Virus record (IMG/VR): IMGVR_UViG_3300016674_000123
Location: 1-51,376 of that record
Direction: 5' to 3' (one strand)
From: a virus
Lineage: Duplodnaviria > Caudoviricetes
Length of the DNA stretch: 51,376 nt
How positions within the stretch are numbered: the stretch's first letter is position 1; every line of letters begins with the position of its first letter. Under the pieces are notes generated by a model that made no database searches, was not told the origin of the DNA, and saw only the letters and a program-made list of their open reading frames with translations. The position numbers and the translations under genes are program-made. Positions 1 through 51,376 of the stretch are shown one piece after another.

Positions 1-1427
1 AATTCCTCAATTCTAACAAACTCTTTGAAACCGTCATTTTCAATCCCTAAACCTAAATTATGCGTTGCAGAAAAGCTTTCCATAAATTCTTTTAAAGAAG
101 TAGTTAGTGGTCTGAAAACATCATCAGAATTATCAAATTGACGAACCCAAAACCCATGAGATAAACCAACCAAAGAAGCTTTTCCGTCTGTTTGATATCC
201 AATATCTGTTCTACCTAATGCATCAGATTTCAAAACTTTCTTATTAGTATAAACTTCAATAAGTCTTTCTGCGACTTCATGAGGTAATACACAATTTGAA
301 ATTGATTTTTCAAAGAACGAATCTTCTTCAGTTACAACTGTTCCTTTCAAATCTTCAACTCTAACATAATAACGAGCTCTTGAAGTAGTGAAGTTTCTTA
401 AATCGGCTTTAATCAATATTTCTAAAGCAACACTTTCTCCAGGACCAACATTTAAAACTTCGTCAAAATCAAATCCAAATCTTGTCCCAACATTTACATA
501 ACCACTACCAACTGGGTTTCGTCTTTGGAAATTATAAAGCGATGTTGTAACGCCTGAATGTGAAGTATTGGTATCAGCCCAAAATAAAATCCTTCTCTCT
601 TTTACATCATAATTTATCCCATTTTCATAGACAACAAGTGATACTTTGAAAAAAGCCCACGACCAATCAGACTCAGTAATTATTGGTAAAAATGATATGT
701 CAGAGCCAATTAACCTTATTGTTCTTGCTCTGTCAAATGTTGCTAACATCATCATACCAGTGCTTCCTGTATCATCAGAACCATAACTTTGAGGAATAAC
801 TGAATGCGCTTCCTCGTGTGATCTATTTATAAGTTTAAGAGGAAAACCGGTTGCTTTTGAACGTGTGTTTCCATCATCAGAATAAACACGCAATGAAGCT
901 ACATTATTTGATTCGTCAGTTTGCCAAATAGACTTCAAAAATATTCTTCTTCCGTCTAATTCAACTTGATTTACATTTAAAGTCGATAATGGATTACCGT
1001 CTAAAGTAGTTGTTCTTGTAATTTCAACAGCTTCTGATTCCCTTGATTTTAATTCCGCTTCTAATCCTCCAGAATTGAATTTTAATGCAATGGTATTATT
1101 TTCAACTTGACGAGTTGACATATCTAAATAACCATAGTAAGAACGGGTCCATTCATCGGTTTTTGGATGCTTTTCATCTTTTACTAAACGTACTTGAGCA
1201 TTTATTCCATATACATCGTATAAAGTTTGCAGGTAGTCTTTTGCTTGACCTTTAAATTTCAAATTATTTGAAAATTTAGGAAAAATACCGTGATAGTCTT
1301 TGTGTCGTGATAATTCTTTCTCGTCAGAATTCCAACCAATTGGCTCTTCAATAATTAAAGAGCCAAGGTTGTCATTTTGCAATATGAATCTAACTCTATC
1401 AAAATATGTTTGATTAATTCCACTCAT
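1..1427 (-). CDS. 5' part of a ~750-aa tail tip/hub-type structural protein, continuing across the circular junction into 51376..50551
   Basis: ATG at 1427 overlaps the tape-measure stop (TAATG). Reads MSGINQTYFDRVRFILQ at the start and HNLGLGIENDGFKEFVRIEE at the window edge; both ends checked, interior not read codon by codon. Follows the tape measure gene. Confidence 0.75.
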   Translation of the reverse strand, partial: MSGINQTYFDRVRFILQNDNLGSLIIEEPIGWNSDEKELSRHKDYHGIFPKFSNNLKFKGQAKDYLQTLYDVYGINAQVRLVKDEKHPKTDEWTRSYYGYLDMSTRQVENNTIALKFNSGGLEAELKSRESEAVEITRTTTLDGNPLSTLNVNQVELDGRRIFLKSIWQTDESNNVASLRVYSDDGNTRSKATGFPLKLINRSHEEAHSVIPQSYGSDDTGSTGMMMLATFDRARTIRLIGSDISFLPIITESDWSWAFFKVSLVVYENGINYDVKERRILFWADTNTSHSGVTTSLYNFQRRNPVGSGYVNVGTRFGFDFDEVLNVGPGESVALEILIKADLRNFTTSRARYYVRVEDLKGTVVTEEDSFFEKSISNCVLPHEVAERLIEVYTNKKVLKSDALGRTDIGYQTDGKASLVGLSHGFWVRQFDNSDDVFRPLTTSLKEFMESFSATHNLGLGIENDGFKEFVRIEE

Positions 1428-4400
1428 TATGCTCCCCATTTAATGTTAGACAATTTCCAAATCTCATGTCCTAAATCAATATTGTTTTGGACTACAACAT
1501 TTGATTTATTTTTCTTTGTAGCTTCAGTATTTCTTCTTAACTCTTCCAAAAGTTCTGCATCATATCGAGCATTGAAAACTTCAGCACCTTGATAATTTTT
1601 AGCCTTGTTCGCTTCCATATCTAAACTTGACATTACTGCAGCTCTTTGTATTTTTTCCCACTCGCTCAAAGAAGGAATTACTTCAGTTCCTTTCGGTAAA
1701 TTCAAAATACTTGGTTTTTCTACTACATAAGGATTTTTTCCAGGCTCCAAGATTACCTCTGGTCTTTTCTCTCCAACCTCAGCAAAACCTCCTTTATGAG
1801 GTTTTCCTTGTGTTCCTTTCTCATACTTAGGCAATGGTTGTGCTAAAATCAATGCTGTTTGTGCAGCAGCAACCCCAATTGCTAAAGGAATTTGAATTGC
1901 TCGATAAGGTGTTCCTGCTGTTCCTAATGAAATTGCGTCTAATTGAGCCGCAGCTAATTGAATAGCGGTTAATGTTTTTGCTAAATCAATTCCAATTTGA
2001 GCAGCAGCTAAAACTTTTTGAGCAACTGCAGCCTTAAACTCTTCCTTACGTCTTTCTCGCTCTAATGCCTTACGCTTTTTATCGCGTTCTTGCTCTATTA
2101 AATTACGTTGATTAGCATCATCACCAGCCAATTCTAATTGTCTTGAATAGTATTCTTCATTTGCCTGAATATCTTCATCAATCTTAGCAATTCTAAAGTC
2201 AAATATTGATAATGCTAAATCCTTTAAAGAAGAAGCTAGTTCATTTTGTAAATCTCTAGTTCTCTGATCAGCTTCTTTTCTTAATTGCTCAAGTAATTTA
2301 GCGGTTTCTTCTTCTGATTTAAGTTTTTCAGCATTTGCCTTAATAGTAGAATCAACTCCTATTTGATTTAATTGAAGTTCTAATTTTGAAAGTTTATTTT
2401 CAATTTCAATTCTTTTTTCAGCTGAAATTTCAGCATTTTTAAGCAATTCTTTTTGAGAATCAATTTGCTTTTTTAATGAATCTTTTAAAGCATCTTCCTT
2501 TATTTTAGCAACTCTTTCTTCGTGTTGTTTTGTTTGATCTTCAATAGCTTTTTGATTACCTTCTAAACCCTTAAGTATGTCTGAAAAATATTCATTTTCA
2601 GCTAATAACTTTTTATTTAATTCGGTGTCTTGAACTTTTAAAATTGAATCAACTTTTTTCTGCTCAATAGCAATAATAGAATCAACTATCTTTTGACGAT
2701 TTTCAAGGTCTTTCTTGTCTAATTTTGCCTTTTTAGCTTGATATTCTTCCAATACTAATATTTCATCATCAGTAAGTTTCTTTTTAATCTGGCCTCCATT
2801 AATAAGCGTTTGAATTTCATTATTAGTCAAGTCGCGAACATCATCGTTATATTGGGAAATTTGGCGCAATTTGTATGCAGCAGTTTCTTGAATAAGTGAT
2901 TGTTCAACTTGTTGAGCGTTTAAATAAGCATCAATTCTATCTTGAATAGTTTCTTTTTCATTATCAGCTATTTCATTACTAATCTCAATTTCTTGTTCCA
3001 TTCTAAACTTAGCCAAAGCAAAAGCATCATCATCAAGCTTTTTCATAGCTTGTAGATACTCTTTTCTTGCTTTTAAAGCCGCGTCTTGACGCTTTTTAAT
3101 TTCCTCTTCCGTTAGTTTAGTGATTTCCTCTTCAGTTTTAACTTCTGGCGGATTTTTTACTCCTGCAGTAGCAATTTTCTTTTTAGCTGCATCTATAATA
3201 GCTTGTTGTTCTGCCATTTTCTTTTCTAATGCTTCTTTTTGTAGATTCAAATCTTTACCGCTTGGACCGAAAAAATTCAAAGCCCAAGGATTAAATTCAT
3301 CTATCTCCTTTTTATTTTTTGCAAATTCTACTTTGAATGTATTTAAAAGGTTTTGAGCTCTTTTTTTAATTCCTTCAGCAACTTCTTTTTCATCAGATAT
3401 ACCAGGCGTGAAAATTCCATTAAATTCTCTTTGAAACTCTTTTGCTCCACTTTTCATTCCTTCAAGTCTAGCCTGACTAAACAAATCGTCCCAAGAAGTA
3501 TTTAATCTTATCAAGCCTTCTAAAGCACCAGATGCTCCTTCAACAAAAAATGAGAAAAATTCAGAAACAGGTCCTTTCCCATTATTTAAAGAAAGAATTA
3601 AAGAATCATACGTAGATGATAACTTATCCGTTTTTGCTTGTAAGCTTTGACTTCTAATTGTCGCTTGTTCTTCTGCTGTTCCATACTCACCCATCTTAGA
3701 GGTAAGTTCTTTTAGTCTATCTGTATGACCAATTATATTTTTAGCAGCCACAACATTTTCAGCACCAAAAATACGTACCGCAGCTGCATCATCATTTAAT
3801 ATTGGTTTTAATGCTTCAAGTCTTTGTTGTACTGGAATCGTTTTATCTTTCAATGTTTCCATTGAAATACCAAGTTTCGCCAACTCTCGCTGTGCTTCTT
3901 TTGGCAAGGCTTCTGGAGCTGCTATTTTTAATAATACGTTTCTTAATGCTGTTCCTGCTTCTGCACCTTTTAATCCTTTTTCTGCTAACAATTCAATCAA
4001 AGCAGTTGATTCTTTAATATTGACATTAGAAGACTTTGCAACAGCACCAAATTTTAGCAATGATTCTGTTACTTGAGGGATTTCAGCAGCTCCATATTTT
4101 GCTCCATTTGCTAATGCATCAACAAAGAAAGCTGCTTCTTCAGCAGGCGCTCCGAATTGATTCATTGCGTCAGTCAAAGCGGTAGCCGCTTCTGGAAGTT
4201 CCATTCCTGATGCTTTTGATAAAGTGATAACAGCTTCCGTAACTGCATTTAAGTCTTTTACATTTTCAAGTAATTCAGGTTTTGCAGATGCAATAAGTTT
4301 GTAAGATTCAATAACAGCAACCGCTCCGCCTTTAACTCCTTTCCCCATTTCAATAGCGCTATCCTTAAGGAATTTCAAATCTTTCCCACTTGCACCGGTT

Positions 4401-5170
4401 ATCGCTTGTAAATCAGCAATAGATTGATCAAATTCTTTAATTATCTTAATAGCTCCTTGCATAACCTGTGCAAAAGCAGCAGTTCCAGCAGCTAATCCAA
4501 AAGCCCCAGCAATATCTCTAACTCCAGAAGCAAATGATTTTAAATTTGGATAATTACCTACATTTTTTGTAAAATCCCCAACAGCTCTATCTGCTCTTTT
4601 TACTTGAGCATCTAATTTTTCAAACTCTTGTCTAGCTTTAATTGTTGCTTTAGAACTTTCTCCTTCAATAACTATTAAGTCCCGAAGTTTATTTTTAGCT
4701 TCGGTTCTCGCTCTATTCAGTTTATCATAAGCAGAAACCAAACCTAACTTTTCAAGAGTAGCTTGTTTTAACGCTCTATTGTTTATCTCATTTTGAACTC
4801 GCTCCTCAATAGTTAATTTTGTAGTTCTTTTTTTAGCAGCTTCTTCTTTATTAATAGCATCAAGTTCTAATTTCTTAGTTCTTAATGCTTCTTGTTTTAT
4901 TTTTTCAGCACTTTTTAGCGCAGCTTCTTCGGCTTTAATTGCATTTTCAACTCTTTGTAAAGCCAATTTCTCCTCGTTTTTAGCGGTTATATAAGCTTGA
5001 GAATTATTTGCTTTTTGATAAGCTGTTGCTACTTGAGCTAATGCTTTAGCAGAATCTACTAATTCATTATTTGCTTGTATAGCAACTTGAATGTTTTTAG
5101 CATATTCTTTCCCGAATTCAAGACCTTCATCGGTGATTAGGTCTTTTCGTGTTATTGTTCCTCCTGACAT
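1427..5170 (-). CDS. tail tape measure protein
   Basis: 1247 aa, Ala/Lys/Glu-rich helical; TP901-type core (FDQSIADLQAITGAS...AGTALRNVLL); tail module position. Confidence 0.92.
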   Translation of the reverse strand: MSGGTITRKDLITDEGLEFGKEYAKNIQVAIQANNELVDSAKALAQVATAYQKANNSQAYITAKNEEKLALQRVENAIKAEEAALKSAEKIKQEALRTKKLELDAINKEEAAKKRTTKLTIEERVQNEINNRALKQATLEKLGLVSAYDKLNRARTEAKNKLRDLIVIEGESSKATIKARQEFEKLDAQVKRADRAVGDFTKNVGNYPNLKSFASGVRDIAGAFGLAAGTAAFAQVMQGAIKIIKEFDQSIADLQAITGASGKDLKFLKDSAIEMGKGVKGGAVAVIESYKLIASAKPELLENVKDLNAVTEAVITLSKASGMELPEAATALTDAMNQFGAPAEEAAFFVDALANGAKYGAAEIPQVTESLLKFGAVAKSSNVNIKESTALIELLAEKGLKGAEAGTALRNVLLKIAAPEALPKEAQRELAKLGISMETLKDKTIPVQQRLEALKPILNDDAAAVRIFGAENVVAAKNIIGHTDRLKELTSKMGEYGTAEEQATIRSQSLQAKTDKLSSTYDSLILSLNNGKGPVSEFFSFFVEGASGALEGLIRLNTSWDDLFSQARLEGMKSGAKEFQREFNGIFTPGISDEKEVAEGIKKRAQNLLNTFKVEFAKNKKEIDEFNPWALNFFGPSGKDLNLQKEALEKKMAEQQAIIDAAKKKIATAGVKNPPEVKTEEEITKLTEEEIKKRQDAALKARKEYLQAMKKLDDDAFALAKFRMEQEIEISNEIADNEKETIQDRIDAYLNAQQVEQSLIQETAAYKLRQISQYNDDVRDLTNNEIQTLINGGQIKKKLTDDEILVLEEYQAKKAKLDKKDLENRQKIVDSIIAIEQKKVDSILKVQDTELNKKLLAENEYFSDILKGLEGNQKAIEDQTKQHEERVAKIKEDALKDSLKKQIDSQKELLKNAEISAEKRIEIENKLSKLELQLNQIGVDSTIKANAEKLKSEEETAKLLEQLRKEADQRTRDLQNELASSLKDLALSIFDFRIAKIDEDIQANEEYYSRQLELAGDDANQRNLIEQERDKKRKALERERRKEEFKAAVAQKVLAAAQIGIDLAKTLTAIQLAAAQLDAISLGTAGTPYRAIQIPLAIGVAAAQTALILAQPLPKYEKGTQGKPHKGGFAEVGEKRPEVILEPGKNPYVVEKPSILNLPKGTEVIPSLSEWEKIQRAAVMSSLDMEANKAKNYQGAEVFNARYDAELLEELRRNTEATKKNKSNVVVQNNIDLGHEIWKLSNIKWGA

Positions 5171-5175
5171 AATTT

Positions 5176-5781
5176 CTATTTTTTAGAATTTGCAGTTTTA
5201 TTCTTTTGAATTTGTTCCTCAATGCTTTTTAGTTTAGCATTTACTTGTTCTTTTAAAGCAAGCACCTTTGTAACCGAAACTGTATTGTAATCAAAATCAT
5301 AGCCCAAAACAGAAGAATAGAAAGCGAAAACACGATCAATACTAACTTTTGTTGAAACAGAATTTGCATCCTTTTTTGGAAGTCTTTTTTTGATGTTTTT
5401 AGCTTTCATTTCTAAAGCTGAAGCTTCTCTTTCAATTCGCTTTAAATCATCATAATATGTTTCTTTGGATAGTTTATATCCATAACCTAAAAGAATGTCT
5501 ACAAGCTCCTGATTATAGTCAAAATCAAGTGCAGTTAATGCAACCATAATACCTTTATGCTTACATTCGATAAATGCGATTTCTTTTTCCAATTGCAAAA
5601 GTTTCATTTCTTCCTTTTCGGGAGAAATAGCAGTATATTCTTGAAATAAGTCATTCCAAATTTTTTGCAGCAACTCTTTGTCTTCCTCTTTATTAGAAGA
5701 AAGCAAGTGAATCAATGACGCATCTTCAACAATGCGCATGAAAATTTTATAAGGAATAATCTCTAAAGAATTGTAAATCAT
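5176..5781 (-). CDS. putative tail assembly chaperone
   Basis: Helical 201-aa ORF immediately upstream of the tape measure gene; synteny only. Confidence 0.45.
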   Translation of the reverse strand: MIYNSLEIIPYKIFMRIVEDASLIHLLSSNKEEDKELLQKIWNDLFQEYTAISPEKEEMKLLQLEKEIAFIECKHKGIMVALTALDFDYNQELVDILLGYGYKLSKETYYDDLKRIEREASALEMKAKNIKKRLPKKDANSVSTKVSIDRVFAFYSSVLGYDFDYNTVSVTKVLALKEQVNAKLKSIEEQIQKNKTANSKK

Positions 5782-6227
5782 ATCTCTAATGTGTTTCTGT
5801 AAAGTTGTAATACAAATGGTTTTAATTTTTCTTCAATAACCATGTTTAAATTCTCATCACTAAGCCCGAACAAGTCCTTTGAAAGCCAATTATCGGAATC
5901 CATAATCAAACCCACCTTTGGATCAGTTGAGCCAAACACAACCATGTTGTTTTGAATTTTGGCGTACAATCCACCAAGTAAACCGCCTGTGTCTTTAGCA
6001 TCGAAAGGTTCGCCTTTCTTTTTAGCACCTTTAGTAATAACTTCGGTTGCATAAGAATAGAAACCGATTGCATCGCCATATATATCCTTTGAATCTTCGT
6101 TTAACTGCTTTTTGTTTAAAGCGGTCAATTCCGATTCAATACTTCGGATAAAATCAAATAGTTCCTGATTTACTTTTTCGGGAGTAAGTCGATTTGCTTT
6201 TTGTAATTGTTCTTTTAGTGTAGCCAT
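5778..6227 (-). CDS. putative neck/tail completion protein
   Basis: Likely start MATLKEQ at 6227, since the longer track start lies inside a terminator hairpin; YS..T...K...DTG motif resembles virion morphogenesis proteins. Confidence 0.5.
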   Translation of the reverse strand: MATLKEQLQKANRLTPEKVNQELFDFIRSIESELTALNKKQLNEDSKDIYGDAIGFYSYATEVITKGAKKKGEPFDAKDTGGLLGGLYAKIQNNMVVFGSTDPKVGLIMDSDNWLSKDLFGLSDENLNMVIEEKLKPFVLQLYRNTLEI

Positions 6228-6237
6228 GATTATTAAC

Positions 6238-6282
6238 AAAAAGAGGACGTTGTAATATGTTTCCACATCACACGTCCTCTTC
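6238..6282 (-). terminator. intrinsic terminator/attenuator after the major tail operon
   Basis: AAGAGGACGT/ACGTCCTCTT outer stem, inner stem with GAAA tetraloop, T-run on the minus strand. Confidence 0.7.
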
Positions 6283-6296
6283 TACAATAAGTTGAT

Positions 6297-6485
6297 TTAA
6301 ACTTCTTGTTTAGGCTTTTGAGTAGCGATTTTAAACGCTTTTTTCAATTCAACAAGCCTTTCTTTCTCGGGAATCTTTTTGAATACGTGTGTATTTTCAA
6401 ATTCCTTTTTGAATTGCTCAAACGTTCTACTATAATTTTCTTCAAACGTAATGCCTTTGTACTGGTTACGTGTTGCTTTTGCCAT
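6297..6485 (-). CDS. hypothetical protein (tail module)
   Basis: 62-aa ORF with tight operon spacing. Confidence 0.6.
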   Translation of the reverse strand: MAKATRNQYKGITFEENYSRTFEQFKKEFENTHVFKKIPEKERLVELKKAFKIATQKPKQEV

Positions 6486-6497
6486 AATCAGAAACTA

Positions 6498-7373
6498 TTA
6501 AACGATTCCCGAAACAGTTAAAGCACCTGTACTTTCGTAAGTAGCCTCCGTTTTCTGAACAACTCCGTCTAAGTTAACCGTGAAACCGTTAGCAAAACCA
6601 GTTCCAGTCAATTCATAAACTCCGTTTTCATCAGCAGCTACAAATGAGTGAGTATGAGCAGCTCCTGTTCCGTCTAAAAGAACAACATCAGCATTTTCAA
6701 ATACTTTCACTACATCATCGCCAGAACATCCAGCAGAAGCAGTAAATTTGATTGAAGTTGCAGAAGCAGAAACTAAAGCTAAATCAATATCGAAAATACC
6801 TTGTAATTCGATGTGTGACCAAGTTGGTTTTAAAACTACTGGACCATTCTCGAACTCTTTGTAGTCTTCGTAAGTCAAAGTTACTGGAGTGTATTGTGGT
6901 TTTTCGTCGGTAGCATCTACCATTTTACCAACTTCGATAGTAACTAATTGACCACGAACTTTTGTTCCGTCTGGTGTACAAGCTTTGATTTCTTGAGCAT
7001 CTGTAAACTCATAAACGCGCATTTTCTTATTGTGGTAAGAAGCTAACGCTCTATGAGAACAAGCACCTAAGTGACATTCAAAGGTTCTGATTTTTTTACC
7101 ATTTTTGGTTTTATAACGCTTTCTACCTTCGTAGTAAGTGTCTTCTGTATCAGCAACAGCCAAAGTTTCAATTTCAAATAATGGAATGATTTCTTTGTTA
7201 GCTTCTGCCGTTCTCCAAGTCGCTAACGTTTTAGCTGCTGTAGCTGTAGCGAATTCTTGAGAAGTCAAAGCTAAGGCATGACGTACAACCGGTGCGGTCA
7301 AACATTGCTCTTTAGCTCCTGTGTTTAAGGTTTGTGCGTCTGCTTGAGCGCACTCTATAATAGCTTTTGCCAT
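6498..7373 (-). CDS. major tail tube protein (putative)
   Basis: 291 aa, Thr/Ala-rich, beta-rich Ig-like C-terminus; synteny. Confidence 0.7.
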   Translation of the reverse strand: MAKAIIECAQADAQTLNTGAKEQCLTAPVVRHALALTSQEFATATAAKTLATWRTAEANKEIIPLFEIETLAVADTEDTYYEGRKRYKTKNGKKIRTFECHLGACSHRALASYHNKKMRVYEFTDAQEIKACTPDGTKVRGQLVTIEVGKMVDATDEKPQYTPVTLTYEDYKEFENGPVVLKPTWSHIELQGIFDIDLALVSASATSIKFTASAGCSGDDVVKVFENADVVLLDGTGAAHTHSFVAADENGVYELTGTGFANGFTVNLDGVVQKTEATYESTGALTVSGIV

Positions 7374-7378
7374 CTTTT

Positions 7379-7918
7379 TTAGTTTTTACAATTGAACATG
7401 TATTTTAAATCGCCATTGATTGAGAAAATATGGTAAGGTTGCATATCATTCAACTTTACATTCTCGATATTAAAGCCTTTAAGCACGTTTGAAATGCCTT
7501 TTTCAACAGCCGTAATATCTAATACTTTTAATCTTCTAATCAATTTTAGGCAGTGATCTTGTATTTCTGTATCAGCTCTATTGGTTGCGTTTGGATATAG
7601 TTGGTCCAAATTCAACATAAAGACAATCTTAACTTTTGCGACAAACACAACGCCGTCTTTGGTGGTGTGTTTATCATCTTCTTCAACGAAAAAAACATTT
7701 CCTCCTGGCGCATTTTTATCATCATAATACACTTCTTTACGTTCTGATTTTGAAACGTGAACCTCTGGAATGAATGTCTTTGAATCTTTGTTCAAGCTTT
7801 TTTGAACACGTCCATAAAAATCAACATTAGAAAATCCAAGGTGGCCATGTAAGGCATCTTGAATAAATTTGATTTTTGTATCAATTCCGAGTGATGTATA
7901 TGTGTTATAATTTGCCAT
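7379..7918 (-). CDS. putative tail terminator / head-tail joining protein
   Basis: Likely start MANYNT at 7918; lies between adaptor and tail tube genes. Confidence 0.5.
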   Translation of the reverse strand: MANYNTYTSLGIDTKIKFIQDALHGHLGFSNVDFYGRVQKSLNKDSKTFIPEVHVSKSERKEVYYDDKNAPGGNVFFVEEDDKHTTKDGVVFVAKVKIVFMLNLDQLYPNATNRADTEIQDHCLKLIRRLKVLDITAVEKGISNVLKGFNIENVKLNDMQPYHIFSINGDLKYMFNCKN

Positions 7919-7920
7919 AG

Positions 7921-8502
7921 TTACCAAGCATTACCGTCTTGAACAATTATTTTAAATGGAAAAAATTTATTTTGAGCCAATTTGATAGCGTTTTGAAATT
8001 TGTGAACTAAACCTTCTGCTACCAAAATGCCTGAATCATTTCTGTACCCTTCTAACTCCAATTTTAAATTTGATACAGAAAGTTTAGCATTTCGCTCAAC
8101 TATATTGCTTCTTTTGGTGCTCATGAACATTTCAATAACCATAATAGCTACTTTATATCCAATTGCATTGTCAAACAATACGTTGTTTTCAGTAATAACT
8201 GCATCATAGCTATCTTTTGCAATGTAATCAGGATGTTGGTCCATGATTAAAGATAAAACCTCTAAAACAGCTCCTTTTCGGTATTCATTAAGAATAGCTT
8301 CAAATTGTTCTGCTGTTGGTTCTCTCTTTTCAATTGCCTCTATGATATTCTCAAGAGTAACTAATGAATGAAATGATTTGAAAAAGCGTCCAGAAGCACC
8401 AATTCGGATGGCTTCACTCATGGTTAAAGTGAAGCTATCCTCTTGTGGTGAACCAAACCCAATTCTTTCAGTTAAAGATTGTATGATTTCTTCTGAATAC
8501 AT
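7921..8502 (-). CDS. putative head-tail adaptor
   Basis: Helical ORF directly after the major capsid gene. Confidence 0.5.
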   Translation of the reverse strand: MYSEEIIQSLTERIGFGSPQEDSFTLTMSEAIRIGASGRFFKSFHSLVTLENIIEAIEKREPTAEQFEAILNEYRKGAVLEVLSLIMDQHPDYIAKDSYDAVITENNVLFDNAIGYKVAIMVIEMFMSTKRSNIVERNAKLSVSNLKLELEGYRNDSGILVAEGLVHKFQNAIKLAQNKFFPFKIIVQDGNAW

Positions 8503-8512
8503 TAGCTAATTT

Positions 8513-9796
8513 TTAAGCTGATTCTGTTAATTCTGCTACGAAAGCCAATTCTTGCTCTTCTGATAATTTATTAATCAACTCTAATAACTTAGCATCAGTT
8601 GTACTAGTAGTAATTGTTGATTTTGGATAAATTAATTTATAAGATGCAACTACTGAAGCTTTAGTGTACTCTGTTCCTTTGTAATCAAAGTTAGCATCAC
8701 CTTCAGTTTGAGCGTCAGTTGCTGCTTCAGTTGTGTCCATAATATAGATAGAATCTATATTATTGATTACAGGAATAACTAATGCTTGTGCAGAAGTAAA
8801 CTCTTTAATTGGATCGTTTTTATGGTATTTAGAAACCAAAATAAAATCATCCACTTTTTGATAATCAACCGATTTATCTTGGAATGTTTCTTCTGCTAAT
8901 TTTCCATAAGTTAAAGTTCCAACCATCATATCCGTTAAGAATACAACCGCTCCAGCTTCCCAAGGATTTACAGACTTACGTTTTCCGTCTTTTTCAACTT
9001 GAACTGGTCTGTCAATTACCATGATTTCAACTCCTTGATTTGCCGTTAAGAACTCATTAGCTTTTTCAATCGAAGGAACCGCTGGAACATTTGAACCAGT
9101 GTAACCTAAATAGAAAGCATATTGTTCTTTTACTTGTGCATTAGCTTTGAATAAATTAAAAGTATTTCTATCCATTAAGATATAACGAACTACATCACCG
9201 TTAATTCTAGCTGCAGAAACTACATTTTCAATATCATCGATAGGTTTCGCTGATGCATCATCCCAAGGTTTAGTAACTCCATATTTATTTGAGTCTGGGT
9301 GACCGAAATTAACACGAATTGCAGTTCCTGGAGTATCTTCATCTGTGATAGATATAAACCCAGTAGATAATCCTTGTAAGAACATATACTCTAAACGCTC
9401 CCAAATGCCAGAAATACATTTGTCTGAATCTGCAAATAATTTTCTGATGATTTCAGCATCTGCTCCACCTGTAGCTAACAAGATGTTTAATTCGTTCATT
9501 GTCGACTCATTCAAATACAATTTCATACCAATTTTTGGAATGTCACCGTCTGCTTTTTTGATTGAATCTCTAATTTTTAATGGTAAACTTGAATCCATTG
9601 CAACTACATCAGCAGATACAACGTTTCCATTTACAGATAATGAACCCCATTTAAGAGTTGCAGAGAACTCTTTTCTTAACATGGTTCTGTGGTAGTAAGG
9701 TAACGGCAATTTTCCACCGTTCAACTTTTCAACAACTTTTTGGGCGATAATCTTAAAATATTTATCCACCCACTGTGGGAATAATGACTTTTCCAT
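8513..9796 (-). CDS. major capsid protein (lambda gpE-like)
   Basis: 427 aa; ADVVAMDSSLPL, IPKIGMK, RLEYMFLQGLSTG and KPIDDI motifs typical of gpE-like capsids. Confidence 0.88.
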   Translation of the reverse strand: MEKSLFPQWVDKYFKIIAQKVVEKLNGGKLPLPYYHRTMLRKEFSATLKWGSLSVNGNVVSADVVAMDSSLPLKIRDSIKKADGDIPKIGMKLYLNESTMNELNILLATGGADAEIIRKLFADSDKCISGIWERLEYMFLQGLSTGFISITDEDTPGTAIRVNFGHPDSNKYGVTKPWDDASAKPIDDIENVVSAARINGDVVRYILMDRNTFNLFKANAQVKEQYAFYLGYTGSNVPAVPSIEKANEFLTANQGVEIMVIDRPVQVEKDGKRKSVNPWEAGAVVFLTDMMVGTLTYGKLAEETFQDKSVDYQKVDDFILVSKYHKNDPIKEFTSAQALVIPVINNIDSIYIMDTTEAATDAQTEGDANFDYKGTEYTKASVVASYKLIYPKSTITTSTTDAKLLELINKLSEEQELAFVAELTESA

Positions 9797-9804
9797 AATT
9801 TAAA

Positions 9805-10206
9805 TTAATCTTGAGTGAATAAAATGTGAGTTAACGCTGTTTTTGCTCCCGATGGTACTGCTGGCAATTCATAGTTTACAATTGCTGCTTCGTTTACGTT
9901 TCCAGCCAACATCACTGATGCGAATGGCTTACTTGTTTTGATTGTTGCAATCAAAATTCCTTTGTAAGTGTGACCTGATGGTAATGATGCATAAGCACCA
10001 GAACTAATCGCTAATGGTTTCAACACTTTAGTAGCAGTTTCTTCGATGATAACTCTACCTGCTTTTAAAACTGCTTCTGTAACTCCAGTTACATCAAGCG
10101 TTTTTCCTCCTGCAATATCATGATCAACTTTCTTGATAATCACAACATCCATTGTGGTATCAAATTGAACAGGAGTATTGTCTAAATTTGCGGTTACGTC
10201 CGACAT
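9805..10206 (-). CDS. head decoration protein
   Basis: 133 aa between scaffold and capsid; GGKTLD...KAG...GIL pattern. Confidence 0.7.
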   Translation of the reverse strand: MSDVTANLDNTPVQFDTTMDVVIIKKVDHDIAGGKTLDVTGVTEAVLKAGRVIIEETATKVLKPLAISSGAYASLPSGHTYKGILIATIKTSKPFASVMLAGNVNEAAIVNYELPAVPSGAKTALTHILFTQD

Positions 10207-10237
10207 AATTTTTAGATTTTGTTTTTGTTAATACTAA

Positions 10238-10891
10238 TTACATTGATGAAACAATATCATCAACTAACTTCTCGTCAACTGTTGAAGGTGGATTTCCTCC
10301 TCCAGCTGGACCAGGATAACTGTTACTATTAGCAGTTTCTTGAACCAAAGTTGAATACTCAGTTTCCAATGCTTGAATTTGTTCTTCAAATGGAGTTTCA
10401 GAGTTTACATCAATTCTATTTACCCAATTTTGGCGGATGCCTTCAGGAATGCGTTTAAGTACTTCTGATTTAGCAAATAGTTCAGATGCGGTTTGCTTCT
10501 TTGTTTCAATAATTTTACCAGTTTTCAGAGCCTCTAAATCACTTGTAACGCCATCTAATTTATCCAGTAATGCTTTTACATAAGTTGGGACCTCATCACC
10601 TTTTGGTGGTTCTGGATTCGGTGGCGTTGGAGGAGTAGGAGGTGTTGGAGGCGCAGGTTCTTTATGTTTCGCTTCTAATGTTCTAAGTCTATCGTCCTCA
10701 CGAGCGATATCCTCAATACTTAAAATAGAATTGAAATCATTAATTACTGCATCAATCGCTGCATCGTCTGCATCGTCTGCTGGTTTACTCGCAAGTTTAT
10801 CCGCTAATGCGTCTAACCTTTTTTGTGATAAGTTAGCCTTTGGAAATAAAGCTTTAAGTCTAGCTATCACTTTCGATTTTTCTACTGCCAT
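10238..10891 (-). CDS. capsid scaffolding protein
   Basis: Helical acidic protein with Pro-rich linker (PAPPTPPTPPTPPNPEPP); first gene of the head operon. Confidence 0.7.
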   Translation of the reverse strand: MAVEKSKVIARLKALFPKANLSQKRLDALADKLASKPADDADDAAIDAVINDFNSILSIEDIAREDDRLRTLEAKHKEPAPPTPPTPPTPPNPEPPKGDEVPTYVKALLDKLDGVTSDLEALKTGKIIETKKQTASELFAKSEVLKRIPEGIRQNWVNRIDVNSETPFEEQIQALETEYSTLVQETANSNSYPGPAGGGNPPSTVDEKLVDDIVSSM

Positions 10892-10925
10892 AAGTTAAAA
10901 TGTTAGTTAATAATATATTATGGAA

Positions 10926-10968
10926 CAAATATAATTAATTTTTATTTTTATTTAGACTAAATAAGAAT
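10926..10968 (-). promoter_or_regulatory. head operon promoter with overlapping Fur-box-like palindromes
   Basis: TATATTTG -7 box (10926-10933) matches the Bacteroidota TAnnTTTG consensus; 19-mers at 10944-10962 and 10950-10968. Confidence 0.6.
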
Positions 10969-10983
10969 AAAGATTTTTTGCAC

Positions 10984-11011
10984 AAAAAAACCACCTCGTC
11001 AGAAGTGGTTT
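10984..11011 (-). terminator. intrinsic terminator after the DUF3127 gene
   Basis: AAACCAC/GTGGTTT stem followed by a T-run on the minus strand. Confidence 0.75.
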
Positions 11012-11015
11012 GATT

Positions 11016-11282
11016 TTAATCTATTTTCCAACCTTGTATTGAGTTGAAATACTTGGTTTCACCTTGTGGATTTATCCATTCACGACCTCGCAAATTGATT
11101 GAAACGTTTACTTGCTGACCTACTTGTAAGTTGTTAAGTAAATCGCATTTATCCTGTGCAAACTCAATCAAAATAGGTTGAGGATATTGCTCTTCAGTAA
11201 TTACTACCAATTCTCTCTTTTTGAATGAAGCGCTAACCTGTTGTGTTGGTCCAACGCTTCTAACTTTTCCAGCTACTACCAT
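11016..11282 (-). CDS. DUF3127 family OB-fold (SSB-like) protein
   Basis: FKKRELV, EQYPQ, INLRGREW and YFNSIQGWKI motifs. Confidence 0.85.
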   Translation of the reverse strand: MVVAGKVRSVGPTQQVSASFKKRELVVITEEQYPQPILIEFAQDKCDLLNNLQVGQQVNVSINLRGREWINPQGETKYFNSIQGWKID

Positions 11283-11284
11283 GA

Positions 11285-11512
11285 TTATTGTTTTGGTGGA
11301 GTTACAACAATATGCCCTTTAGCAACTAAATGAGCAACCGCAAGAACAATCTCTTTCCTTTTTCTTCTGGATAACTTGCTTTTTTCCTCCATGATTAAAT
11401 TGTACTCTTTAATCAAATATTCGTAACTTTTGATTAGATTTTTTGTTTTAGCTTCTTGTATTGCTTTTTTCGCAGCTCTTTTACGAAAGAACTCCTTGAT
11501 AAATTTTAGCAT
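11285..11512 (-). CDS. hypothetical basic protein
   Basis: 75-aa ORF, translationally coupled. Confidence 0.6.
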   Translation of the reverse strand: MLKFIKEFFRKRAAKKAIQEAKTKNLIKSYEYLIKEYNLIMEEKSKLSRRKRKEIVLAVAHLVAKGHIVVTPPKQ

Positions 11513-11697
11513 TAGTATATGGTTTTAATGTTTGATATTTCGTATTGATAATGTTGTGATACTGATTCCGCACAAATTACTTCATACATTACTTTGTGTC
11601 CATCCCAAATGATAGCAGTCACCATTCGTGGCAACTGCTCAATATCATGTTTCAGATAAACTATATCCTCAATATTATATTCATTTGGTATTTCCAT
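11512..11697 (-). CDS. hypothetical protein (SH3/KOW-like)
   Basis: YNIEDIVYLK...MVTAI pattern; coupled to the portal stop. Confidence 0.55.
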   Translation of the reverse strand: MEIPNEYNIEDIVYLKHDIEQLPRMVTAIIWDGHKVMYEVICAESVSQHYQYEISNIKTIY

Positions 11698-13112
11698 TAT
11701 TCAACTATTGGATTTTGTTCTGATGCTTTTTCAGAATTAATCAAAGTCAATTCTTCCTCTGGGTTCTCAACCATATCAATCAATTTAATAGCAGATTGAG
11801 CAGACAATAAACCTGCCTCTTTTAATGATATAATAATATCTGTTGCGGTTTTAACATCATCTGGAATGATTGAATTGAAAACAATATCATAATATAAAGC
11901 ACTTCCTAATCCTGATAAAGAAGTGTTTGTGGTTTTTATAATTCCCGACATGATCACATTAATAATTCTTTCAATCATAGTTCTATTTTCTCCCTCATTC
12001 ATCGTTGACTTTATAACTGCATCAAGAAAAAGTAATTTTAAAGCAACTCCCGAAACACTACCAAGACCTTTAACGTTGTCAAATGATAAATCCGGTGTAT
12101 GTGAAATTGAATAAATCAATTCTTTTAAATTATCAAATTCAAGTTTTGAACTTTCAGCAGAATTTGAAGACACCAAAAATTCAGCACCTCCCTTAATCCA
12201 ATTTCCTGAATCGTCTTTTTTCATTGGTAAATTAATAATCTTGCCGTTATCATCTTTATTTGGCAAAGTCTTAATATCACCATGTATCAATAAAATTGGA
12301 TAAGCTGTATAATCGTTTGAATTTCCTAATTTAGACAGAGTAGTTTCGTATCTATCAATTAATTCTTTTACTTCAAACCATTCTGGCTGTTCTTGAGATA
12401 CATAAACAATAGGAATTCTATCAAATCCATGGGCTTTAGGACCTTCGTAAACTAAATCGCCTGTTTGGTCGCTTAATTTATGATAATTAAGTTCATCCCA
12501 AATTTCAATAATATTGAATTCTTTTCCATTTTCACTTGCTTTATATTTCCACATAAATAGCTCCATATTTCCGTTTTGCCCGAAGTATGGAGTCATTTGT
12601 CCTTGTGTATTATCAAGAATTTTTGATTTAATCTCTTTAACCTGTTTATTTAACTTAAAAAAAGATAAAACTTTATTTAAAAGTGAATTTTCTGTTGAAT
12701 CCGCAATATAAAATTGAATTGCAGCTTGAGTTTCTGATTTTTTCAAAGAAACTATTTGTTGAATAGCTGCATCAATTCTGTTTATCTTCCAAATCTGATA
12801 AATCAATTTTGATAAATTGTTTTCTGCTGAAGGAATTAAAGTTACTGGCTTTCCTACTTCAAAAGCTGTTGCAGTAGTAACTATTTTTTTTGCAAAATTT
12901 ATCGGAATACGAACAGCTTTTACTATTTTACCTCCAGTTATTGGTTTATCAACTTGTGTATTTCCAACTTGACTCTCTCTAAGCTTTCTATCTTTGTCCT
13001 TGTATTCCTTTTGATATTTTGAGATATCTTCTACATTTTTAGACTGCGCTTCAATAGTTGCAATCACTTTTTTTGGGTCGGTTTTTAAACCGTCTAATAA
13101 ATTTGTTTCCAT
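11697..13112 (-). CDS. portal protein (SPP1-type)
   Basis: 471 aa; NFAKKIV, HGFDRIPIV, LIDRYE, TPDLS and SGVALK motifs; follows terL. Confidence 0.92.
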   Translation of the reverse strand: METNLLDGLKTDPKKVIATIEAQSKNVEDISKYQKEYKDKDRKLRESQVGNTQVDKPITGGKIVKAVRIPINFAKKIVTTATAFEVGKPVTLIPSAENNLSKLIYQIWKINRIDAAIQQIVSLKKSETQAAIQFYIADSTENSLLNKVLSFFKLNKQVKEIKSKILDNTQGQMTPYFGQNGNMELFMWKYKASENGKEFNIIEIWDELNYHKLSDQTGDLVYEGPKAHGFDRIPIVYVSQEQPEWFEVKELIDRYETTLSKLGNSNDYTAYPILLIHGDIKTLPNKDDNGKIINLPMKKDDSGNWIKGGAEFLVSSNSAESSKLEFDNLKELIYSISHTPDLSFDNVKGLGSVSGVALKLLFLDAVIKSTMNEGENRTMIERIINVIMSGIIKTTNTSLSGLGSALYYDIVFNSIIPDDVKTATDIIISLKEAGLLSAQSAIKLIDMVENPEEELTLINSEKASEQNPIVE

Positions 13113-13117
13113 GGTTA

Positions 13118-14587
13118 TTAATAATTAATGTTTTTTAAAGTTTCTGTGTCAGTTTCAAGTATTGCCGATTCTGAATTATGCGCAATGTGGCCATAACGAG
13201 CCATATCCCAAATGTGGTTAAACTTATCGATAGGCTGATTAATAGCGATTCCACCGATTTCTTTCATTCGGTAGTTTTGTTGTTCCTTTAGTGCTTCTCG
13301 GTAAAGATGATTTTTAACAATATGAATTTTTTTAGTTTTCATAGAGTTAAGCCAAAACATAACCGATTTAGTTTTACTGATTTTATAAGCATTTATAAAA
13401 CCTCTTTGTTTCAATCCTCGAACCATTTCAACTGTTCCTTTGTTTTCTCCAGTGTATTTATCCGCAGAATCACAAGGGATAATGTCTTTAGCTGGGTCAA
13501 TTCCGAGCTCTTCCATTAAAGAAGCTAAAGCATCAGGAGTTTCTATTGGTTCATAACATAACGGCTCAATCCAAATGTTGTACTCATCCTCTGCATATTT
13601 TCCAAGCACATTTGGATCTGTTGTAAATCCAAAGTCATTTGGATAAATTGGCGCTTTATCTTCTGGGAATTTATCAATCCATTCAACGTATGGGAAAATA
13701 ACTCCTTTCATTGCGCCACGTAAACCAAGTCCGTAAACTTTCCAATTGAACTCGTCAGCAGTTCCGTTTTGAATGTTTGTTGGGTGCGGTGGTGGTTGGT
13801 TTGTTGATGTTACAGGCTCAATCTTTTTAGTGAGCTTATTGTAACACATTATCACAGAATTTTTAACAATGTATGATCCTGGCTTCCATGGTTCCCAACC
13901 AAGTATTTTGTTTTTCTCCCCAGCAGAAATATGTTTATTATCAAGATAGGTGGTTCGAAGAAAAACAACATCAGGACGAGTAAGTACTTTATCAAAAAAC
14001 CAATGGTCTGTAACTGAAGGGTTGTAATCCGCCCACCAAAACTTACGACAACGCAATTCTACTTGGTCAAATACGGATTGCTTAATAAACATTATCTCAT
14101 TAAAAAAGGCATAGTCACAACCTCCACCATGCTTACCGTCTCCAAGAAAGAATATTTTGCTTTTTCCAATCTTAAAAGACTTTACCTCGTCGTTATTATG
14201 AAATTTATTTGGCAGTCCGTAATCGTCAAGCCTGCGCTTGAAATCATCGTAAAGAGTAGTTTTAAATTCGTTGTAGGTTTCACGATAAATGTTGATTGTA
14301 CATCCTTTTGGCTCGTAGTAAAGACAAAGCCAAATAATAATATCTACACCTGACCATGTTTTTCCAGAACGCGACGAACCTTCAAGTCCAGCGCCACGAA
14401 ACCCAGAAACAAGCACATCATCGCCTTTTTCATCTTTCTCGTACTTCTGTTGAGTGATTGACTCAAATAGGAGTTTATAATTAGGGTTGGTATCTTCGTC
14501 TATTTTGGTTAGCTTTTTGCGTGAAATGTCAATCCCTTTTTCTTTCAAGAGAGTTTCAAGTTCCAACATTTCAGCATCTGTAAGCAT
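13118..14587 (-). CDS. terL: terminase large subunit (PBSX/SPP1-like)
   Basis: Walker A GSSRSGKT, Walker B AFFNE, DYNP, nuclease DFGFTTDP and NHIWDMARY. Confidence 0.93.
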   Translation of the reverse strand: MLTDAEMLELETLLKEKGIDISRKKLTKIDEDTNPNYKLLFESITQQKYEKDEKGDDVLVSGFRGAGLEGSSRSGKTWSGVDIIIWLCLYYEPKGCTINIYRETYNEFKTTLYDDFKRRLDDYGLPNKFHNNDEVKSFKIGKSKIFFLGDGKHGGGCDYAFFNEIMFIKQSVFDQVELRCRKFWWADYNPSVTDHWFFDKVLTRPDVVFLRTTYLDNKHISAGEKNKILGWEPWKPGSYIVKNSVIMCYNKLTKKIEPVTSTNQPPPHPTNIQNGTADEFNWKVYGLGLRGAMKGVIFPYVEWIDKFPEDKAPIYPNDFGFTTDPNVLGKYAEDEYNIWIEPLCYEPIETPDALASLMEELGIDPAKDIIPCDSADKYTGENKGTVEMVRGLKQRGFINAYKISKTKSVMFWLNSMKTKKIHIVKNHLYREALKEQQNYRMKEIGGIAINQPIDKFNHIWDMARYGHIAHNSESAILETDTETLKNINY

Positions 14588-14589
14588 TT

Positions 14590-14850
14590 TTAACTTTTAT
14601 AGTTTATTTTCCAAAAACCAACTTGTTTATAATCATCTGAAATACCACCATTAACGCCGTCAATAATTTTAAAAGGCTTAGTACTTAATAATGTTTGGTC
14701 AACCACGAGAAAAACAGTATTAGTATCATTTCCAACTTCAATAAATAAAGGCTTTACTGGCTTCATAGAATCGGTACATTCTTCTAAACGAACAGCCCAC
14801 GCATGTTCTACGTTTTGGACCTCTATGTATGTTTGTGGTATAATTTTCAT
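14590..14850 (-). CDS. hypothetical protein
   Basis: 86-aa ORF in operon. Confidence 0.6.
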   Translation of the reverse strand: MKIIPQTYIEVQNVEHAWAVRLEECTDSMKPVKPLFIEVGNDTNTVFLVVDQTLLSTKPFKIIDGVNGGISDDYKQVGFWKINYKS

Positions 14851-14858
14851 AACATTTT

Positions 14859-15206
14859 CTAAATGAATAAATGTTCCTTTTTTGAAACGATGTTAGCGTC
14901 TTTCAATAACACCGTAAAGTTGTATGCAGAAGCTCTTGATATGTGCAATTTTTCGGCACGCTCAATAAGTTCCTCTGAACTGAAAATAAACATCGAGCAA
15001 ACTATATCAATTAAATGTCTTCGCTCTAATGTGTTTCTTAATCGTTTTGCTTTGATATAAGCGTTTATTTTATCTCTGCGGTCTGAATGGCTAGCAACCA
15101 TATTTTCTTTTGAATCTAACGAATCCAAAACAGCCAAACCAATAAGTGTTGGGTCGGTTGTCTTTTTTCCTTGAACGTAAACTTTATTATTTCTGATTAT
15201 TATCAT
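14859..15206 (-). CDS. Fur-family winged-helix DNA-binding domain with a novel N-terminus and no metal-binding/dimerisation domain
   Basis: YIKAKRLRNTLERRHLIDIV...F...L...ISRASAYNFTVLLKDANIVSK follows the Fur N-domain pattern R-x-T-x-ER ... SRAT-x-YN-x3-LL ... V-x-K. Confidence 0.7.
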   Translation of the reverse strand: MIIIRNNKVYVQGKKTTDPTLIGLAVLDSLDSKENMVASHSDRRDKINAYIKAKRLRNTLERRHLIDIVCSMFIFSSEELIERAEKLHISRASAYNFTVLLKDANIVSKKEHLFI

Positions 15207-15423
15207 TTTCGATGATTTCTTTAATTAGTTTAAATTCAGTAATTGAAGTCATATACTGCTGAACATAATCAAGACCAAGTCTTTTTGCTTGCTCGTAATC
15301 GTGGTAAATGTTTTTGTAGTTCTTGGTTAGCAGTTTTTGTTTGAACTTATCAGTTCCTTCAAGAGATTTGAAATACTCGGTATTTTCAATAACCGCGACG
15401 AAGTTTGTAATATTTACTATCAT
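15187..15423 (-). CDS. hypothetical protein
   Basis: 78-aa ORF directly downstream of the ncRNA cluster. Confidence 0.6.
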   Translation of the reverse strand: MIVNITNFVAVIENTEYFKSLEGTDKFKQKLLTKNYKNIYHDYEQAKRLGLDYVQQYMTSITEFKLIKEIIENDNNQK

Positions 15424-15445
15424 AATGTTTTTTATTATGAAACAC

Positions 15446-15685
15446 GAAAAGCAATTTTGACAATCTGTTTTTTATAAGCAACGAAAGGCTAACGTTATAC
15501 GACCAGATTTTGCGTTGTTCTAATTTCTCGGTTCTTAACAAGGGAAGATTAAAAACCAATACATTACCCTATAACCTCAACGCAGCAGAATGATTTGACG
15601 AGCTATAAACAACCCGATAGGTTCTACTTGCTCATTTGTGCCTAACGCATGGGTATCGCTAAGGGGATGAGCTAAATTGCTTTTC
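15446..15685 (-). ncRNA. candidate ~240-nt multibranch structured RNA
   Basis: Perfect 12-bp terminal stem GAAAAGCAATTT/AAATTGCTTTTC enclosing several nested stems; no ORF. Confidence 0.6.
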
Positions 15686-15712
15686 AATATTTCAATTAAC
15701 AACTAAATTTTG

Positions 15713-15783
15713 TAGCGGATGCCAGACTCGAACTGGTCTTATGGATTATGAGTCCATCGTGCTAGCCATTACACTACACCGCG
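15713..15783 (-). tRNA. tRNA-Met(CAT), atypical
   Basis: D arm GTGT/GCAC, anticodon arm ATGGA-CTCATAA-TCCAT, T arm CCAG-TTCGAGT-CTGG; acceptor stem irregular with C1:U72 mismatch. Confidence 0.8.
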
Positions 15784-15914
15784 ATGTTGAAAGTCTTTCC
15801 TTTCTGTCAACTCTAGTTATCATCAACCTAACCTTAGCGTAACAATTCCGAGTAAGAACGAGTGGTCTTTCTTTTAAAATCCGTAGCCACTATTGAGGAT
15901 TCCTTCTTTAAAAT

Positions 15915-16000
15915 TGTGGAGGATAACGGATTCGAACCGCTTACTCTGTTGATACAATGTGCACTTACCAACTCTGCTCTATCCGATGAGCTACTTCCAC
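15915..16000 (-). ncRNA. tRNA-like RNA with enlarged anticodon arm
   Basis: Acceptor GTGGA/TCCAC, D arm GCTC/GAGC, T arm AGCGG-TTCGAAT-CCGTT; anticodon arm GTTGGTA/TATCAAC with an 11-nt loop. Confidence 0.7.
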
Positions 16001-16086
16001 TTGATCATTCTTTCGCTTTTAACCCAAAGGAAACAGTTTCACAGTTAACGAAGGGAGCTTCCCATATTGTCTGAAGCTAATGGCCT

Positions 16087-16323
16087 TTATTTTTTGATAC
16101 CTCGTCTTAAACGATTTACCTTGTTTTTAATCTTTTGACTTTTACTCGGGAAATAAATCGGTGAGTAGGATGGACCGAAATATGTCGGAGCACTAGGTCT
16201 ACCATCAAATTTGTGAGATTGTTCCGTTTCATTTTTTAATTGATTCATACTCTTTGAAGCCTGTTCCGCTTGTGAAGCCAAACCAAACATTGCAGCAGCT
16301 AACCCGATAATTGATTTTCTCAT
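16087..16323 (-). CDS. hypothetical protein (hydrophobic N-terminus, basic C-terminus)
   Basis: 78-aa ORF downstream of a promoter. Confidence 0.6.
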   Translation of the reverse strand: MRKSIIGLAAAMFGLASQAEQASKSMNQLKNETEQSHKFDGRPSAPTYFGPSYSPIYFPSKSQKIKNKVNRLRRGIKK

Positions 16324-16346
16324 AATTTATTGTTTTTTCGTTGCAT

Positions 16347-16388
16347 CAAAAATAATACATTTTGCAACATAATTGCAAAATATGTTAT
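16347..16388 (-). promoter_or_regulatory. promoter with inverted ATAACATATTTTGCAA-type operator pair
   Basis: TATTTTTG -7 box 16347-16354; motif copies at 16352-16367 (14/16) and 16373-16388 (perfect, inverted). Confidence 0.65.
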
Positions 16389-16406
16389 TATTTATTTAAA
16401 AAAAAT

Positions 16407-16886
16407 CTAAACATTGAGTTTAGAAGCTTTTTCGAGTAATGCCTCAAGTCTTTTTTGCTTTTCTTCGCTAAACTCAAAAGAATCAGGAATTAAAGGGTTT
16501 TCTTTATCACCACGCAATACGGTTACTTTTGGAATATAAAGACCTTCAAGCTTTGTGATTTCCTTTTTAATTGAATTGATAACGGACATTCCTTGCGGTG
16601 TACCTTTATAGCTTTCTTTCATGTTACGAATATCCTGTTTTAATTCAGCTATTCGCATGATACGCTTTTGCTCAATGGTTGCTTCTTCGTCTTGTTGCCA
16701 TGCAACGTAGGCTTTTTTAAGAAGTTCCTTTGCTTGGCGACGGCTTATATTGTTTCCGTCTTTGTTTTGGAATTGGTTGCAAATGTTTTTAAGTATCAAA
16801 TAATCGGGCACACCATTAATAATCCACCCTTGAATGGTGAATACACGTCTTTCTGTTTCTTCTTTGGAAGATCTAACGCCAGCCAT
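16407..16886 (-). CDS. putative terminase small subunit
   Basis: 159 aa; N-terminal HTH-like segment (ISRRQAKELLKKA), helical core, KLEGLY and GDKENPL tail; upstream of terL. Confidence 0.55.
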   Translation of the reverse strand: MAGVRSSKEETERRVFTIQGWIINGVPDYLILKNICNQFQNKDGNNISRRQAKELLKKAYVAWQQDEEATIEQKRIMRIAELKQDIRNMKESYKGTPQGMSVINSIKKEITKLEGLYIPKVTVLRGDKENPLIPDSFEFSEEKQKRLEALLEKASKLNV

Positions 16887-16889
16887 AAA

Positions 16890-17126
16890 TTATTGTTTTG
16901 GATACATTCGTTTTATAACTTCAATATGTCTAGATAATTCTGTAATTCTATCTCTAAGTTTTACAGCTTCACGCTCACGCATACGACGAATTTCGGAATC
17001 ATTTTCTGTTATAGATGAATCTTGATATGCTTTTAGTGCGTGTTCATTTATTCCTTTTTCACCCTCAAGGTAAGCGATAATATTATCTCTAATTTCCATA
17101 ATTATTTGATAGTTAGTAAGCGCCAT
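16890..17126 (-). CDS. hypothetical coiled-coil protein
   Basis: 78-aa ORF. Confidence 0.6.
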   Translation of the reverse strand: MALTNYQIIMEIRDNIIAYLEGEKGINEHALKAYQDSSITENDSEIRRMREREAVKLRDRITELSRHIEVIKRMYPKQ

Positions 17127-17130
17127 TGTG

Positions 17131-17172
17131 AAAAAAGAATTGGTTATAATGGCGTAAAAATAACCAATTCTT
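17131..17172 (-). terminator. 13-bp inverted repeat, terminator or operator
   Basis: AAGAATTGGTTAT (17135-17147) / ATAACCAATTCTT (17160-17172) with a T-run. Confidence 0.6.
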
Positions 17173-17186
17173 ATATTAGTTTCGTT

Positions 17187-18671
17187 CTAAATTACTTCTG
17201 TAGATTCTTCGAGCTCGCCAAGGTTTAATTCAGGATAATTTTCTTTGATTTTCTTCGGGTCGCCTTTGTAGAAAACTAACACGTTTTGGTGCATTTTACC
17301 AACCTTACGACCTCCGTTGAATTGTCGCCTTACTCGAATAGCTAAAGAACCCACAACGTTTACTAAAATGATTTCGTTGTATAGTTCCATTCCAGCATCT
17401 TTAAAGGCTTGAATAGTATCGCTGACAAAGTTGTAATAGAATCCGTTTTTGTCGCGAACATCACCCACCACGAAACACGCAAATCGGTCGTCTTTTAGTT
17501 GGGCAACTGATTTTTTAATGATTGAAAAGTAAACTTCTTTAAACTGATCATAATCCATATTGGATAAATCTTTTGGGTCGTCGCTATACTTTTCAAGGTC
17601 GGCATAAGGTGGGCACGAGTAAACGAAATCAAATTCTCTTTCTTCACTTACTTTAGTTCCTAAAACTTCATTACTATCTCCAGCGAACCATTTAACAGTT
17701 GCTGGTCCTAATCCTAAAATATTAGCTTGCTTTCTATTTGCTTCCACTTGGTCATCGCGCAAATCAATTCCTAAATAATCATAACCAAGTACGCCAGCAA
17801 CTACACCACGAACAGAACCACCAGCAAATGGGTCTAATATTCTTCCACCAACAGGACAGAACCAACGATAAGACAATTCACAAAGTACTGGGTCAAAGAT
17901 ACTCGCGCCTTCGTAAACGTGCATTCCTTTTTTCTTGGCGTAATCAATGATTTCATCCCAAGTAGGCTCACGTTGTAACATGTCGCGCATCTTGTTCTTT
18001 AGTTCGTAAATTCCTGTTGATTGACCGCTTTTAGCGATTAGCTCGACATCCTCGCGAGTTTCTTGTGAGTTGAAACCTAATTGTAACCATTTTCTTTTAC
18101 GTTCTTGCCACGCTCCAGAACGAGTATCTAATATCGAGAAAGGAGGGAAGATGAAACTGTCTTTTAACGATGAAGGTGTGATTTTGTCTCCTGGCTCAAT
18201 TCCTGATGATTGATTTAATAAACCTTGAAAGGCAATATCATCAAATTCAGGAATATTCATTATCGCTTGCAAATCTGGAAAATCCAAATCGAAGTTCTTA
18301 ACGAAGTCAAGTAATCCTTGTTGAGTGATTTTTGCGTATGCAGATGAATAAACCAAAACCAATTCAGCTGCTTCTTTCATGTCCTTGCAGTTGATAAAGG
18401 TTGCTGGTAGCATTTGTGGAACTTCATAACCGTTTTCGGCAACGGACATTAAATCCAAAAATCTATGTCTTCCGTCAAGGCAATAGTTTATGCCGTTGTG
18501 GTGCCATACCTTGAACGGGTCAGCAAATTGATATTTAAGCAACGATTCGATTAACTTCTTGTCGCCATTAGGCAACCATTCTTTGAAGTCTTCTTGTTGG
18601 ATGAATTGAAGTTCTAACCACTTTATGGGTTCGGTTTTGATAATGCGTGATTCAATAACAGCTTGACTCAT
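17187..18671 (-). CDS. ParB/Srx-like domain fused to amino-DNA methyltransferase
   Basis: N-terminal LDGRHR; SAM-binding LDPFAGG; catalytic SCPPY. Confidence 0.85.
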   Translation of the reverse strand: MSQAVIESRIIKTEPIKWLELQFIQQEDFKEWLPNGDKKLIESLLKYQFADPFKVWHHNGINYCLDGRHRFLDLMSVAENGYEVPQMLPATFINCKDMKEAAELVLVYSSAYAKITQQGLLDFVKNFDLDFPDLQAIMNIPEFDDIAFQGLLNQSSGIEPGDKITPSSLKDSFIFPPFSILDTRSGAWQERKRKWLQLGFNSQETREDVELIAKSGQSTGIYELKNKMRDMLQREPTWDEIIDYAKKKGMHVYEGASIFDPVLCELSYRWFCPVGGRILDPFAGGSVRGVVAGVLGYDYLGIDLRDDQVEANRKQANILGLGPATVKWFAGDSNEVLGTKVSEEREFDFVYSCPPYADLEKYSDDPKDLSNMDYDQFKEVYFSIIKKSVAQLKDDRFACFVVGDVRDKNGFYYNFVSDTIQAFKDAGMELYNEIILVNVVGSLAIRVRRQFNGGRKVGKMHQNVLVFYKGDPKKIKENYPELNLGELEESTEVI

Positions 18672-18707
18672 TGGGATTTAATTTTTTATTTTGGTTATAT
18701 TTTACAA

Positions 18708-18748
18708 CAAAAATAACATATTTTGCAACAATATAACATATTTTGCAA
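18708..18748 (-). promoter_or_regulatory. promoter with tandem 16-bp operator repeats
   Basis: TATTTTTG -7 box 18708-18715; ATAACATATTTTGCAA at 18713-18728 and 18733-18748. Confidence 0.7.
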
Positions 18749-18750
18749 AT

Positions 18751-18778
18751 AAAAAAAGCCACCCTATGTGGATGGCTT
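18751..18778 (-). terminator. intrinsic terminator
   Basis: AAGCCA/TGGCTT stem followed by a T-run on the minus strand. Confidence 0.7.
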
Positions 18779-18806
18779 AAAACTTATGTAATTGATTTTT
18801 AACTAT

Positions 18807-19052
18807 TTATGCTTTTTGTTTTTGATAATCGGAGTAATGTTTTTTTACTAACTGACAATAAGTACAGTTTGCTTTATGTTGCACAGGATATAAGAAAGAG
18901 TTGCCACAAGGTATGCAATTGTTACTTTTTACCCTTTCAATTACTTCATTTGTGGGTTTATTATCGTCAAAAACAGAAAAAGCGTGACACTTTTCGCATA
19001 GATTCATGTACATTGTGTCGGTTTGAGTATTGCATTTTTCGCACTTTGGCAT
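18807..19052 (-). CDS. Cys-rich zinc-finger protein
   Basis: Four CxxC pairs in 81 aa. Confidence 0.65.
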   Translation of the reverse strand: MPKCEKCNTQTDTMYMNLCEKCHAFSVFDDNKPTNEVIERVKSNNCIPCGNSFLYPVQHKANCTYCQLVKKHYSDYQKQKA

Positions 19053-19056
19053 GATG

Positions 19057-19131
19057 CTATTTTTTACAGGTTTGACAAATTCCGTTTTTGAATAGCTGAA
19101 CGGAGAAACAGCGTTTGCAATATTTCCACAT
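19057..19131 (-). CDS. 24-aa CxxC/CxxC micro-protein (not in ORF track)
   Basis: MWKYCKRCFSVQLFKNGICQTCKK fills the gap between neighbouring ORFs. Confidence 0.55.
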   Translation of the reverse strand: MWKYCKRCFSVQLFKNGICQTCKK

Positions 19132-19133
19132 GG

Positions 19134-19346
19134 TTATAGAATATCGAAAGTTCCAAGTTGATAAAGTCCGGTGCTTCCATCTTCAAATTGAATTGTTACA
19201 TCGGCACTTCCGTATTCAAAATCTTGAAAAGATTCTTCGTCTAATACTTCAACTTTTATAACAGTTCCAATCTGCCCTCTCTTGTTGAAAGGGTCAGATG
19301 TTAGGAAATTGTCAATTTGTACTTTTTGGTCTATTAAGTTTTTCAT
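19134..19346 (-). CDS. hypothetical acidic SH3-like protein
   Basis: 70 aa; GQIGTVIKV...VTIQFEDG. Confidence 0.6.
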   Translation of the reverse strand: MKNLIDQKVQIDNFLTSDPFNKRGQIGTVIKVEVLDEESFQDFEYGSADVTIQFEDGSTGLYQLGTFDIL

Positions 19347-19352
19347 GATGTT

Positions 19353-19562
19353 TTAGTTTTGAAATTCAAATCTTCCGTTGATGTCGTATGTTAATTCTTG
19401 AGAAAGGTTTTCTTCAAGTTCGTCGGCTTCCCATTCTTCTATTTCGAATTCGTAAGCTCCAGTTCTAACATTCCATTCTGCGTGAAAAGGCGAGTTATTT
19501 AAACGGTCTTGAAAAACGTTTGCATCAATTGTAGTGCGAGGTGTGAAATAAAGTGTTGCCAT
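19353..19562 (-). CDS. hypothetical highly acidic protein
   Basis: 69 aa; EFEIEEWEADELEENL. Confidence 0.65.
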   Translation of the reverse strand: MATLYFTPRTTIDANVFQDRLNNSPFHAEWNVRTGAYEFEIEEWEADELEENLSQELTYDINGRFEFQN

Positions 19563-19592
19563 AATACTGCTTTTTTATATTGTTAATTGTAG

Positions 19593-19608
19593 AGCAATAT
19601 TGGGTTGA
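19593..19608 (-). promoter_or_regulatory. 16-bp motif TCAACCCAATATTGCT, copy 1
   Basis: Identical copy at 28326-28341; both lie 30-36 bp upstream of a start codon. Confidence 0.6.
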
Positions 19609-19676
19609 CATTTTGGAAGTATCAAGAGATTTCTAACAAATGATTAGAAACATTAAAACGATTTCCAATCAGGCTG

Positions 19677-19820
19677 TTATTCAATTTTATAAAACTTTTT
19701 ACAATGCTTACATTCTGTAATTTTAATGCTCATTGGAATCCAGTTGACTTCTCCATTTCTTTCAATCGTGTGTTTTTGGTGAAGTCCAAAAAAACAAAAC
19801 AATCTATGTAAGTATTTCAT
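19677..19820 (-). CDS. 47-aa small Cys/His protein (not in ORF track)
   Basis: MKYLHRLFCFFGLH...ECKHCKK; DUF1660-like pattern; abuts the exonuclease stop. Confidence 0.55.
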   Translation of the reverse strand: MKYLHRLFCFFGLHQKHTIERNGEVNWIPMSIKITECKHCKKFYKIE

Positions 19821-19821
19821 A

Positions 19822-20379
19822 CTAATCTATTTTAAAAACACCCATTTTATACAACTCATACACTATATCGGCTTCATGGAAAGCATCATCTGCACCTCTG
19901 TGTTGTTCAATATAACCAACATCACCAAAGAAGTGTTTGTGTGCTTCTTCTACTGAAGGCCATTTGAATCCATATCCACGTATTTTAGGTATTTTGCAGA
20001 TATCTGTTGAAAGTTTCATTGGGCACGGCAATTTTTTAGGAAAAACAAAACCTCTGGTTTCCATAAATCCAAAATCGAAAGCATTGTTGAATGCGGTTGC
20101 TCCAATTCCGTATTGGTTTATGATACTTTGTATTTCAGGTTTCAGAATGTGCAGCGGTTTTGATGTTCTGATTTCTTCTACGGTTAATGTGGAGTTTTGA
20201 ATAATCCATGCTTTCTCAACTTCTTCACGAGTGATTCCTGTTTCGTGTGTTACTTGGTCAAAAATGATTTGTTTGTTTCCGTTTGAAAGGTCAAGTTCTA
20301 CGATTCCGACCTCAACTATTTTACCACCTCTTTGTAAAAAGTCGGTGGTTTCTATGTCTATGATTAAAATTTTGCTCAT
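19822..20379 (-). CDS. DEDDh 3'-5' exonuclease (DnaQ-like)
   Basis: IDIETT, AFNNAFD and HRGADD motifs. Confidence 0.9.
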   Translation of the reverse strand: MSKILIIDIETTDFLQRGGKIVEVGIVELDLSNGNKQIIFDQVTHETGITREEVEKAWIIQNSTLTVEEIRTSKPLHILKPEIQSIINQYGIGATAFNNAFDFGFMETRGFVFPKKLPCPMKLSTDICKIPKIRGYGFKWPSVEEAHKHFFGDVGYIEQHRGADDAFHEADIVYELYKMGVFKID

Positions 20380-20381
20380 TT

Positions 20382-20642
20382 TTATTTTTTAAAGGCGTTA
20401 GTGTCTTTTAAATATTGAATTGCTTCCTCTCTGATTTTATGAAGTATTGGACTTAATTTTTTGCCTTTGTAAGTAAATACTTTTATGCTTTCAAATTCTT
20501 CATCAGAGAGGCTTCGTATCGGGATATGATTTATGTAATCAGTTTTGAAAACTTTATTTGTTGTACGAAGAATAAATATATCACCTTCTTTGTAAATTTC
20601 ACACCTTGTGACATTTAGCATTTTATAAATTTGTTTCTTCAT
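20382..20642 (-). CDS. hypothetical protein
   Basis: 86-aa ORF in operon. Confidence 0.6.
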   Translation of the reverse strand: MKKQIYKMLNVTRCEIYKEGDIFILRTTNKVFKTDYINHIPIRSLSDEEFESIKVFTYKGKKLSPILHKIREEAIQYLKDTNAFKK

Positions 20643-20650
20643 TTTTAATA

Positions 20651-21214
20651 TTATTCTGGTTCAATTTCTTCTTTCGCTACCATTTCTTCATATTCAGCTA
20701 CACATTTTTTACAAGTCCAACATTCATCAATTGAGCTCATAGTTGAAATGTGATTTACTGAATTACAATCTTCGCAATGTTGATAATCGGTTTCCCAGAA
20801 ACTCAATTTTCCTTTTACGTTTAGGATTGGTTTTTCGTATAGAACAGGATTAGCTAAAACCCAGTTGTATATTGGTTTGTCTACAAATACGCCTGATGTA
20901 GTTTGTCTTGAATTAGAAATGTCTGTTTTCTCCGCCCAAATACTCGGATGATTAATTACGCAATCGATGATGTCAACTTCACCGATAATTGCTGATGTTA
21001 TTAATGCTGTATCAAAAAATCTGAAATTTGATTGTTTAACCATGAAATTTAATTGAACATCATTTAATAGCTGAGCTGGTCTTCCAGCCGAAACTCCAGA
21101 AGCATGAATAAAAATTCTACCTCGAAAATTGGTTTTCCAAGTGCGGTTCTCGATGTCTTTAATACCATGAGCTATAAGTGAAGCCCACGGTTGTTTGATT
21201 GAAAGTGCCTTCAT
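20651..21214 (-). CDS. ASCH domain protein with C-terminal CxxC pairs
   Basis: LSIKQPWASLI, GIKDIENRTW, GRIFIHA and KGKLSFW. Confidence 0.9.
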   Translation of the reverse strand: MKALSIKQPWASLIAHGIKDIENRTWKTNFRGRIFIHASGVSAGRPAQLLNDVQLNFMVKQSNFRFFDTALITSAIIGEVDIIDCVINHPSIWAEKTDISNSRQTTSGVFVDKPIYNWVLANPVLYEKPILNVKGKLSFWETDYQHCEDCNSVNHISTMSSIDECWTCKKCVAEYEEMVAKEEIEPE

Positions 21215-21216
21215 AT

Positions 21217-21597
21217 CTAGTAAATTGGTGGTTTTGGTTGTTCGATTGGTCTGTAGTGTGTGAATTTATCTTTATCAATACTATTGTAGGTAAACATTTC
21301 ATCAATTACAAAATTCCCATCTTCAAACATTTTACCGCATAAGTAATAAATATCTCCCTCTTTTGGTAAATCTTCTTCGCTTTCAATCTTTATCCAGCCG
21401 TTATTGTCTTCGATTCCTTTTAGTGATGACATTCTCCAATGAAGTTCATTATTTATAAATGTTCTTTCGCATTCAGATAATACCCAAATTGAATCGCCTA
21501 AAATACTATCAGGAAACCAGCCGTTTTCATCAATATTTTCTTTTAAGAATTCCCAACGCTCTCCGTATGCTTGCTTAATTGCTTCTTGCTTATCCAT
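21217..21597 (-). CDS. hypothetical phage protein (DUF551-like C-terminus)
   Basis: GWIKIESEEDLP...THYRPI..P. Confidence 0.6.
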   Translation of the reverse strand: MDKQEAIKQAYGERWEFLKENIDENGWFPDSILGDSIWVLSECERTFINNELHWRMSSLKGIEDNNGWIKIESEEDLPKEGDIYYLCGKMFEDGNFVIDEMFTYNSIDKDKFTHYRPIEQPKPPIY

Positions 21598-21599
21598 AC

Positions 21600-22178
21600 C
21601 TAAACGATTTTATTAATAAATTCAACTGGAGTGCAATTTTCTATATCTGCAAGGTTTCGGATAACCATTGCTTTGTTCTTTAATTGGCTTAAATCAAATT
21701 CTTGCCATATTTCAAAAAACAAACCATTTTTCTTAATGTCTTTGATTTTCATTTCTGAAACATCCATTTGTCCTGGAACACATTCACGACAGAAAAAATC
21801 ATCATCTGAATTCAATATTTTTTCTTCGTTGGCTTGGTAGTAACGGTCTACTTCTTCAAAGTTTAGCCATGCAACGAAGTAATCGTCGTTATCATCAGCA
21901 TAACCACTTTTAAAAGGCTTTGATACTTCAAAAGGTTTGAACAATTCAACTACTGATTTGCTACATAGGAAGTATTCGCACTTTAATTGAATTGAATCTT
22001 TGAAAAAGTCGTCTGTTTTTTGCTTTAGTTCCTCAATTGTTTTGCCTGAAATTTCTACTTCAAAGCGAGTATTTAAAGAATCATTGAAAGCAACTGTTTT
22101 GGAAATAAATCCAAATTTTGATGAGCCATTACTGGCAATTGGTTGTACGATTGGTTCGTAATAATATGATTTTTTCAT
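21600..22178 (-). CDS. hypothetical protein
   Basis: 192-aa ORF. Confidence 0.6.
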   Translation of the reverse strand: MKKSYYYEPIVQPIASNGSSKFGFISKTVAFNDSLNTRFEVEISGKTIEELKQKTDDFFKDSIQLKCEYFLCSKSVVELFKPFEVSKPFKSGYADDNDDYFVAWLNFEEVDRYYQANEEKILNSDDDFFCRECVPGQMDVSEMKIKDIKKNGLFFEIWQEFDLSQLKNKAMVIRNLADIENCTPVEFINKIV

Positions 22179-22180
22179 TT

Positions 22181-22759
22181 TTAAAATAAGCTTAATTGTG
22201 GGTTTGTGATTTGTTTTAGTGCGTTTTGGTATGCTTTGTGAGCGTCTTTTTCTCTATTGAAAAACCCTAAATGCTTTTGTTTATTTTCAATTTTAATTTG
22301 AGCCACATATTTTTGTTTTGAAGTAACAAAACAAACTCCAACGTATTTTGAAGTTACGTTTAGGTGTTTTTTATGGCAATTCGCTCTATTTGAAATTATT
22401 TCAAGGTTTATAGCTCTATTATCTGTTTTTATATAATTTTTATGATTAACCACCAACTCCATACCACAAGGGATATGATTTAAAAAAGCTTCTGCAACAG
22501 CCTGATGCACTTTTTTAAGTTTTTGTTTTCCATTTTTAGAAGCATTAAAAACTAAATAATGTCTTTTTGGTAAATTTAATTTTATGATTTTGCCTTTTCG
22601 TATTTTTCCAACTGGAAGAGATTTAATTCTTCCTAAGTCGGAAACCTGATATAAACCTTCATATCCTTTTACATCTTTCCAAATTTCAGTTTTTTGGATT
22701 TCATCTATTTCACAGAAATAAACAATACTTTCTTGAGTAAAAATTTTATTGTATTCCAT
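22181..22759 (-). CDS. NUMOD4-HNH-AP2 homing endonuclease
   Basis: EIWKDVKGYEGLYQVSDLGRIKS (NUMOD4), VHQAVAEAF...NHKN...DN...NL (HNH), SKYVGV...HLGFF (AP2); ends QLSLF. Confidence 0.9.
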   Translation of the reverse strand: MEYNKIFTQESIVYFCEIDEIQKTEIWKDVKGYEGLYQVSDLGRIKSLPVGKIRKGKIIKLNLPKRHYLVFNASKNGKQKLKKVHQAVAEAFLNHIPCGMELVVNHKNYIKTDNRAINLEIISNRANCHKKHLNVTSKYVGVCFVTSKQKYVAQIKIENKQKHLGFFNREKDAHKAYQNALKQITNPQLSLF

Positions 22760-22870
22760 AATAAAAACATAAAACCTTAAAAGTTTCGAGGTGGTGGCTC
22801 TACTCCTTTTAAGGCTTTTCCTTGTGTTTTATTTTCCATTGTAACAAATCCACCACAGATATTACAGTTA

Positions 22871-22903
22871 CAAATATAAAGTAAAATGCAAGTATTATGC
22901 AAG
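22871..22903 (-). promoter_or_regulatory. internal early-type promoter/operator
   Basis: TATATTTG box; 29/33 identical to 39185-39217. Confidence 0.7.
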
Positions 22904-22920
22904 CAAAATGAAATTAATTT

Positions 22921-24036
22921 TTATTTTAAAACCACAGGCATGACCAACATCAGTAATTCCTCTCCTTCTTCTTGTCCGTCTAATGGCATCAGGATTCCAG
23001 CTCTGTTTGGTTCTGACATTTCAAGTGTTACTTGTTCAGATGTTGTATTTTTCAACATTTCCAACAAGAATTTTGAATTAAATCCAATTGCAAAATCATT
23101 TCCAGTATAGCTGCAGGTTAAAACCTCGTTCCCATTTTTGCTCGTTTCTTTGTCTTCTGCAGAAATGGTCAACTCATTGCCTTTGAATCCTAATCGCATT
23201 TGGTGGGTTTCTTTACTAGAAAGAATAGAAACACGATTAACAGAGGTTGCAAGTAAGTTTCTGTCAATGGTTAATTTGTTCGGATTTTCCTTTGGAATAA
23301 CCGCTTCATAGTTTGGATATTTAGCATCGATTAATCGACAAATCAATTCAAACTGATCAAACACATATTTTGCATTTGATTGGTTGTATTCGGTCACCAC
23401 ATCCACCTCAAGTGTTTGCAAAATTCCTTTTAAAACATTCAATGCTTTTTTAGGCATAACGAATGAAGCTTCTTCTGTGGCTTGAATATCTTTTCTTGAA
23501 TACTTAACCAATTTATGTGCATCTGTTGAAGCGAAGATTAAACCGGTTGTAGTTAATTGGAAATACACACCTGTAAAGGCTGGTCTTAAATCATCTGTTC
23601 CCGTTGCAAAAATTGTTTTGCTGATTGCCGTTGAAAGCACTTTACTTGGAATAATAGTTCTTGAAGTATTTTCCATTTCGATAGCTTTCGGAAATTCAAG
23701 ACCTGAAACGTAAGCGATTTCATAAATCCCTGAATCGGTTTTGATTTTTAAAACGTTGTTTTCTAAAAATTCTAAAACCAAAGGTTGCTCAGGTAGTGTT
23801 TTTAGAATATCGATTAAAAGTCGAGCAGGAACACATGCAAGTCCTTTTTCTTGTGATTCGATTTCGATGTTTACCTTCATGGTAGTTTCTAAATCGGAAG
23901 CCGTTACTTTTAATAAATTTCCTTCAAAATCGAAAAGGAAATTGTCAAGGATTGGCATTGTGTTTGAAGTGTTGATAACTCCGCTTAAAACTTGCAAGTT
24001 CTTTAATAACTTGGCTGATGATACAAAAATTCTCAT
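22921..24036 (-). CDS. dnaN: DNA polymerase III beta sliding clamp
   Basis: MPILDNFL, ASDLETT, DDLRPAFTGV, STDAHKL, RLIDAKYPNYEAVIP and LVMPV motifs. Confidence 0.96.
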   Translation of the reverse strand: MRIFVSSAKLLKNLQVLSGVINTSNTMPILDNFLFDFEGNLLKVTASDLETTMKVNIEIESQEKGLACVPARLLIDILKTLPEQPLVLEFLENNVLKIKTDSGIYEIAYVSGLEFPKAIEMENTSRTIIPSKVLSTAISKTIFATGTDDLRPAFTGVYFQLTTTGLIFASTDAHKLVKYSRKDIQATEEASFVMPKKALNVLKGILQTLEVDVVTEYNQSNAKYVFDQFELICRLIDAKYPNYEAVIPKENPNKLTIDRNLLATSVNRVSILSSKETHQMRLGFKGNELTISAEDKETSKNGNEVLTCSYTGNDFAIGFNSKFLLEMLKNTTSEQVTLEMSEPNRAGILMPLDGQEEGEELLMLVMPVVLK

Positions 24037-24046
24037 GGTTATTTAA

Positions 24047-25369
24047 TTAAATTGATTCTACTAATTGTTTTGATTTTCTTGTTTTTTTAGGTCGAACGAT
24101 TTCAGCAATTTTGGAAAGGTTCTTTTTTACTGTTTCCACTATGATATCGTGATGTTCTGTTGGTTCGTTTTTTAAACCGCGAGCCTGTGTGATTTTTAAT
24201 TTCTCTAAATCAATTTCGATAGTTTCGATTGGCTCATTATTGATTCGAGCTGATAAGACAAGGGATTCTTTTTTGGCAAAGTATCGGTTGGTAAAAACAC
24301 AATGTTTGAGTTTATCGCCTTCCTTTATGAATTCCTGGACTGACTTTAAAGGGATGATAACAATCGGTCCATTTGTAAATTGAAGATCAAAGAATTTTGA
24401 TTTTTCACGCAAATAAAATTCATTATCAATTTCTGCTCTTTTCCTTTGCTCTTCTTCTTCTCGTTTTTTCTGGATGATTCGATTTTTAGCAACCAATTTA
24501 TCATGCTCTTTTTTCAAATCTTTAGGACAAACAAATTTTACATTTCGTCTATCTTTATTGAAGTAGTGCAACAAATCCATATAATCCATCCAAAGTCCAG
24601 CATCTTTTACTTTGTATCTATTTCGTAAACAGATTTTAATGCTATCCCAATAGTAAGTGATACTTCTACCACTTTGGTTAATATGGGCATCAACCAACCA
24701 ATACTGTTTAGCTTTTAAAAGTGTTTCAAGTTTTGGATGATGAGGGATGTGCTTAATAGCATCTAAGAAAGTAACTTGTTGAAGATTAGTATTGATTCCG
24801 TATTTTTTCCATTCTTTCTTAATAACCGAATCAGGGTGATACTTTCGGGCATATACATCGTATTTTCTACCACTGTAACCATAATATCTGCCTTCTTCTC
24901 TTATTTCCATAGAACCACCCCAGCTATCACAGAAACCTTGAGTATAATGCGCCTTTCCAAACATGGTAACCTTTAAATCGGGTTGAATCCAGTATTGAAG
25001 TATTTCGTGAATATAAACATCAGCCGAAAATCCTTTTTTGTAGTTAGCAATAATCTCAAAGTTTCTTACTACTTGGAATTCCTCTACAATTTCAGTAATT
25101 GCAAAATAGTTTATTTGGTGATCAGTTGTATTTCTGGATTCTTTGATTTGAAGCTTTGTGCCACAATGCGGACAAACTGCTTTTTTTCTACTTACTAATT
25201 GCGGTGAAAAGGTCTCACCGCAATCTAAACACAACACTCTATTTTTGGTGGCATATCCTCGATGTTCTAAACATTCTGCTTTTGCCCATTCTTTTTGTTG
25301 CTTGGAAATTGGAAATAAATTTTTTGCTAATCCAGCAACTCGATGATGAAGTTTATTTCTCGGTTTCAT
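24047..25369 (-). CDS. PcfJ domain protein
   Basis: N-terminal zinc fingers; DLKKEHD, EGDKLKHCV and QARGLKN. Confidence 0.88.
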   Translation of the reverse strand: MKPRNKLHHRVAGLAKNLFPISKQQKEWAKAECLEHRGYATKNRVLCLDCGETFSPQLVSRKKAVCPHCGTKLQIKESRNTTDHQINYFAITEIVEEFQVVRNFEIIANYKKGFSADVYIHEILQYWIQPDLKVTMFGKAHYTQGFCDSWGGSMEIREEGRYYGYSGRKYDVYARKYHPDSVIKKEWKKYGINTNLQQVTFLDAIKHIPHHPKLETLLKAKQYWLVDAHINQSGRSITYYWDSIKICLRNRYKVKDAGLWMDYMDLLHYFNKDRRNVKFVCPKDLKKEHDKLVAKNRIIQKKREEEEQRKRAEIDNEFYLREKSKFFDLQFTNGPIVIIPLKSVQEFIKEGDKLKHCVFTNRYFAKKESLVLSARINNEPIETIEIDLEKLKITQARGLKNEPTEHHDIIVETVKKNLSKIAEIVRPKKTRKSKQLVESI

Positions 25370-25374
25370 AGGCT

Positions 25375-25767
25375 TTACTCTGGAAAATCAAATGATAATG
25401 TTGCTTGCTGTTTTGGTGCTTTTTCTTTTGGAGTTTTATTTGGTTGCTCTTGCACCGGATTTTCTTTTGGTTCTTTTTTAGCTTTTTGCTTCGGAGCTTC
25501 TGCATGATGATTAACCACTACTTTAGCATTAATCTTTTTACCTACTTCGATATTATCTTCATCGTAGTAGTGAACTGCCATTCCAAAAATTTCTTCATCT
25601 GCAAAACCCATTTGTCCTAATTTTTGAACTTGGTTTAGAATGTAAGTGCAACAATCATCGATGTTTTTGTTTTCCTTTTTTAAGGTTTCAGCAAATAAGT
25701 TGTCTTTTGCTGCTAATTGGTTTAAGTGATTTTCAATCACTGTTTTGAATTGTGGTGATACGCTCAT
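25375..25767 (-). CDS. PcfK-like / AcrIIA9-family protein
   Basis: KENKNIDDCCTYILNQV, GFADEEIFGMAVHYYDED and VVVNH. Confidence 0.85.
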   Translation of the reverse strand: MSVSPQFKTVIENHLNQLAAKDNLFAETLKKENKNIDDCCTYILNQVQKLGQMGFADEEIFGMAVHYYDEDNIEVGKKINAKVVVNHHAEAPKQKAKKEPKENPVQEQPNKTPKEKAPKQQATLSFDFPE

Positions 25768-25784
25768 TTTATTTTTATATTTGA

Positions 25785-28289
25785 TTAAACTTCTACTAAA
25801 TCAAAAAGTGTTGGCACATTGATTTTATATTCTATTGATTTTAAATAGAATAATCCATCATCATAATACTCAGGCTTTAACTCTGTACTTATAGCACCTC
25901 TTCCCATTTCTAAAGCTTTGTAAGCTGTTGAAAACAAACCTCCGAACGGGTCATCTACCAAATCACCTTTCATCGTGAATCTTTCAATTAGCCTTTCAAT
26001 TATATCTAATTGCAAAGGACAAATGTGCTTTTCTCTTTTTCTGTTGGCTTGGTTTGCATTTAAGGTGTTCATTCTGTTTACATCCGTCCAAACTAAATCA
26101 GAAGGAGAGGTTGGAGGTATAGTCATAAACAAACGGCTTAATTTTCCAGCTTTTTCTAAATCAGAACAAACCCTTAAATGTTCCTGAAAGTCGTATAAGT
26201 TTTTTTTATCAAAATCTCTCCATCTGTTAAAAACGGATTTCATATCTGACGCTGTTAATTCCTCACTACTGATAAATCTATTACCTGAAGACTTCCAATA
26301 AGCGTGAGCGTCTAATTGCCATCTGTCAATTGGATATTCATTTTTTGCTTTCACACAAGGTTCGTCAGCGTAAGCATTATTGCTTTCTGATGGTTTTTTT
26401 CTGAATAATAAAATATATTCAGGAAGTCCAACTCCCATTTTAGTTGCATCCTTGCATTGCTCCGACCATCCTAAACGATAAGTTTGATTATTTTCTCTAA
26501 CCACATCTGTTGTAACTGTTATTTTTCCAACAAGATAAAAACCATGTTTAACAAAATGAGCAACTGTTTTTCCTGAGAAGTCATCTATTGTAGTAAATGA
26601 TGTTCCGTTTTGATAGCTGTAACGAATTCTGTCTTTCACATGAATAGCTGCTATTTTACCAGGTTTTAATGTTCTTAATAGATTTGGAGTTAAAAAATCC
26701 ATTTGTTTAAAGAACTCATCATTTCCGTGATTATGCCCCATATCGTTATAGTTATCGCTATATTCGTAATGGTCTCCAAAAGGAATTGAAGTTAAAATCA
26801 TATCGGTAGAATTATCTTCCATTTCTTGGTGAATAACTACTGTATCTTCATTAAAAACTGTTGCGTTTCCAATTTTTGCGTGTCTTCTATTTTCAAAAAT
26901 TTGTCTTTTCATGTCTGCTGTAATTTTATCTGTATTTAGTCCATATTCTCGAACTATGTTTATCATTTCTGTTTGTAACTCAATATGATTTCGCCATTTT
27001 TCTTTTAATGTTTTAAGTACCTCACGTTCATTATTTGTGAAAATTGCATAAACATTAACTTCATTTTCTTGACGAAATCTATAACAGCGGTGAATAGCTT
27101 GTATGAAATTATTGAACTTGTAGTCTATACCAACAAAAACCATATCAGAACAAGCATGTTGAAAATTACATCCGCTTCCAGCTATTTCTGGTTTAGTTGA
27201 AAGAATCTGAAACTTTGAATGTTTAAAATCAATCAAAGTATTTTCTTTTTCAGTATTTGACTGTGATCCATAAACAGATTTTAAATCAAAATCTTTAAAC
27301 TTTTTTTCAAGTTCAGCTCGCTCACTTTCTCTATGGTGCCATAGAATCCAATTTGCATTTGGTTTTTCATTCACCAAATCAAATGTCTTTTTAACCCTTA
27401 TTTCGATACTTTCCTTTTTCTCTCTTGAAGTATCAACAAGGCTTTTTGTAGTATCTTTAAATAAAACTATTTTTCCTTCTTTATTGGTTACAATACCATC
27501 TGGAGTATTCTCAATTTCAATTTCATGAAAATTTAATTTAGGTAAATTATAACCTGTATCATCATAACCTAAATCTGATGGCTTATTAATGAAAACAGCC
27601 CACGTTGAAACCCATTTCCAAAACTCCTCTTTTTTGTTTTCGTACAAAGTAAGATGTCCTGCTTTTGTTGAATCTCTTTGAAAAAATCTTGTAAGGGCAT
27701 GTCCTCTATCAATTACCCCTAAATAATCAGCGTAATTTAAAATCTCTATAAAATCATTTGGAGTTGGTGTAGCTGTTGTTACAAATCGATAGTTTATTTT
27801 ACTGAAATGCTTTAAAACATAATTTGTTGTTTCTGTTTTTAGATTTCTAAGAATAGAGGCTTCATCAAAAGAAACACCGCCAAAACATTCTGGATTTATA
27901 TCTCCTTTACGAACTCTTTCGTAATTTGTTAGATATATTGCTAATTCTGAAGAATCAAATTCATCTGTATCAGTAATATATTTTACTTGGTATTTAGCAC
28001 CTAAAAGTTCGTTATCGTCTCTGAATTCTCCAACAACACCTAAAGGCATACAAATAAGAAAAGGTTTTTTTGTTTTATCAATTATTAATCTTGCAATTTC
28101 TAATTGCATAAGTGTTTTTCCAAGTCCAAAACTCGCGAAAATAGCTCTACGACCTCCAGAAATAGCCCAATGAATAATGTCTTTTTGATGCGGTAATGCA
28201 ATTGGATTTATATCGTTTTTATCGATTTCTGTTCCAAAAGTTCCAGCTACTACTATTTTTTTTTCTAAAAATTCTAAATATTCGCTCAT
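25785..28289 (-). CDS. SNF2-like helicase fused to N4/N6 DNA methyltransferase
   Basis: GLGKT, FDEAS, TATP and QAIHRCYRF helicase motifs; TSIPF, HICPL and DPFGG methyltransferase motifs. Confidence 0.9.
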   Translation of the reverse strand: MSEYLEFLEKKIVVAGTFGTEIDKNDINPIALPHQKDIIHWAISGGRRAIFASFGLGKTLMQLEIARLIIDKTKKPFLICMPLGVVGEFRDDNELLGAKYQVKYITDTDEFDSSELAIYLTNYERVRKGDINPECFGGVSFDEASILRNLKTETTNYVLKHFSKINYRFVTTATPTPNDFIEILNYADYLGVIDRGHALTRFFQRDSTKAGHLTLYENKKEEFWKWVSTWAVFINKPSDLGYDDTGYNLPKLNFHEIEIENTPDGIVTNKEGKIVLFKDTTKSLVDTSREKKESIEIRVKKTFDLVNEKPNANWILWHHRESERAELEKKFKDFDLKSVYGSQSNTEKENTLIDFKHSKFQILSTKPEIAGSGCNFQHACSDMVFVGIDYKFNNFIQAIHRCYRFRQENEVNVYAIFTNNEREVLKTLKEKWRNHIELQTEMINIVREYGLNTDKITADMKRQIFENRRHAKIGNATVFNEDTVVIHQEMEDNSTDMILTSIPFGDHYEYSDNYNDMGHNHGNDEFFKQMDFLTPNLLRTLKPGKIAAIHVKDRIRYSYQNGTSFTTIDDFSGKTVAHFVKHGFYLVGKITVTTDVVRENNQTYRLGWSEQCKDATKMGVGLPEYILLFRKKPSESNNAYADEPCVKAKNEYPIDRWQLDAHAYWKSSGNRFISSEELTASDMKSVFNRWRDFDKKNLYDFQEHLRVCSDLEKAGKLSRLFMTIPPTSPSDLVWTDVNRMNTLNANQANRKREKHICPLQLDIIERLIERFTMKGDLVDDPFGGLFSTAYKALEMGRGAISTELKPEYYDDGLFYLKSIEYKINVPTLFDLVEV

Positions 28290-28325
28290 ATATGGATATA
28301 AGTATTATTATCGCTTGTTAGTTGA

Positions 28326-28341
28326 AGCAATATTGGGTTGA
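28326..28341 (-). promoter_or_regulatory. 16-bp motif TCAACCCAATATTGCT, copy 2
   Basis: Identical to 19593-19608. Confidence 0.6.
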
Positions 28342-28370
28342 TAAATGATACTGTGAAAGGAATTTTTTAC

Positions 28371-28802
28371 TTATCTGCCATAGATAAGCATAAACGCATC
28401 CCTTTGTTCCTGATTGGTTCTAAAGGTGATACCAGTTAGCTTTTTGAAGAAGTCGCTATCTTTTTTTGAGTTGGTTGGTTTAACTTTTACATGTGGGATA
28501 TTTAAGTACTCGCACATTTCACAAATTTTCTTTGCGGTTTCAAAGTTTGCACCGGTGTATTCTCCTATTTTAGCATTGAAAGCAGCACTTTTTCCTGCTT
28601 TTTTATGCCAATTTGATTTATTTAAAAATCCGCATTCAACGTAAACAGTTGGTTTTCTTTCCTTTTCTCTATAAAATTTCAAGTAATCAAATAGTTTAAA
28701 GAAAGTAAGGTTATCAAGTGTTACGTTGTTACCGTCTATTATGGCCACTCCTGATTTATCTACATCAGGATCAATACCAATTAAAAATTTATCTTTTGAC
28801 AT
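28371..28802 (-). CDS. RuvC-like (RNase H fold) Holliday junction resolvase
   Basis: IGIDPD..SGVA, VYVE and QRDA motifs; likely start MSKDKF. Confidence 0.75.
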   Translation of the reverse strand: MSKDKFLIGIDPDVDKSGVAIIDGNNVTLDNLTFFKLFDYLKFYREKERKPTVYVECGFLNKSNWHKKAGKSAAFNAKIGEYTGANFETAKKICEMCEYLNIPHVKVKPTNSKKDSDFFKKLTGITFRTNQEQRDAFMLIYGR

Positions 28803-28867
28803 TGTTGTTTTCTGATTTTTGGCACTCACATACTTCACAAGCACCATTGCAATTATCTTTTTTCATA

Positions 28868-29953
28868 TTATTTCCTAAATGATTTACCTTTAAATTCAAT
28901 GATATTAAACATTTCAAACATTCTATCGTAAATATGCCCTCCGTATCTAACACCGCACTCCTGAATAGCAAAGTCAATGTTGTTTGGGTAGTCTTCGTGA
29001 AAATTCATTGAACCAAAAGATTTGGTTTTATTAAATTTTTCATCTGAATATTTTTTCTGATTGTTATAACGTTTCTCTAAAATTGACTTAACAACATTAG
29101 TTATACCGAAGTTAGAAGCATCTTTTTCGCGTTTCATGTCATCAAGAAATAAATTTCCATTTGAATATTTAGAGAAAAACATTTCCTTTTCTTGACCTGT
29201 TTTTAAAAATTCATACTCAGTTGCTAATGATTCTGTAGTTTTAAATCTAAATTTTAATCGATTCCAGTCTCCTGAAGTATCCCATTTTTCCTTTAAAGAA
29301 TATTCACAATAATAATTTATCATGTACTCAAGCGCTTTCATTACAGAAGTTTTTCCATTACCCACATTACCAATAAGTAATAAGCCTTTTTTGAATGATG
29401 GCTGTAAGGTTTTATTTCCAATAACTTTTACTGAATTTTCAGCATCAAAAAAAGTATGATCATAAGCGAAATATTTTATAATTGGCTCTATGTTTTTTAT
29501 TGATTCCTGATTTATAATAAAATCAACACCGTTCAAAAATTTGTATGCAGTTAAGAAATTCTTGTATATTGTTTTTTTATCAGGAATTAATCCGTCTTTT
29601 AATTCTGGAACTTCTTTATTGTTTGAAAATAATTTATCCCAATAATCAAGTTCTTTTTTAAAACCATCTTCTTTTTTCTCAAACTTATTTTCATAATTTT
29701 CGATTTGCTTTAATTCAAAATCAGATAGTTTTTTTTGTTCTTTATCAGAGTTCATAAAATTGTAATTATTAAAATCACTTCTTTTTTGAATCAGCTGATT
29801 ATATTTTCTAATTCCGATGAATTCATTATCAAAATCTAAAATCTTTTTTTCTGGAAAATAAAACTTCAAATCTTCATCATTTAAATTTGGATATTGTGAT
29901 CTCAACTCATCCAGAGAAACTTTCACAAATTCTTGTTGCTGCAATTCTTTCAT
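28868..29953 (-). CDS. DnaC/IstB-like AAA+ ATPase (helicase loader)
   Basis: KGLLLIGNVGNGKT, LFLDD and RYG..IYDRMFEMFN; follows the initiator; likely start MKELQQ. Confidence 0.85.
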   Translation of the reverse strand: MKELQQQEFVKVSLDELRSQYPNLNDEDLKFYFPEKKILDFDNEFIGIRKYNQLIQKRSDFNNYNFMNSDKEQKKLSDFELKQIENYENKFEKKEDGFKKELDYWDKLFSNNKEVPELKDGLIPDKKTIYKNFLTAYKFLNGVDFIINQESIKNIEPIIKYFAYDHTFFDAENSVKVIGNKTLQPSFKKGLLLIGNVGNGKTSVMKALEYMINYYCEYSLKEKWDTSGDWNRLKFRFKTTESLATEYEFLKTGQEKEMFFSKYSNGNLFLDDMKREKDASNFGITNVVKSILEKRYNNQKKYSDEKFNKTKSFGSMNFHEDYPNNIDFAIQECGVRYGGHIYDRMFEMFNIIEFKGKSFRK

Positions 29954-29955
29954 AA

Positions 29956-30675
29956 TTAATTTTTTGAAATTAAATCTCCTTTTATTTTTGATGGTTTTGA
30001 ATTTTTTGGAAGCCAATTAATAAAATGCGAAATGAATTCTGATTTATTGTAATGTAATTTTTCAATTGTCCTTAAAAACAATTCAAATTCATCTAATTTT
30101 TCAGAAACTAAATCGATAGTAATTTTTTGTTGCATTGCAACTGTTTCAATCCAAGTTTGAGATTCATTTTTTAAAGAAAATAAATGCTCTAAATTTTTTT
30201 TGTTGTCGAAGATTTTTTCTTTTTCTTCTTCATTGTTAATTGGTAAATTGGTAATTGGTATATTTGTCTTATTATACTCACCGTGCGTTGTAAGGTGCGT
30301 TGTAAGGTGCGTTGTAATGTGCTTTGATACGTGCTTTGTGTTTGCTTTATCATATGCTTTGTAATTTGCTTTGTAATTTTCTTTCAAAGCAACCACGTTA
30401 CTTGAGTGCTGATTTTTGGAATATTGGATAACTTCTATAAACCCAAAATCAACTAAATCATCAAAAGTTTTCTTATAAACTGAATAGCTTTTAATTCCAA
30501 TAGCATCTAATACCATTGAAGCAGGAAGTCCGAATTTTTGCTTCCAACCTAATCTATTACAATGTTCAACTGTAAAAGCATAAAGAGCACAATGCACGGG
30601 TTTAATTACCTCTGGGTTTTCAAAAGCAAAATCCCAAAAAGCTCTCATTAAAGAATAGTAATCAAGTTTTGCCAT
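29956..30675 (-). CDS. phage replication initiator
   Basis: N-terminal winged-helix-like region, repeat-encoded linker, HFINWL C-terminus; precedes the loader ATPase. Confidence 0.8.
   Translation of the reverse strand: MAKLDYYSLMRAFWDFAFENPEVIKPVHCALYAFTVEHCNRLGWKQKFGLPASMVLDAIGIKSYSVYKKTFDDLVDFGFIEVIQYSKNQHSSNVVALKENYKANYKAYDKANTKHVSKHITTHLTTHLTTHGEYNKTNIPITNLPINNEEEKEKIFDNKKNLEHLFSLKNESQTWIETVAMQQKITIDLVSEKLDEFELFLRTIEKLHYNKSEFISHFINWLPKNSKPSKIKGDLISKN
30283..30386. repeat. 12-bp iteron-like tandem repeats, putative origin
   Basis: GTGCGTTGTAA(G/T) x3, then degenerate TGCTTTG-type units at about 12-bp period, inside the initiator gene. Confidence 0.75.
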
Positions 30676-30844
30676 TAGTTAATATGTTATTTTTTAAATA
30701 TTCTCTTTCTATTTCAGTAAGGGTGTGTGAAGTATAAATGGTTTTATCAACTATTTGTATTTTTACCTCAACACCGCTATCTCTAAAAATATAAAAAGTG
30801 TTTTCTTCGTGGAAAGAACCACAAATAGTTATTTTATTTTCCAT
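30662..30844 (-). CDS. hypothetical protein
   Basis: 60-aa ORF. Confidence 0.55.
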   Translation of the reverse strand: MENKITICGSFHEENTFYIFRDSGVEVKIQIVDKTIYTSHTLTEIEREYLKNNILTNGKT

Positions 30845-30849
30845 TTATT

Positions 30850-32010
30850 CTACTTTTGAAAAGGGACGTTTGTTAATTGACGGCCATTATTCCAAATTGA
30901 AAATCCGTTTTGATTTTCAATGATTTTCATGGTTTCAATTTTCCCGAAAAAATTTAAGTTTCCACCCATATCAACAACCCAACCTTTTTTCTTTTCTCCG
31001 TTTTGGTAAGTATAAATTCTCATTACTCTACCAACTATTTGATAGAACAAGGATAAACTCATAGTTGAACGGGCAATTAATACGGCTTCTAGGGCAGGAT
31101 AATCAAAACCTGTAGTAAGTACTCCAACATTGATTAAACATTTGATTTTTCCGTTCTTAAATTGGCTTAAAATACGCTCACGTTCTTGCTTCTTTGTATC
31201 TCCAGTTAGAACTGCAGAACCAGGTATCTTTTTTTGTACTGAAATAGCTTCTTCAATTAGGGAGCAAAAAATCAAACAATTAGCTCTTTTGTTTAGAATT
31301 GTAAAAGCAGTTTTTGCAATTCTCAAAGGCATGTCAATTGATTTATAATATCTTCTTAATGAATTTTGGGTAAAGTCAGTTCCTGAACTATTCACTTCTA
31401 ATTTTGATCTGTCAATTACATCAAAATTATAATACTCTAATTCAGCTAAAAAGCCAGAATTAAAAAGTAAATCATTCTGAACGTAATATAAAACATCATC
31501 AAAAATTCGTGGATTACTTCTGGTTAAGAATGTTAATTGAGGTCCTTCGGAAGTTTGTTCTAATCGGTATGGTGTAGCGGTTAATCCTAATGTTTTAGCC
31601 TCAGGAAAATGCTTGATAAATTCTTGATACATTCCTGCTTCTGAATTTACAAGGTGGCATTCATCTATAAGGATGTTTTTTAATCCTTTGAATAAATGCT
31701 TTTTGTTAATTACTGAACCAATAGTGCAAAAAGTTACTTTATCAATTCTTTTTTCTCCAGCTGATGCGCTATAAATCGATGCTTTGCCGTAATTAGAAAA
31801 CTTTTCGTAATTCTGTTCTAATATTTCTTTGGAAGGTTGGAGGACAACTGTTTTGCCCTCCAATGGTTCCAATATTTTAGCTATTACAACAGACTTACCC
31901 GAACCGGTGGGAAGTATCACTAAAGCACTTCTTTTTTCGGTTTCTGATTTCAGAAAATCAACACTTCTTTGTATTGATTCCGCTTGGTATGGTCTTAGTT
32001 GAAACGCCAT
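30850..32010 (-). CDS. SF2 DEAD/DEAH helicase (RadD/YejH-like)
   Basis: LRPYQ, PTGSGKS, DECH, GLTATP, TTGFD and QIVGRVMR. Confidence 0.92.
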   Translation of the reverse strand: MAFQLRPYQAESIQRSVDFLKSETEKRSALVILPTGSGKSVVIAKILEPLEGKTVVLQPSKEILEQNYEKFSNYGKASIYSASAGEKRIDKVTFCTIGSVINKKHLFKGLKNILIDECHLVNSEAGMYQEFIKHFPEAKTLGLTATPYRLEQTSEGPQLTFLTRSNPRIFDDVLYYVQNDLLFNSGFLAELEYYNFDVIDRSKLEVNSSGTDFTQNSLRRYYKSIDMPLRIAKTAFTILNKRANCLIFCSLIEEAISVQKKIPGSAVLTGDTKKQERERILSQFKNGKIKCLINVGVLTTGFDYPALEAVLIARSTMSLSLFYQIVGRVMRIYTYQNGEKKKGWVVDMGGNLNFFGKIETMKIIENQNGFSIWNNGRQLTNVPFQK

Positions 32011-32011
32011 T

Positions 32012-32620
32012 TTATTCCTCAGATGTTACTTTTCCATTTTCAAAGGCAGCATCTTCTTCTGCAAAAGTCATGTGAATTTGATCTGGATCATCTTGTGGAG
32101 CAGCTTTACCATTTCGGTATTTTTCTACCTCATCAATCAAATCGTAAAGTCTTGTTTTTAATTGGTGTAAGTAGTGGTAATTTCCATCAAGTTTTACTTT
32201 TGGAGTTTCGAACTTGATGCTTCCAGCTCTTACTTGCTTGAAACCAATAAGGATAACCGATTTGTTTTCTTCAACTCCCGAAATTTTGAAACCAGTTACA
32301 GAATAGTTTTCTGTTTCGATTTCTTGTTCTAAATCTTCAATTGTAGAAGAATCTTTGTGACCTGTGTAAGCATCATCTAAATGAGCGAAAAACACGTTCA
32401 TTCTTTCATATGCGCCTTGTAAATCATCATGGATGATATGAACACCTTTATGAGATAGAACATCGCCTTTTGTTGGTCCTTTCAAAAGCTCGTAGGTGTA
32501 ATCACAAAGAGCGTCTTTTATTGCTGCTCCTCTAATTTCAACATCTTTGTCTTGTGATGAAAATAATTCTGCTACTGCGTCTAATTTGTCCGCATCGATG
32601 GTAAAAGTTTGTTTTGCCAT
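32012..32620 (-). CDS. hypothetical acidic phage protein
   Basis: 202-aa ORF. Confidence 0.65.
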   Translation of the reverse strand: MAKQTFTIDADKLDAVAELFSSQDKDVEIRGAAIKDALCDYTYELLKGPTKGDVLSHKGVHIIHDDLQGAYERMNVFFAHLDDAYTGHKDSSTIEDLEQEIETENYSVTGFKISGVEENKSVILIGFKQVRAGSIKFETPKVKLDGNYHYLHQLKTRLYDLIDEVEKYRNGKAAPQDDPDQIHMTFAEEDAAFENGKVTSEE

Positions 32621-32629
32621 TTTATATAA

Positions 32630-32920
32630 TTAATTAGTTAAAAAATACTCTTTAAATTTTCCCTTAACATATTCATCCTGAACGGGTACGTTCCAAATAT
32701 CTTTGAGGTCTTTAATTCTACGTCTCAGGTCGCCAATTCCGTAGTTAAGCAATGCTTTGGTAGTTGTCAGTCTTTCACCTCGTAAAAGTGCCTCATAAAC
32801 GATTTTACATTGATTTGAGAATTTCTCTTTGTTTCTCTCAAAATGTTCTTGATTGCATATTCTATTTTCGGTGTGATGCAATTGAGAAAAATCGATTGCT
32901 ATTTGTTTTTGTGTGTTCAT
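32630..32920 (-). CDS. winged helix-turn-helix protein
   Basis: GERLTT..AL..YGIGDLRRRIKDL. Confidence 0.7.
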   Translation of the reverse strand: MNTQKQIAIDFSQLHHTENRICNQEHFERNKEKFSNQCKIVYEALLRGERLTTTKALLNYGIGDLRRRIKDLKDIWNVPVQDEYVKGKFKEYFLTN

Positions 32921-32937
32921 TTTGAAAATACTTAGGG

Positions 32938-33387
32938 TTAAATAAATTCTTGGTTTTTGTGTTTGCTTATTTCTTGTTCAATTTGGTGCAGCATAACCAA
33001 ATCGGTAGGCTCTGGTAGATAAATTCCGAGTTCCATTGAAGCGAAATTTCTAAATCGGTCAATCGCTAATGTCATTTCCTTTGTGTCTAAAGTTGCCGAA
33101 CTTCTAAATCGTTGCACATGTACTCCAGTAATAGCACCTTCAAACTCTCCTTCGTAGAAAATATCGGAGTTTACATGCTTTTTAAAAATATCTTGTTTTA
33201 CTTCTTCGAGCGTGTAACCTGTTTCGATTGCAAAGGCTGTGAGAATTAAATGGAGATAACTATTTTGAGAAATTGAGCGTTTTGGATACTTGGCTTTTAA
33301 TTCGAATTTTTGCCCTTTAGCAATAAAATATTTTAGTTTTTCAATTGCTTTTTTGCAATCTAATTCGATTTTAGGATTGTAAATCAT
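32938..33387 (-). CDS. NinB/Orf-like recombination accessory protein
   Basis: KRSISQNSYLH, RSSATLDT.EM and GIYLPEP. Confidence 0.7.
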   Translation of the reverse strand: MIYNPKIELDCKKAIEKLKYFIAKGQKFELKAKYPKRSISQNSYLHLILTAFAIETGYTLEEVKQDIFKKHVNSDIFYEGEFEGAITGVHVQRFRSSATLDTKEMTLAIDRFRNFASMELGIYLPEPTDLVMLHQIEQEISKHKNQEFI

Positions 33388-33691
33388 CTTCCCAGTTTTC
33401 TTTAACTTCTTCTGGATAGGCTTGTTTTAAAACCTTGTCGGTTAATTGAACAAGAGATTTCCAGTTATCTACACTTAATGAAATTTGATTTCCATTGTGA
33501 GAAATAACCATCCAACCTTCTAAATCTTCAGTATCTAAATTAACCTCTTGTGTGCACATAATATCGTCATCGATAAATTGCTTTACTTCTTGTGATTGTT
33601 CAAATTTTGGCATAACTTTTTTTGTTTTTATAGAATCTTCAATTACAGCAAAAACCATTGCAAAGAAGAAAATCAAGATTATTGCATCCAT
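33371..33691 (-). CDS. hypothetical protein with N-terminal hydrophobic segment
   Basis: Likely start MDAIIL at 33691. Confidence 0.55.
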   Translation of the reverse strand: MDAIILIFFFAMVFAVIEDSIKTKKVMPKFEQSQEVKQFIDDDIMCTQEVNLDTEDLEGWMVISHNGNQISLSVDNWKSLVQLTDKVLKQAYPEEVKENWEDDLQS

Positions 33692-33692
33692 A

Positions 33693-34433
33693 CTAAAAAG
33701 GTGTTTTGTTAAAATTGATTTCCATTCCGTTAACTGCTGCACAAACATTTTTGTACGTTAACTCGGTAACCTCTTTTACAAATTGTTTTTCATCGGAATT
33801 ACTATCCGATAAGTGGATAAGCACAATGTTATTTACTTGGCGCAAATCATTTGCTTTCAGCATGTCTTTGCAATTAGCTAATGAGAAGTGCGATTTTAAA
33901 ATTCGGTTTCTCAAAAATTCCTTGTCGCTATCAGGTCCAAACTTTTTATCAATGATTTCCTTTGAATAGTTGGCTTCAATGATAATGTTGTTTAGTCCAG
34001 GAAAGGTGTACTTGCAATAGTAGGTGTCGGTTAGGAATAAAACTTTTCCGCAGTCTGGGTGCTCGATTAAGAAACCTAAAGGTTGAGCTGCATCGTGCTT
34101 TACATCAAAAGGAAGAATTTTAAAGTTTCCTATTTGAATGTTTTTCTTATTGTGCAATTCTTTAACTCTATGCTCTCCAACCAAACTCCTTGCTTTTATA
34201 GTTCCATAAGAAGCGTAAACGTCAACTCCGTTTAACATCAACTCATACATTGATTTAGCATGGTCCATGTGTTCATGAGTAACAATACAACCTACAACCT
34301 TTGATAAATCGAAATCTAATGCTTGCTTGATTTCTTTTATGTTTACTCCTGCTTCAATCAAAAGTGCTTCATCCCCATTGCTGAGGATGTAAGCATTACC
34401 TTTTGAGCCTGTTCCAATGACTTTAAGTTTCAT
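33693..34433 (-). CDS. metallo-beta-lactamase fold hydrolase (YycJ-like exonuclease)
   Basis: GSKGN, THEHMDH, HDA, TDT, EANY and HLS. Confidence 0.92.
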   Translation of the reverse strand: MKLKVIGTGSKGNAYILSNGDEALLIEAGVNIKEIKQALDFDLSKVVGCIVTHEHMDHAKSMYELMLNGVDVYASYGTIKARSLVGEHRVKELHNKKNIQIGNFKILPFDVKHDAAQPLGFLIEHPDCGKVLFLTDTYYCKYTFPGLNNIIIEANYSKEIIDKKFGPDSDKEFLRNRILKSHFSLANCKDMLKANDLRQVNNIVLIHLSDSNSDEKQFVKEVTELTYKNVCAAVNGMEINFNKTPF

Positions 34434-35503
34434 TAGAAGCCTGGTTCTTTTGGTGTTTCTTTCACTTCTTTAAAAAGAGTTTCTTGCGGTTGCTCTGCTT
34501 CTGGAGAAACAATAACCGCATCTTCAACAACTGCTTCTTCAACTTTTGAAGTATCGAAATTCAAAGGCTCTTTGTTGGCTTCTGTTTTGATTTCGTTTTG
34601 CACAAATTCAGAAACATCCTCTTTTGGAGTTTGTTCACCTTCAACTAAAATTTTCTGAATATTATCGTCAATTTTTTGACTATCAATATTTATAGCATCC
34701 CAAGCAGCACGTTTAATGGTTTTCCATACCATTTCATCTTTCCAGCCTTCAACTTGCTCTTTTCCTGCTTTTTTGCCATTTTCCCATTTGTCTTTTTCTC
34801 CACCCCAGAATTCAGCAGAAGCAGTTTTTGGAATTCTTTTTTCAATATCTTTCATTGAAAAAACTCTCAATTTGTTTTTCTCGGGATTTTCGAAATAAAC
34901 GTGGTAATAATAACCTCCAATAATTTCTCCTTTGTCAAAGGCATTTTCAGAAGGTTTATGAGTAAAACTTTCTTTTCTGTTTTCTGAATCCTTGAAAATA
35001 GGAACAAAAGTTTCTTTAGAATAAACCAACTTAACAATCACATCGTCTGGAACTTCAAAACCATATTTTTTAGCAACCAATTCAATTCCGTTATATCCCT
35101 TAGTAAAACTAATATCGTACTTATTTAAAGCACTATTTTTATAAGGAATTGGATGTAAATGGTTTTTTTGCATTGGATCTAAACCTACCGAACTATAAGC
35201 AACTACATCTACTGCAAGCTTATTCATGTTTACATTTTCCCAAGTATAAGCTAATACGTCTCGGAATTGTTCGCTTTTAGCCATTCTTTTAATTTCAGCA
35301 GCCTTAAGCATTTGGTCAATCTTAATAAAATAACTTTGACTTAATCGCTTTTGAAATGGAGTGATTTGAACTTCTCCATTATCTTGGGAGAAATTCTTTA
35401 ATACCGCAGCAGTAAATCTTTCGCTTGGTGATGCTGATACTGCATTTGCTAAAGCATTTTTTTGTGTTTTAGCAACGTCTTTTGTTTCGCCTTGTGCGCT
35501 CAT
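34433..35503 (-). CDS. RecT-family single-strand annealing protein
   Basis: GLDP, IPY, GYNG and W.DEM..KT motifs; lies between the SMC-like ATPase and MBL nuclease. Confidence 0.8.
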   Translation of the reverse strand: MSAQGETKDVAKTQKNALANAVSASPSERFTAAVLKNFSQDNGEVQITPFQKRLSQSYFIKIDQMLKAAEIKRMAKSEQFRDVLAYTWENVNMNKLAVDVVAYSSVGLDPMQKNHLHPIPYKNSALNKYDISFTKGYNGIELVAKKYGFEVPDDVIVKLVYSKETFVPIFKDSENRKESFTHKPSENAFDKGEIIGGYYYHVYFENPEKNKLRVFSMKDIEKRIPKTASAEFWGGEKDKWENGKKAGKEQVEGWKDEMVWKTIKRAAWDAINIDSQKIDDNIQKILVEGEQTPKEDVSEFVQNEIKTEANKEPLNFDTSKVEEAVVEDAVIVSPEAEQPQETLFKEVKETPKEPGF

Positions 35504-35514
35504 TTTGATAAATA

Positions 35515-35736
35515 TTAAATTTCTATTGTTAACTGATTATTTTGATTTGGTAATTCATCGGCTTTTTTACATTTGATTTCTGGAATATCAAAGCCGTATT
35601 TTTGGATTTCTTGTGGTGTGTTTTGGTTGTGTGGGCAGTTTGCAGTACAATCAAAACTTCCAATTTTAACTCCAACGTTGACTGGGCAATCTTCTATTAC
35701 CCAGCCGTCGAAGTTTCTTTTAACCTTGTAAGCCAT
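35515..35736 (-). CDS. hypothetical Cys-containing protein
   Basis: CP...IGS.DC...CP. Confidence 0.6.
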   Translation of the reverse strand: MAYKVKRNFDGWVIEDCPVNVGVKIGSFDCTANCPHNQNTPQEIQKYGFDIPEIKCKKADELPNQNNQLTIEI

Positions 35737-35948
35737 TAGTCTAAAATATCTTTTAGTAACTTATTGAATCGCTCTATTTTATGAGAAGGACTTATTGATG
35801 TTTTTTCTATGTTTTTATGAATTTTTAGAAAATCATTACACCAATATTTTATATCACTAATAGTCATATTTACCTTAACATCATTATCAAAAGTTGTTGA
35901 ATCTAATTGTTTATTGCAATCAGATTTCAGTTTATTGATAGAGTACAT
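35736..35948 (-). CDS. hypothetical protein
   Basis: 70 aa, coupled on both sides. Confidence 0.55.
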   Translation of the reverse strand: MYSINKLKSDCNKQLDSTTFDNDVKVNMTISDIKYWCNDFLKIHKNIEKTSISPSHKIERFNKLLKDILD

Positions 35949-37996
35949 TACGCAACGGCTTCTTTTTGAATTGGATATTTAACATCTAATGATTTGCTCA
36001 TTTCGTTTACTACCAATCTAATTACCTGACTTTCCATTTCAATTAGCGTGTGTACGCTTTCTGCATTGTCAATAAATATTGGCGCAGTAATTTGGTAGTG
36101 TTCCGAAAGTACATTGATAATATCTAAGCCTGCATTGATTTTTGATGCGGTATTTACATCGGAGTAAGGCACTCCGTTAACCGTAGCTTCGCAAGTTTCT
36201 CGTAAACCTCCGTTAATTTGCTCCTCAAACATTTTGAATTTAACGTACTTGAATTTGCTATTCACTATGTTTTCCAAAGCATCAACTTTAGCTTTTATGA
36301 AGTTTTCAATTACAAACTGTTCTTTTTCTACGTTGGCAATTTGTTGAGAAAGTATTTTCTCTTCATTTTTCAATTCAAGGATTCGTTTTTCAGCAACTTC
36401 AATTTGTGCTTTGGTTTGAAGTTTAGCTTTCAAAGTATCAATTTCAGCAACTAATGATTTTCTTTTTTCGATTAGTTCTGAATTGTCAGCCGTTGGAACT
36501 TCTTCGATGCTTGTTTCTAAAATTGGTAATTCAAGTAGTTTTTGTTGATATTCATCATTCAAAGCAAGTAATGATTCGTAAATATTCTCAAAAGTTTGAG
36601 TTTCTGCACCGGTTGAAGTTTTGCCGTTTTCGATTTTTATTTTTTCAATAACTTTTTCAAGACTTGCTCTTACATTGGCAATTTTTGTATTACCATTTTC
36701 AATTCTTTCGTTGATAGTTTTTAGTTCAACTTCTAAATTCTCTTTTTGAGTTTTTAGATTTACTCCTTCAGTATTAATTTGATTAAGATTAGCAACCTTT
36801 TGATTATTGAAATTTGTAATTGCTTCTGCTTTTTTAGTTTCAACATCGCCAGACTCAAATTCTCTTTTACATGTAGGACAATGAAAATCACCATCATTAA
36901 AATAAATTTCTGTTGCATTTTCTAATTCCCATTTTGAACGCAAAGCAGTCATTTTTTCTTCGGTAGATTTGATTTGATTTTCAATTCCTGCTTTTTGAGA
37001 TTCAAGTGTTTTTTTGGTATTTTCAAAAGAAGATAAATCCGTCATTAAAGACTGCTCTTCAATTTTTAAATTATCTAAAACAGAAGTATCAGGTTTTAAT
37101 CTGTTTTCGGCTTCTTTTTTGGCGTTTTGCTCAATGATTTCAATTTCGCTTTTCAGATTGTTTACTTTTAATTTTAAACCTCTCTGTGAAGTTAATTTTG
37201 ATTCAAACGCTTTACTTACATCGGCAATTTCTAAATCTACTTTTTCAAGTGATTTATTTTTTTCTGAAAGTTCCGTTTCCAAAGCTTCAAAATCTTGTGC
37301 TTCAGGTTTACCTCTGAAAACCTCATCAATTCGAGCAGGAATTGCTTTTAAATCCTCTTTTGCTTTTTTGATTGATGCTAAGATTTGCGCCTTATAATCT
37401 TCAAGCGTTTTACCTTGCGTTAGTTTAGCAAGTAAGTTTTCAAAAGCCGAATTTCCTCTCGCTACATCTTCATTTGAAACCTCGCCAAAAATATCAATCA
37501 AAAGGTTTCTTCTGTCTTGCCATTTAATAGAGTTGAAGTAAGTAGGGGAGGTAATCATTTTGAAAACTTGGTCTGGCATTACATCATTTACTTTTTTGGT
37601 AAATTCCGTTACTGACATTGGAACATCGTTCCAATAAAGCTCCGTAACATTTCCCGAAAACTCTCTTTCTTCGTTACCTCTTTTCTTAACCCAATTTTCA
37701 CGCAATACACGTTTAAGAGTTAGTGTTTCATTATCAACTAAAAGAACTGCAGAAACTTCGTGTTCTATCATTGGAATTACTCGCCCTAATTGGTCCAATG
37801 TTTTTACTTCGAAATCCTTTCTATCTGTAGTGTCTTTTCCAAAAAGCAACCAAGTAAAAGCATCTGCAATAGTTGTTTTACCTGTTCCGTTTGCGCCAAG
37901 AATATCAACGTTATTTCCGTTAGCATCGATATTTAAAGTTTTGATTCCTTTAAAGTTTAATAAAGAAATAGATTGTAATTTAATTGTTTTCATCAC
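35948..37996 (-). CDS. Rad50/SbcC-like SMC ATPase
   Basis: NFKG, GANGTGKTT, long coiled coil, CPTC zinc hook and PIFIDNAES. Confidence 0.9.
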   Translation of the reverse strand: MMKTIKLQSISLLNFKGIKTLNIDANGNNVDILGANGTGKTTIADAFTWLLFGKDTTDRKDFEVKTLDQLGRVIPMIEHEVSAVLLVDNETLTLKRVLRENWVKKRGNEEREFSGNVTELYWNDVPMSVTEFTKKVNDVMPDQVFKMITSPTYFNSIKWQDRRNLLIDIFGEVSNEDVARGNSAFENLLAKLTQGKTLEDYKAQILASIKKAKEDLKAIPARIDEVFRGKPEAQDFEALETELSEKNKSLEKVDLEIADVSKAFESKLTSQRGLKLKVNNLKSEIEIIEQNAKKEAENRLKPDTSVLDNLKIEEQSLMTDLSSFENTKKTLESQKAGIENQIKSTEEKMTALRSKWELENATEIYFNDGDFHCPTCKREFESGDVETKKAEAITNFNNQKVANLNQINTEGVNLKTQKENLEVELKTINERIENGNTKIANVRASLEKVIEKIKIENGKTSTGAETQTFENIYESLLALNDEYQQKLLELPILETSIEEVPTADNSELIEKRKSLVAEIDTLKAKLQTKAQIEVAEKRILELKNEEKILSQQIANVEKEQFVIENFIKAKVDALENIVNSKFKYVKFKMFEEQINGGLRETCEATVNGVPYSDVNTASKINAGLDIINVLSEHYQITAPIFIDNAESVHTLIEMESQVIRLVVNEMSKSLDVKYPIQKEAVA

Positions 37997-38189
37997 TTTT
38001 AAATTTATAGTTGTTAGATTTTAAATTTTTTAATCGGTTGTTGGCTTTAACTAAGCCGTTTTTGATGTTAGAAAAAAAGTTGTCCATACATTTTTGTTCG
38101 TTTGGACTTAATTCTTCAAATGGTTTATTGTTTAAAAACCATTTGCCGTCAATTAATTTTATAGTCATTGAATCCATTACATTAGCCAT
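37980..38189 (-). CDS. hypothetical protein
   Basis: Early operon ORF. Confidence 0.55.
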   Translation of the reverse strand: MANVMDSMTIKLIDGKWFLNNKPFEELSPNEQKCMDNFFSNIKNGLVKANNRLKNLKSNNYKFKSDENN

Positions 38190-38398
38190 TTAAAGTCAGA
38201 CAATGAATAATCATCAAGCATCTCGTCAAGTTGTGGTATTTGATACTTGTATGCCAGTTGAAGCAATTCGAATGCTTTTTCTTCATTATCTGTTGCATCG
38301 AATTCTTTTCTAATTATTCTCCCTAATAGTTCAAGGGATTTTTCATCGCTTAAAAATGTTTTTTCCAAGCGTTGCAGTAAGAGGATTTTCATACTCAT
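38177..38398 (-). CDS. hypothetical protein
   Basis: Early operon ORF. Confidence 0.6.
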   Translation of the reverse strand: MSMKILLLQRLEKTFLSDEKSLELLGRIIRKEFDATDNEEKAFELLQLAYKYQIPQLDEMLDDYSLSDFKWLM

Positions 38399-38404
38399 AT
38401 TTCT

Positions 38405-38626
38405 TTAGTGTTTTGTTAAATTTCCTAATAGTGAAGCTTTAAGCGTATCGCTTAGTGGTGCGCCCTTTCGGGAGCGCTCTGGAGTATTCCCCAACATTTC
38501 CAGAGCGCTAATAGCTTGACTTTCGAGTCGTGTAGCTAAATTGTAGTTCTGTTGAGCAACTGCTTTCATTTGTTGTGAAGATTCAAGCTGCTGCTTATAG
38601 AATTGTATTTTTTCTCGCTTATTCAT
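38405..38626 (-). CDS. hypothetical protein
   Basis: Early operon ORF. Confidence 0.6.
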   Translation of the reverse strand: MNKREKIQFYKQQLESSQQMKAVAQQNYNLATRLESQAISALEMLGNTPERSRKGAPLSDTLKASLLGNLTKH

Positions 38627-38629
38627 ATT

Positions 38630-38839
38630 CTAAGCTTCAAATAATTCTTCTTCCTTTAATCCGATGTGTTTTTTCATTACCTCAACAACAACTGGTTTAT
38701 TAAGTGTTGGTGATTTACGTGTCGCATATACATAAACAGATCTTTCAGTTATTCCAATTTTACAAGCAATCTTTTCTCGTAATGGAATATCGTTTCTAAT
38801 TTGATTATATATTTCTTCTTTAAGTTTTGGTTTTCTCAT
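38630..38839 (-). CDS. Cro-like HTH regulator
   Basis: 69 aa; KIACKIGITERSVY HTH; divergent from cI. Confidence 0.75.
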   Translation of the reverse strand: MRKPKLKEEIYNQIRNDIPLREKIACKIGITERSVYVYATRKSPTLNKPVVVEVMKKHIGLKEEELFEA

Positions 38840-38854
38840 TTTACTTTCGTTTAG

Positions 38855-38899
38855 TGCCCTTAACCAGTATCGAGCTGATTAACCATTCGCTGTAAGGGC
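38855..38899 (-). ncRNA. tRNA-minihelix-like element in the cro leader
   Basis: GCCCTTA-CAGCGAATGGTTA-ATCAG-CTCGATA-CTGGT-TAAGGGC-A. Confidence 0.55.
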
Positions 38900-39075
38900 T
38901 TTTGACAGGTATTTTTTCGCCCCTCGTGGCGACAGCTTAAAAACAAGTAAGAGTTATCGGTAACACATTTTAAGATACATTAAAGGAGTTCCACCTATAT
39001 TGATAATCTACACGTAGATTAGTTTCTGCATTGCCCTGCACGTATTCATCTCTTAACCATTTTTAAACCTCCAAG

Positions 39076-39088
39076 ATGTCAAAGAACT
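39076..39088 (-). promoter_or_regulatory. boxA-like antitermination element
   Basis: AGTTCTTTGACAT on the minus strand, downstream of the early promoter. Confidence 0.6.
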
Positions 39089-39184
39089 TATTTGTAATGA
39101 TTCTAAATTGAGAGCAATAATGTTTTTTTATGAATATTTTACTCTAATTTTGTTTATACATTTGTGTTACACATTTGTATAGAG

Positions 39185-39269
39185 CAAATATAAAGCATTA
39201 TGAAAGTATTATGCAAGTACTTGAATAAATAATTACTCATTTTACTTGTAATTTATATTCATTATAAAT
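39185..39269. promoter_or_regulatory. immunity control region: leftward promoter, TGCAAGTA-type operators and a Fur-box-like palindrome
   Basis: TATATTTG 39185-39192; TG(A/C)AAGTA at 11-bp spacing plus inverted TACTTG copies; ATTTATATTCATTATAAAT 39251-39269. Confidence 0.65.
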
Positions 39270-39279
39270 AAAAAACAAA

Positions 39280-39984
39280 ATGAAAATAGGGGAGAGAATA
39301 ACGGAACTACTTGAAAAGAAAGGCATTACAGCATATACCCTATCTAATGAAACAGGAGTGTCTCAAGGAACATTAAGTAGAATAATTAAAAAACATACTA
39401 AACCAAATGCAAGTAATTTGAAAGCAATTTCAGATTATTTTAAAGTAAGTCAGACTTGGTTATTGACAGGTAAAGAATATGATATTTCAGAAACAAATAT
39501 TAATAACACCATTACATCTGAAATAAAAGAGGTAGATTTTGACGAATTTATGGAAGCCGAATACTTGCCAATTAAAGTTCAAGCTGGTTACTTAAGTGGT
39601 TTGGAAGAAAAAAAACCAATTGAATTGAAAAAAATGCTCGTCCCTAGAGAGTTTGAAAAAGGTTATTATAAAGTAATAGAAATTGAAGGTGATAGTATGA
39701 ATGACGGAACTCCTCGCTCAATATGCGATGGGGATAAATTACTTTTAAAAGAAATTGAAGGTGGTAATTATTTGCAAAAAATACTACCTTACCGAAATAA
39801 TTTATTTGTAATAGTAAGTAGCGAAGGCATCGTGTGCAAGCAAATTATTGATCAGAATATTGAAAAAGAGTGTATTGTTTGCCATTCTTTCAATCCTCTT
39901 CATAAAGATTATGAAATTTGCTTTAAAGATATATACCAACTATTTACTGTTAAAAAACTAGTTGAACGTAAAATAAAATTCTAA
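39280..39984 (+). CDS. CI-like repressor (XRE HTH plus S24 autoprotease)
   Basis: HTH LSNETGVSQGTLSRI, Ala-Gly site VQAG, catalytic GDSM and VCK. Confidence 0.92.
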   Translation: MKIGERITELLEKKGITAYTLSNETGVSQGTLSRIIKKHTKPNASNLKAISDYFKVSQTWLLTGKEYDISETNINNTITSEIKEVDFDEFMEAEYLPIKVQAGYLSGLEEKKPIELKKMLVPREFEKGYYKVIEIEGDSMNDGTPRSICDGDKLLLKEIEGGNYLQKILPYRNNLFVIVSSEGIVCKQIIDQNIEKECIVCHSFNPLHKDYEICFKDIYQLFTVKKLVERKIKF

Positions 39985-39995
39985 AATTTAAAATC

Positions 39996-40352
39996 ATGAA
40001 AAAATTATCACTTATAATCGTTATGCTTTTAGCTTTTGCTTATTCTTTTGGGCAAGAAAAGCAATATGAAGTAAAAAAGGTACTTTCACCTCAGTATGGT
40101 AAAGTTCCTGCTGGAAAAACAAAAATTACTATCTCTGATAAAGTAATCATTATTGACGCAGGTAAAAAAGCCGTTGAATATGAAATATTATCAATTGAAG
40201 AAACCGATTTTACAAAAACTTACTTTGCTAAAATGGGAACTCAAAATGATATTAGATTCACGTATTATAAAAATGACAACTATCTAAAATTTGAGAACAA
40301 GGATAACTTCTCTGGTAAAGTTGGCGAATTACTTTATTATTTTAAAGATTAA
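39996..40352 (+). CDS. secreted/periplasmic beta-rich protein
   Basis: Signal peptide MKKLSLIIVMLLAFAYSFG-Q; follows cI. Confidence 0.7.
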   Translation: MKKLSLIIVMLLAFAYSFGQEKQYEVKKVLSPQYGKVPAGKTKITISDKVIIIDAGKKAVEYEILSIEETDFTKTYFAKMGTQNDIRFTYYKNDNYLKFENKDNFSGKVGELLYYFKD

Positions 40353-40612
40353 TGCACGAACACGATAAAAGAATAGTTAGGCTTGTTGAATGGTTGATAT
40401 TTAATAAAAAAGTATCAACCGCAAAAGAGTTTTGCCAATCTGTAGATTTATTAGTTCCAACTTATTCTAAAATAAAAAAAGGAACTTGTCACTTTACAGT
40501 TATCAATATTGAGAATATATGCAAAAAGTATAAAGTCAATTCAAATTGGATTTTTGGAATAGAAAAAAACGTCTTTAGAAACGATAAAACCATTGAAATT
40601 AAAGACTTTTAA
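40352..40612 (+). CDS. XRE-family HTH protein
   Basis: EFC...YSKIKKG...VNSNWIFG. Confidence 0.75.
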   Translation: MHEHDKRIVRLVEWLIFNKKVSTAKEFCQSVDLLVPTYSKIKKGTCHFTVINIENICKKYKVNSNWIFGIEKNVFRNDKTIEIKDF

Positions 40613-40625
40613 GCAATTGTATTGC

Positions 40626-40885
40626 CGACAATGTAAAACGGCATAAAAATTAAAAATTAACCACGTTTGGTTGCTAAAGATACTTTGTAAAGTATTGATT
40701 TTACTGTAATTACATTTTTGGGTTTTTATGTTCGTCAGATTCATAACCCTGAGGTCACGGGTTCAACTCCCGTCTTCGCTACTAGGTGCTAAACCCATTC
40801 CCAACAAGGGTTTAGCACTTTTTTAAAGACTTTCGAGTAGTGTAGTTACATTTAAAACGGCAACGTAAACGACAATGTAATTACA
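40626..40885 (+). mobile_element. attP: core = 3' half of a CAT-anticodon tRNA (40738-40783), with arm repeats
   Basis: GATTCATAACCCTGAGGTCACGGGTTCAACTCCCGTCTTCGCTACT lacks the 5' tRNA half; CGACAATGTAA repeats; adjacent integrase. Confidence 0.88.
40786..40824 (+). terminator. terminator for the reconstituted host tRNA
   Basis: GTGCTAAACCC/GGGTTTAGCAC 11-bp stem plus T6. Confidence 0.8.
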
Positions 40886-40890
40886 GACAA

Positions 40891-42105
40891 ATGAAAAAAC
40901 TTCACTTCGATTGTGAATGCTCTGAAGTATGGGCTTCACCAAAAAACTGGAAAACAATTACAGGTAAAAAAGCATTATCATTAAATTGGTATGTTCAATG
41001 CGTTTTTCACGATCCAAAATTCAAAGAAAAATATCCAAATGGATTTCCATACAGAAAAAAGTTAAACAAACTTAAAACTTTAGAAGAAAGAAAAGCAGCT
41101 GTTGAACTCTACATTGATGAAATTCCAAAGCTATTTTTTGATAAAGGTTACAATCCAATTACTAAAACTTTTATGATTGAACCGGTGCAAGAAGTTAAAA
41201 ATGAATTAATTGAATTATGCCCAGAAACTCCTTTTAATATTTCTTTGGATTTAGCTATGGCCACTATTAAAAAAGCAGATAGTACAATGGATGATTTGAA
41301 TTCTGTTGTTAAGAATGTAAAAAAATCGGCAATGCAATTGCGATATGATGATATTGCCGTTTCTGAAATCACAAGAAAACATATAAAGTTGATCATTGAT
41401 AATTTGGAAAAGGTCGACGGAGAATTTTCGGCACATAAATTCAATAAATATCGCTCTTATTTAAGCATTGTTTTTTCGGAACTATTGGAATGGGAAGCAA
41501 TAAAATCAAATATTGTTCGCGATATATCCAAAAGAAAACAAGAAAAGAATATCCGTGAAGTACTTACCAAGGAACAAAGAATACAAGTTGTAAATCACCT
41601 GAAAAGGTTTCATCCCGAATTTCATACTTTCACGCAAATATTCTTTCACTCGGGAATCCGTATAACAGAATTACTTTCTGTAAAAGCGGAGCATGTAGAT
41701 TTGAAAAATCAAAAATATAAAGCATTGATTAAGAAAGGAACTTCTTATGAATGGAAAGAGTGCGTTATAAAAGATGTTGCTTTGCCTTTTTGGAATAAAG
41801 CAGTTTTTGGAGCTCGAAAAGATGATTTTGTTTTTTCTACTGGCTTGGTTCCAGGAACTAAACCATTAAAGTATAATGCAATTCGCTTACGTTGGAAAAG
41901 AAATGTAAAAACGATGCTAAACATTACAGCCGATTTTTATTCGCTTAAACACTTAAATTTGGATGAAACTACCGAATTATTATCTTTGGAAGATGCAGCA
42001 CGTATGGCAAACCACAAAGGAACTAAAATGATGAGTAGTGTTTATGCCGTTGGTGAGAAGCAAAGACAGTTTGAGAAATTGAAAAAAGTAAGTAATAGTT
42101 TGTAG
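40891..42105 (+). CDS. int: tyrosine integrase
   Basis: SGIRITELL (R), IKKG (K), FYSLKH, ANH and VY catalytic positions; next to attP. Confidence 0.92.
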   Translation: MKKLHFDCECSEVWASPKNWKTITGKKALSLNWYVQCVFHDPKFKEKYPNGFPYRKKLNKLKTLEERKAAVELYIDEIPKLFFDKGYNPITKTFMIEPVQEVKNELIELCPETPFNISLDLAMATIKKADSTMDDLNSVVKNVKKSAMQLRYDDIAVSEITRKHIKLIIDNLEKVDGEFSAHKFNKYRSYLSIVFSELLEWEAIKSNIVRDISKRKQEKNIREVLTKEQRIQVVNHLKRFHPEFHTFTQIFFHSGIRITELLSVKAEHVDLKNQKYKALIKKGTSYEWKECVIKDVALPFWNKAVFGARKDDFVFSTGLVPGTKPLKYNAIRLRWKRNVKTMLNITADFYSLKHLNLDETTELLSLEDAARMANHKGTKMMSSVYAVGEKQRQFEKLKKVSNSL

Positions 42106-42107
42106 TT

Positions 42108-42194
42108 ATGGAATGGTATAAGTGGGTTTTAGGTTTAGCGCTTTGGGTTTTGTCTATACTATTAATAGGTTACATTAGAGATAAAGGAAAATAA
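42108..42194 (+). CDS. 28-aa single-TM peptide (not in ORF track)
   Basis: MEWYKWVLGLALWVLSILLIGYIRDKGK starts 2 nt after the int stop and ends at the terminator. Confidence 0.55.
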   Translation: MEWYKWVLGLALWVLSILLIGYIRDKGK

Positions 42195-42217
42195 AAAAGA
42201 GGGTAAATACCCTCTTT
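42194..42217. terminator. bidirectional terminator
   Basis: AAAGAGGGTA/TACCCTCTTT between convergent genes. Confidence 0.75.
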
Positions 42218-42521
42218 AATTTTTTGGAAGTTTGTCAACTCTTCGTCCGAGTTGTTCCATTGCTTTTTCAAAACACTTATTTAAATCTGTTTTTGATTCT
42301 TGGTCCTCAAAAAAGAAATTTACTTTAATTGCTTTTGAAACTTGTAAAAAAGTATCAAGTGTAGGCTTGAATTTTAAGGAAAAGAAACGACTAACTGCGG
42401 ATTGTATCATTCCCGTTTGTTCCGCAATTTGATTTTGCGTTATTCCTTTTTCTTCTGCAATTTCTTTAAGAAGTAAAACGAGCAACATCCATTGCTCGTT
42501 TTTATTTTTATTTTGTGGCAT
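42216..42521 (-). CDS. XRE-family HTH regulator
   Basis: GITQNQIAEQTGMIQSAVSRF...PTLDTF. Confidence 0.85.
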   Translation of the reverse strand: MPQNKNKNEQWMLLVLLLKEIAEEKGITQNQIAEQTGMIQSAVSRFFSLKFKPTLDTFLQVSKAIKVNFFFEDQESKTDLNKCFEKAMEQLGRRVDKLPKN

Positions 42522-42525
42522 ATTT

Positions 42526-42732
42526 TTAATTTAAAAAATAATTTTCTAATTCTTCAAAACTTTCAAATTTTGTCAATTCACTTTCTGAACCTTGATTTTT
42601 CCACTCATTAATATCGTCAACTAATGACATATCGTTTGTTTCAAATCTTTTAACTTCTTCAAAATCTACCATAACTACGATTTCGAATCTTCCAGCGTTT
42701 ACTTTTTTTGTGATAATGTTTAAAGTTTTCAT
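42526..42732 (-). CDS. small acidic hypothetical protein
   Basis: 68 aa; first gene behind its own promoter. Confidence 0.65.
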   Translation of the reverse strand: MKTLNIITKKVNAGRFEIVVMVDFEEVKRFETNDMSLVDDINEWKNQGSESELTKFESFEELENYFLN

Positions 42733-42789
42733 AATGTTTTTGCCGTATTAAAGTGTTGCCGCCACATTCTATTTGTTATTTTGATAGAG

Positions 42790-42809
42790 CAAATATATAA
42801 CATATATGT
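42790..42809 (-). promoter_or_regulatory. promoter with palindromic operator
   Basis: TATATTTG 42790-42797; palindrome ACATATATGT 42800-42809. Confidence 0.65.
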
Positions 42810-42870
42810 AATATAAAACAAATCAAAAACAAAATAATCGATGAAATGCACTAAATTTTAACATATAACT

Positions 42871-42898
42871 AAAAAAGGCATCTAAACAGACACCTTTT
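42871..42898 (-). terminator. terminator of the lysis operon
   Basis: AAAAGGTGTCT/AGATGCCTTTT stem plus T-run on the minus strand. Confidence 0.7.
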
Positions 42899-42917
42899 AA
42901 AACTAACAACAAATAAA

Positions 42918-43577
42918 TTATCGAGTGATAATTATTCCTCCAATGACTCCAATTCCAACTTTGAATAAGTCGGTTTGATACCATTTCTTTTTTTCTTTGA
43001 CTTCAATCTGTTGTATGTATTCGGGGTTTACAAAAGGGTTGTCATGTTTGATATCTACTACTAATGTTTTAGAACCTAAAAACCATTTACGCTTATAACC
43101 AGTTACAATGGTAACGCTATCAGGAATTACCATATCATAAACCTCAACACCATGCTGATTGCTTTTGTAGGCTAAGGAATACCAATCCGTGAATATAGCA
43201 TCTGTTTTCTCAAAATTACAAGGTATTGAATCGGTATAAGCCAATGTGATAGTATCAAATTTAGTTTTGGTAATGTATTTTGTAACGTATTTTACATCTG
43301 AAAACTTTTTTATGATTTCTTTCAGTTCCTTATCCTTTGAAGAGACTTGCTCTTTCAATTCCTTTTCGGTAAGAGTTGCCACTTTTTGACTTGTCACTAA
43401 TTGACCATTTTTCAACTTATAGGTTGATATTTCGGAATTTTGCGCTTCGATAGTTGCATTTGCTATGCTTTGATTTTCGCATTGAACGTAATTCAAACAC
43501 AATAGAAAAATTATAATTCCAATTAGGAATATACGCTGCCAATTGATTCTGTGAAGATTGATTTGTGGTGCTTCCAT
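42918..43577 (-). CDS. putative spanin
   Basis: N-terminal hydrophobic helix followed by VQC, coiled coil, C-terminal hydrophobic helix; after the endolysin. Confidence 0.55.
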   Translation of the reverse strand: MEAPQINLHRINWQRIFLIGIIIFLLCLNYVQCENQSIANATIEAQNSEISTYKLKNGQLVTSQKVATLTEKELKEQVSSKDKELKEIIKKFSDVKYVTKYITKTKFDTITLAYTDSIPCNFEKTDAIFTDWYSLAYKSNQHGVEVYDMVIPDSVTIVTGYKRKWFLGSKTLVVDIKHDNPFVNPEYIQQIEVKEKKKWYQTDLFKVGIGVIGGIIITR

Positions 43578-43579
43578 AA

Positions 43580-44152
43580 TTAGAACTGAAATTTAAAGTC
43601 GTTCAAGCGGTTTTTCCATCCTTTAATAAATCGCTTTTGACTTGGGTTATTCTTTACAATATCATCAAGGAACTTCACACGAGCTGCAAAAATCTTATCA
43701 AATAACGCTTCGGCATCCTTTTCGATTTCTTCGTTAATTTTTGCAAGTGTTTTTGGTCCTACAACTCCGTCTTGTGTAAGTCCTAAAATTCTTTGAGGAA
43801 TAACAATTCCCCATTTACCCGAACCCCAATACCAATCCACCAAAATATTAGCGATTGATTGATTTTTGATTTGGTCGGCTTGCCATTTATCCCAATACTT
43901 GCGAAGCACAAATTTGAAATCATCTTTAGATAACAACTTCATATCAGCATTATTGATAATACCATCTCCGTTTTTATCGTAGCCTAATAATTTCCATGCG
44001 CCAACGGTAACACCCATATTTGTAGCACCGCCTTTGTCTAACGGATCATTCACAAAGCCACCTTCCCATTTTGCAACAATAGGAGCTAGCTTTTCAATTT
44101 TACTGCCTTGATATTTAGATTTATCGAAAGGCGCTTTTTCAAATACTGCCAT
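43580..44152 (-). CDS. endolysin, glycoside hydrolase family 108
   Basis: EGGFVNDPLDKGGATNMGVT; DGVVGPKTL; C-terminal F.KGW.NR peptidoglycan-binding motif. Confidence 0.93.
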   Translation of the reverse strand: MAVFEKAPFDKSKYQGSKIEKLAPIVAKWEGGFVNDPLDKGGATNMGVTVGAWKLLGYDKNGDGIINNADMKLLSKDDFKFVLRKYWDKWQADQIKNQSIANILVDWYWGSGKWGIVIPQRILGLTQDGVVGPKTLAKINEEIEKDAEALFDKIFAARVKFLDDIVKNNPSQKRFIKGWKNRLNDFKFQF

Positions 44153-44156
44153 ACTA

Positions 44157-44741
44157 TTACTCTTTGTTTAATAAATCTTTCACATCACCATCCTTTTCAA
44201 ACTTGTAAATCTTTTGCATTACAAAAGCTGGAGGATATTTGCCGTTTGACCAAATGTGTAAGTTCTTGATTGCTTTTGATCCAGGATAAAGAATAGTTCC
44301 AATTTGTATTGCCCATTGGAAAACATCACCAGCCAAATTATCACCAGTAATTCTATTAATTCCTTCAAGTATTGGATAAGTAAATAATATGATAATACAC
44401 ATTTCAATATTCTTCCATAAAAGAGTTTTTAATTTAAATGTGTTATTATCCCAGTGCACTTTAGCACCAGCCACTATGTTAGCAATTATAGTCCAAACAA
44501 GAACTTGAAAAAACACTTTATTATCTATGAACCACAGATTAAAAGTATTCAAAACCCACACCACAGGAGTAAAAGCTATTACTAGTTTAAATAGGTATTG
44601 AAACTTTTCGGTTAAGTCAATTGAGAATCCACTATCCTCAACATTAAAGGTTTTTTTTATGATGTCTGGGAACTTAGTACTAGCTCCAAACAATACTATT
44701 GAATAGTATATCTTTTTTAAAATAAGCTGAAATATCAACAT
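44157..44741 (-). CDS. putative holin
   Basis: Several TM helices; directly upstream of the endolysin. Confidence 0.7.
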   Translation of the reverse strand: MLIFQLILKKIYYSIVLFGASTKFPDIIKKTFNVEDSGFSIDLTEKFQYLFKLVIAFTPVVWVLNTFNLWFIDNKVFFQVLVWTIIANIVAGAKVHWDNNTFKLKTLLWKNIEMCIIILFTYPILEGINRITGDNLAGDVFQWAIQIGTILYPGSKAIKNLHIWSNGKYPPAFVMQKIYKFEKDGDVKDLLNKE

Positions 44742-44791
44742 GTTTCGTTTTAGTTTATAATTAATACTTGTATTGGAGTTAGAAGTATTTT

Positions 44792-45256
44792 TTATTTCTT
44801 AATTGGGTAATATCTTGGCGTAAATAAAGCGCAATACGGAACGAAAATAAACCCAGCAAGGCAAACTAAGACAAAGCGAAATATTTGATTTCCTTTGCCG
44901 TTTTTACGCATATTTTCGAAGTAACGCCATGCTGACTTGAACCACTTTATAAAGTTTCTGTTTGCACCAATTAAACACTCGTAATCGTGTACCATTGCAT
45001 CGGCATCTAATTTTGGTAAATCGTATAAATCTTTTACGATAGTCGCTCCGTCAAACTTGGTAGTAAATCGACAAAAGAAATCGTATGCTTCAATGTATAA
45101 ATCAATATCTTCTTCACTTCTGCTTTTGTACTTCAACATCATTCGTAATTGATAACGGTATTCGGCTAATGTTTCTATATCTTGTTTAAAGAAATCGCTT
45201 TTACTTTTAACTAAAAAGTAAATTAAAACTACTATTGTTATGATTGCGTACCACAT
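44792..45256 (-). CDS. membrane-anchored protein with DGAT...HDY motif (DUF1353-like)
   Basis: FDGATI...AMVHDY; terminal TM segments. Confidence 0.5.
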   Translation of the reverse strand: MWYAIITIVVLIYFLVKSKSDFFKQDIETLAEYRYQLRMMLKYKSRSEEDIDLYIEAYDFFCRFTTKFDGATIVKDLYDLPKLDADAMVHDYECLIGANRNFIKWFKSAWRYFENMRKNGKGNQIFRFVLVCLAGFIFVPYCALFTPRYYPIKK

Positions 45257-45258
45257 AG

Positions 45259-45765
45259 TTATTTTAGTTTATCAATTGATTGCTTTAATTCTGAAACTTC
45301 CATTTCTTCGTAGTTTTCTTGGATGTAGTTCCAAATAATATCATGTAATTTGTTATACAACTCTTGACCGATAACCGAACTTCCAATTCCAAGTAATAAT
45401 TGATAACCTGTTTTCCATTGACCAAATGGAACAACAATATCCAATACTGGTTTTAATTCGGCTAATATGACATTTTCCGTTGCATCATCCATTTGACCTA
45501 TTTGTTTAGCGATGCGAAATTCAGCCGATAAACCAGCCCAAATGCGTTGTGCATCTTGCATACGCTTGATATATAATTCGGTTTCTTTTTGTTTTAAAGC
45601 TTCAACTTGTTGTTCTGCTATTTCTTCGGGAGTTGCTTCTACATACTCAACCCCAACAATATCTTTATCTGTTAAATATTGCTGAAATTCCGCAGTACTA
45701 TCATCTAAAGGTATTTCTACTCCGTTTAGATAAATCTTACCTGTTAAATTTGATATTATGTACAT
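45259..45765 (-). CDS. putative tail fibre assembly protein
   Basis: Follows the fibre gene; IP.D....EFQQYL...EATPEEI. Confidence 0.5.
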   Translation of the reverse strand: MYIISNLTGKIYLNGVEIPLDDSTAEFQQYLTDKDIVGVEYVEATPEEIAEQQVEALKQKETELYIKRMQDAQRIWAGLSAEFRIAKQIGQMDDATENVILAELKPVLDIVVPFGQWKTGYQLLLGIGSSVIGQELYNKLHDIIWNYIQENYEEMEVSELKQSIDKLK

Positions 45766-45777
45766 ATTTTTTTACTT

Positions 45778-47604
45778 TTAATCTTGAACGTATAACTCTA
45801 ATCTTCGCATCGCAAAAGCACAAGCCGAAGCAGTTGATGCATTGTTTCGCCATAAACAAGGTGTCAACGTTAATAAACTTGACACAAAACTACCTTGTGA
45901 AACTGCACTTGTAGTTATATTTGTTACTTTATAAGTTATAGTAGTAGTTCCTTTTAATCTTAAAAATTCAACTACATACTCGCTTGTGCTGTCTTTTGGA
46001 AATGATGCCCCTAAATCTATTTTATGAATACCAGTAACCGAATCTTTATAAATTATTTGACAATTAGTATCAGTGTTGTCAGCTCCTAATGATAAAAGTC
46101 CCTGTGTTGCTGAGCTTGGGTTAATATTTCCAATTCCAGCAGTACCCGCAAAGCCATAAGAGAAACGAACATCTGTAATAGTAGATGCATCTTCACTTTT
46201 AATTCTTAAACGATAATAAAAACCGTATGCCGCTAAAATCCTACCGAAACTACCATCGTTAAACATTGCAGACGATCCAGCAGTGCCAGCACTTAACCAT
46301 TTACGCCACGAAAAACCACCACCCCCATAAATAACAGCACTTTGAGTGCCTACGGAGTTCAAAGCCAAAGTACCAACGTAAGAAAGTCCTACGCCTCCTT
46401 CTTGAATTATAATATAATTTGGAAAATCTTTCCAAATATTAACACCTAAATCAATAGCTAATCCATCTTTAACTCCATAAGTTTTTCCGTCAACAGGAAA
46501 ATCTATACCAGCACTAAGTTGAACATAAGCAGAACCGCTCCATCGATAAGTTTTATTAGTATCTAAAGCCAAATAAATTTTACTTGTTTCTCCAGTTACT
46601 GGAAACGCTGCTAAATTGGCAAACTCTAAAACATCATCTACATAAGAAGGTAATTGTGATGCTGGAACTTTACCATCCACCAAGTCGGCTTTTGTAGAAA
46701 TGTCTACTGGATCATTCCATGACTTCATTATAAAAACCAAAACATCGCTTTTATATTTAAACCAAACAGCACCACCAGCAGGTACAATTAAATTTTCTTC
46801 ATTTGGTAATGAAAATGGAATTTCAGCACTTGTCAAATGGTTTAGCTGTATTGGATTTGGTGACTTGTTTTCAAACAAATAGTCTTTTCCTTCATAAGGC
46901 GCTTCGCTGTTTCTAACTAGTATCAAAACACTTTTATCAAAACCATCAACAGAAACCAAATCTTCATTATCTACAATATAATGGTTTTGTCCTTCACCTC
47001 GTAATGGTAAAATTACATTTGAACCTGTTGTTGAATAGTTATAGGATTGGTTTTCTGTTTTTTGTTTGAATTGTGCTCCTAAAACTGGGTCGCCTGGTGT
47101 TCCAATTACTGTATCGTTAACATCGAATTCAGTAATATAAATTGCATCTAATGGAGTAGGAGGAGCTAAAACAATTGCTCCATCAGTTTCTTCACCCGAA
47201 ATTGCAATAACAGTATTGCTTGTTGTTAAAACCAAAATATCCTTTCTAGTAAAACCAGTAGGGCATAAGGTTATTGGAATAGTTGTATCGGTTGTAGTTT
47301 GATAAATAGAACCGTTTATTTGAGCCGTAACTCCAGAAGCAACAATTATTTCATTAGTCAATTCATTAACAGTTATCGAACCAACGGCTAAAAGCTGATT
47401 GTAATTACCGTTTTGAATAGCGCTTGCAATTTGGTCAACTGTTATATACTCCGAAACTCCTGCTCTTGATACTGGAATTTTTGAGTTAGTATTTAAAGCC
47501 GTTTGATGTGGTAATTCATCAACTTTCTTAGCGTTAGCTTCGTAATTATTAAGCCTTGATATTGCTTGTTGAACTAATGAAGTTAAATAAGTTAGTGTAC
47601 TCAT
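45778..47604 (-). CDS. tail fibre / receptor-binding protein
   Basis: 608 aa; KADLVDGKVPASQLPSYVDDV...GETSKIY...YRWSGSAY fibre module; beta-rich C-terminal head. Confidence 0.8.
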   Translation of the reverse strand: MSTLTYLTSLVQQAISRLNNYEANAKKVDELPHQTALNTNSKIPVSRAGVSEYITVDQIASAIQNGNYNQLLAVGSITVNELTNEIIVASGVTAQINGSIYQTTTDTTIPITLCPTGFTRKDILVLTTSNTVIAISGEETDGAIVLAPPTPLDAIYITEFDVNDTVIGTPGDPVLGAQFKQKTENQSYNYSTTGSNVILPLRGEGQNHYIVDNEDLVSVDGFDKSVLILVRNSEAPYEGKDYLFENKSPNPIQLNHLTSAEIPFSLPNEENLIVPAGGAVWFKYKSDVLVFIMKSWNDPVDISTKADLVDGKVPASQLPSYVDDVLEFANLAAFPVTGETSKIYLALDTNKTYRWSGSAYVQLSAGIDFPVDGKTYGVKDGLAIDLGVNIWKDFPNYIIIQEGGVGLSYVGTLALNSVGTQSAVIYGGGGFSWRKWLSAGTAGSSAMFNDGSFGRILAAYGFYYRLRIKSEDASTITDVRFSYGFAGTAGIGNINPSSATQGLLSLGADNTDTNCQIIYKDSVTGIHKIDLGASFPKDSTSEYVVEFLRLKGTTTITYKVTNITTSAVSQGSFVSSLLTLTPCLWRNNASTASACAFAMRRLELYVQD

Positions 47605-47625
47605 TTTGATTGCGTTTTACTTTCA

Positions 47626-47661
47626 CAAATGTAATTATTTTTATTCAGTCTAAATATAAAT
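47626..47661 (-). promoter_or_regulatory. fibre/lysis operon promoter with overlapping Fur-box-like palindromes
   Basis: TACATTTG 47626-47633; 19-mers at 47637-47655 and 47643-47661. Confidence 0.6.
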
Positions 47662-47727
47662 AAAAGGTAAAAATGTAATTATTAAGAGTTTAACGCTATC
47701 TGAAAAGCATTTTTTGTAAATTTGCTT

Positions 47728-47952
47728 ATGTGGTTTTTCGTTCTATTGTTTATCGTATTTGTAGGCGGTGGCTGGCTTGTAGGCAAGTTCATCGGTGGTA
47801 TCTTGTTTCCTGACCGAGAGGAAAAACCAACCTACATTGATAAATCGATAAACCACCATTACCACACTCACATTCACGAGCACAAGAACTTAACAGTGAT
47901 TGACGAGGAAACCCACAGAAAAGGATTAGAGAAATTTAAAGAAGGTAAGTAA
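47728..47952 (+). CDS. single-TM His-rich moron protein
   Basis: MWFFVLLFIVFVGGGWLVG TM; NHHYHTHIHEH; TAAATTTG box at 47717-47724 just before the ATG. Confidence 0.7.
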   Translation: MWFFVLLFIVFVGGGWLVGKFIGGILFPDREEKPTYIDKSINHHYHTHIHEHKNLTVIDEETHRKGLEKFKEGK

Positions 47953-48224
47953 TGGATAATTTATTATTAAGCTTTATTGAAGAAAAATTAAAAAATCTAG
48001 ATGTAGAGTTAGAGTTTTTATATCCAGGTTGTAATATGTCTTTTACAAATGAAGAAGAATGGAAAAAAAGAAGAATTGAAATTAAAGCGAAAATAGAATT
48101 GCTTTTAGAACTAAAATCTTTAAACAATAAAGCTGAATATCCAAAAATATCAATTACAGAGGTAGATTCAAATTTATTTGATTCTTATGGAGTATTTAAA
48201 AAAACAGAGAGTAATGAAAAATAA
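47952..48224 (+). CDS. hypothetical moron protein
   Basis: Coupled via TAATG to the previous ORF. Confidence 0.6.
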   Translation: MDNLLLSFIEEKLKNLDVELEFLYPGCNMSFTNEEEWKKRRIEIKAKIELLLELKSLNNKAEYPKISITEVDSNLFDSYGVFKKTESNEK

Positions 48225-48399
48225 CAACCTATCAGGCGAGAAAAAACCCGAAATGATTACTGATAAAAATGGTAATCAATTTATTTTGGTAAATGAAACC
48301 ATTGTTGCAGAAGTTAAAGTATCTCCTGAATTAGCAGAAAAATTGAATAAGATTTCTGAAAGATTAAAAAACATACCAATAATAAAAGCCTCTAATTAA
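48214..48399 (+). CDS. hypothetical moron protein
   Basis: Likely start MKNNNL at 48214; ends in the terminator. Confidence 0.55.
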   Translation: MKNNNLSGEKKPEMITDKNGNQFILVNETIVAEVKVSPELAEKLNKISERLKNIPIIKASN

Positions 48400-48410
48400 A
48401 GAGGCTTTTT
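48384..48410. terminator. bidirectional terminator
   Basis: AAAAGCCTCT/AGAGGCTTTT. Confidence 0.8.
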
Positions 48411-48533
48411 CATTTTCTTATCTCTCACATAAGAAAATTAATGATGTTCTTTGATGTGTTTCGCTTTTAAAAACAGGTCAAATATACATATTTCCCTAAA
48501 AATTATATACAACTTTGCTCGAAAATTATATAA

Positions 48534-50549
48534 TTAGTATTTTAAGAAACCACCAGAACCAATATCAATTAATCCTGGAACTTGAATATTTGTTGAATCA
48601 AAATCAACACTTCCTGATATTTCGGAATTGAATACATTACCCGTTTTAATCATTTTTGCTGTCAACACATAAAGGTTTGTATCTTCCAATGGTCCTTCGG
48701 TATCAAAGCTATTCGATTTTACATATCCAACGCCGTCAATTAGAACGTTTTTACATGATAAAGCAATCATTAGCTTTCTCCAAATTTCTTTGCTTACAGG
48801 CTCAAAAATAAACTCGTCAACTTCGTATAATTCAGAATTCAACAAAACGGTATTTGTGTCTGTTTTATGCGTTTCTGATGATTCCTCAACATCGCCATTT
48901 CTTTTGAAAAAAGGAATTCTAATTTTATGCTTAATTCCTGTAGCGTAAAACACGTCCGTATTATCATCATTCCAATAGTTGAGTTCTTTTGTAAACTCAT
49001 GAACTACTTGCACAAATATATCTTCTGAAAGCAATGTAATTGTGGTGAAATTATCATCTTCTGCAATTATTGAAATACGAATAACCTCATCTATATAATC
49101 TACCATATCAATAGTAAATTCATAAATTTCATAGTCGAAAATATTATAAATAGTTCCTGCGATTACCGAAACATCCGCACCCGAATAACTGCTTGAAATA
49201 ACCATAATTTCAGCGTTTTTGCTTTCATCAAATAATACATCTTCAATTAGAAACCATGCAGCATCTACTTTTACATAACCTCCTGATTTCGCCCAAATAG
49301 GAAGCCCACCATTTAGGTAGTGTGTTTCACCTGTTGGAAAGCCTGTATTATAGTCGTAAATGTTACCAGAAATAAAATAAATACCCGTTTTGCCACCTCC
49401 TAAATCATACTTACGAGCATCGCGAGAATCTTTATTGCCTATATAGTTTGATTTCTTTAAAACAGGTACTGCAACCTCATCACCATTGGAACGAATAACT
49501 TTTGCAGTATTAGTTTCGTAATTCGATTTGAATTGTGTTGTAATTACATCAGCCGTTTGAAATAACTGCACTTCATGATAAGGAAGTTTTACATCAACCT
49601 CACAACTCAAAGTGTTTTCATCTGTTTTATAATTCCCAGCATCACCGAAATCAATTCTATTAGCAAAGCGAATGCTATTTGCTTTTGAAATGTAGAAGTA
49701 AGGCGTTTGAATTCCAAACTCGTCAACTACAAAAGTCTTGGAAATTGCACACCCCAATTGATCACGAACATACAAAGTATAATTTCCTGCAACTAATCCA
49801 CTAAATACATTTGAAGTTTGCCAAGTAGAATTGTCTAACGAGTATTCAAAATCTAAACCAACAGCAACTGAATTTTCAACTATTACTGTTGTTCCTGCTG
49901 GACTTGGATTAATTTGTAAATTAAAATCATTTGGAATAAGTAGGCTAGGGGTTTCTATCAACTCTAAGCAAATATTTCCATTTGCATCTTCAACTTTTAA
50001 GCTAATATATTGACCTCTTAACCATTCGAAAGTAAACGGATTGTCTGTATTTGGATTTACAGCCACCGGACTTATAATTTTTGTTGCTAAAATATTGGTT
50101 TCAACTTCAATCGCTACATTTTGGCAAGGAGTAGTTGAAGCTTGAGAAAATGAAACGGAATCAATTTGAATAGTTGTTACATTAGCAACCAATTCAAAAT
50201 CAACATTAGCAACAGTTGAAATATCCATCATTGCTAATCCTCCCTCAAAATCAATATAATTATAATCAACAGTTAAAAATACTGCATTCCCAGTTCTTGA
50301 AATATTAGAAAAGCTACCTCCATAATCCAATTGAATAGCTTGCATATATTGAATTGCTGTTGCTTCTCCTGGATTGTCAATATCAGGAGTTGTTGTACTA
50401 ACTTTAAATGCAGCATTTCTTAAAGCAACCCATTGATGAGCCAATGAAACTGCAAAAGAAGGTGTAAAATTATTATTTCTTATATCGAATGTTAATGTAC
50501 TTCCAATTACTAAATCTTCATTGAAGGTAATTTTAAATGTTTTTGCCAT
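48534..50549 (-). CDS. minor tail/baseplate protein
   Basis: 671 aa, beta-rich; Ig-like unit (YSLD...WQTSNVFSGL.AG.YT.YVRD..GC); tail module position. Confidence 0.7.
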   Translation of the reverse strand: MAKTFKITFNEDLVIGSTLTFDIRNNNFTPSFAVSLAHQWVALRNAAFKVSTTTPDIDNPGEATAIQYMQAIQLDYGGSFSNISRTGNAVFLTVDYNYIDFEGGLAMMDISTVANVDFELVANVTTIQIDSVSFSQASTTPCQNVAIEVETNILATKIISPVAVNPNTDNPFTFEWLRGQYISLKVEDANGNICLELIETPSLLIPNDFNLQINPSPAGTTVIVENSVAVGLDFEYSLDNSTWQTSNVFSGLVAGNYTLYVRDQLGCAISKTFVVDEFGIQTPYFYISKANSIRFANRIDFGDAGNYKTDENTLSCEVDVKLPYHEVQLFQTADVITTQFKSNYETNTAKVIRSNGDEVAVPVLKKSNYIGNKDSRDARKYDLGGGKTGIYFISGNIYDYNTGFPTGETHYLNGGLPIWAKSGGYVKVDAAWFLIEDVLFDESKNAEIMVISSSYSGADVSVIAGTIYNIFDYEIYEFTIDMVDYIDEVIRISIIAEDDNFTTITLLSEDIFVQVVHEFTKELNYWNDDNTDVFYATGIKHKIRIPFFKRNGDVEESSETHKTDTNTVLLNSELYEVDEFIFEPVSKEIWRKLMIALSCKNVLIDGVGYVKSNSFDTEGPLEDTNLYVLTAKMIKTGNVFNSEISGSVDFDSTNIQVPGLIDIGSGGFLKY

Positions 50550-50550
50550 T

Positions 50551-51376
50551 TTAATATGCTTTTAAAAGTTTCCATTGTCCTTTGCCGTTTGGCTTGAGAT
50601 TCATTAAAAATCCCTTTTCTTGCTCTCCATTTTCATTTGTGAATTCAACACAGCCATAAATGTTAGGTATTTGTTTACCAAGTATTATTTTATGGCCATT
50701 TAACTGCTGATTGATATCAAATGTCACTTCATGTTCAAATTCGATGAATTCAGGAACGTATCGAGGTCTTCCAAGTTCAGCGTTTATGATATTTCCATTT
50801 TCTGCATACTCATTACCTCCAATCAATTTAGTAGAAAGAGAACTATTAGCAGATGAACTTGTATATCTAATGTAATCGCTCAAATACTTTGTCAAACCTG
50901 AAGCAATAACCCAGCCATGACGAAGCATTGAATTAAACGGCGACAATCTTAAGTTGTAAGCTGTGTCAGGAGAGAATGTTCCCGTTGGCGCTTGCTCAAA
51001 ATCATCTTGCCACTTTCTTAACTTGAAAATAGTTGATAAACTATCTCTTTTCATATCAAATTGGAAAACATCAGAATCATAACGAGTATCTTCTGTTCCT
51101 TGAGTTAATTTAGGTTTTCTTCTGGCAAATTCGGCACCATAACTATCACCGCGATACTTTGATAATTTAGAATAAGCATTTCTTAGCACTTTAATTGCCG
51201 TTGCAAACTTTGTAGTTCCATTATACTCAACCAAACCAAATGCTTCTTCATAATCACCACCTTTTTCAAAACCTAATTCCAATGATGAATAATAGTAATC
51301 AACCGCTTCACTTCGTTTTACATTTTTAACCTGATTAGGGAGTTTAATTGTGGTATTTCTATTGTAGAAATAGCCT
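50551..51376 (-). CDS. 3' part of the ~750-aa tail protein that starts at 1427
   Basis: Frame is open to the window end and joins in frame: FVRIEE-L-GYFYNRNTTIKLPNQV. Confidence 0.8.
   Translation of the reverse strand, partial: GYFYNRNTTIKLPNQVKNVKRSEAVDYYYSSLELGFEKGGDYEEAFGLVEYNGTTKFATAIKVLRNAYSKLSKYRGDSYGAEFARRKPKLTQGTEDTRYDSDVFQFDMKRDSLSTIFKLRKWQDDFEQAPTGTFSPDTAYNLRLSPFNSMLRHGWVIASGLTKYLSDYIRYTSSSANSSLSTKLIGGNEYAENGNIINAELGRPRYVPEFIEFEHEVTFDINQQLNGHKIILGKQIPNIYGCVEFTNENGEQEKGFLMNLKPNGKGQWKLLKAY

What the first reader, a model, noticed from the sequence alone, without database searches (positions are those of the whole stretch)
14859..15206. Phage-encoded Fur DNA-binding domain without the metal sensor
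Seen: the C-terminal ~70 aa follow the Fur N-terminal winged-helix pattern (R-x-T-x-ER...F...SRA-x-x-YN...LL...V-x-K). The protein stops where the His/Cys-rich metal-binding dimerisation domain of Fur would begin. A different N-terminal module (IIRNNKVYVQGKKTTDPTLIGLAVLD) is fused instead. The gene lies two genes upstream of terL. Inference: an iron-blind Fur mimic that could displace host Fur at the phage's own Fur-box-like late promoters, or repress host iron-uptake (TonB receptor) genes to block superinfection. With the boxes, this is the best candidate for an undescribed regulatory system here.
Basis: partly seen in the sequence, partly recalled or inferred. Interest (0 to 1): 0.82.

Follow-up and report, generated by a model that had tools for sequence, protein, structure and literature searches.

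The report
Phage Fur-type DNA-binding domain, sensor-less
A temperate phage of Bacteroidota carries a small gene next to its DNA-packaging genes that joins the DNA-binding half of a Fur-type metal regulator, without the metal-sensing half, to a short module of unknown function; what it controls is still open.

Summary
ORF 14859-15206 (minus strand, 115 aa) is a conserved gene. Residues ~40-115 are a Fur-family winged-helix DNA-binding domain: profile-profile probability 99.8%, E 2.4e-27; Fur, Zur and PerR rank first in two fold searches. The protein ends after the wing, so it has no dimerisation or metal-binding domain. Residues 1-38 form a separate mobile module. That module occurs alone, fused to other tails, fused after the Fur domain, or split from it within one genome.

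The "Fur mimic at Fur boxes" reading is only partly supported. The recognition helix carries the PerR-type Asn, not the Fur-type Arg. Canonical Fur and PerR boxes are barely enriched. The real boxes are a conserved AT-rich palindrome at two late promoters. They also occur in related phages without the Fur domain and in many other viral contigs.

The gene is not the small terminase: three related loci and one related record have a recognisable TerS elsewhere in the same cluster.

Best reading: a metal-independent phage DNA-binding regulator in the packaging/late module, target unproven. It is a new variant of a known kind, of moderate interest.

The parts
14859..15206 (-). Gene for the 115-aa two-domain protein (stop codon included)
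   Evidence: ORF list; 46 homologues, 44 of them exactly 115 aa; alignments A1 and A2
15093..15206 (-). N-module, residues 1-38: beta-hairpin (2-5, 8-11) plus helix (19-32), then a low-confidence linker (34-38)
   Evidence: AF2 model. Invariant G13, K14, T16, D18, T20-G23, L27, D28. Found alone, with other tails, or after the Fur domain in other proteins
14862..15089 (-). Fur-family winged-helix DNA-binding domain, residues 40-115 (four helices plus wing); the protein ends after the wing
   Evidence: hhalign 99.8%, E 2.4e-27; fold searches; PDB profile alignment in register
14898..14936 (-). Recognition helix, residues 91-103, with Y95-N96 (PerR-type Asn where the aligned Mur/Fur chain has Arg)
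   Evidence: Helix limits; alignment to Mur/Fur chain 5fd6; conservation of Y95 and N96; Asn/Arg rule from PMC8638967 passages
15187..15423 (-). orf78, the upstream gene that overlaps the target by 20 nt; conserved partner in close relatives and present in L016
   Evidence: no family hit
14590..14850 (-). orf86, inserted between the target gene and terL; absent from the four close relatives
   Evidence: In L001-L004 the homologue is followed by terL after 3 nt; no family hit
13118..14587 (-). Large terminase subunit (terL)
   Evidence: Pfam Terminase_3 and Terminase_6N; PHROG phrog_2
16407..16886 (-). orf159, candidate small terminase (unproven)
   Evidence: No family hit. The model has N-terminal helices, a long helical hairpin and a C-terminal helix. 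TerS chains appear only as weak rows. It sits where G022 and G001 have a phrog_51-type TerS. It shares a C-terminal acidic/basic tail with recognised TerS proteins, judged by eye
10948..10964 (.). Palindrome TTATTTAG-W-CTAAATAA, 14 nt upstream of a TATATTTG -7-type box, before the scaffold and major-capsid operon; candidate operator (link to the protein is inferred)
   Evidence: Conserved in L001-L004. Downstream genes from PHROGs
47641..47657 (.). Second copy of the palindrome (2 mismatches), 7 nt upstream of a TACATTTG box, before the operon that runs to holin and endolysin
   Evidence: The second copy is conserved about 15 kb from the first in G002, G005 and G006. Operon content

Best explanation
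The gene encodes a small phage DNA-binding protein made of two independent parts. Residues 40-115 are the DNA-binding half of a Fur-family regulator: helices 1-4 plus the beta wing. Their closest full-length relatives are a Bacteroidota Fur-like clade with Tyr-Asn in the recognition helix. Everything a Fur protein uses to dimerise and to sense metal is missing, so DNA binding cannot be gated by iron, zinc or peroxide. Residues 1-38 are a beta-hairpin-plus-helix module that belongs to the packaging/late gene cluster of this phage group. I infer that this module supplies self-association or docking, which an isolated winged helix needs in order to bind a palindrome.

The protein most likely acts on phage DNA, as a constitutive regulator made at the head of the terminase-portal operon. 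The prime candidate target is the conserved palindrome that sits in the -33 region of the two late promoters (capsid operon and lysis operon).

Shown: domain identity, truncation, modularity, synteny, conservation of the palindromes.
Inferred: DNA binding, oligomerisation through the N-module, the target, the direction of regulation.
For: Domain identity.

Truncation: longer family members keep the Fur wing up to its '...FEL' strand and stop there. The window protein ends after the wing.

Modularity of a Rosetta-stone kind:
- N-module then domain, in 43 aligned family members.
- Domain then N-module, in P0090.
- N-module-only and domain-only genes in the same genome, in G015, G041 and G049.

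Position: directly before terL in 4 of 4 close relatives. It is always inside the cluster that runs from the TerS position to terL in more distant phages.

Palindromes:
- Two copies per genome, about 15 kb apart, at the capsid and lysis promoters in the window and in G002, G005 and G006.
- A wider-spaced version occurs twice in G001 and twice in G003.
- The backwards-read control pattern gave 0 or 1 matches per record.
- In the complete genome G049 the domain-only gene ends about 140 nt upstream of the capsid-promoter palindrome.
- Nekkels_1, the closest cultured phage by TerL (61% identity), has neither the gene nor the palindrome.
Against: - No binding data exist.
- The palindrome does not track the Fur domain. 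G001 (98% complete) and G022 (83% complete) keep it with only an N-module protein. G039 (87% complete) has it with no family gene at all.
- Of 50 palindrome-bearing records, only 11 carry any family gene and only 6 carry the Fur domain. Many of the 50 are fragments or probably chance matches in very large genomes.
- Half-site spacing differs between two phages that both have the fused protein: 8-1-8 in the window and 8-7-8 in G003. That is awkward for one rigid dimer.
- Co-occurrence is confounded by common descent, since the phages share TerL at 67-80% identity.
- The gene lies in a variable stretch that also holds a tRNA, a signal-peptide ORF and, in L017, an acyl carrier protein. It could therefore be an accessory gene aimed at the host.
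Confidence: 0.45

Rival explanations
1. Host-directed mimic. The sensor-less domain occupies the operators of the host's own Tyr-Asn Fur-like or PerR-like regulator whatever the metal or redox state, and so re-programmes the host regulon during infection or lysogeny.
For: The closest full-length relatives form a clade whose 80 best genomic matches are, by my reading of the record titles, Bacteroidota in 78 of 80. That clade shares the recognition-helix pattern, including Tyr-Asn. The phage is temperate: it has a CI-like repressor and an integrase. The gene sits in a variable, moron-like stretch. PHROG phrog_13084 (169-position profile, unknown function) matches the Fur domain of two family members, P0054 and P0068, at E about 1e-8.
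Against: The operator of that host clade is unknown, so no host site could be scored. No Flavobacteriales title appears among the 80 best matches, although the nearest cultured phage infects Cellulophaga; the ranking was by likeness to one query, so this is weak. The gene's fixed place in the packaging cluster, and the N-module's fixed place even without the domain, point to a phage-internal role.
Confidence: 0.2
2. Packaging accessory. The protein helps the terminase recognise or bend phage DNA, as a TerS-like or TerS-assisting factor. The N-module would dock on TerL or TerS and the winged helix would hold the DNA.
For: The gene lies immediately upstream of terL, separated by 3 nt, in 4 of 4 close relatives. 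N-module genes lie between the TerS position and terL in L005, L007, L014, L017, G022 and G049. The window has no recognisable TerS.
Against: A recognisable TerS coexists with an N-module or two-domain gene in L006 (phrog_1482), L007 (phrog_51), L016 (phrog_606) and G022 (64% identical to the L007 TerS). The domain order is the reverse of usual TerS proteins (recalled, not tested). orf159 is a better TerS candidate by position and predicted architecture. In G049 the Fur domain is encoded after the portal gene, away from the N-module.
Confidence: 0.15
3. The winged helix is used for protein contacts rather than DNA. For example, it could be a polymerase or sigma-factor adaptor, as in the activation domain of T4 MotA.
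For: The best BFVD row is a MotA activation domain (E 0.13, probability 0.97, 71 columns). PDB 1bja appears at rank 34. N-module proteins without any DNA-binding domain keep the same genomic place.
Against: The matches are weak. Residues typical of the Fur DNA-binding domain are kept across the family: T59, E61, R62, Y95 are at least 90% conserved in A3. Homology to DNA-binding Fur domains is strong.
Confidence: 0.1

Closest known systems
Fur-family metalloregulators (Fur, Zur, PerR, Mur, Nur; Pfam PF01475), especially a Bacteroidota clade with Tyr-Asn in the recognition helix and two CxxC pairs
   Same: Homologous N-terminal winged-helix DNA-binding domain: helix 1, the T-x-E-R motif, recognition helix with Tyr, and the wing.
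   Different: No dimerisation domain, no structural Zn site and no regulatory metal site. An unrelated 38-residue module is fused at the N-terminus. It is phage-encoded, beside terL. The window protein is below Pfam and NCBIfam thresholds.
PerR subtype of the Fur family
   Same: Asn follows the conserved Tyr of the recognition helix (N96). PMC8638967 (passages) gives this as the mark of PerR and Irr, against Arg in Fur.
   Different: No peroxide-sensing metal site. PerR-box matches are only weakly above chance: 33 against 23.5+-4.6.
Isolated DNA-binding domain of E. coli Fur (PDB 2fu4)
   Same: Same extent of fold: model residues 46-115 align to chain residues 3-83, Z 7.5, rmsd 2.6 A, 24% identity.
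   Different: By its PDB title, 2fu4 is the isolated DNA-binding domain of a full-length regulator. Here the truncated form is the natural gene, with its own added module.
Small terminase subunits (TerS)
   Same: Small DNA-binding protein encoded next to terL.
   Different: A separate recognisable TerS exists in L006, L007, L016 and G022. The domain order is reversed (recalled). There is no TerS family hit.
Late-gene activators encoded just upstream of terminase genes in Gram-positive siphophages (RinA, ArpU, LtrC types; recalled from the literature, not checked here)
   Same: A small DNA-binding protein at the head of the packaging/late module. This is a possible analogue in function.
   Different: No sequence relationship: no such Pfam or PHROG hit. 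Different fold family and different host phylum.

Membership tests
Fur family (PF01475) | N-terminal winged-helix DNA-binding domain homologous to Fur | tested here: met
   hhalign 99.8%, E 2.4e-27. Fur-family chains top two fold searches. The family profile reaches canonical FUR proteins.
Fur family (PF01475) | Scores above Pfam's gathering cut-off (23.1 bits) | tested here: not met
   The window protein has no FUR hit at E<=1. 6 of 8 distant two-domain relatives pass, but only over profile positions 2 to about 75 of 121.
Fur family (PF01475) | C-terminal dimerisation domain | tested here: not met
   The protein ends after the wing at residue 115. The alignment to canonical members stops at template column 91 of 167.
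Fur family (PF01475) | Structural Zn site (two CxxC pairs) and/or regulatory His/Asp/Glu metal site | tested here: not met
   There is a single Cys (C70), no CxxC and no His cluster in the 115 aa. The canonical relatives keep CxxC...CxxC.
PerR subtype | Asn rather than Arg after the conserved Tyr of the DNA-binding helix | tested here: met
   Y95-N96 align to Y-R of chain 5fd6. N96 is at least 90% conserved in A2. The rule comes from PMC8638967 passages.
PerR subtype | Peroxide-sensing regulatory metal site with Asp | tested here: not met
   The domain that would carry this site is absent.
Small terminase (TerS) | Match to a TerS family model | tested here: not met
   No TerS Pfam or PHROG hit. 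TerS proteins of related loci do not match any window ORF by phmmer.
Small terminase (TerS) | It is the only small DNA-binding gene partnered with terL in related phages | tested here: not met
   A recognisable TerS coexists with a family gene in L006, L007, L016 and G022.
Small terminase (TerS) | Ring-forming oligomer that binds TerL | not testable with these tools
   Needs biochemistry.

The most novel reading that the evidence does not exclude
The N-module and the sensor-less Fur domain are the two halves of a modular late-gene switch of Bacteroidota phages. They occur fused in either order or split into two genes. The switch acts on a 17-29 bp AT-rich palindrome (core TTATTTAG-W-CTAAATAA) that replaces the -33 promoter element at the capsid and lysis promoters and that is spread over at least 94 viral-contig stretches. 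The Fur domain would have been captured from a host metalloregulator and stripped of its sensor to make a constitutive phage transcription factor.
Probability: 0.25. Interest if true: 0.75.

Novelty: new variant of a known kind. Interest (0 to 1): 0.55.

Why it matters
Fur-family proteins are textbook one-component sensors in which DNA binding depends on a metal-loaded dimerisation domain. Here a natural, conserved family keeps only the DNA-binding half and joins it to a different small module. An exhaustive search found 137 representative proteins at E<=0.001. This shows that phages can strip a host-type sensor down to a constitutive DNA-binding part. It also offers a compact system for asking what the Fur winged helix needs in order to bind DNA. 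Together with the conserved palindromes at two late promoters, it gives a directly testable candidate for late-gene control in temperate phages of Bacteroidota, where such control is, to my knowledge, little studied. If the target instead proves to be host operators, it would be a phage tool for overriding host metal or redox regulation.

Tried and rejected
- Homodimer prediction of the full protein (2 copies, alignment A3): no answer, score 0.05 against a mark of 0.42, controls not run. It says nothing either way.
- Direct Pfam, PHROG and NCBIfam scans of the window protein: no usable hit.
- megablast of 13000-16500 and tblastn of the protein against GenBank phages: no match.
- ESM Atlas, for the N-module and for an N-module-only protein: no usable hit.
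- PHROG scan of eight N-module-only or N-module-plus-tail proteins: no family covers the N-module. The only strong hit lies in the tail of P0151 (phrog_38014, unknown function). The two two-domain proteins scanned in the same call hit phrog_13084 over the Fur domain.
- Is orf159 the TerS? The PDB profile search found nothing. In Foldseek, TerS chains appear only at E 2-3. VIA-align gave only generic helical hairpins, best Z 7.1. This stays open.
- Canonical Fur and PerR boxes in the window: weak enrichment only. The best PerR-like site, with 1 mismatch, is at 39253-39267, 13 nt before the CI-like repressor gene. I did not follow it up.
- Palindrome near host Fur-like genes: 0 core matches in 80 loci, 478 kb.
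- Co-variation of palindrome spacing with presence of the Fur domain: rejected. All four combinations occur.
- tRNA scan: ARAGORN found none, but Rfam found one.
- Literature: no paper on a phage Fur domain without sensor in searches. The palindrome strings gave no hit in one search. From PMC8638967 I read passages only. Caux-Thang 2015 is known to me only as cited in those passages. The Nekkels phage paper (PMC8776804) I saw only in a search listing. No supplements were consulted.

Full report
**What is there**

The finding's coordinates hold an ATG-started ORF of 115 aa on the minus strand (14859-15206). It sits in a tight minus-strand row:
- orf78 (15187-15423), which overlaps the target by 20 nt;
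- the target gene;
- orf86 (14590-14850);
- terL (13118-14587; Pfam Terminase_3 and Terminase_6N, PHROG phrog_2);
- an SPP1-type portal gene (11697-13112).

Upstream lies an ORF-poor stretch that holds a tRNA(CAT) (15714-15782, Rfam 47.1 bits). ARAGORN missed this tRNA.

The window is nearly a whole temperate phage genome. It has a CI-like repressor (39280-39984), an integrase (40891-42105), a holin and an endolysin. The nearest cultured phage by TerL is Cellulophaga phage Nekkels_1, at 61% identity.

**Is the gene real?**

The word-indexed protein search gave 46 homologues at E<=0.01 among 51 candidates. 44 of the 46 are exactly 115 aa, at 55-100% identity, all from metagenomes or viral contigs. 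One short outlier (P0045) looks frameshifted and was dropped from the profile.

**Is it a Fur domain?**

The window protein itself has no Pfam, PHROG or NCBIfam hit. Evidence comes from profiles and structure:
- The profile of 23 homologues hits Mur/Fur chains of the PDB in the correct register (query 48-110 against chain 9-74), but only at E 0.055.
- An exhaustive hmmsearch of 1.84 billion representatives gave 137 proteins at E<=0.001, 30 at <=1e-10 and 3 at <=1e-30.
- Among these hits are proteins of 143-168 aa matched over their first ~80 residues. All 10 of 10 that I scanned are PF01475 FUR above the cut-off.
- Of 8 more distant two-domain members scanned, 6 hit PF01475 above the cut-off, and only over profile positions 2 to about 75 of 121.
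- hhalign of the two-domain family (A3, 43 sequences) against 24 of the canonical hits (A4) gave probability 99.8%, E 2.4e-27, over 88 columns. The alignment ends at the wing.
- The AF2 model (pLDDT 79.5, pTM 0.59) has strands at 2-5 and 8-11, a helix at 19-32 and a low-confidence linker at 34-38. Four helices follow (40-53, 60-71, 77-86, 91-103), then a wing.
- Foldseek against the PDB puts Fur-family chains in 9 of its top 10 rows (best E 0.02, none <=0.001).
- VIA-align against 48,161 chains ranks XcZur first (Z 9.6, rmsd 2.4 A, 78 residues). PerR (8.7), H. pylori Fur (7.9) and the E. coli Fur DNA-binding domain (7.5) follow. 10 of the top 13 are Fur-family; the first other winged helix scores Z 7.1.

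Longer family members keep the Fur wing up to its '...FEL' strand and stop there. The window protein has one Cys, no CxxC and no His cluster.

This is the DNA-binding half of a Fur-family protein, and the dimerisation and metal-binding half is absent.

**Which Fur?**

In the alignment to chain 5fd6, Y95-N96 of the phage protein align to Y-R. N96 is at least 90% conserved among close homologues, and Tyr is at least 90% conserved across the wide family. PMC8638967 states that Asn or Arg in DNA-binding helix H4 distinguishes PerR from Fur, and it cites Caux-Thang et al. 2015 for this. I read passages of PMC8638967 only and did not read the cited paper.

The canonical proteins closest to the phage family also carry Tyr-Asn. 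They keep two CxxC pairs, and most lack a His-rich stretch before the first CxxC. A genome scan seeded with seven of them returned 432 relatives. By my reading of the record titles (taxonomy recalled), 78 of the 80 best are Bacteroidota; the other two are a MAG labelled Mycobacteriaceae and an Ignavibacteriales MAG. None is Flavobacteriales. No NCBIfam equivalog claims these proteins; PerR is the best-scoring below-threshold family for 4 of the 6 scanned and Bacillus-type Fur for the other 2.

**The N-module**

Residues 1-38 are conserved: G13, K14, T16, D18, T20-G23, L27 and D28 are invariant. The module behaves as an independent unit:
- It occurs alone, in proteins of 35-70 aa.
- It occurs fused to unrelated tails.
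- In P0090 it lies after the Fur domain instead of before it.
- Fur-domain-only proteins of 76-86 aa also exist.
- In three viral records (G015, G041, G049) an N-module-only gene and a Fur-domain-only gene lie in the same genome.

Fusion in both orders plus split forms is classical evidence that two parts work together. But a 98%-complete relative (G001) has only an N-module protein and no Fur domain anywhere, so the N-module also has a role of its own. I found no fold or family lead for it.

**Synteny**

- In the four close relatives (76-86% identity) the gene is followed by terL after 3 nt. The window's orf86 is an insertion.
- In L005/L013 and L014, an N-module-only ORF of 51-53 aa sits directly before terL. 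In L017 it is separated from terL by one small ORF.
- A recognisable TerS coexists with a family gene in L006 (phrog_1482), L007 (phrog_51) and L016 (phrog_606), and in G022 (64% identical to the L007 TerS).
- The family gene is therefore not the small terminase, although it always lies in the stretch from the TerS position to terL.
- In the window that upstream position is held by orf159 (16407-16886). It has no family hit. It has a TerS-like predicted layout and only weak TerS fold rows. I treat it as an unproven TerS candidate.
- The stretch between it and terL varies between phages: tRNA, a signal-peptide ORF and, in L017, an acyl carrier protein.

**The boxes**

The Fur box gives 17 against 9.8+-3.6 expected (5 of 100 shuffles reach 17). 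The PerR box gives 33 against 23.5+-4.6 (2 of 100 shuffles reach 33).

What is really there is a perfect palindrome, TTATTTAG-W-CTAAATAA, at 10948-10964. It lies 14 nt upstream of a TATATTTG box, just after a terminator and before the scaffold and capsid genes. TAnnTTTG is the Bacteroidetes -7 promoter element as I recall it; I did not check this here. A second copy, with 2 mismatches, lies at 47641-47657. It is 7 nt from a TACATTTG box, before the operon that runs to holin and endolysin.

- Within one window the pair is not significant: 13 of 100 shuffles give as many matches. Comparison with relatives makes it real.
- The first copy is kept in L001-L004.
- G002, G005 and G006 each have two copies 14-16 kb apart. 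That matches the window's two copies if the genome is read as circular.
- The backwards-read control pattern gave 0, 0, 0, 1 and 0 matches in the five records.
- G001 and G003 each have two copies of a wider version, TTATTTAG-N7-CTAAATAA.
- Nekkels_1 has neither the gene nor the palindrome.
- In the complete genome G049 the Fur-domain-only gene lies between the portal gene and the capsid-promoter palindrome. It ends about 140 nt before the palindrome.

**Evidence against a simple gene-box pairing**

It is often part of a 29-bp palindrome followed by a TAnnTTTG box. My rough estimate is that some of these are chance matches in AT-rich DNA.
- I submitted 50 of the 80 listed loci to a search for the gene family. 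11 of the 50 records have a family gene, and only 6 of those include the Fur domain.
- Among records at least 80% complete, G011 and G049 have the domain, G022 has only an N-module protein, and G039, a 363-kb record and a giant-virus bin have none.
- All four combinations of spacing (8-1-8 or 8-7-8) with presence or absence of the Fur domain occur.
- No copy of the palindrome core lies within 3 kb of 80 host Fur-like genes.
- The phages that share gene and box also share TerL at 67-80% identity, so common descent explains much of the co-occurrence.

**Reading**

Shown:
- a conserved phage gene for a Fur-family DNA-binding domain without sensor;
- a mobile N-module that is linked to it by fusion and by split forms;
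- a constant place in the packaging/late cluster;
- a conserved palindrome at two late promoters.

Inferred:
- the protein binds DNA independently of metal;
- the N-module gives it the self-association or docking that the missing Fur C-domain would have given;
- its target is phage DNA, with the late-promoter palindrome as prime candidate.

I put 0.45 on this. The rivals are a host-operator mimic (0.2), a packaging accessory (0.15) and a protein-contact adaptor (0.1). The remainder is unassigned.

**Novelty**

The domain is known. New here are the architecture (sensor-less, fused to a new module in either order, or split) and the setting in a phage packaging cluster. My literature searches found no description of it and none of the palindrome strings. 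These searches cover only the held library.

Noticed in passing
window 15714-15782 (-), and about 15925-16010 (-): A tRNA with anticodon CAT (Rfam RF00005, 47.1 bits, E 1e-8) that ARAGORN did not report. By eye, a second tRNA-like stretch with an over-long anticodon arm lies about 150 nt upstream; no tool called it.
   Followed up: partly
viral contigs L102-L181; window 10948-10964 and 47641-47657: The palindrome TTATTTAG-W-CTAAATAA, often extended to a 29-bp perfect palindrome (14-1-14), occurs in at least 94 viral-contig stretches. It usually lies 6-31 nt upstream of a TAnnTTTG box and is often present twice per genome. It looks like a widespread promoter-linked element of Bacteroidota phages whose binding factor is unknown. 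The literature string search found nothing.
   Followed up: partly
window 16407-16886 (-): orf159 has no family hit. Its predicted layout (N-terminal helices, long helical hairpin, disordered linker, C-terminal helix) and its position suggest an unrecognised type of small terminase. Homologues occur in L001-L004, L017, G011 and G049.
   Followed up: partly
window 14590-14850 (-): orf86 is inserted between the Fur-domain gene and terL in this phage only; it is absent from L001-L004. It has no family hit.
   Followed up: no
window 22871-22903 and 39185-39217 (also 39392-39424): A 33-nt direct repeat (88% identity between the first two copies) holds a tandem ATGCAAG-like motif. One copy lies in the divergent region beside the CI-like repressor gene and one in the intergenic region at about 22.8 kb. 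These are candidate operators of the lysogeny switch.
   Followed up: no
window 39253-39267: The best PerR-box-like site in the window (1 mismatch) lies 13 nt upstream of the start of the CI-like repressor gene. The surrounding 34 nt are 76% complementary to the late-promoter palindrome region at 10935-10968 (pair I6).
   Followed up: no
window 16330-16384 and 18691-18745: Two similar 55-nt intergenic segments (71% identity) with a TTG...TAnnTTTG layout. They are probably ordinary host-type promoters, placed before orf 16087-16323 and before the ParB-methyltransferase gene.
   Followed up: no
window 17187-18671 (-): A 494-aa fusion of a ParB-like nuclease N-terminus with an N6/N4 DNA methyltransferase (PF01555; phrog_498, phrog_15396). 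It is conserved just upstream of the packaging cluster in all relatives.
   Followed up: no
proteins P0091-P0174 (alignment A4); loci L019-L098: The Bacteroidota Fur-like clade closest to the phage domain keeps two CxxC pairs, but most members lack the His-rich stretch before the first CxxC, and it has Tyr-Asn in the recognition helix. No NCBIfam equivalog covers it, so its signal and operator appear to be uncharacterised.
   Followed up: partly
L017 5741-5983 (441-kb metagenome contig): An acyl carrier protein gene (phrog_5934, E 2e-14) sits in the variable stretch between the orf159 homologue and terL of a related phage-like region that is embedded in a 441-kb contig.
   Followed up: no

Follow-up and report, generated by a model that had tools for sequence, protein, structure and literature searches.

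The window, meaning the whole stretch of 51,376 nucleotides analysed here, comes from the genome of a lambdoid-style temperate phage with genes for an integrase, a CI-like repressor, NinB and a resolvase. Behind the nin-like, resolvase and methylase region, where a long structural operon read in one direction begins, the minus strand carries a tRNA-like gene, a tRNA gene, a structured RNA element that is present as a single copy, a small ORF and a classical, nuclease-bearing large terminase, which is followed by the portal gene (Table 1). The tRNA gene, whose folded acceptor stem contains a bulged U, ends 19 nt upstream of the extended closing stem of the RNA element on the same strand, the tRNA-like gene has an enlarged anticodon arm, and the tRNA genes here are without an encoded CCA. 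Even at E ≤ 1, Pfam and PHROG contain no family that matches the small neighbouring ORFs.

Table 1. Features at and around the RNA element in the window; helices were verified base by base on the minus strand.
Feature	Position	Strand	Remarks
Portal gene, SPP1-type	11697-13112		follows terminase; PHROG and Pfam matches
Large terminase	13118-14587	-	PHROG and Pfam matches; synteny anchor
First downstream ORF	15187-15423	-	78 aa; no family; not a constant neighbour
P1 extension, 3' strand	15438-15445	-	ends 14 nt before ATG of ORF 15187-15423
P1, 3' strand AAAUUGCUUUUC	15446-15457	-	partner of 15674-15685
P5 domain	15462-15509	-	AAUCUG 15509-15504 with CAGAUU 15467-15462, 6/6 pairs
P5 internal loop	15503-15491, 15476-15468	-	GUCGUAUAACGUU (15503-15491) opposite UAUAAAAAA (15476-15468)
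P5a	15490-15488, 15479-15477	-	AGC/GCU, 3/3 pairs covary
P4 domain	15512-15583	-	GCGUUG 15583-15578 with CAACGC 15517-15512, 6/6 pairs
P4a hairpin	15559-15549, 15538-15528	-	UUGGUUUUUAA/UUAAGAACCGA, 11/11 pairs, inside P4 loop
Pseudoknot, 3' strand	15569-15572	-	AUAG; P4 apical loop
P3 domain	15584-15628	-	AGUAGAA 15628-15622 with UUCUGCU 15590-15584, 7/7 pairs
P3 conserved internal-loop strand	15598-15591	-	UCAAAUCA; family consensus cUCgUnAaAucAuu
P3a	15616-15612, 15603-15599	-	CGGGU 15616-15612 with GCUCG 15603-15599, 5/5 pairs
Pseudoknot, 5' strand	15617-15620	-	CUAU; P3 internal loop; partner 15569-15572
P2 domain	15630-15672	-	GCUCAU 15672-15667 with AUGAGC 15635-15630, 6/6 pairs
P2a inner hairpin	15663-15657, 15647-15641	-	7/7 pairs; enlarges P2 in window group
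P1, 5' strand GAAAAGCAAUUU	15674-15685	-	12/12 pairs with 15446-15457
P1 extension, 5' strand	15687-15694	-	8/8 pairs with 15438-15445; U15686 bulged
tRNA gene, anticodon CAU	15714-15782	-	Rfam tRNA 47.1 bits; missed by ARAGORN
Weak tRNA-like gene	15917-16000	-	Rfam tRNA 17.7 bits, below gathering score

The original prediction placed an unclassified, multibranched RNA of ~240 nt at 15446-15685 of the minus strand, and the local stems that it listed were all found in place when each base was checked. Its length proved too short, since 8 extra pairs past a bulged U extend the closing stem and bring the element to 257 nt (15438-15694). As the prediction expected of a genuine RNA, the region folds better than dinucleotide shuffles, with a minimum free energy of -63.7 kcal/mol for 15446-15685 compared with -48.2 ± 4.3 kcal/mol for 200 shuffles (z = -3.60), none of which folds equally well; on the plus strand, 55 of the 200 shuffles are equally good (z = -0.56). 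The perfect 12-bp closing stem was rejected as stand-alone evidence, because perfect 12-bp inverted repeats within 300 nt are not more frequent than chance would give (6 pairs in the window versus 4.4 ± 2.5 in 30 shuffles). ATG-started ORFs across the element do stay under 10 codons when the sequence is read, and TTG-started frames of 57 and 41 aa in the ORF list overlap it, but a protein-coding reading is ruled out by the insertions and deletions of whole helices among homologues.

On comparative grounds, covariation across 47 homologues is the decisive evidence for an RNA. Homologues occur in 38 of 80 terminase-syntenic viral loci, plus further viral and metagenome contigs, and a metagenome scan by one strict, narrow pattern, which is not a census, returned 6 contigs, all of them family members. 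A covariance model (R2) built from 17 distant homologues, with the window and its close relatives left out, has a sole match in the 51,376-base window, at 15447-15684 on the minus strand (92.2 bits, E about 2e-18, full model length); its matches span 174-250 nt, and the short form of the RNA is about 190 nt. Pairing reaches 95.8% of 1935 cells in the alignment of 47 distinct homologues, compared with 68.6% for shuffles and 34-45% for slid controls. Compensatory changes on both sides occur at 37 of 42 pairs, and the covariation score is 0.729 versus 0.210 in shuffles, with the observed values reached by none of 500 shuffles. G-U or U-G cells outnumber A-C or C-A cells by 172 to 14 among 2115 cells, and this excess identifies the window minus strand, which is the gene strand, as the RNA strand. 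It is close to certain that these sequences constitute a real conserved RNA family.

As predicted from the alignment, the fold of this RNA is a five-way junction of helices P1-P5 with a 4-bp pseudoknot that joins the P3 internal loop to the P4 loop, and helices P1-P5 and P5a are all intact in the window RNA. All 12 model pairs of P1 (helices 1-2) change on both sides in the family, and this closing stem ranges from 12 to about 27 bp, reaching about 20-27 bp in relatives; in 32 of the 47 copies it has an A-run/U-run foot, so that the stem is followed by a U-run. In P2 (helix 3) all 4 model pairs covary, and in most members P2a is replaced by a short hairpin capped with an AUAAG loop. Helices 4 and 5, which form the P3 domain, show 92.9% and 97.0% pairing and covariation at 5 and 3 pairs, respectively, and P4 (helix 6) is 99.6% paired with covariation at 5 of 5 model pairs, its P4a hairpin being an insertion of the window group that is missing in short-type members. 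P5, which with P5a makes up helices 7-8, shows 100% pairing and covariation at 5 of 6 pairs, and its domain is the most conserved part of the family, ahead of P1, with loop letters that are at least 90% conserved even when the divergent second lineage is included.

The pseudoknot was discovered by a mutual-information scan, and since model R2 does not contain it, it had no influence on how the sequences were aligned. All 4 of its pairs form in the window, and across the family it is 85.0% paired versus 60.3% in shuffles, with 57 both-side-changed cells versus 20.1. Its pair types are CG 35 and UA 10 at one position, AU 22, UA 15, CG 5 and GC 2 at another, and UA 32 and CG 11 at a further one; only 21 of 45 sequences have a canonical third pair. 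By contrast, the long-range pairings of the original prediction did not hold in the family: GTTATA/TATAAC is paired in 67.0% of cells versus 68.8% in shuffles and shows zero covariation, and TACCC/GGGTA and AGGG/CCCT fall within insertions present in the window's close relatives only and, as judged by eye from an alignment, are not kept even there. Its TATAA/TTATA stem is present in the minimum free energy fold of the window, yet the family pairs the 3-bp AGC/GCU of P5a in that place.

About a third of the positions in this family are nearly invariant, and they cluster in three places: the internal loop of P5 (UCGUnUnnCGUUA opposite UUAUAAAAAA), the P3 loop strand UUAAAUCA and the P2 loop AUAAG. 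About 60 nearly invariant loop nucleotides survive across lineages whose helices have changed completely. Complex pseudoknotted folds with many invariant nucleotides are rare and have repeatedly proved to be ribozymes, riboswitches or ribonucleoprotein cores.

This RNA family was previously uncatalogued and is absent from Rfam 15, which agrees with the original prediction of an RNA outside the known classes. At gathering score, the sole Rfam 15 match in the whole window is the tRNA at 15714-15782, and at E ≤ 10 there is no match on the RNA strand inside the element when 15000-16400 is searched, nor any match overlapping the RNA in 6 diverse members; 13 loci searched at gathering score gave only tRNAs and DUF805b elsewhere. 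The one Rfam match that overlaps the element is hsp17 on the plus strand, at 18.3 bits and E 3.5. Models for tRNA, tmRNA, RNase P, 6S, group I/II introns, pRNA, GOLLD, ROOL, riboswitches and ribozymes do not match the RNA. A retron was also rejected as an identity: flanking repeats are present, but none of the 39 ORFs scanned against PHROGs, a set that leaves out ORFs at 1-11512, is a reverse transcriptase. A search of the published literature found no description of this phage RNA; the 8,495 candidate viral RNAs of 29-151 nt drawn from IMG/VR (Fremin et al., 2023; PMC10690425) may include a fragment of it.

The RNA gene always occupies the last slot of a tRNA array, with 0-27 nt between it and the preceding tRNA, whatever the identity of that tRNA. 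A tRNA called by ARAGORN ends within 35 nt upstream of 16 of the 47 copies, a T-loop motif ends within 50 nt upstream of 30 of the 47, with eight amino-acid identities represented, and 17 of the 47 give no sign of a tRNA in either test. On the downstream side, within 600 nt of the RNA, ARAGORN finds a tRNA in 0 of 47 copies, and the T-loop motif occurs in 4 of 47. Oversized tRNA-like genes detected with Rfam abut the RNA at four further loci (L049, L043, L027 and L030). This constant neighbour was absent from the original prediction.

Homology between the window and a related locus (L002) is lost over the tRNA cassette and returns at the first base past the tRNA, 15713, and another relative (L008) has tRNAs and the next gene without the RNA, which shows that the RNA is a separable cassette. 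The RNA is also absent from 28 terminase-related loci with 2300 nt or more of sequence upstream and from the closest cultured phage, Cellulophaga phage Nekkels_1, whose terminase is 61% identical (covariance model R1 has no match over that whole genome, with a best E of 0.38, and R2 has none in the locus); it is therefore dispensable. Two unrelated gene contexts are known for the RNA, only one of which adjoins the terminase. Members of the terminase lineage have it 210-1840 nt ahead of the terminase gene, with a median of 642 nt. In the second lineage (L130 and L137) it follows a tRNA-Asn and is itself followed by RusA-like, RNase H and GroES genes, and the locus contains no terminase. The RNA marks a hypervariable cargo slot for tRNAs, odd tRNA-like genes and the RNA itself, situated immediately before the packaging genes of one group of freshwater temperate phages.

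The reading that we favor, at a probability of roughly 55%, is that the element would be a stand-alone, trans-acting structured RNA that is matured together with the tRNAs. It may be transcribed along with them, and its 5' end could be released by cleavage at the 3' end of the upstream tRNA, for which the tRNA genes without an encoded CCA suggest an RNase Z-type activity. The long P1 helix, with its A-run/U-run foot, would then seal both ends of the RNA and might also act as a terminator or as an RNase III stalk, while the compact core could act in trans, with the invariant P5 loop as a putative binding site for a protein or RNA partner. Such a working mode would resemble that of the orphan phage RNAs found beside tRNA genes, namely GOLLD, ROOL and the T4 RNAs RNAC and RNAD. 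Paired 5' and 3' ends and the foot seen in most copies fit a discrete, stable RNA, and the invariant nucleotides and pseudoknot are equally typical of aptamers, ribozymes and protein-binding RNAs. No co-varying partner gene was identified.

The main rival, a possible though less probable explanation, is that the RNA is a cis-acting leader of the downstream operon, operating as a riboswitch-like sensor, as a put-like antitermination RNA or by control of translation. The element lies directly upstream of same-strand ORFs in every case, with P1 in the window stopping just before a start codon, and in the terminase lineage it stands at the start of the structural operon in a lambdoid-style genome; aptamers typically show such a combination of many invariant loop nucleotides and a pseudoknot, and a stem that runs into a stretch of U is common at its end. 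However, the first downstream gene is not constant, being the 78-aa ORF, a p115-like, HNH-like or lipoprotein-like ORF, and a RusA-like gene in the second lineage. The constant neighbour is the upstream tRNA and no downstream gene, and the same operon is run by related phages that do not have the element. In addition, no alternative pairing or expression platform is seen, the window has an unpaired, A-rich run ahead of the start codon, and a scan of 15000-16500 found no canonical terminator; the lack of an expression platform, the heterogeneous downstream genes and the unpaired start region speak against a riboswitch.

It is also conceivable, if doubtful, that the family represents a new functional class, either a switch or ribozyme that senses the tRNA array and acts on the following genes or a compact unit of an RNA-only assembly like those of ROOL and GOLLD. 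A switch of this type may couple the state of the tRNA array, by sensing a ligand or a tRNA, to the packaging and late genes of the window. For any of these forms, UCGUnUnnCGUUA opposite UUAUAAAAAA in the P5 loop would be the predicted active or binding site.

Simpler roles are harder to reconcile with the fold. Passive punctuation, in which a terminator, an RNase III site or an exonuclease block ends or insulates the tRNA unit, would account for the unvarying last position in the array, for a P1 of 12 to about 27 bp with its A-run/U-run foot and for the fact that relatives can dispense with the RNA, but a five-way junction, a covarying pseudoknot and ~60 nearly invariant loop nucleotides are superfluous for a stalk or terminator and conservation peaks at the P5 internal loop instead of at P1, making this explanation improbable. 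A catalytic RNA that cleaves itself or acts on neighbouring tRNA precursors would be consistent with the complex pseudoknotted fold, its many invariant unpaired nucleotides and the directly adjoining tRNA and odd tRNA-like genes; there is nevertheless only a slim chance of it, as judged from the sequences, given that no Rfam ribozyme family matches the window or the 6 diverse members at E ≤ 10 and that the RNA-free locus L008 also has an oversized tRNA-like gene.

A packaging RNA, which the original prediction offered as one option beside a protein decoy and a ribozyme, is unlikely, and it shares the lowest standing with a DNA site (pac, cos or origin) and a chance fold or MITE: despite the nearby terminase and portal genes and the perfect 12-bp inverted repeat at the borders, the second lineage has the RNA away from packaging genes (which also breaks the linkage expected of a phi29-type pRNA), the large terminase in the window is of the classical kind and the portal of the SPP1 type, no Rfam family matches, pRNA included, the strand-specific G-U excess argues against a double-stranded DNA site, and the compensatory changes exclude a chance fold, just as a single copy per genome and covarying internal helices exclude a MITE.

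Several known phage RNAs share part of this pattern. Like GOLLD and ROOL, which have been described as 'often near tRNA islands' with a suggestion of co-transcription with tRNAs, the RNA is encoded by phages or prophages, has an elaborate, covarying and pseudoknotted fold, adjoins tRNA genes and counts as an orphan RNA. Both are far larger than the phage RNA. In GOLLD, many members exceed 800 nt in the published description, compared with 174-250 nt for the matches found here and 257 nt in the window, and GOLLD can hold tRNAs inside, unlike the phage RNA, which is strictly placed after the last tRNA. Neither Rfam model matches the phage RNA, and GOLLD and ROOL form RNA-only multimers; the likeness that was checked is the genomic habit, residence in phages near tRNAs. 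ROOL is about 580 nt long.

The small stable T4 RNAs RNAC and RNAD are described as 'RNAs of yet unknown functions'. Their processing route is the one proposed for the phage RNA. T4 is a virulent myovirus of E. coli, unlike the temperate carriers of this family. RNAC and RNAD are encoded in the T4 tRNA cluster, are matured from the same precursors as the tRNAs and have a much simpler fold.

Resemblance to other systems is also partial. The phage RNA is similar in size to the phi29 pRNA, which is likewise phage-encoded with paired 5' and 3' ends, and in the window it is near packaging genes; however, it has no Rfam match to pRNA, it accompanies a nuclease-bearing terminase and an SPP1-type portal, and in the second lineage it sits beside recombination and replication genes. 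Phages with a pRNA use a different ATPase and protein-primed DNA. Lambdoid leader RNAs include HK022 put, the 6S leader of lambda PR' and the tRNA genes in the late leader of Stx phages, and the element shares with them a position before the late genes of a temperate phage in the company of tRNA genes. HK022 put, at about 70 nt, consists of two short hairpins, and the 6S leader does not adopt an ornate conserved fold. Unlike these leaders, with which no similarity was detected, the RNA also occurs away from the start of the late operon. It has invariant junction and loop nucleotides, a pseudoknot and a frequent position upstream of ORFs in common with raiA-type orphan motifs, but it has no expression platform and no consistent class of downstream gene, and it is confined to phages and linked to tRNAs.

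The family adds a small member, with its short form of ~190 nt, to the unexplained phage RNAs that travel with tRNAs, a group that includes GOLLD, ROOL and RNAC/RNAD, and it poses the question that these share of why phages keep ornate RNAs beside tRNAs. Its small size makes this RNA easier to probe, mutate, pull down and solve than RNAs of 600-800 nt.

The carriers of the RNA are temperate siphovirus-like phages from freshwater and wastewater, 84 terminase relatives were found in viral contigs, and terminase similarity indicates that these phages probably infect Bacteroidota of the Flavobacteriia. A blastn search with the window region and a short-type member gave no match among 50,697 phage records. 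In a pattern scan of host-genome contigs, R1 matched none of the 80 loci examined out of at least 119 matches; no Flavobacteriaceae genome matched R2 (0 of 3 and 0 of 151) or the terminase protein (0 of 401), counts that were obtained without a positive control and so do not imply absence.

Data from RNA libraries comprise four runs in the form of assembled contigs, from which ends, strand and level cannot be read. Contigs of relatives pile up on the conserved core, with a per-contig depth that cannot rank regions, and one 227-nt contig from a lake metatranscriptome carries a homologue of the core, which as an assembled sequence is not proof of transcription. Two of the four runs, although labelled as RNA-Seq, are probably DNA. 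Counts from promoter and terminator scans equal those of shuffles, and a Bacteroidota-type -7 box is seen, by eye only, near 16340-16347.

The minus strand of the window carries a real, conserved, pseudoknotted five-way-junction RNA (174-257 nt across its family) that is new to Rfam and is found at the 3' end of tRNA arrays in a group of phages from fresh water and wastewater. The local stems named in the original prediction (15446-15685, minus strand) are all present, and the 12-bp closing stem is extended by 8 further pairs beyond a bulged U, giving an element of 257 nt. This region folds better than dinucleotide shuffles: the minus strand, with a minimum free energy of -63.7 kcal/mol vs -48.2 +/- 4.3 for 200 shuffles (z = -3.60; 0/200 as low), beats every one of them, whereas 55 of 200 shuffles do equally well for the plus strand (z = -0.56). 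The 12-bp closing repeat is unremarkable as evidence by itself, since perfect 12-bp inverted repeats no more than 300 nt apart occur near shuffle frequency (6 in the window vs 4.4 +/- 2.5).

Using the terminase as a synteny anchor, 80 related loci were taken from viral contigs. Close homologues were identified by blastn and nhmmer in four of these (L002, L003, L006, L009) and more distant ones in two (L011, L033), and a first covariance model, R1, gave full-length matches in many further loci, upstream of the terminase gene and on its strand save for one inverted second copy at the end of locus L056. A second model, R2, was built from 17 distant, short-type homologues that do not have the insertions of the window group, with the window and its close relatives excluded and the structure hand-drawn from the alignment; its sole match in the window is 15447-15684 on the minus strand (92.2 bits). 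Across 81 sources R2 matched 40 times: in the window, in 38 of the 80 loci, and a second time in L056. Of the other 42 loci, upstream sequence is shorter than 2300 nt in 14 and longer in 28. Pattern scans of other viral contigs gave 17 further R2 matches in 72 sources, and a strict pattern applied to metagenomes returned 6 contigs, all 6 of them family members. The RNA was not found in Cellulophaga phage Nekkels_1, the closest cultured phage (terminase 61% identical), and Flavobacteriaceae genome searches, run without a positive control, gave no match. The second L056 copy (8521-8757, minus strand) is divergent, inverted relative to the terminase and truncated where its contig stops. A similar copy lies at the start of L033, a locus from the same metagenome, and the L056 copy could be either an artefact of chimeric assembly or a genuine second locus.

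When 47 distinct sequences were aligned to R2, the 42 modelled pairs were canonical in 95.8% of 1935 cells, vs 68.6% for shuffled partners and 34-45% for slides of 1-3 columns, and 37 of the 42 varied at both partners. Covariation scored 0.729 vs 0.210 shuffled, and none of 500 shuffles matched any of five measures. The architecture is a five-way junction of helices P1-P5, in which the P5 loop is still conserved where P3 and P4 have diverged. A mutual-information scan of all column pairs revealed one strong signal outside the model, a 4-bp pseudoknot; this helix is absent from R2 and so had no influence on the alignment. Of the four pairs, three show clean covariation (CG 35/UA 10; AU 22/UA 15/CG 5/GC 2; UA 32/CG 11), and the other is canonical in 21 of 45 sequences. 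The long-range pairings suggested from the single sequence did not survive this comparison: GTTATA/TATAAC, which overlaps the pseudoknot strand, is 67.0% paired vs 68.8% in shuffles, 480 of 500 of which reach its covariation score, and the other two lie inside window-group insertions and, by eye, are not kept even within that group. The excess of G-U or U-G over A-C or C-A (172 vs 14 in 2115 cells) indicates that the structure belongs to a minus-strand transcript and not to duplex DNA or the opposite strand.

Features of the RNA element and its locus in the window
Feature	Position	Strand	Remarks
RNA element	15438-15694	minus	helices P1-P5 and pseudoknot
P1			closing helix of whole molecule
P2			hairpin with AUAAG loop; window version enlarged by inner hairpin
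P3			internal loop and P3a hairpin
P4			window loop contains, as an insertion, the 11-bp hairpin of the original prediction
P5			large near-invariant internal loop, GUCGUnUnnCGUU opposite UAUAAAAAA; variable hairpin P5a
Pseudoknot	CUAU 15620-15617 with AUAG 15572-15569	minus	5' side of P3 internal loop with P4 loop
tRNA gene, anticodon CAU	15714-15782	minus	Rfam 47.1 bits; same gap as RNA
Weaker tRNA-like sequence	15917-16000	minus	17.7 bits on Rfam tRNA model; same gap as RNA
Small ORF	15187-15423	minus	one edge of 663-nt gap
Small ORF	16087-16323	minus	other edge of 663-nt gap
Large terminase	13118-14587		gene of window
SPP1-type portal	11697-13112		gene of window

The expectation that this RNA is unclassified was borne out against Rfam 15, in which no family matches. 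At the gathering score, only tRNA was found in the whole window and only tRNAs and DUF805b in 13 related loci; at E<=10, neither the region surrounding the window copy nor any of 6 diverse members gave a match on the RNA. The DUF805b motif (RF02914) lies among the structural genes in two related phages (L035 8929-8960 and L052 8249-8280; 40 bits, above the gathering score). A full-text literature search found no description of the RNA. The large survey of IMG/VR by Fremin et al. gives candidate RNAs of 29-151 nt, and a fragment of the RNA may be among those in its supplementary lists (PMC10690425).

The window, estimated to be 97% complete, has a temperate, lambdoid-style layout, with almost all genes on the minus strand: integrase, CI-like repressor, helicase, clamp, RecT-like, SbcC-like, NinB and resolvase genes, a ParB-methyltransferase followed by the large terminase, SPP1-type portal, and structural and lysis genes. 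The RNA sits ~850 nt upstream of the terminase gene in the 663-nt gap between two small ORFs. ARAGORN reported zero tRNAs in the window, missing both tRNA sequences in this gap; in the predicted fold of the CAU tRNA, a U bulges from the acceptor stem. Comparison of 13118-16400 with five related loci (L002, L004, L008, L014, L073) outlines a hypervariable cargo slot from the methyltransferase region to the terminase, and among close terminase relatives (80-91% identical) tRNA sets, small ORFs and the presence or absence of the RNA all vary. Immediately upstream of the farther small ORF (16087-16323), inspection by eye found, within 16336-16395, a TAnnTTTG-like box and an imperfect 23-nt palindrome (16345-16367 with 16373-16395), which may be a Bacteroidota-type promoter and an operator serving the unit of tRNAs and RNA. 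The best two intrinsic-terminator-like hairpins on the gene strand (18756-18778 and 10988-11011, both minus; 9-10 bp stems, then T-runs) comprise one preceding the ParB-methyltransferase gene and one within the structural operon; the total of such hairpins in the window is at shuffle level.

The constant neighbour of the RNA is a tRNA gene, immediately upstream on the same strand. In 16 of 47 copies the RNA begins at most 35 nt after an ARAGORN tRNA of one of eight identities (Ala, Leu, Phe, Tyr, Met, Asn, Trp, Pro), a T-loop motif ends within 50 nt upstream in 30 of 47, and Rfam places oversized tRNA-like genes (104-123 nt) 0-7 nt from the RNA in four loci (L049, L043, L027, L030). Within 600 nt downstream there is an ARAGORN tRNA in 0 of 47 copies and a T-loop motif in 4 of 47, which puts the RNA last in the tRNA array. 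Between the window and its close relative L002, homology is lost across the tRNA cassette and regained at 15713, the base after the tRNA, and the loose ends of relatives' contigs at 15712-15713 read as other tRNAs.

The next gene after the RNA varies (a 78-aa ORF, a conserved 'MIEIxNGRVF'-type ORF, an HNH-like ORF or a lipoprotein-like ORF). The RNA also follows a tRNA in a second lineage (L130, L137, L146, L164), in whose loci tblastn found no terminase or p115-like gene; two of these have the order tRNA-Asn, RNA, then RusA-like, RNase H and GroES genes (L130, L137). In L008, a close terminase relative without the RNA, three tRNA genes run directly into the conserved ORF. Together, the second context and this RNA-free locus indicate that the RNA is a separable cassette tied to tRNAs and not to packaging genes.

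With its strand, fold, pseudoknot, invariant loops, tRNA linkage and polarity, and patchy distribution established, our best guess from sequence (a probability of roughly 55%) is that this is a stable trans-acting RNA matured with tRNAs. Because the spacing is 0-27 nt and the strand is shared, the RNA would be co-transcribed with the tRNAs, and tRNA 3'-end maturation would free its 5' end (by eye, none of the tRNA genes seen encodes a CCA). P1, which ranges from 12 to ~27 bp and in 32 of 47 copies carries an A-run/U-run foot, would seal both ends and could additionally act as a terminator or RNase III stalk, and the invariant P5 loop would serve the trans-acting role. The main rival, a cis-acting leader of the riboswitch-like or antitermination kind, fits an RNA that lies ahead of ORFs and where the late operon starts, and also the aptamer-like density of invariant nucleotides, but is less likely given that the downstream genes change, no expression platform was found and the tRNA association is polar. 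A purely passive punctuation element is unlikely in view of ~60 near-invariant loop nucleotides and a covarying pseudoknot, as is a packaging RNA, given the L130/L137 context and the classical terminase and portal of the window.

GOLLD and ROOL, described as 'often near tRNA islands' and of unknown function, share the genomic habit of this RNA, and the T4 RNAs RNAC and RNAD, likewise of unknown function, fit the same pattern. RNAC and RNAD are encoded within the T4 tRNA cluster. The RNA of the window adds a new, unrelated fold to a known kind of orphan, ornate RNA that phages carry next to tRNA genes.

The oversized tRNA-like genes (L049 4039-4152, L043 1023-1126, L052 3122-3244, L027 3651-3773 and 4115-4233, L030 1723-1837, L008 3617-3732) match the Rfam tRNA model with 35-49 bits and were missed by ARAGORN; the tRNA-like sequence at 15917-16000 (minus) of the window is only 84 nt. 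In their predicted folds the acceptor, D and T arms are normal and a 40-50 nt structured insertion replaces or extends the anticodon arm; they may be tRNAs with introns, or tRNA mimics. A 201-nt sequence in the second lineage (L137 4290-4490, minus strand; Rfam tRNA model, 26.9 bits, just below the gathering score) may be a tRNA interrupted by a large, ~130-nt insertion.
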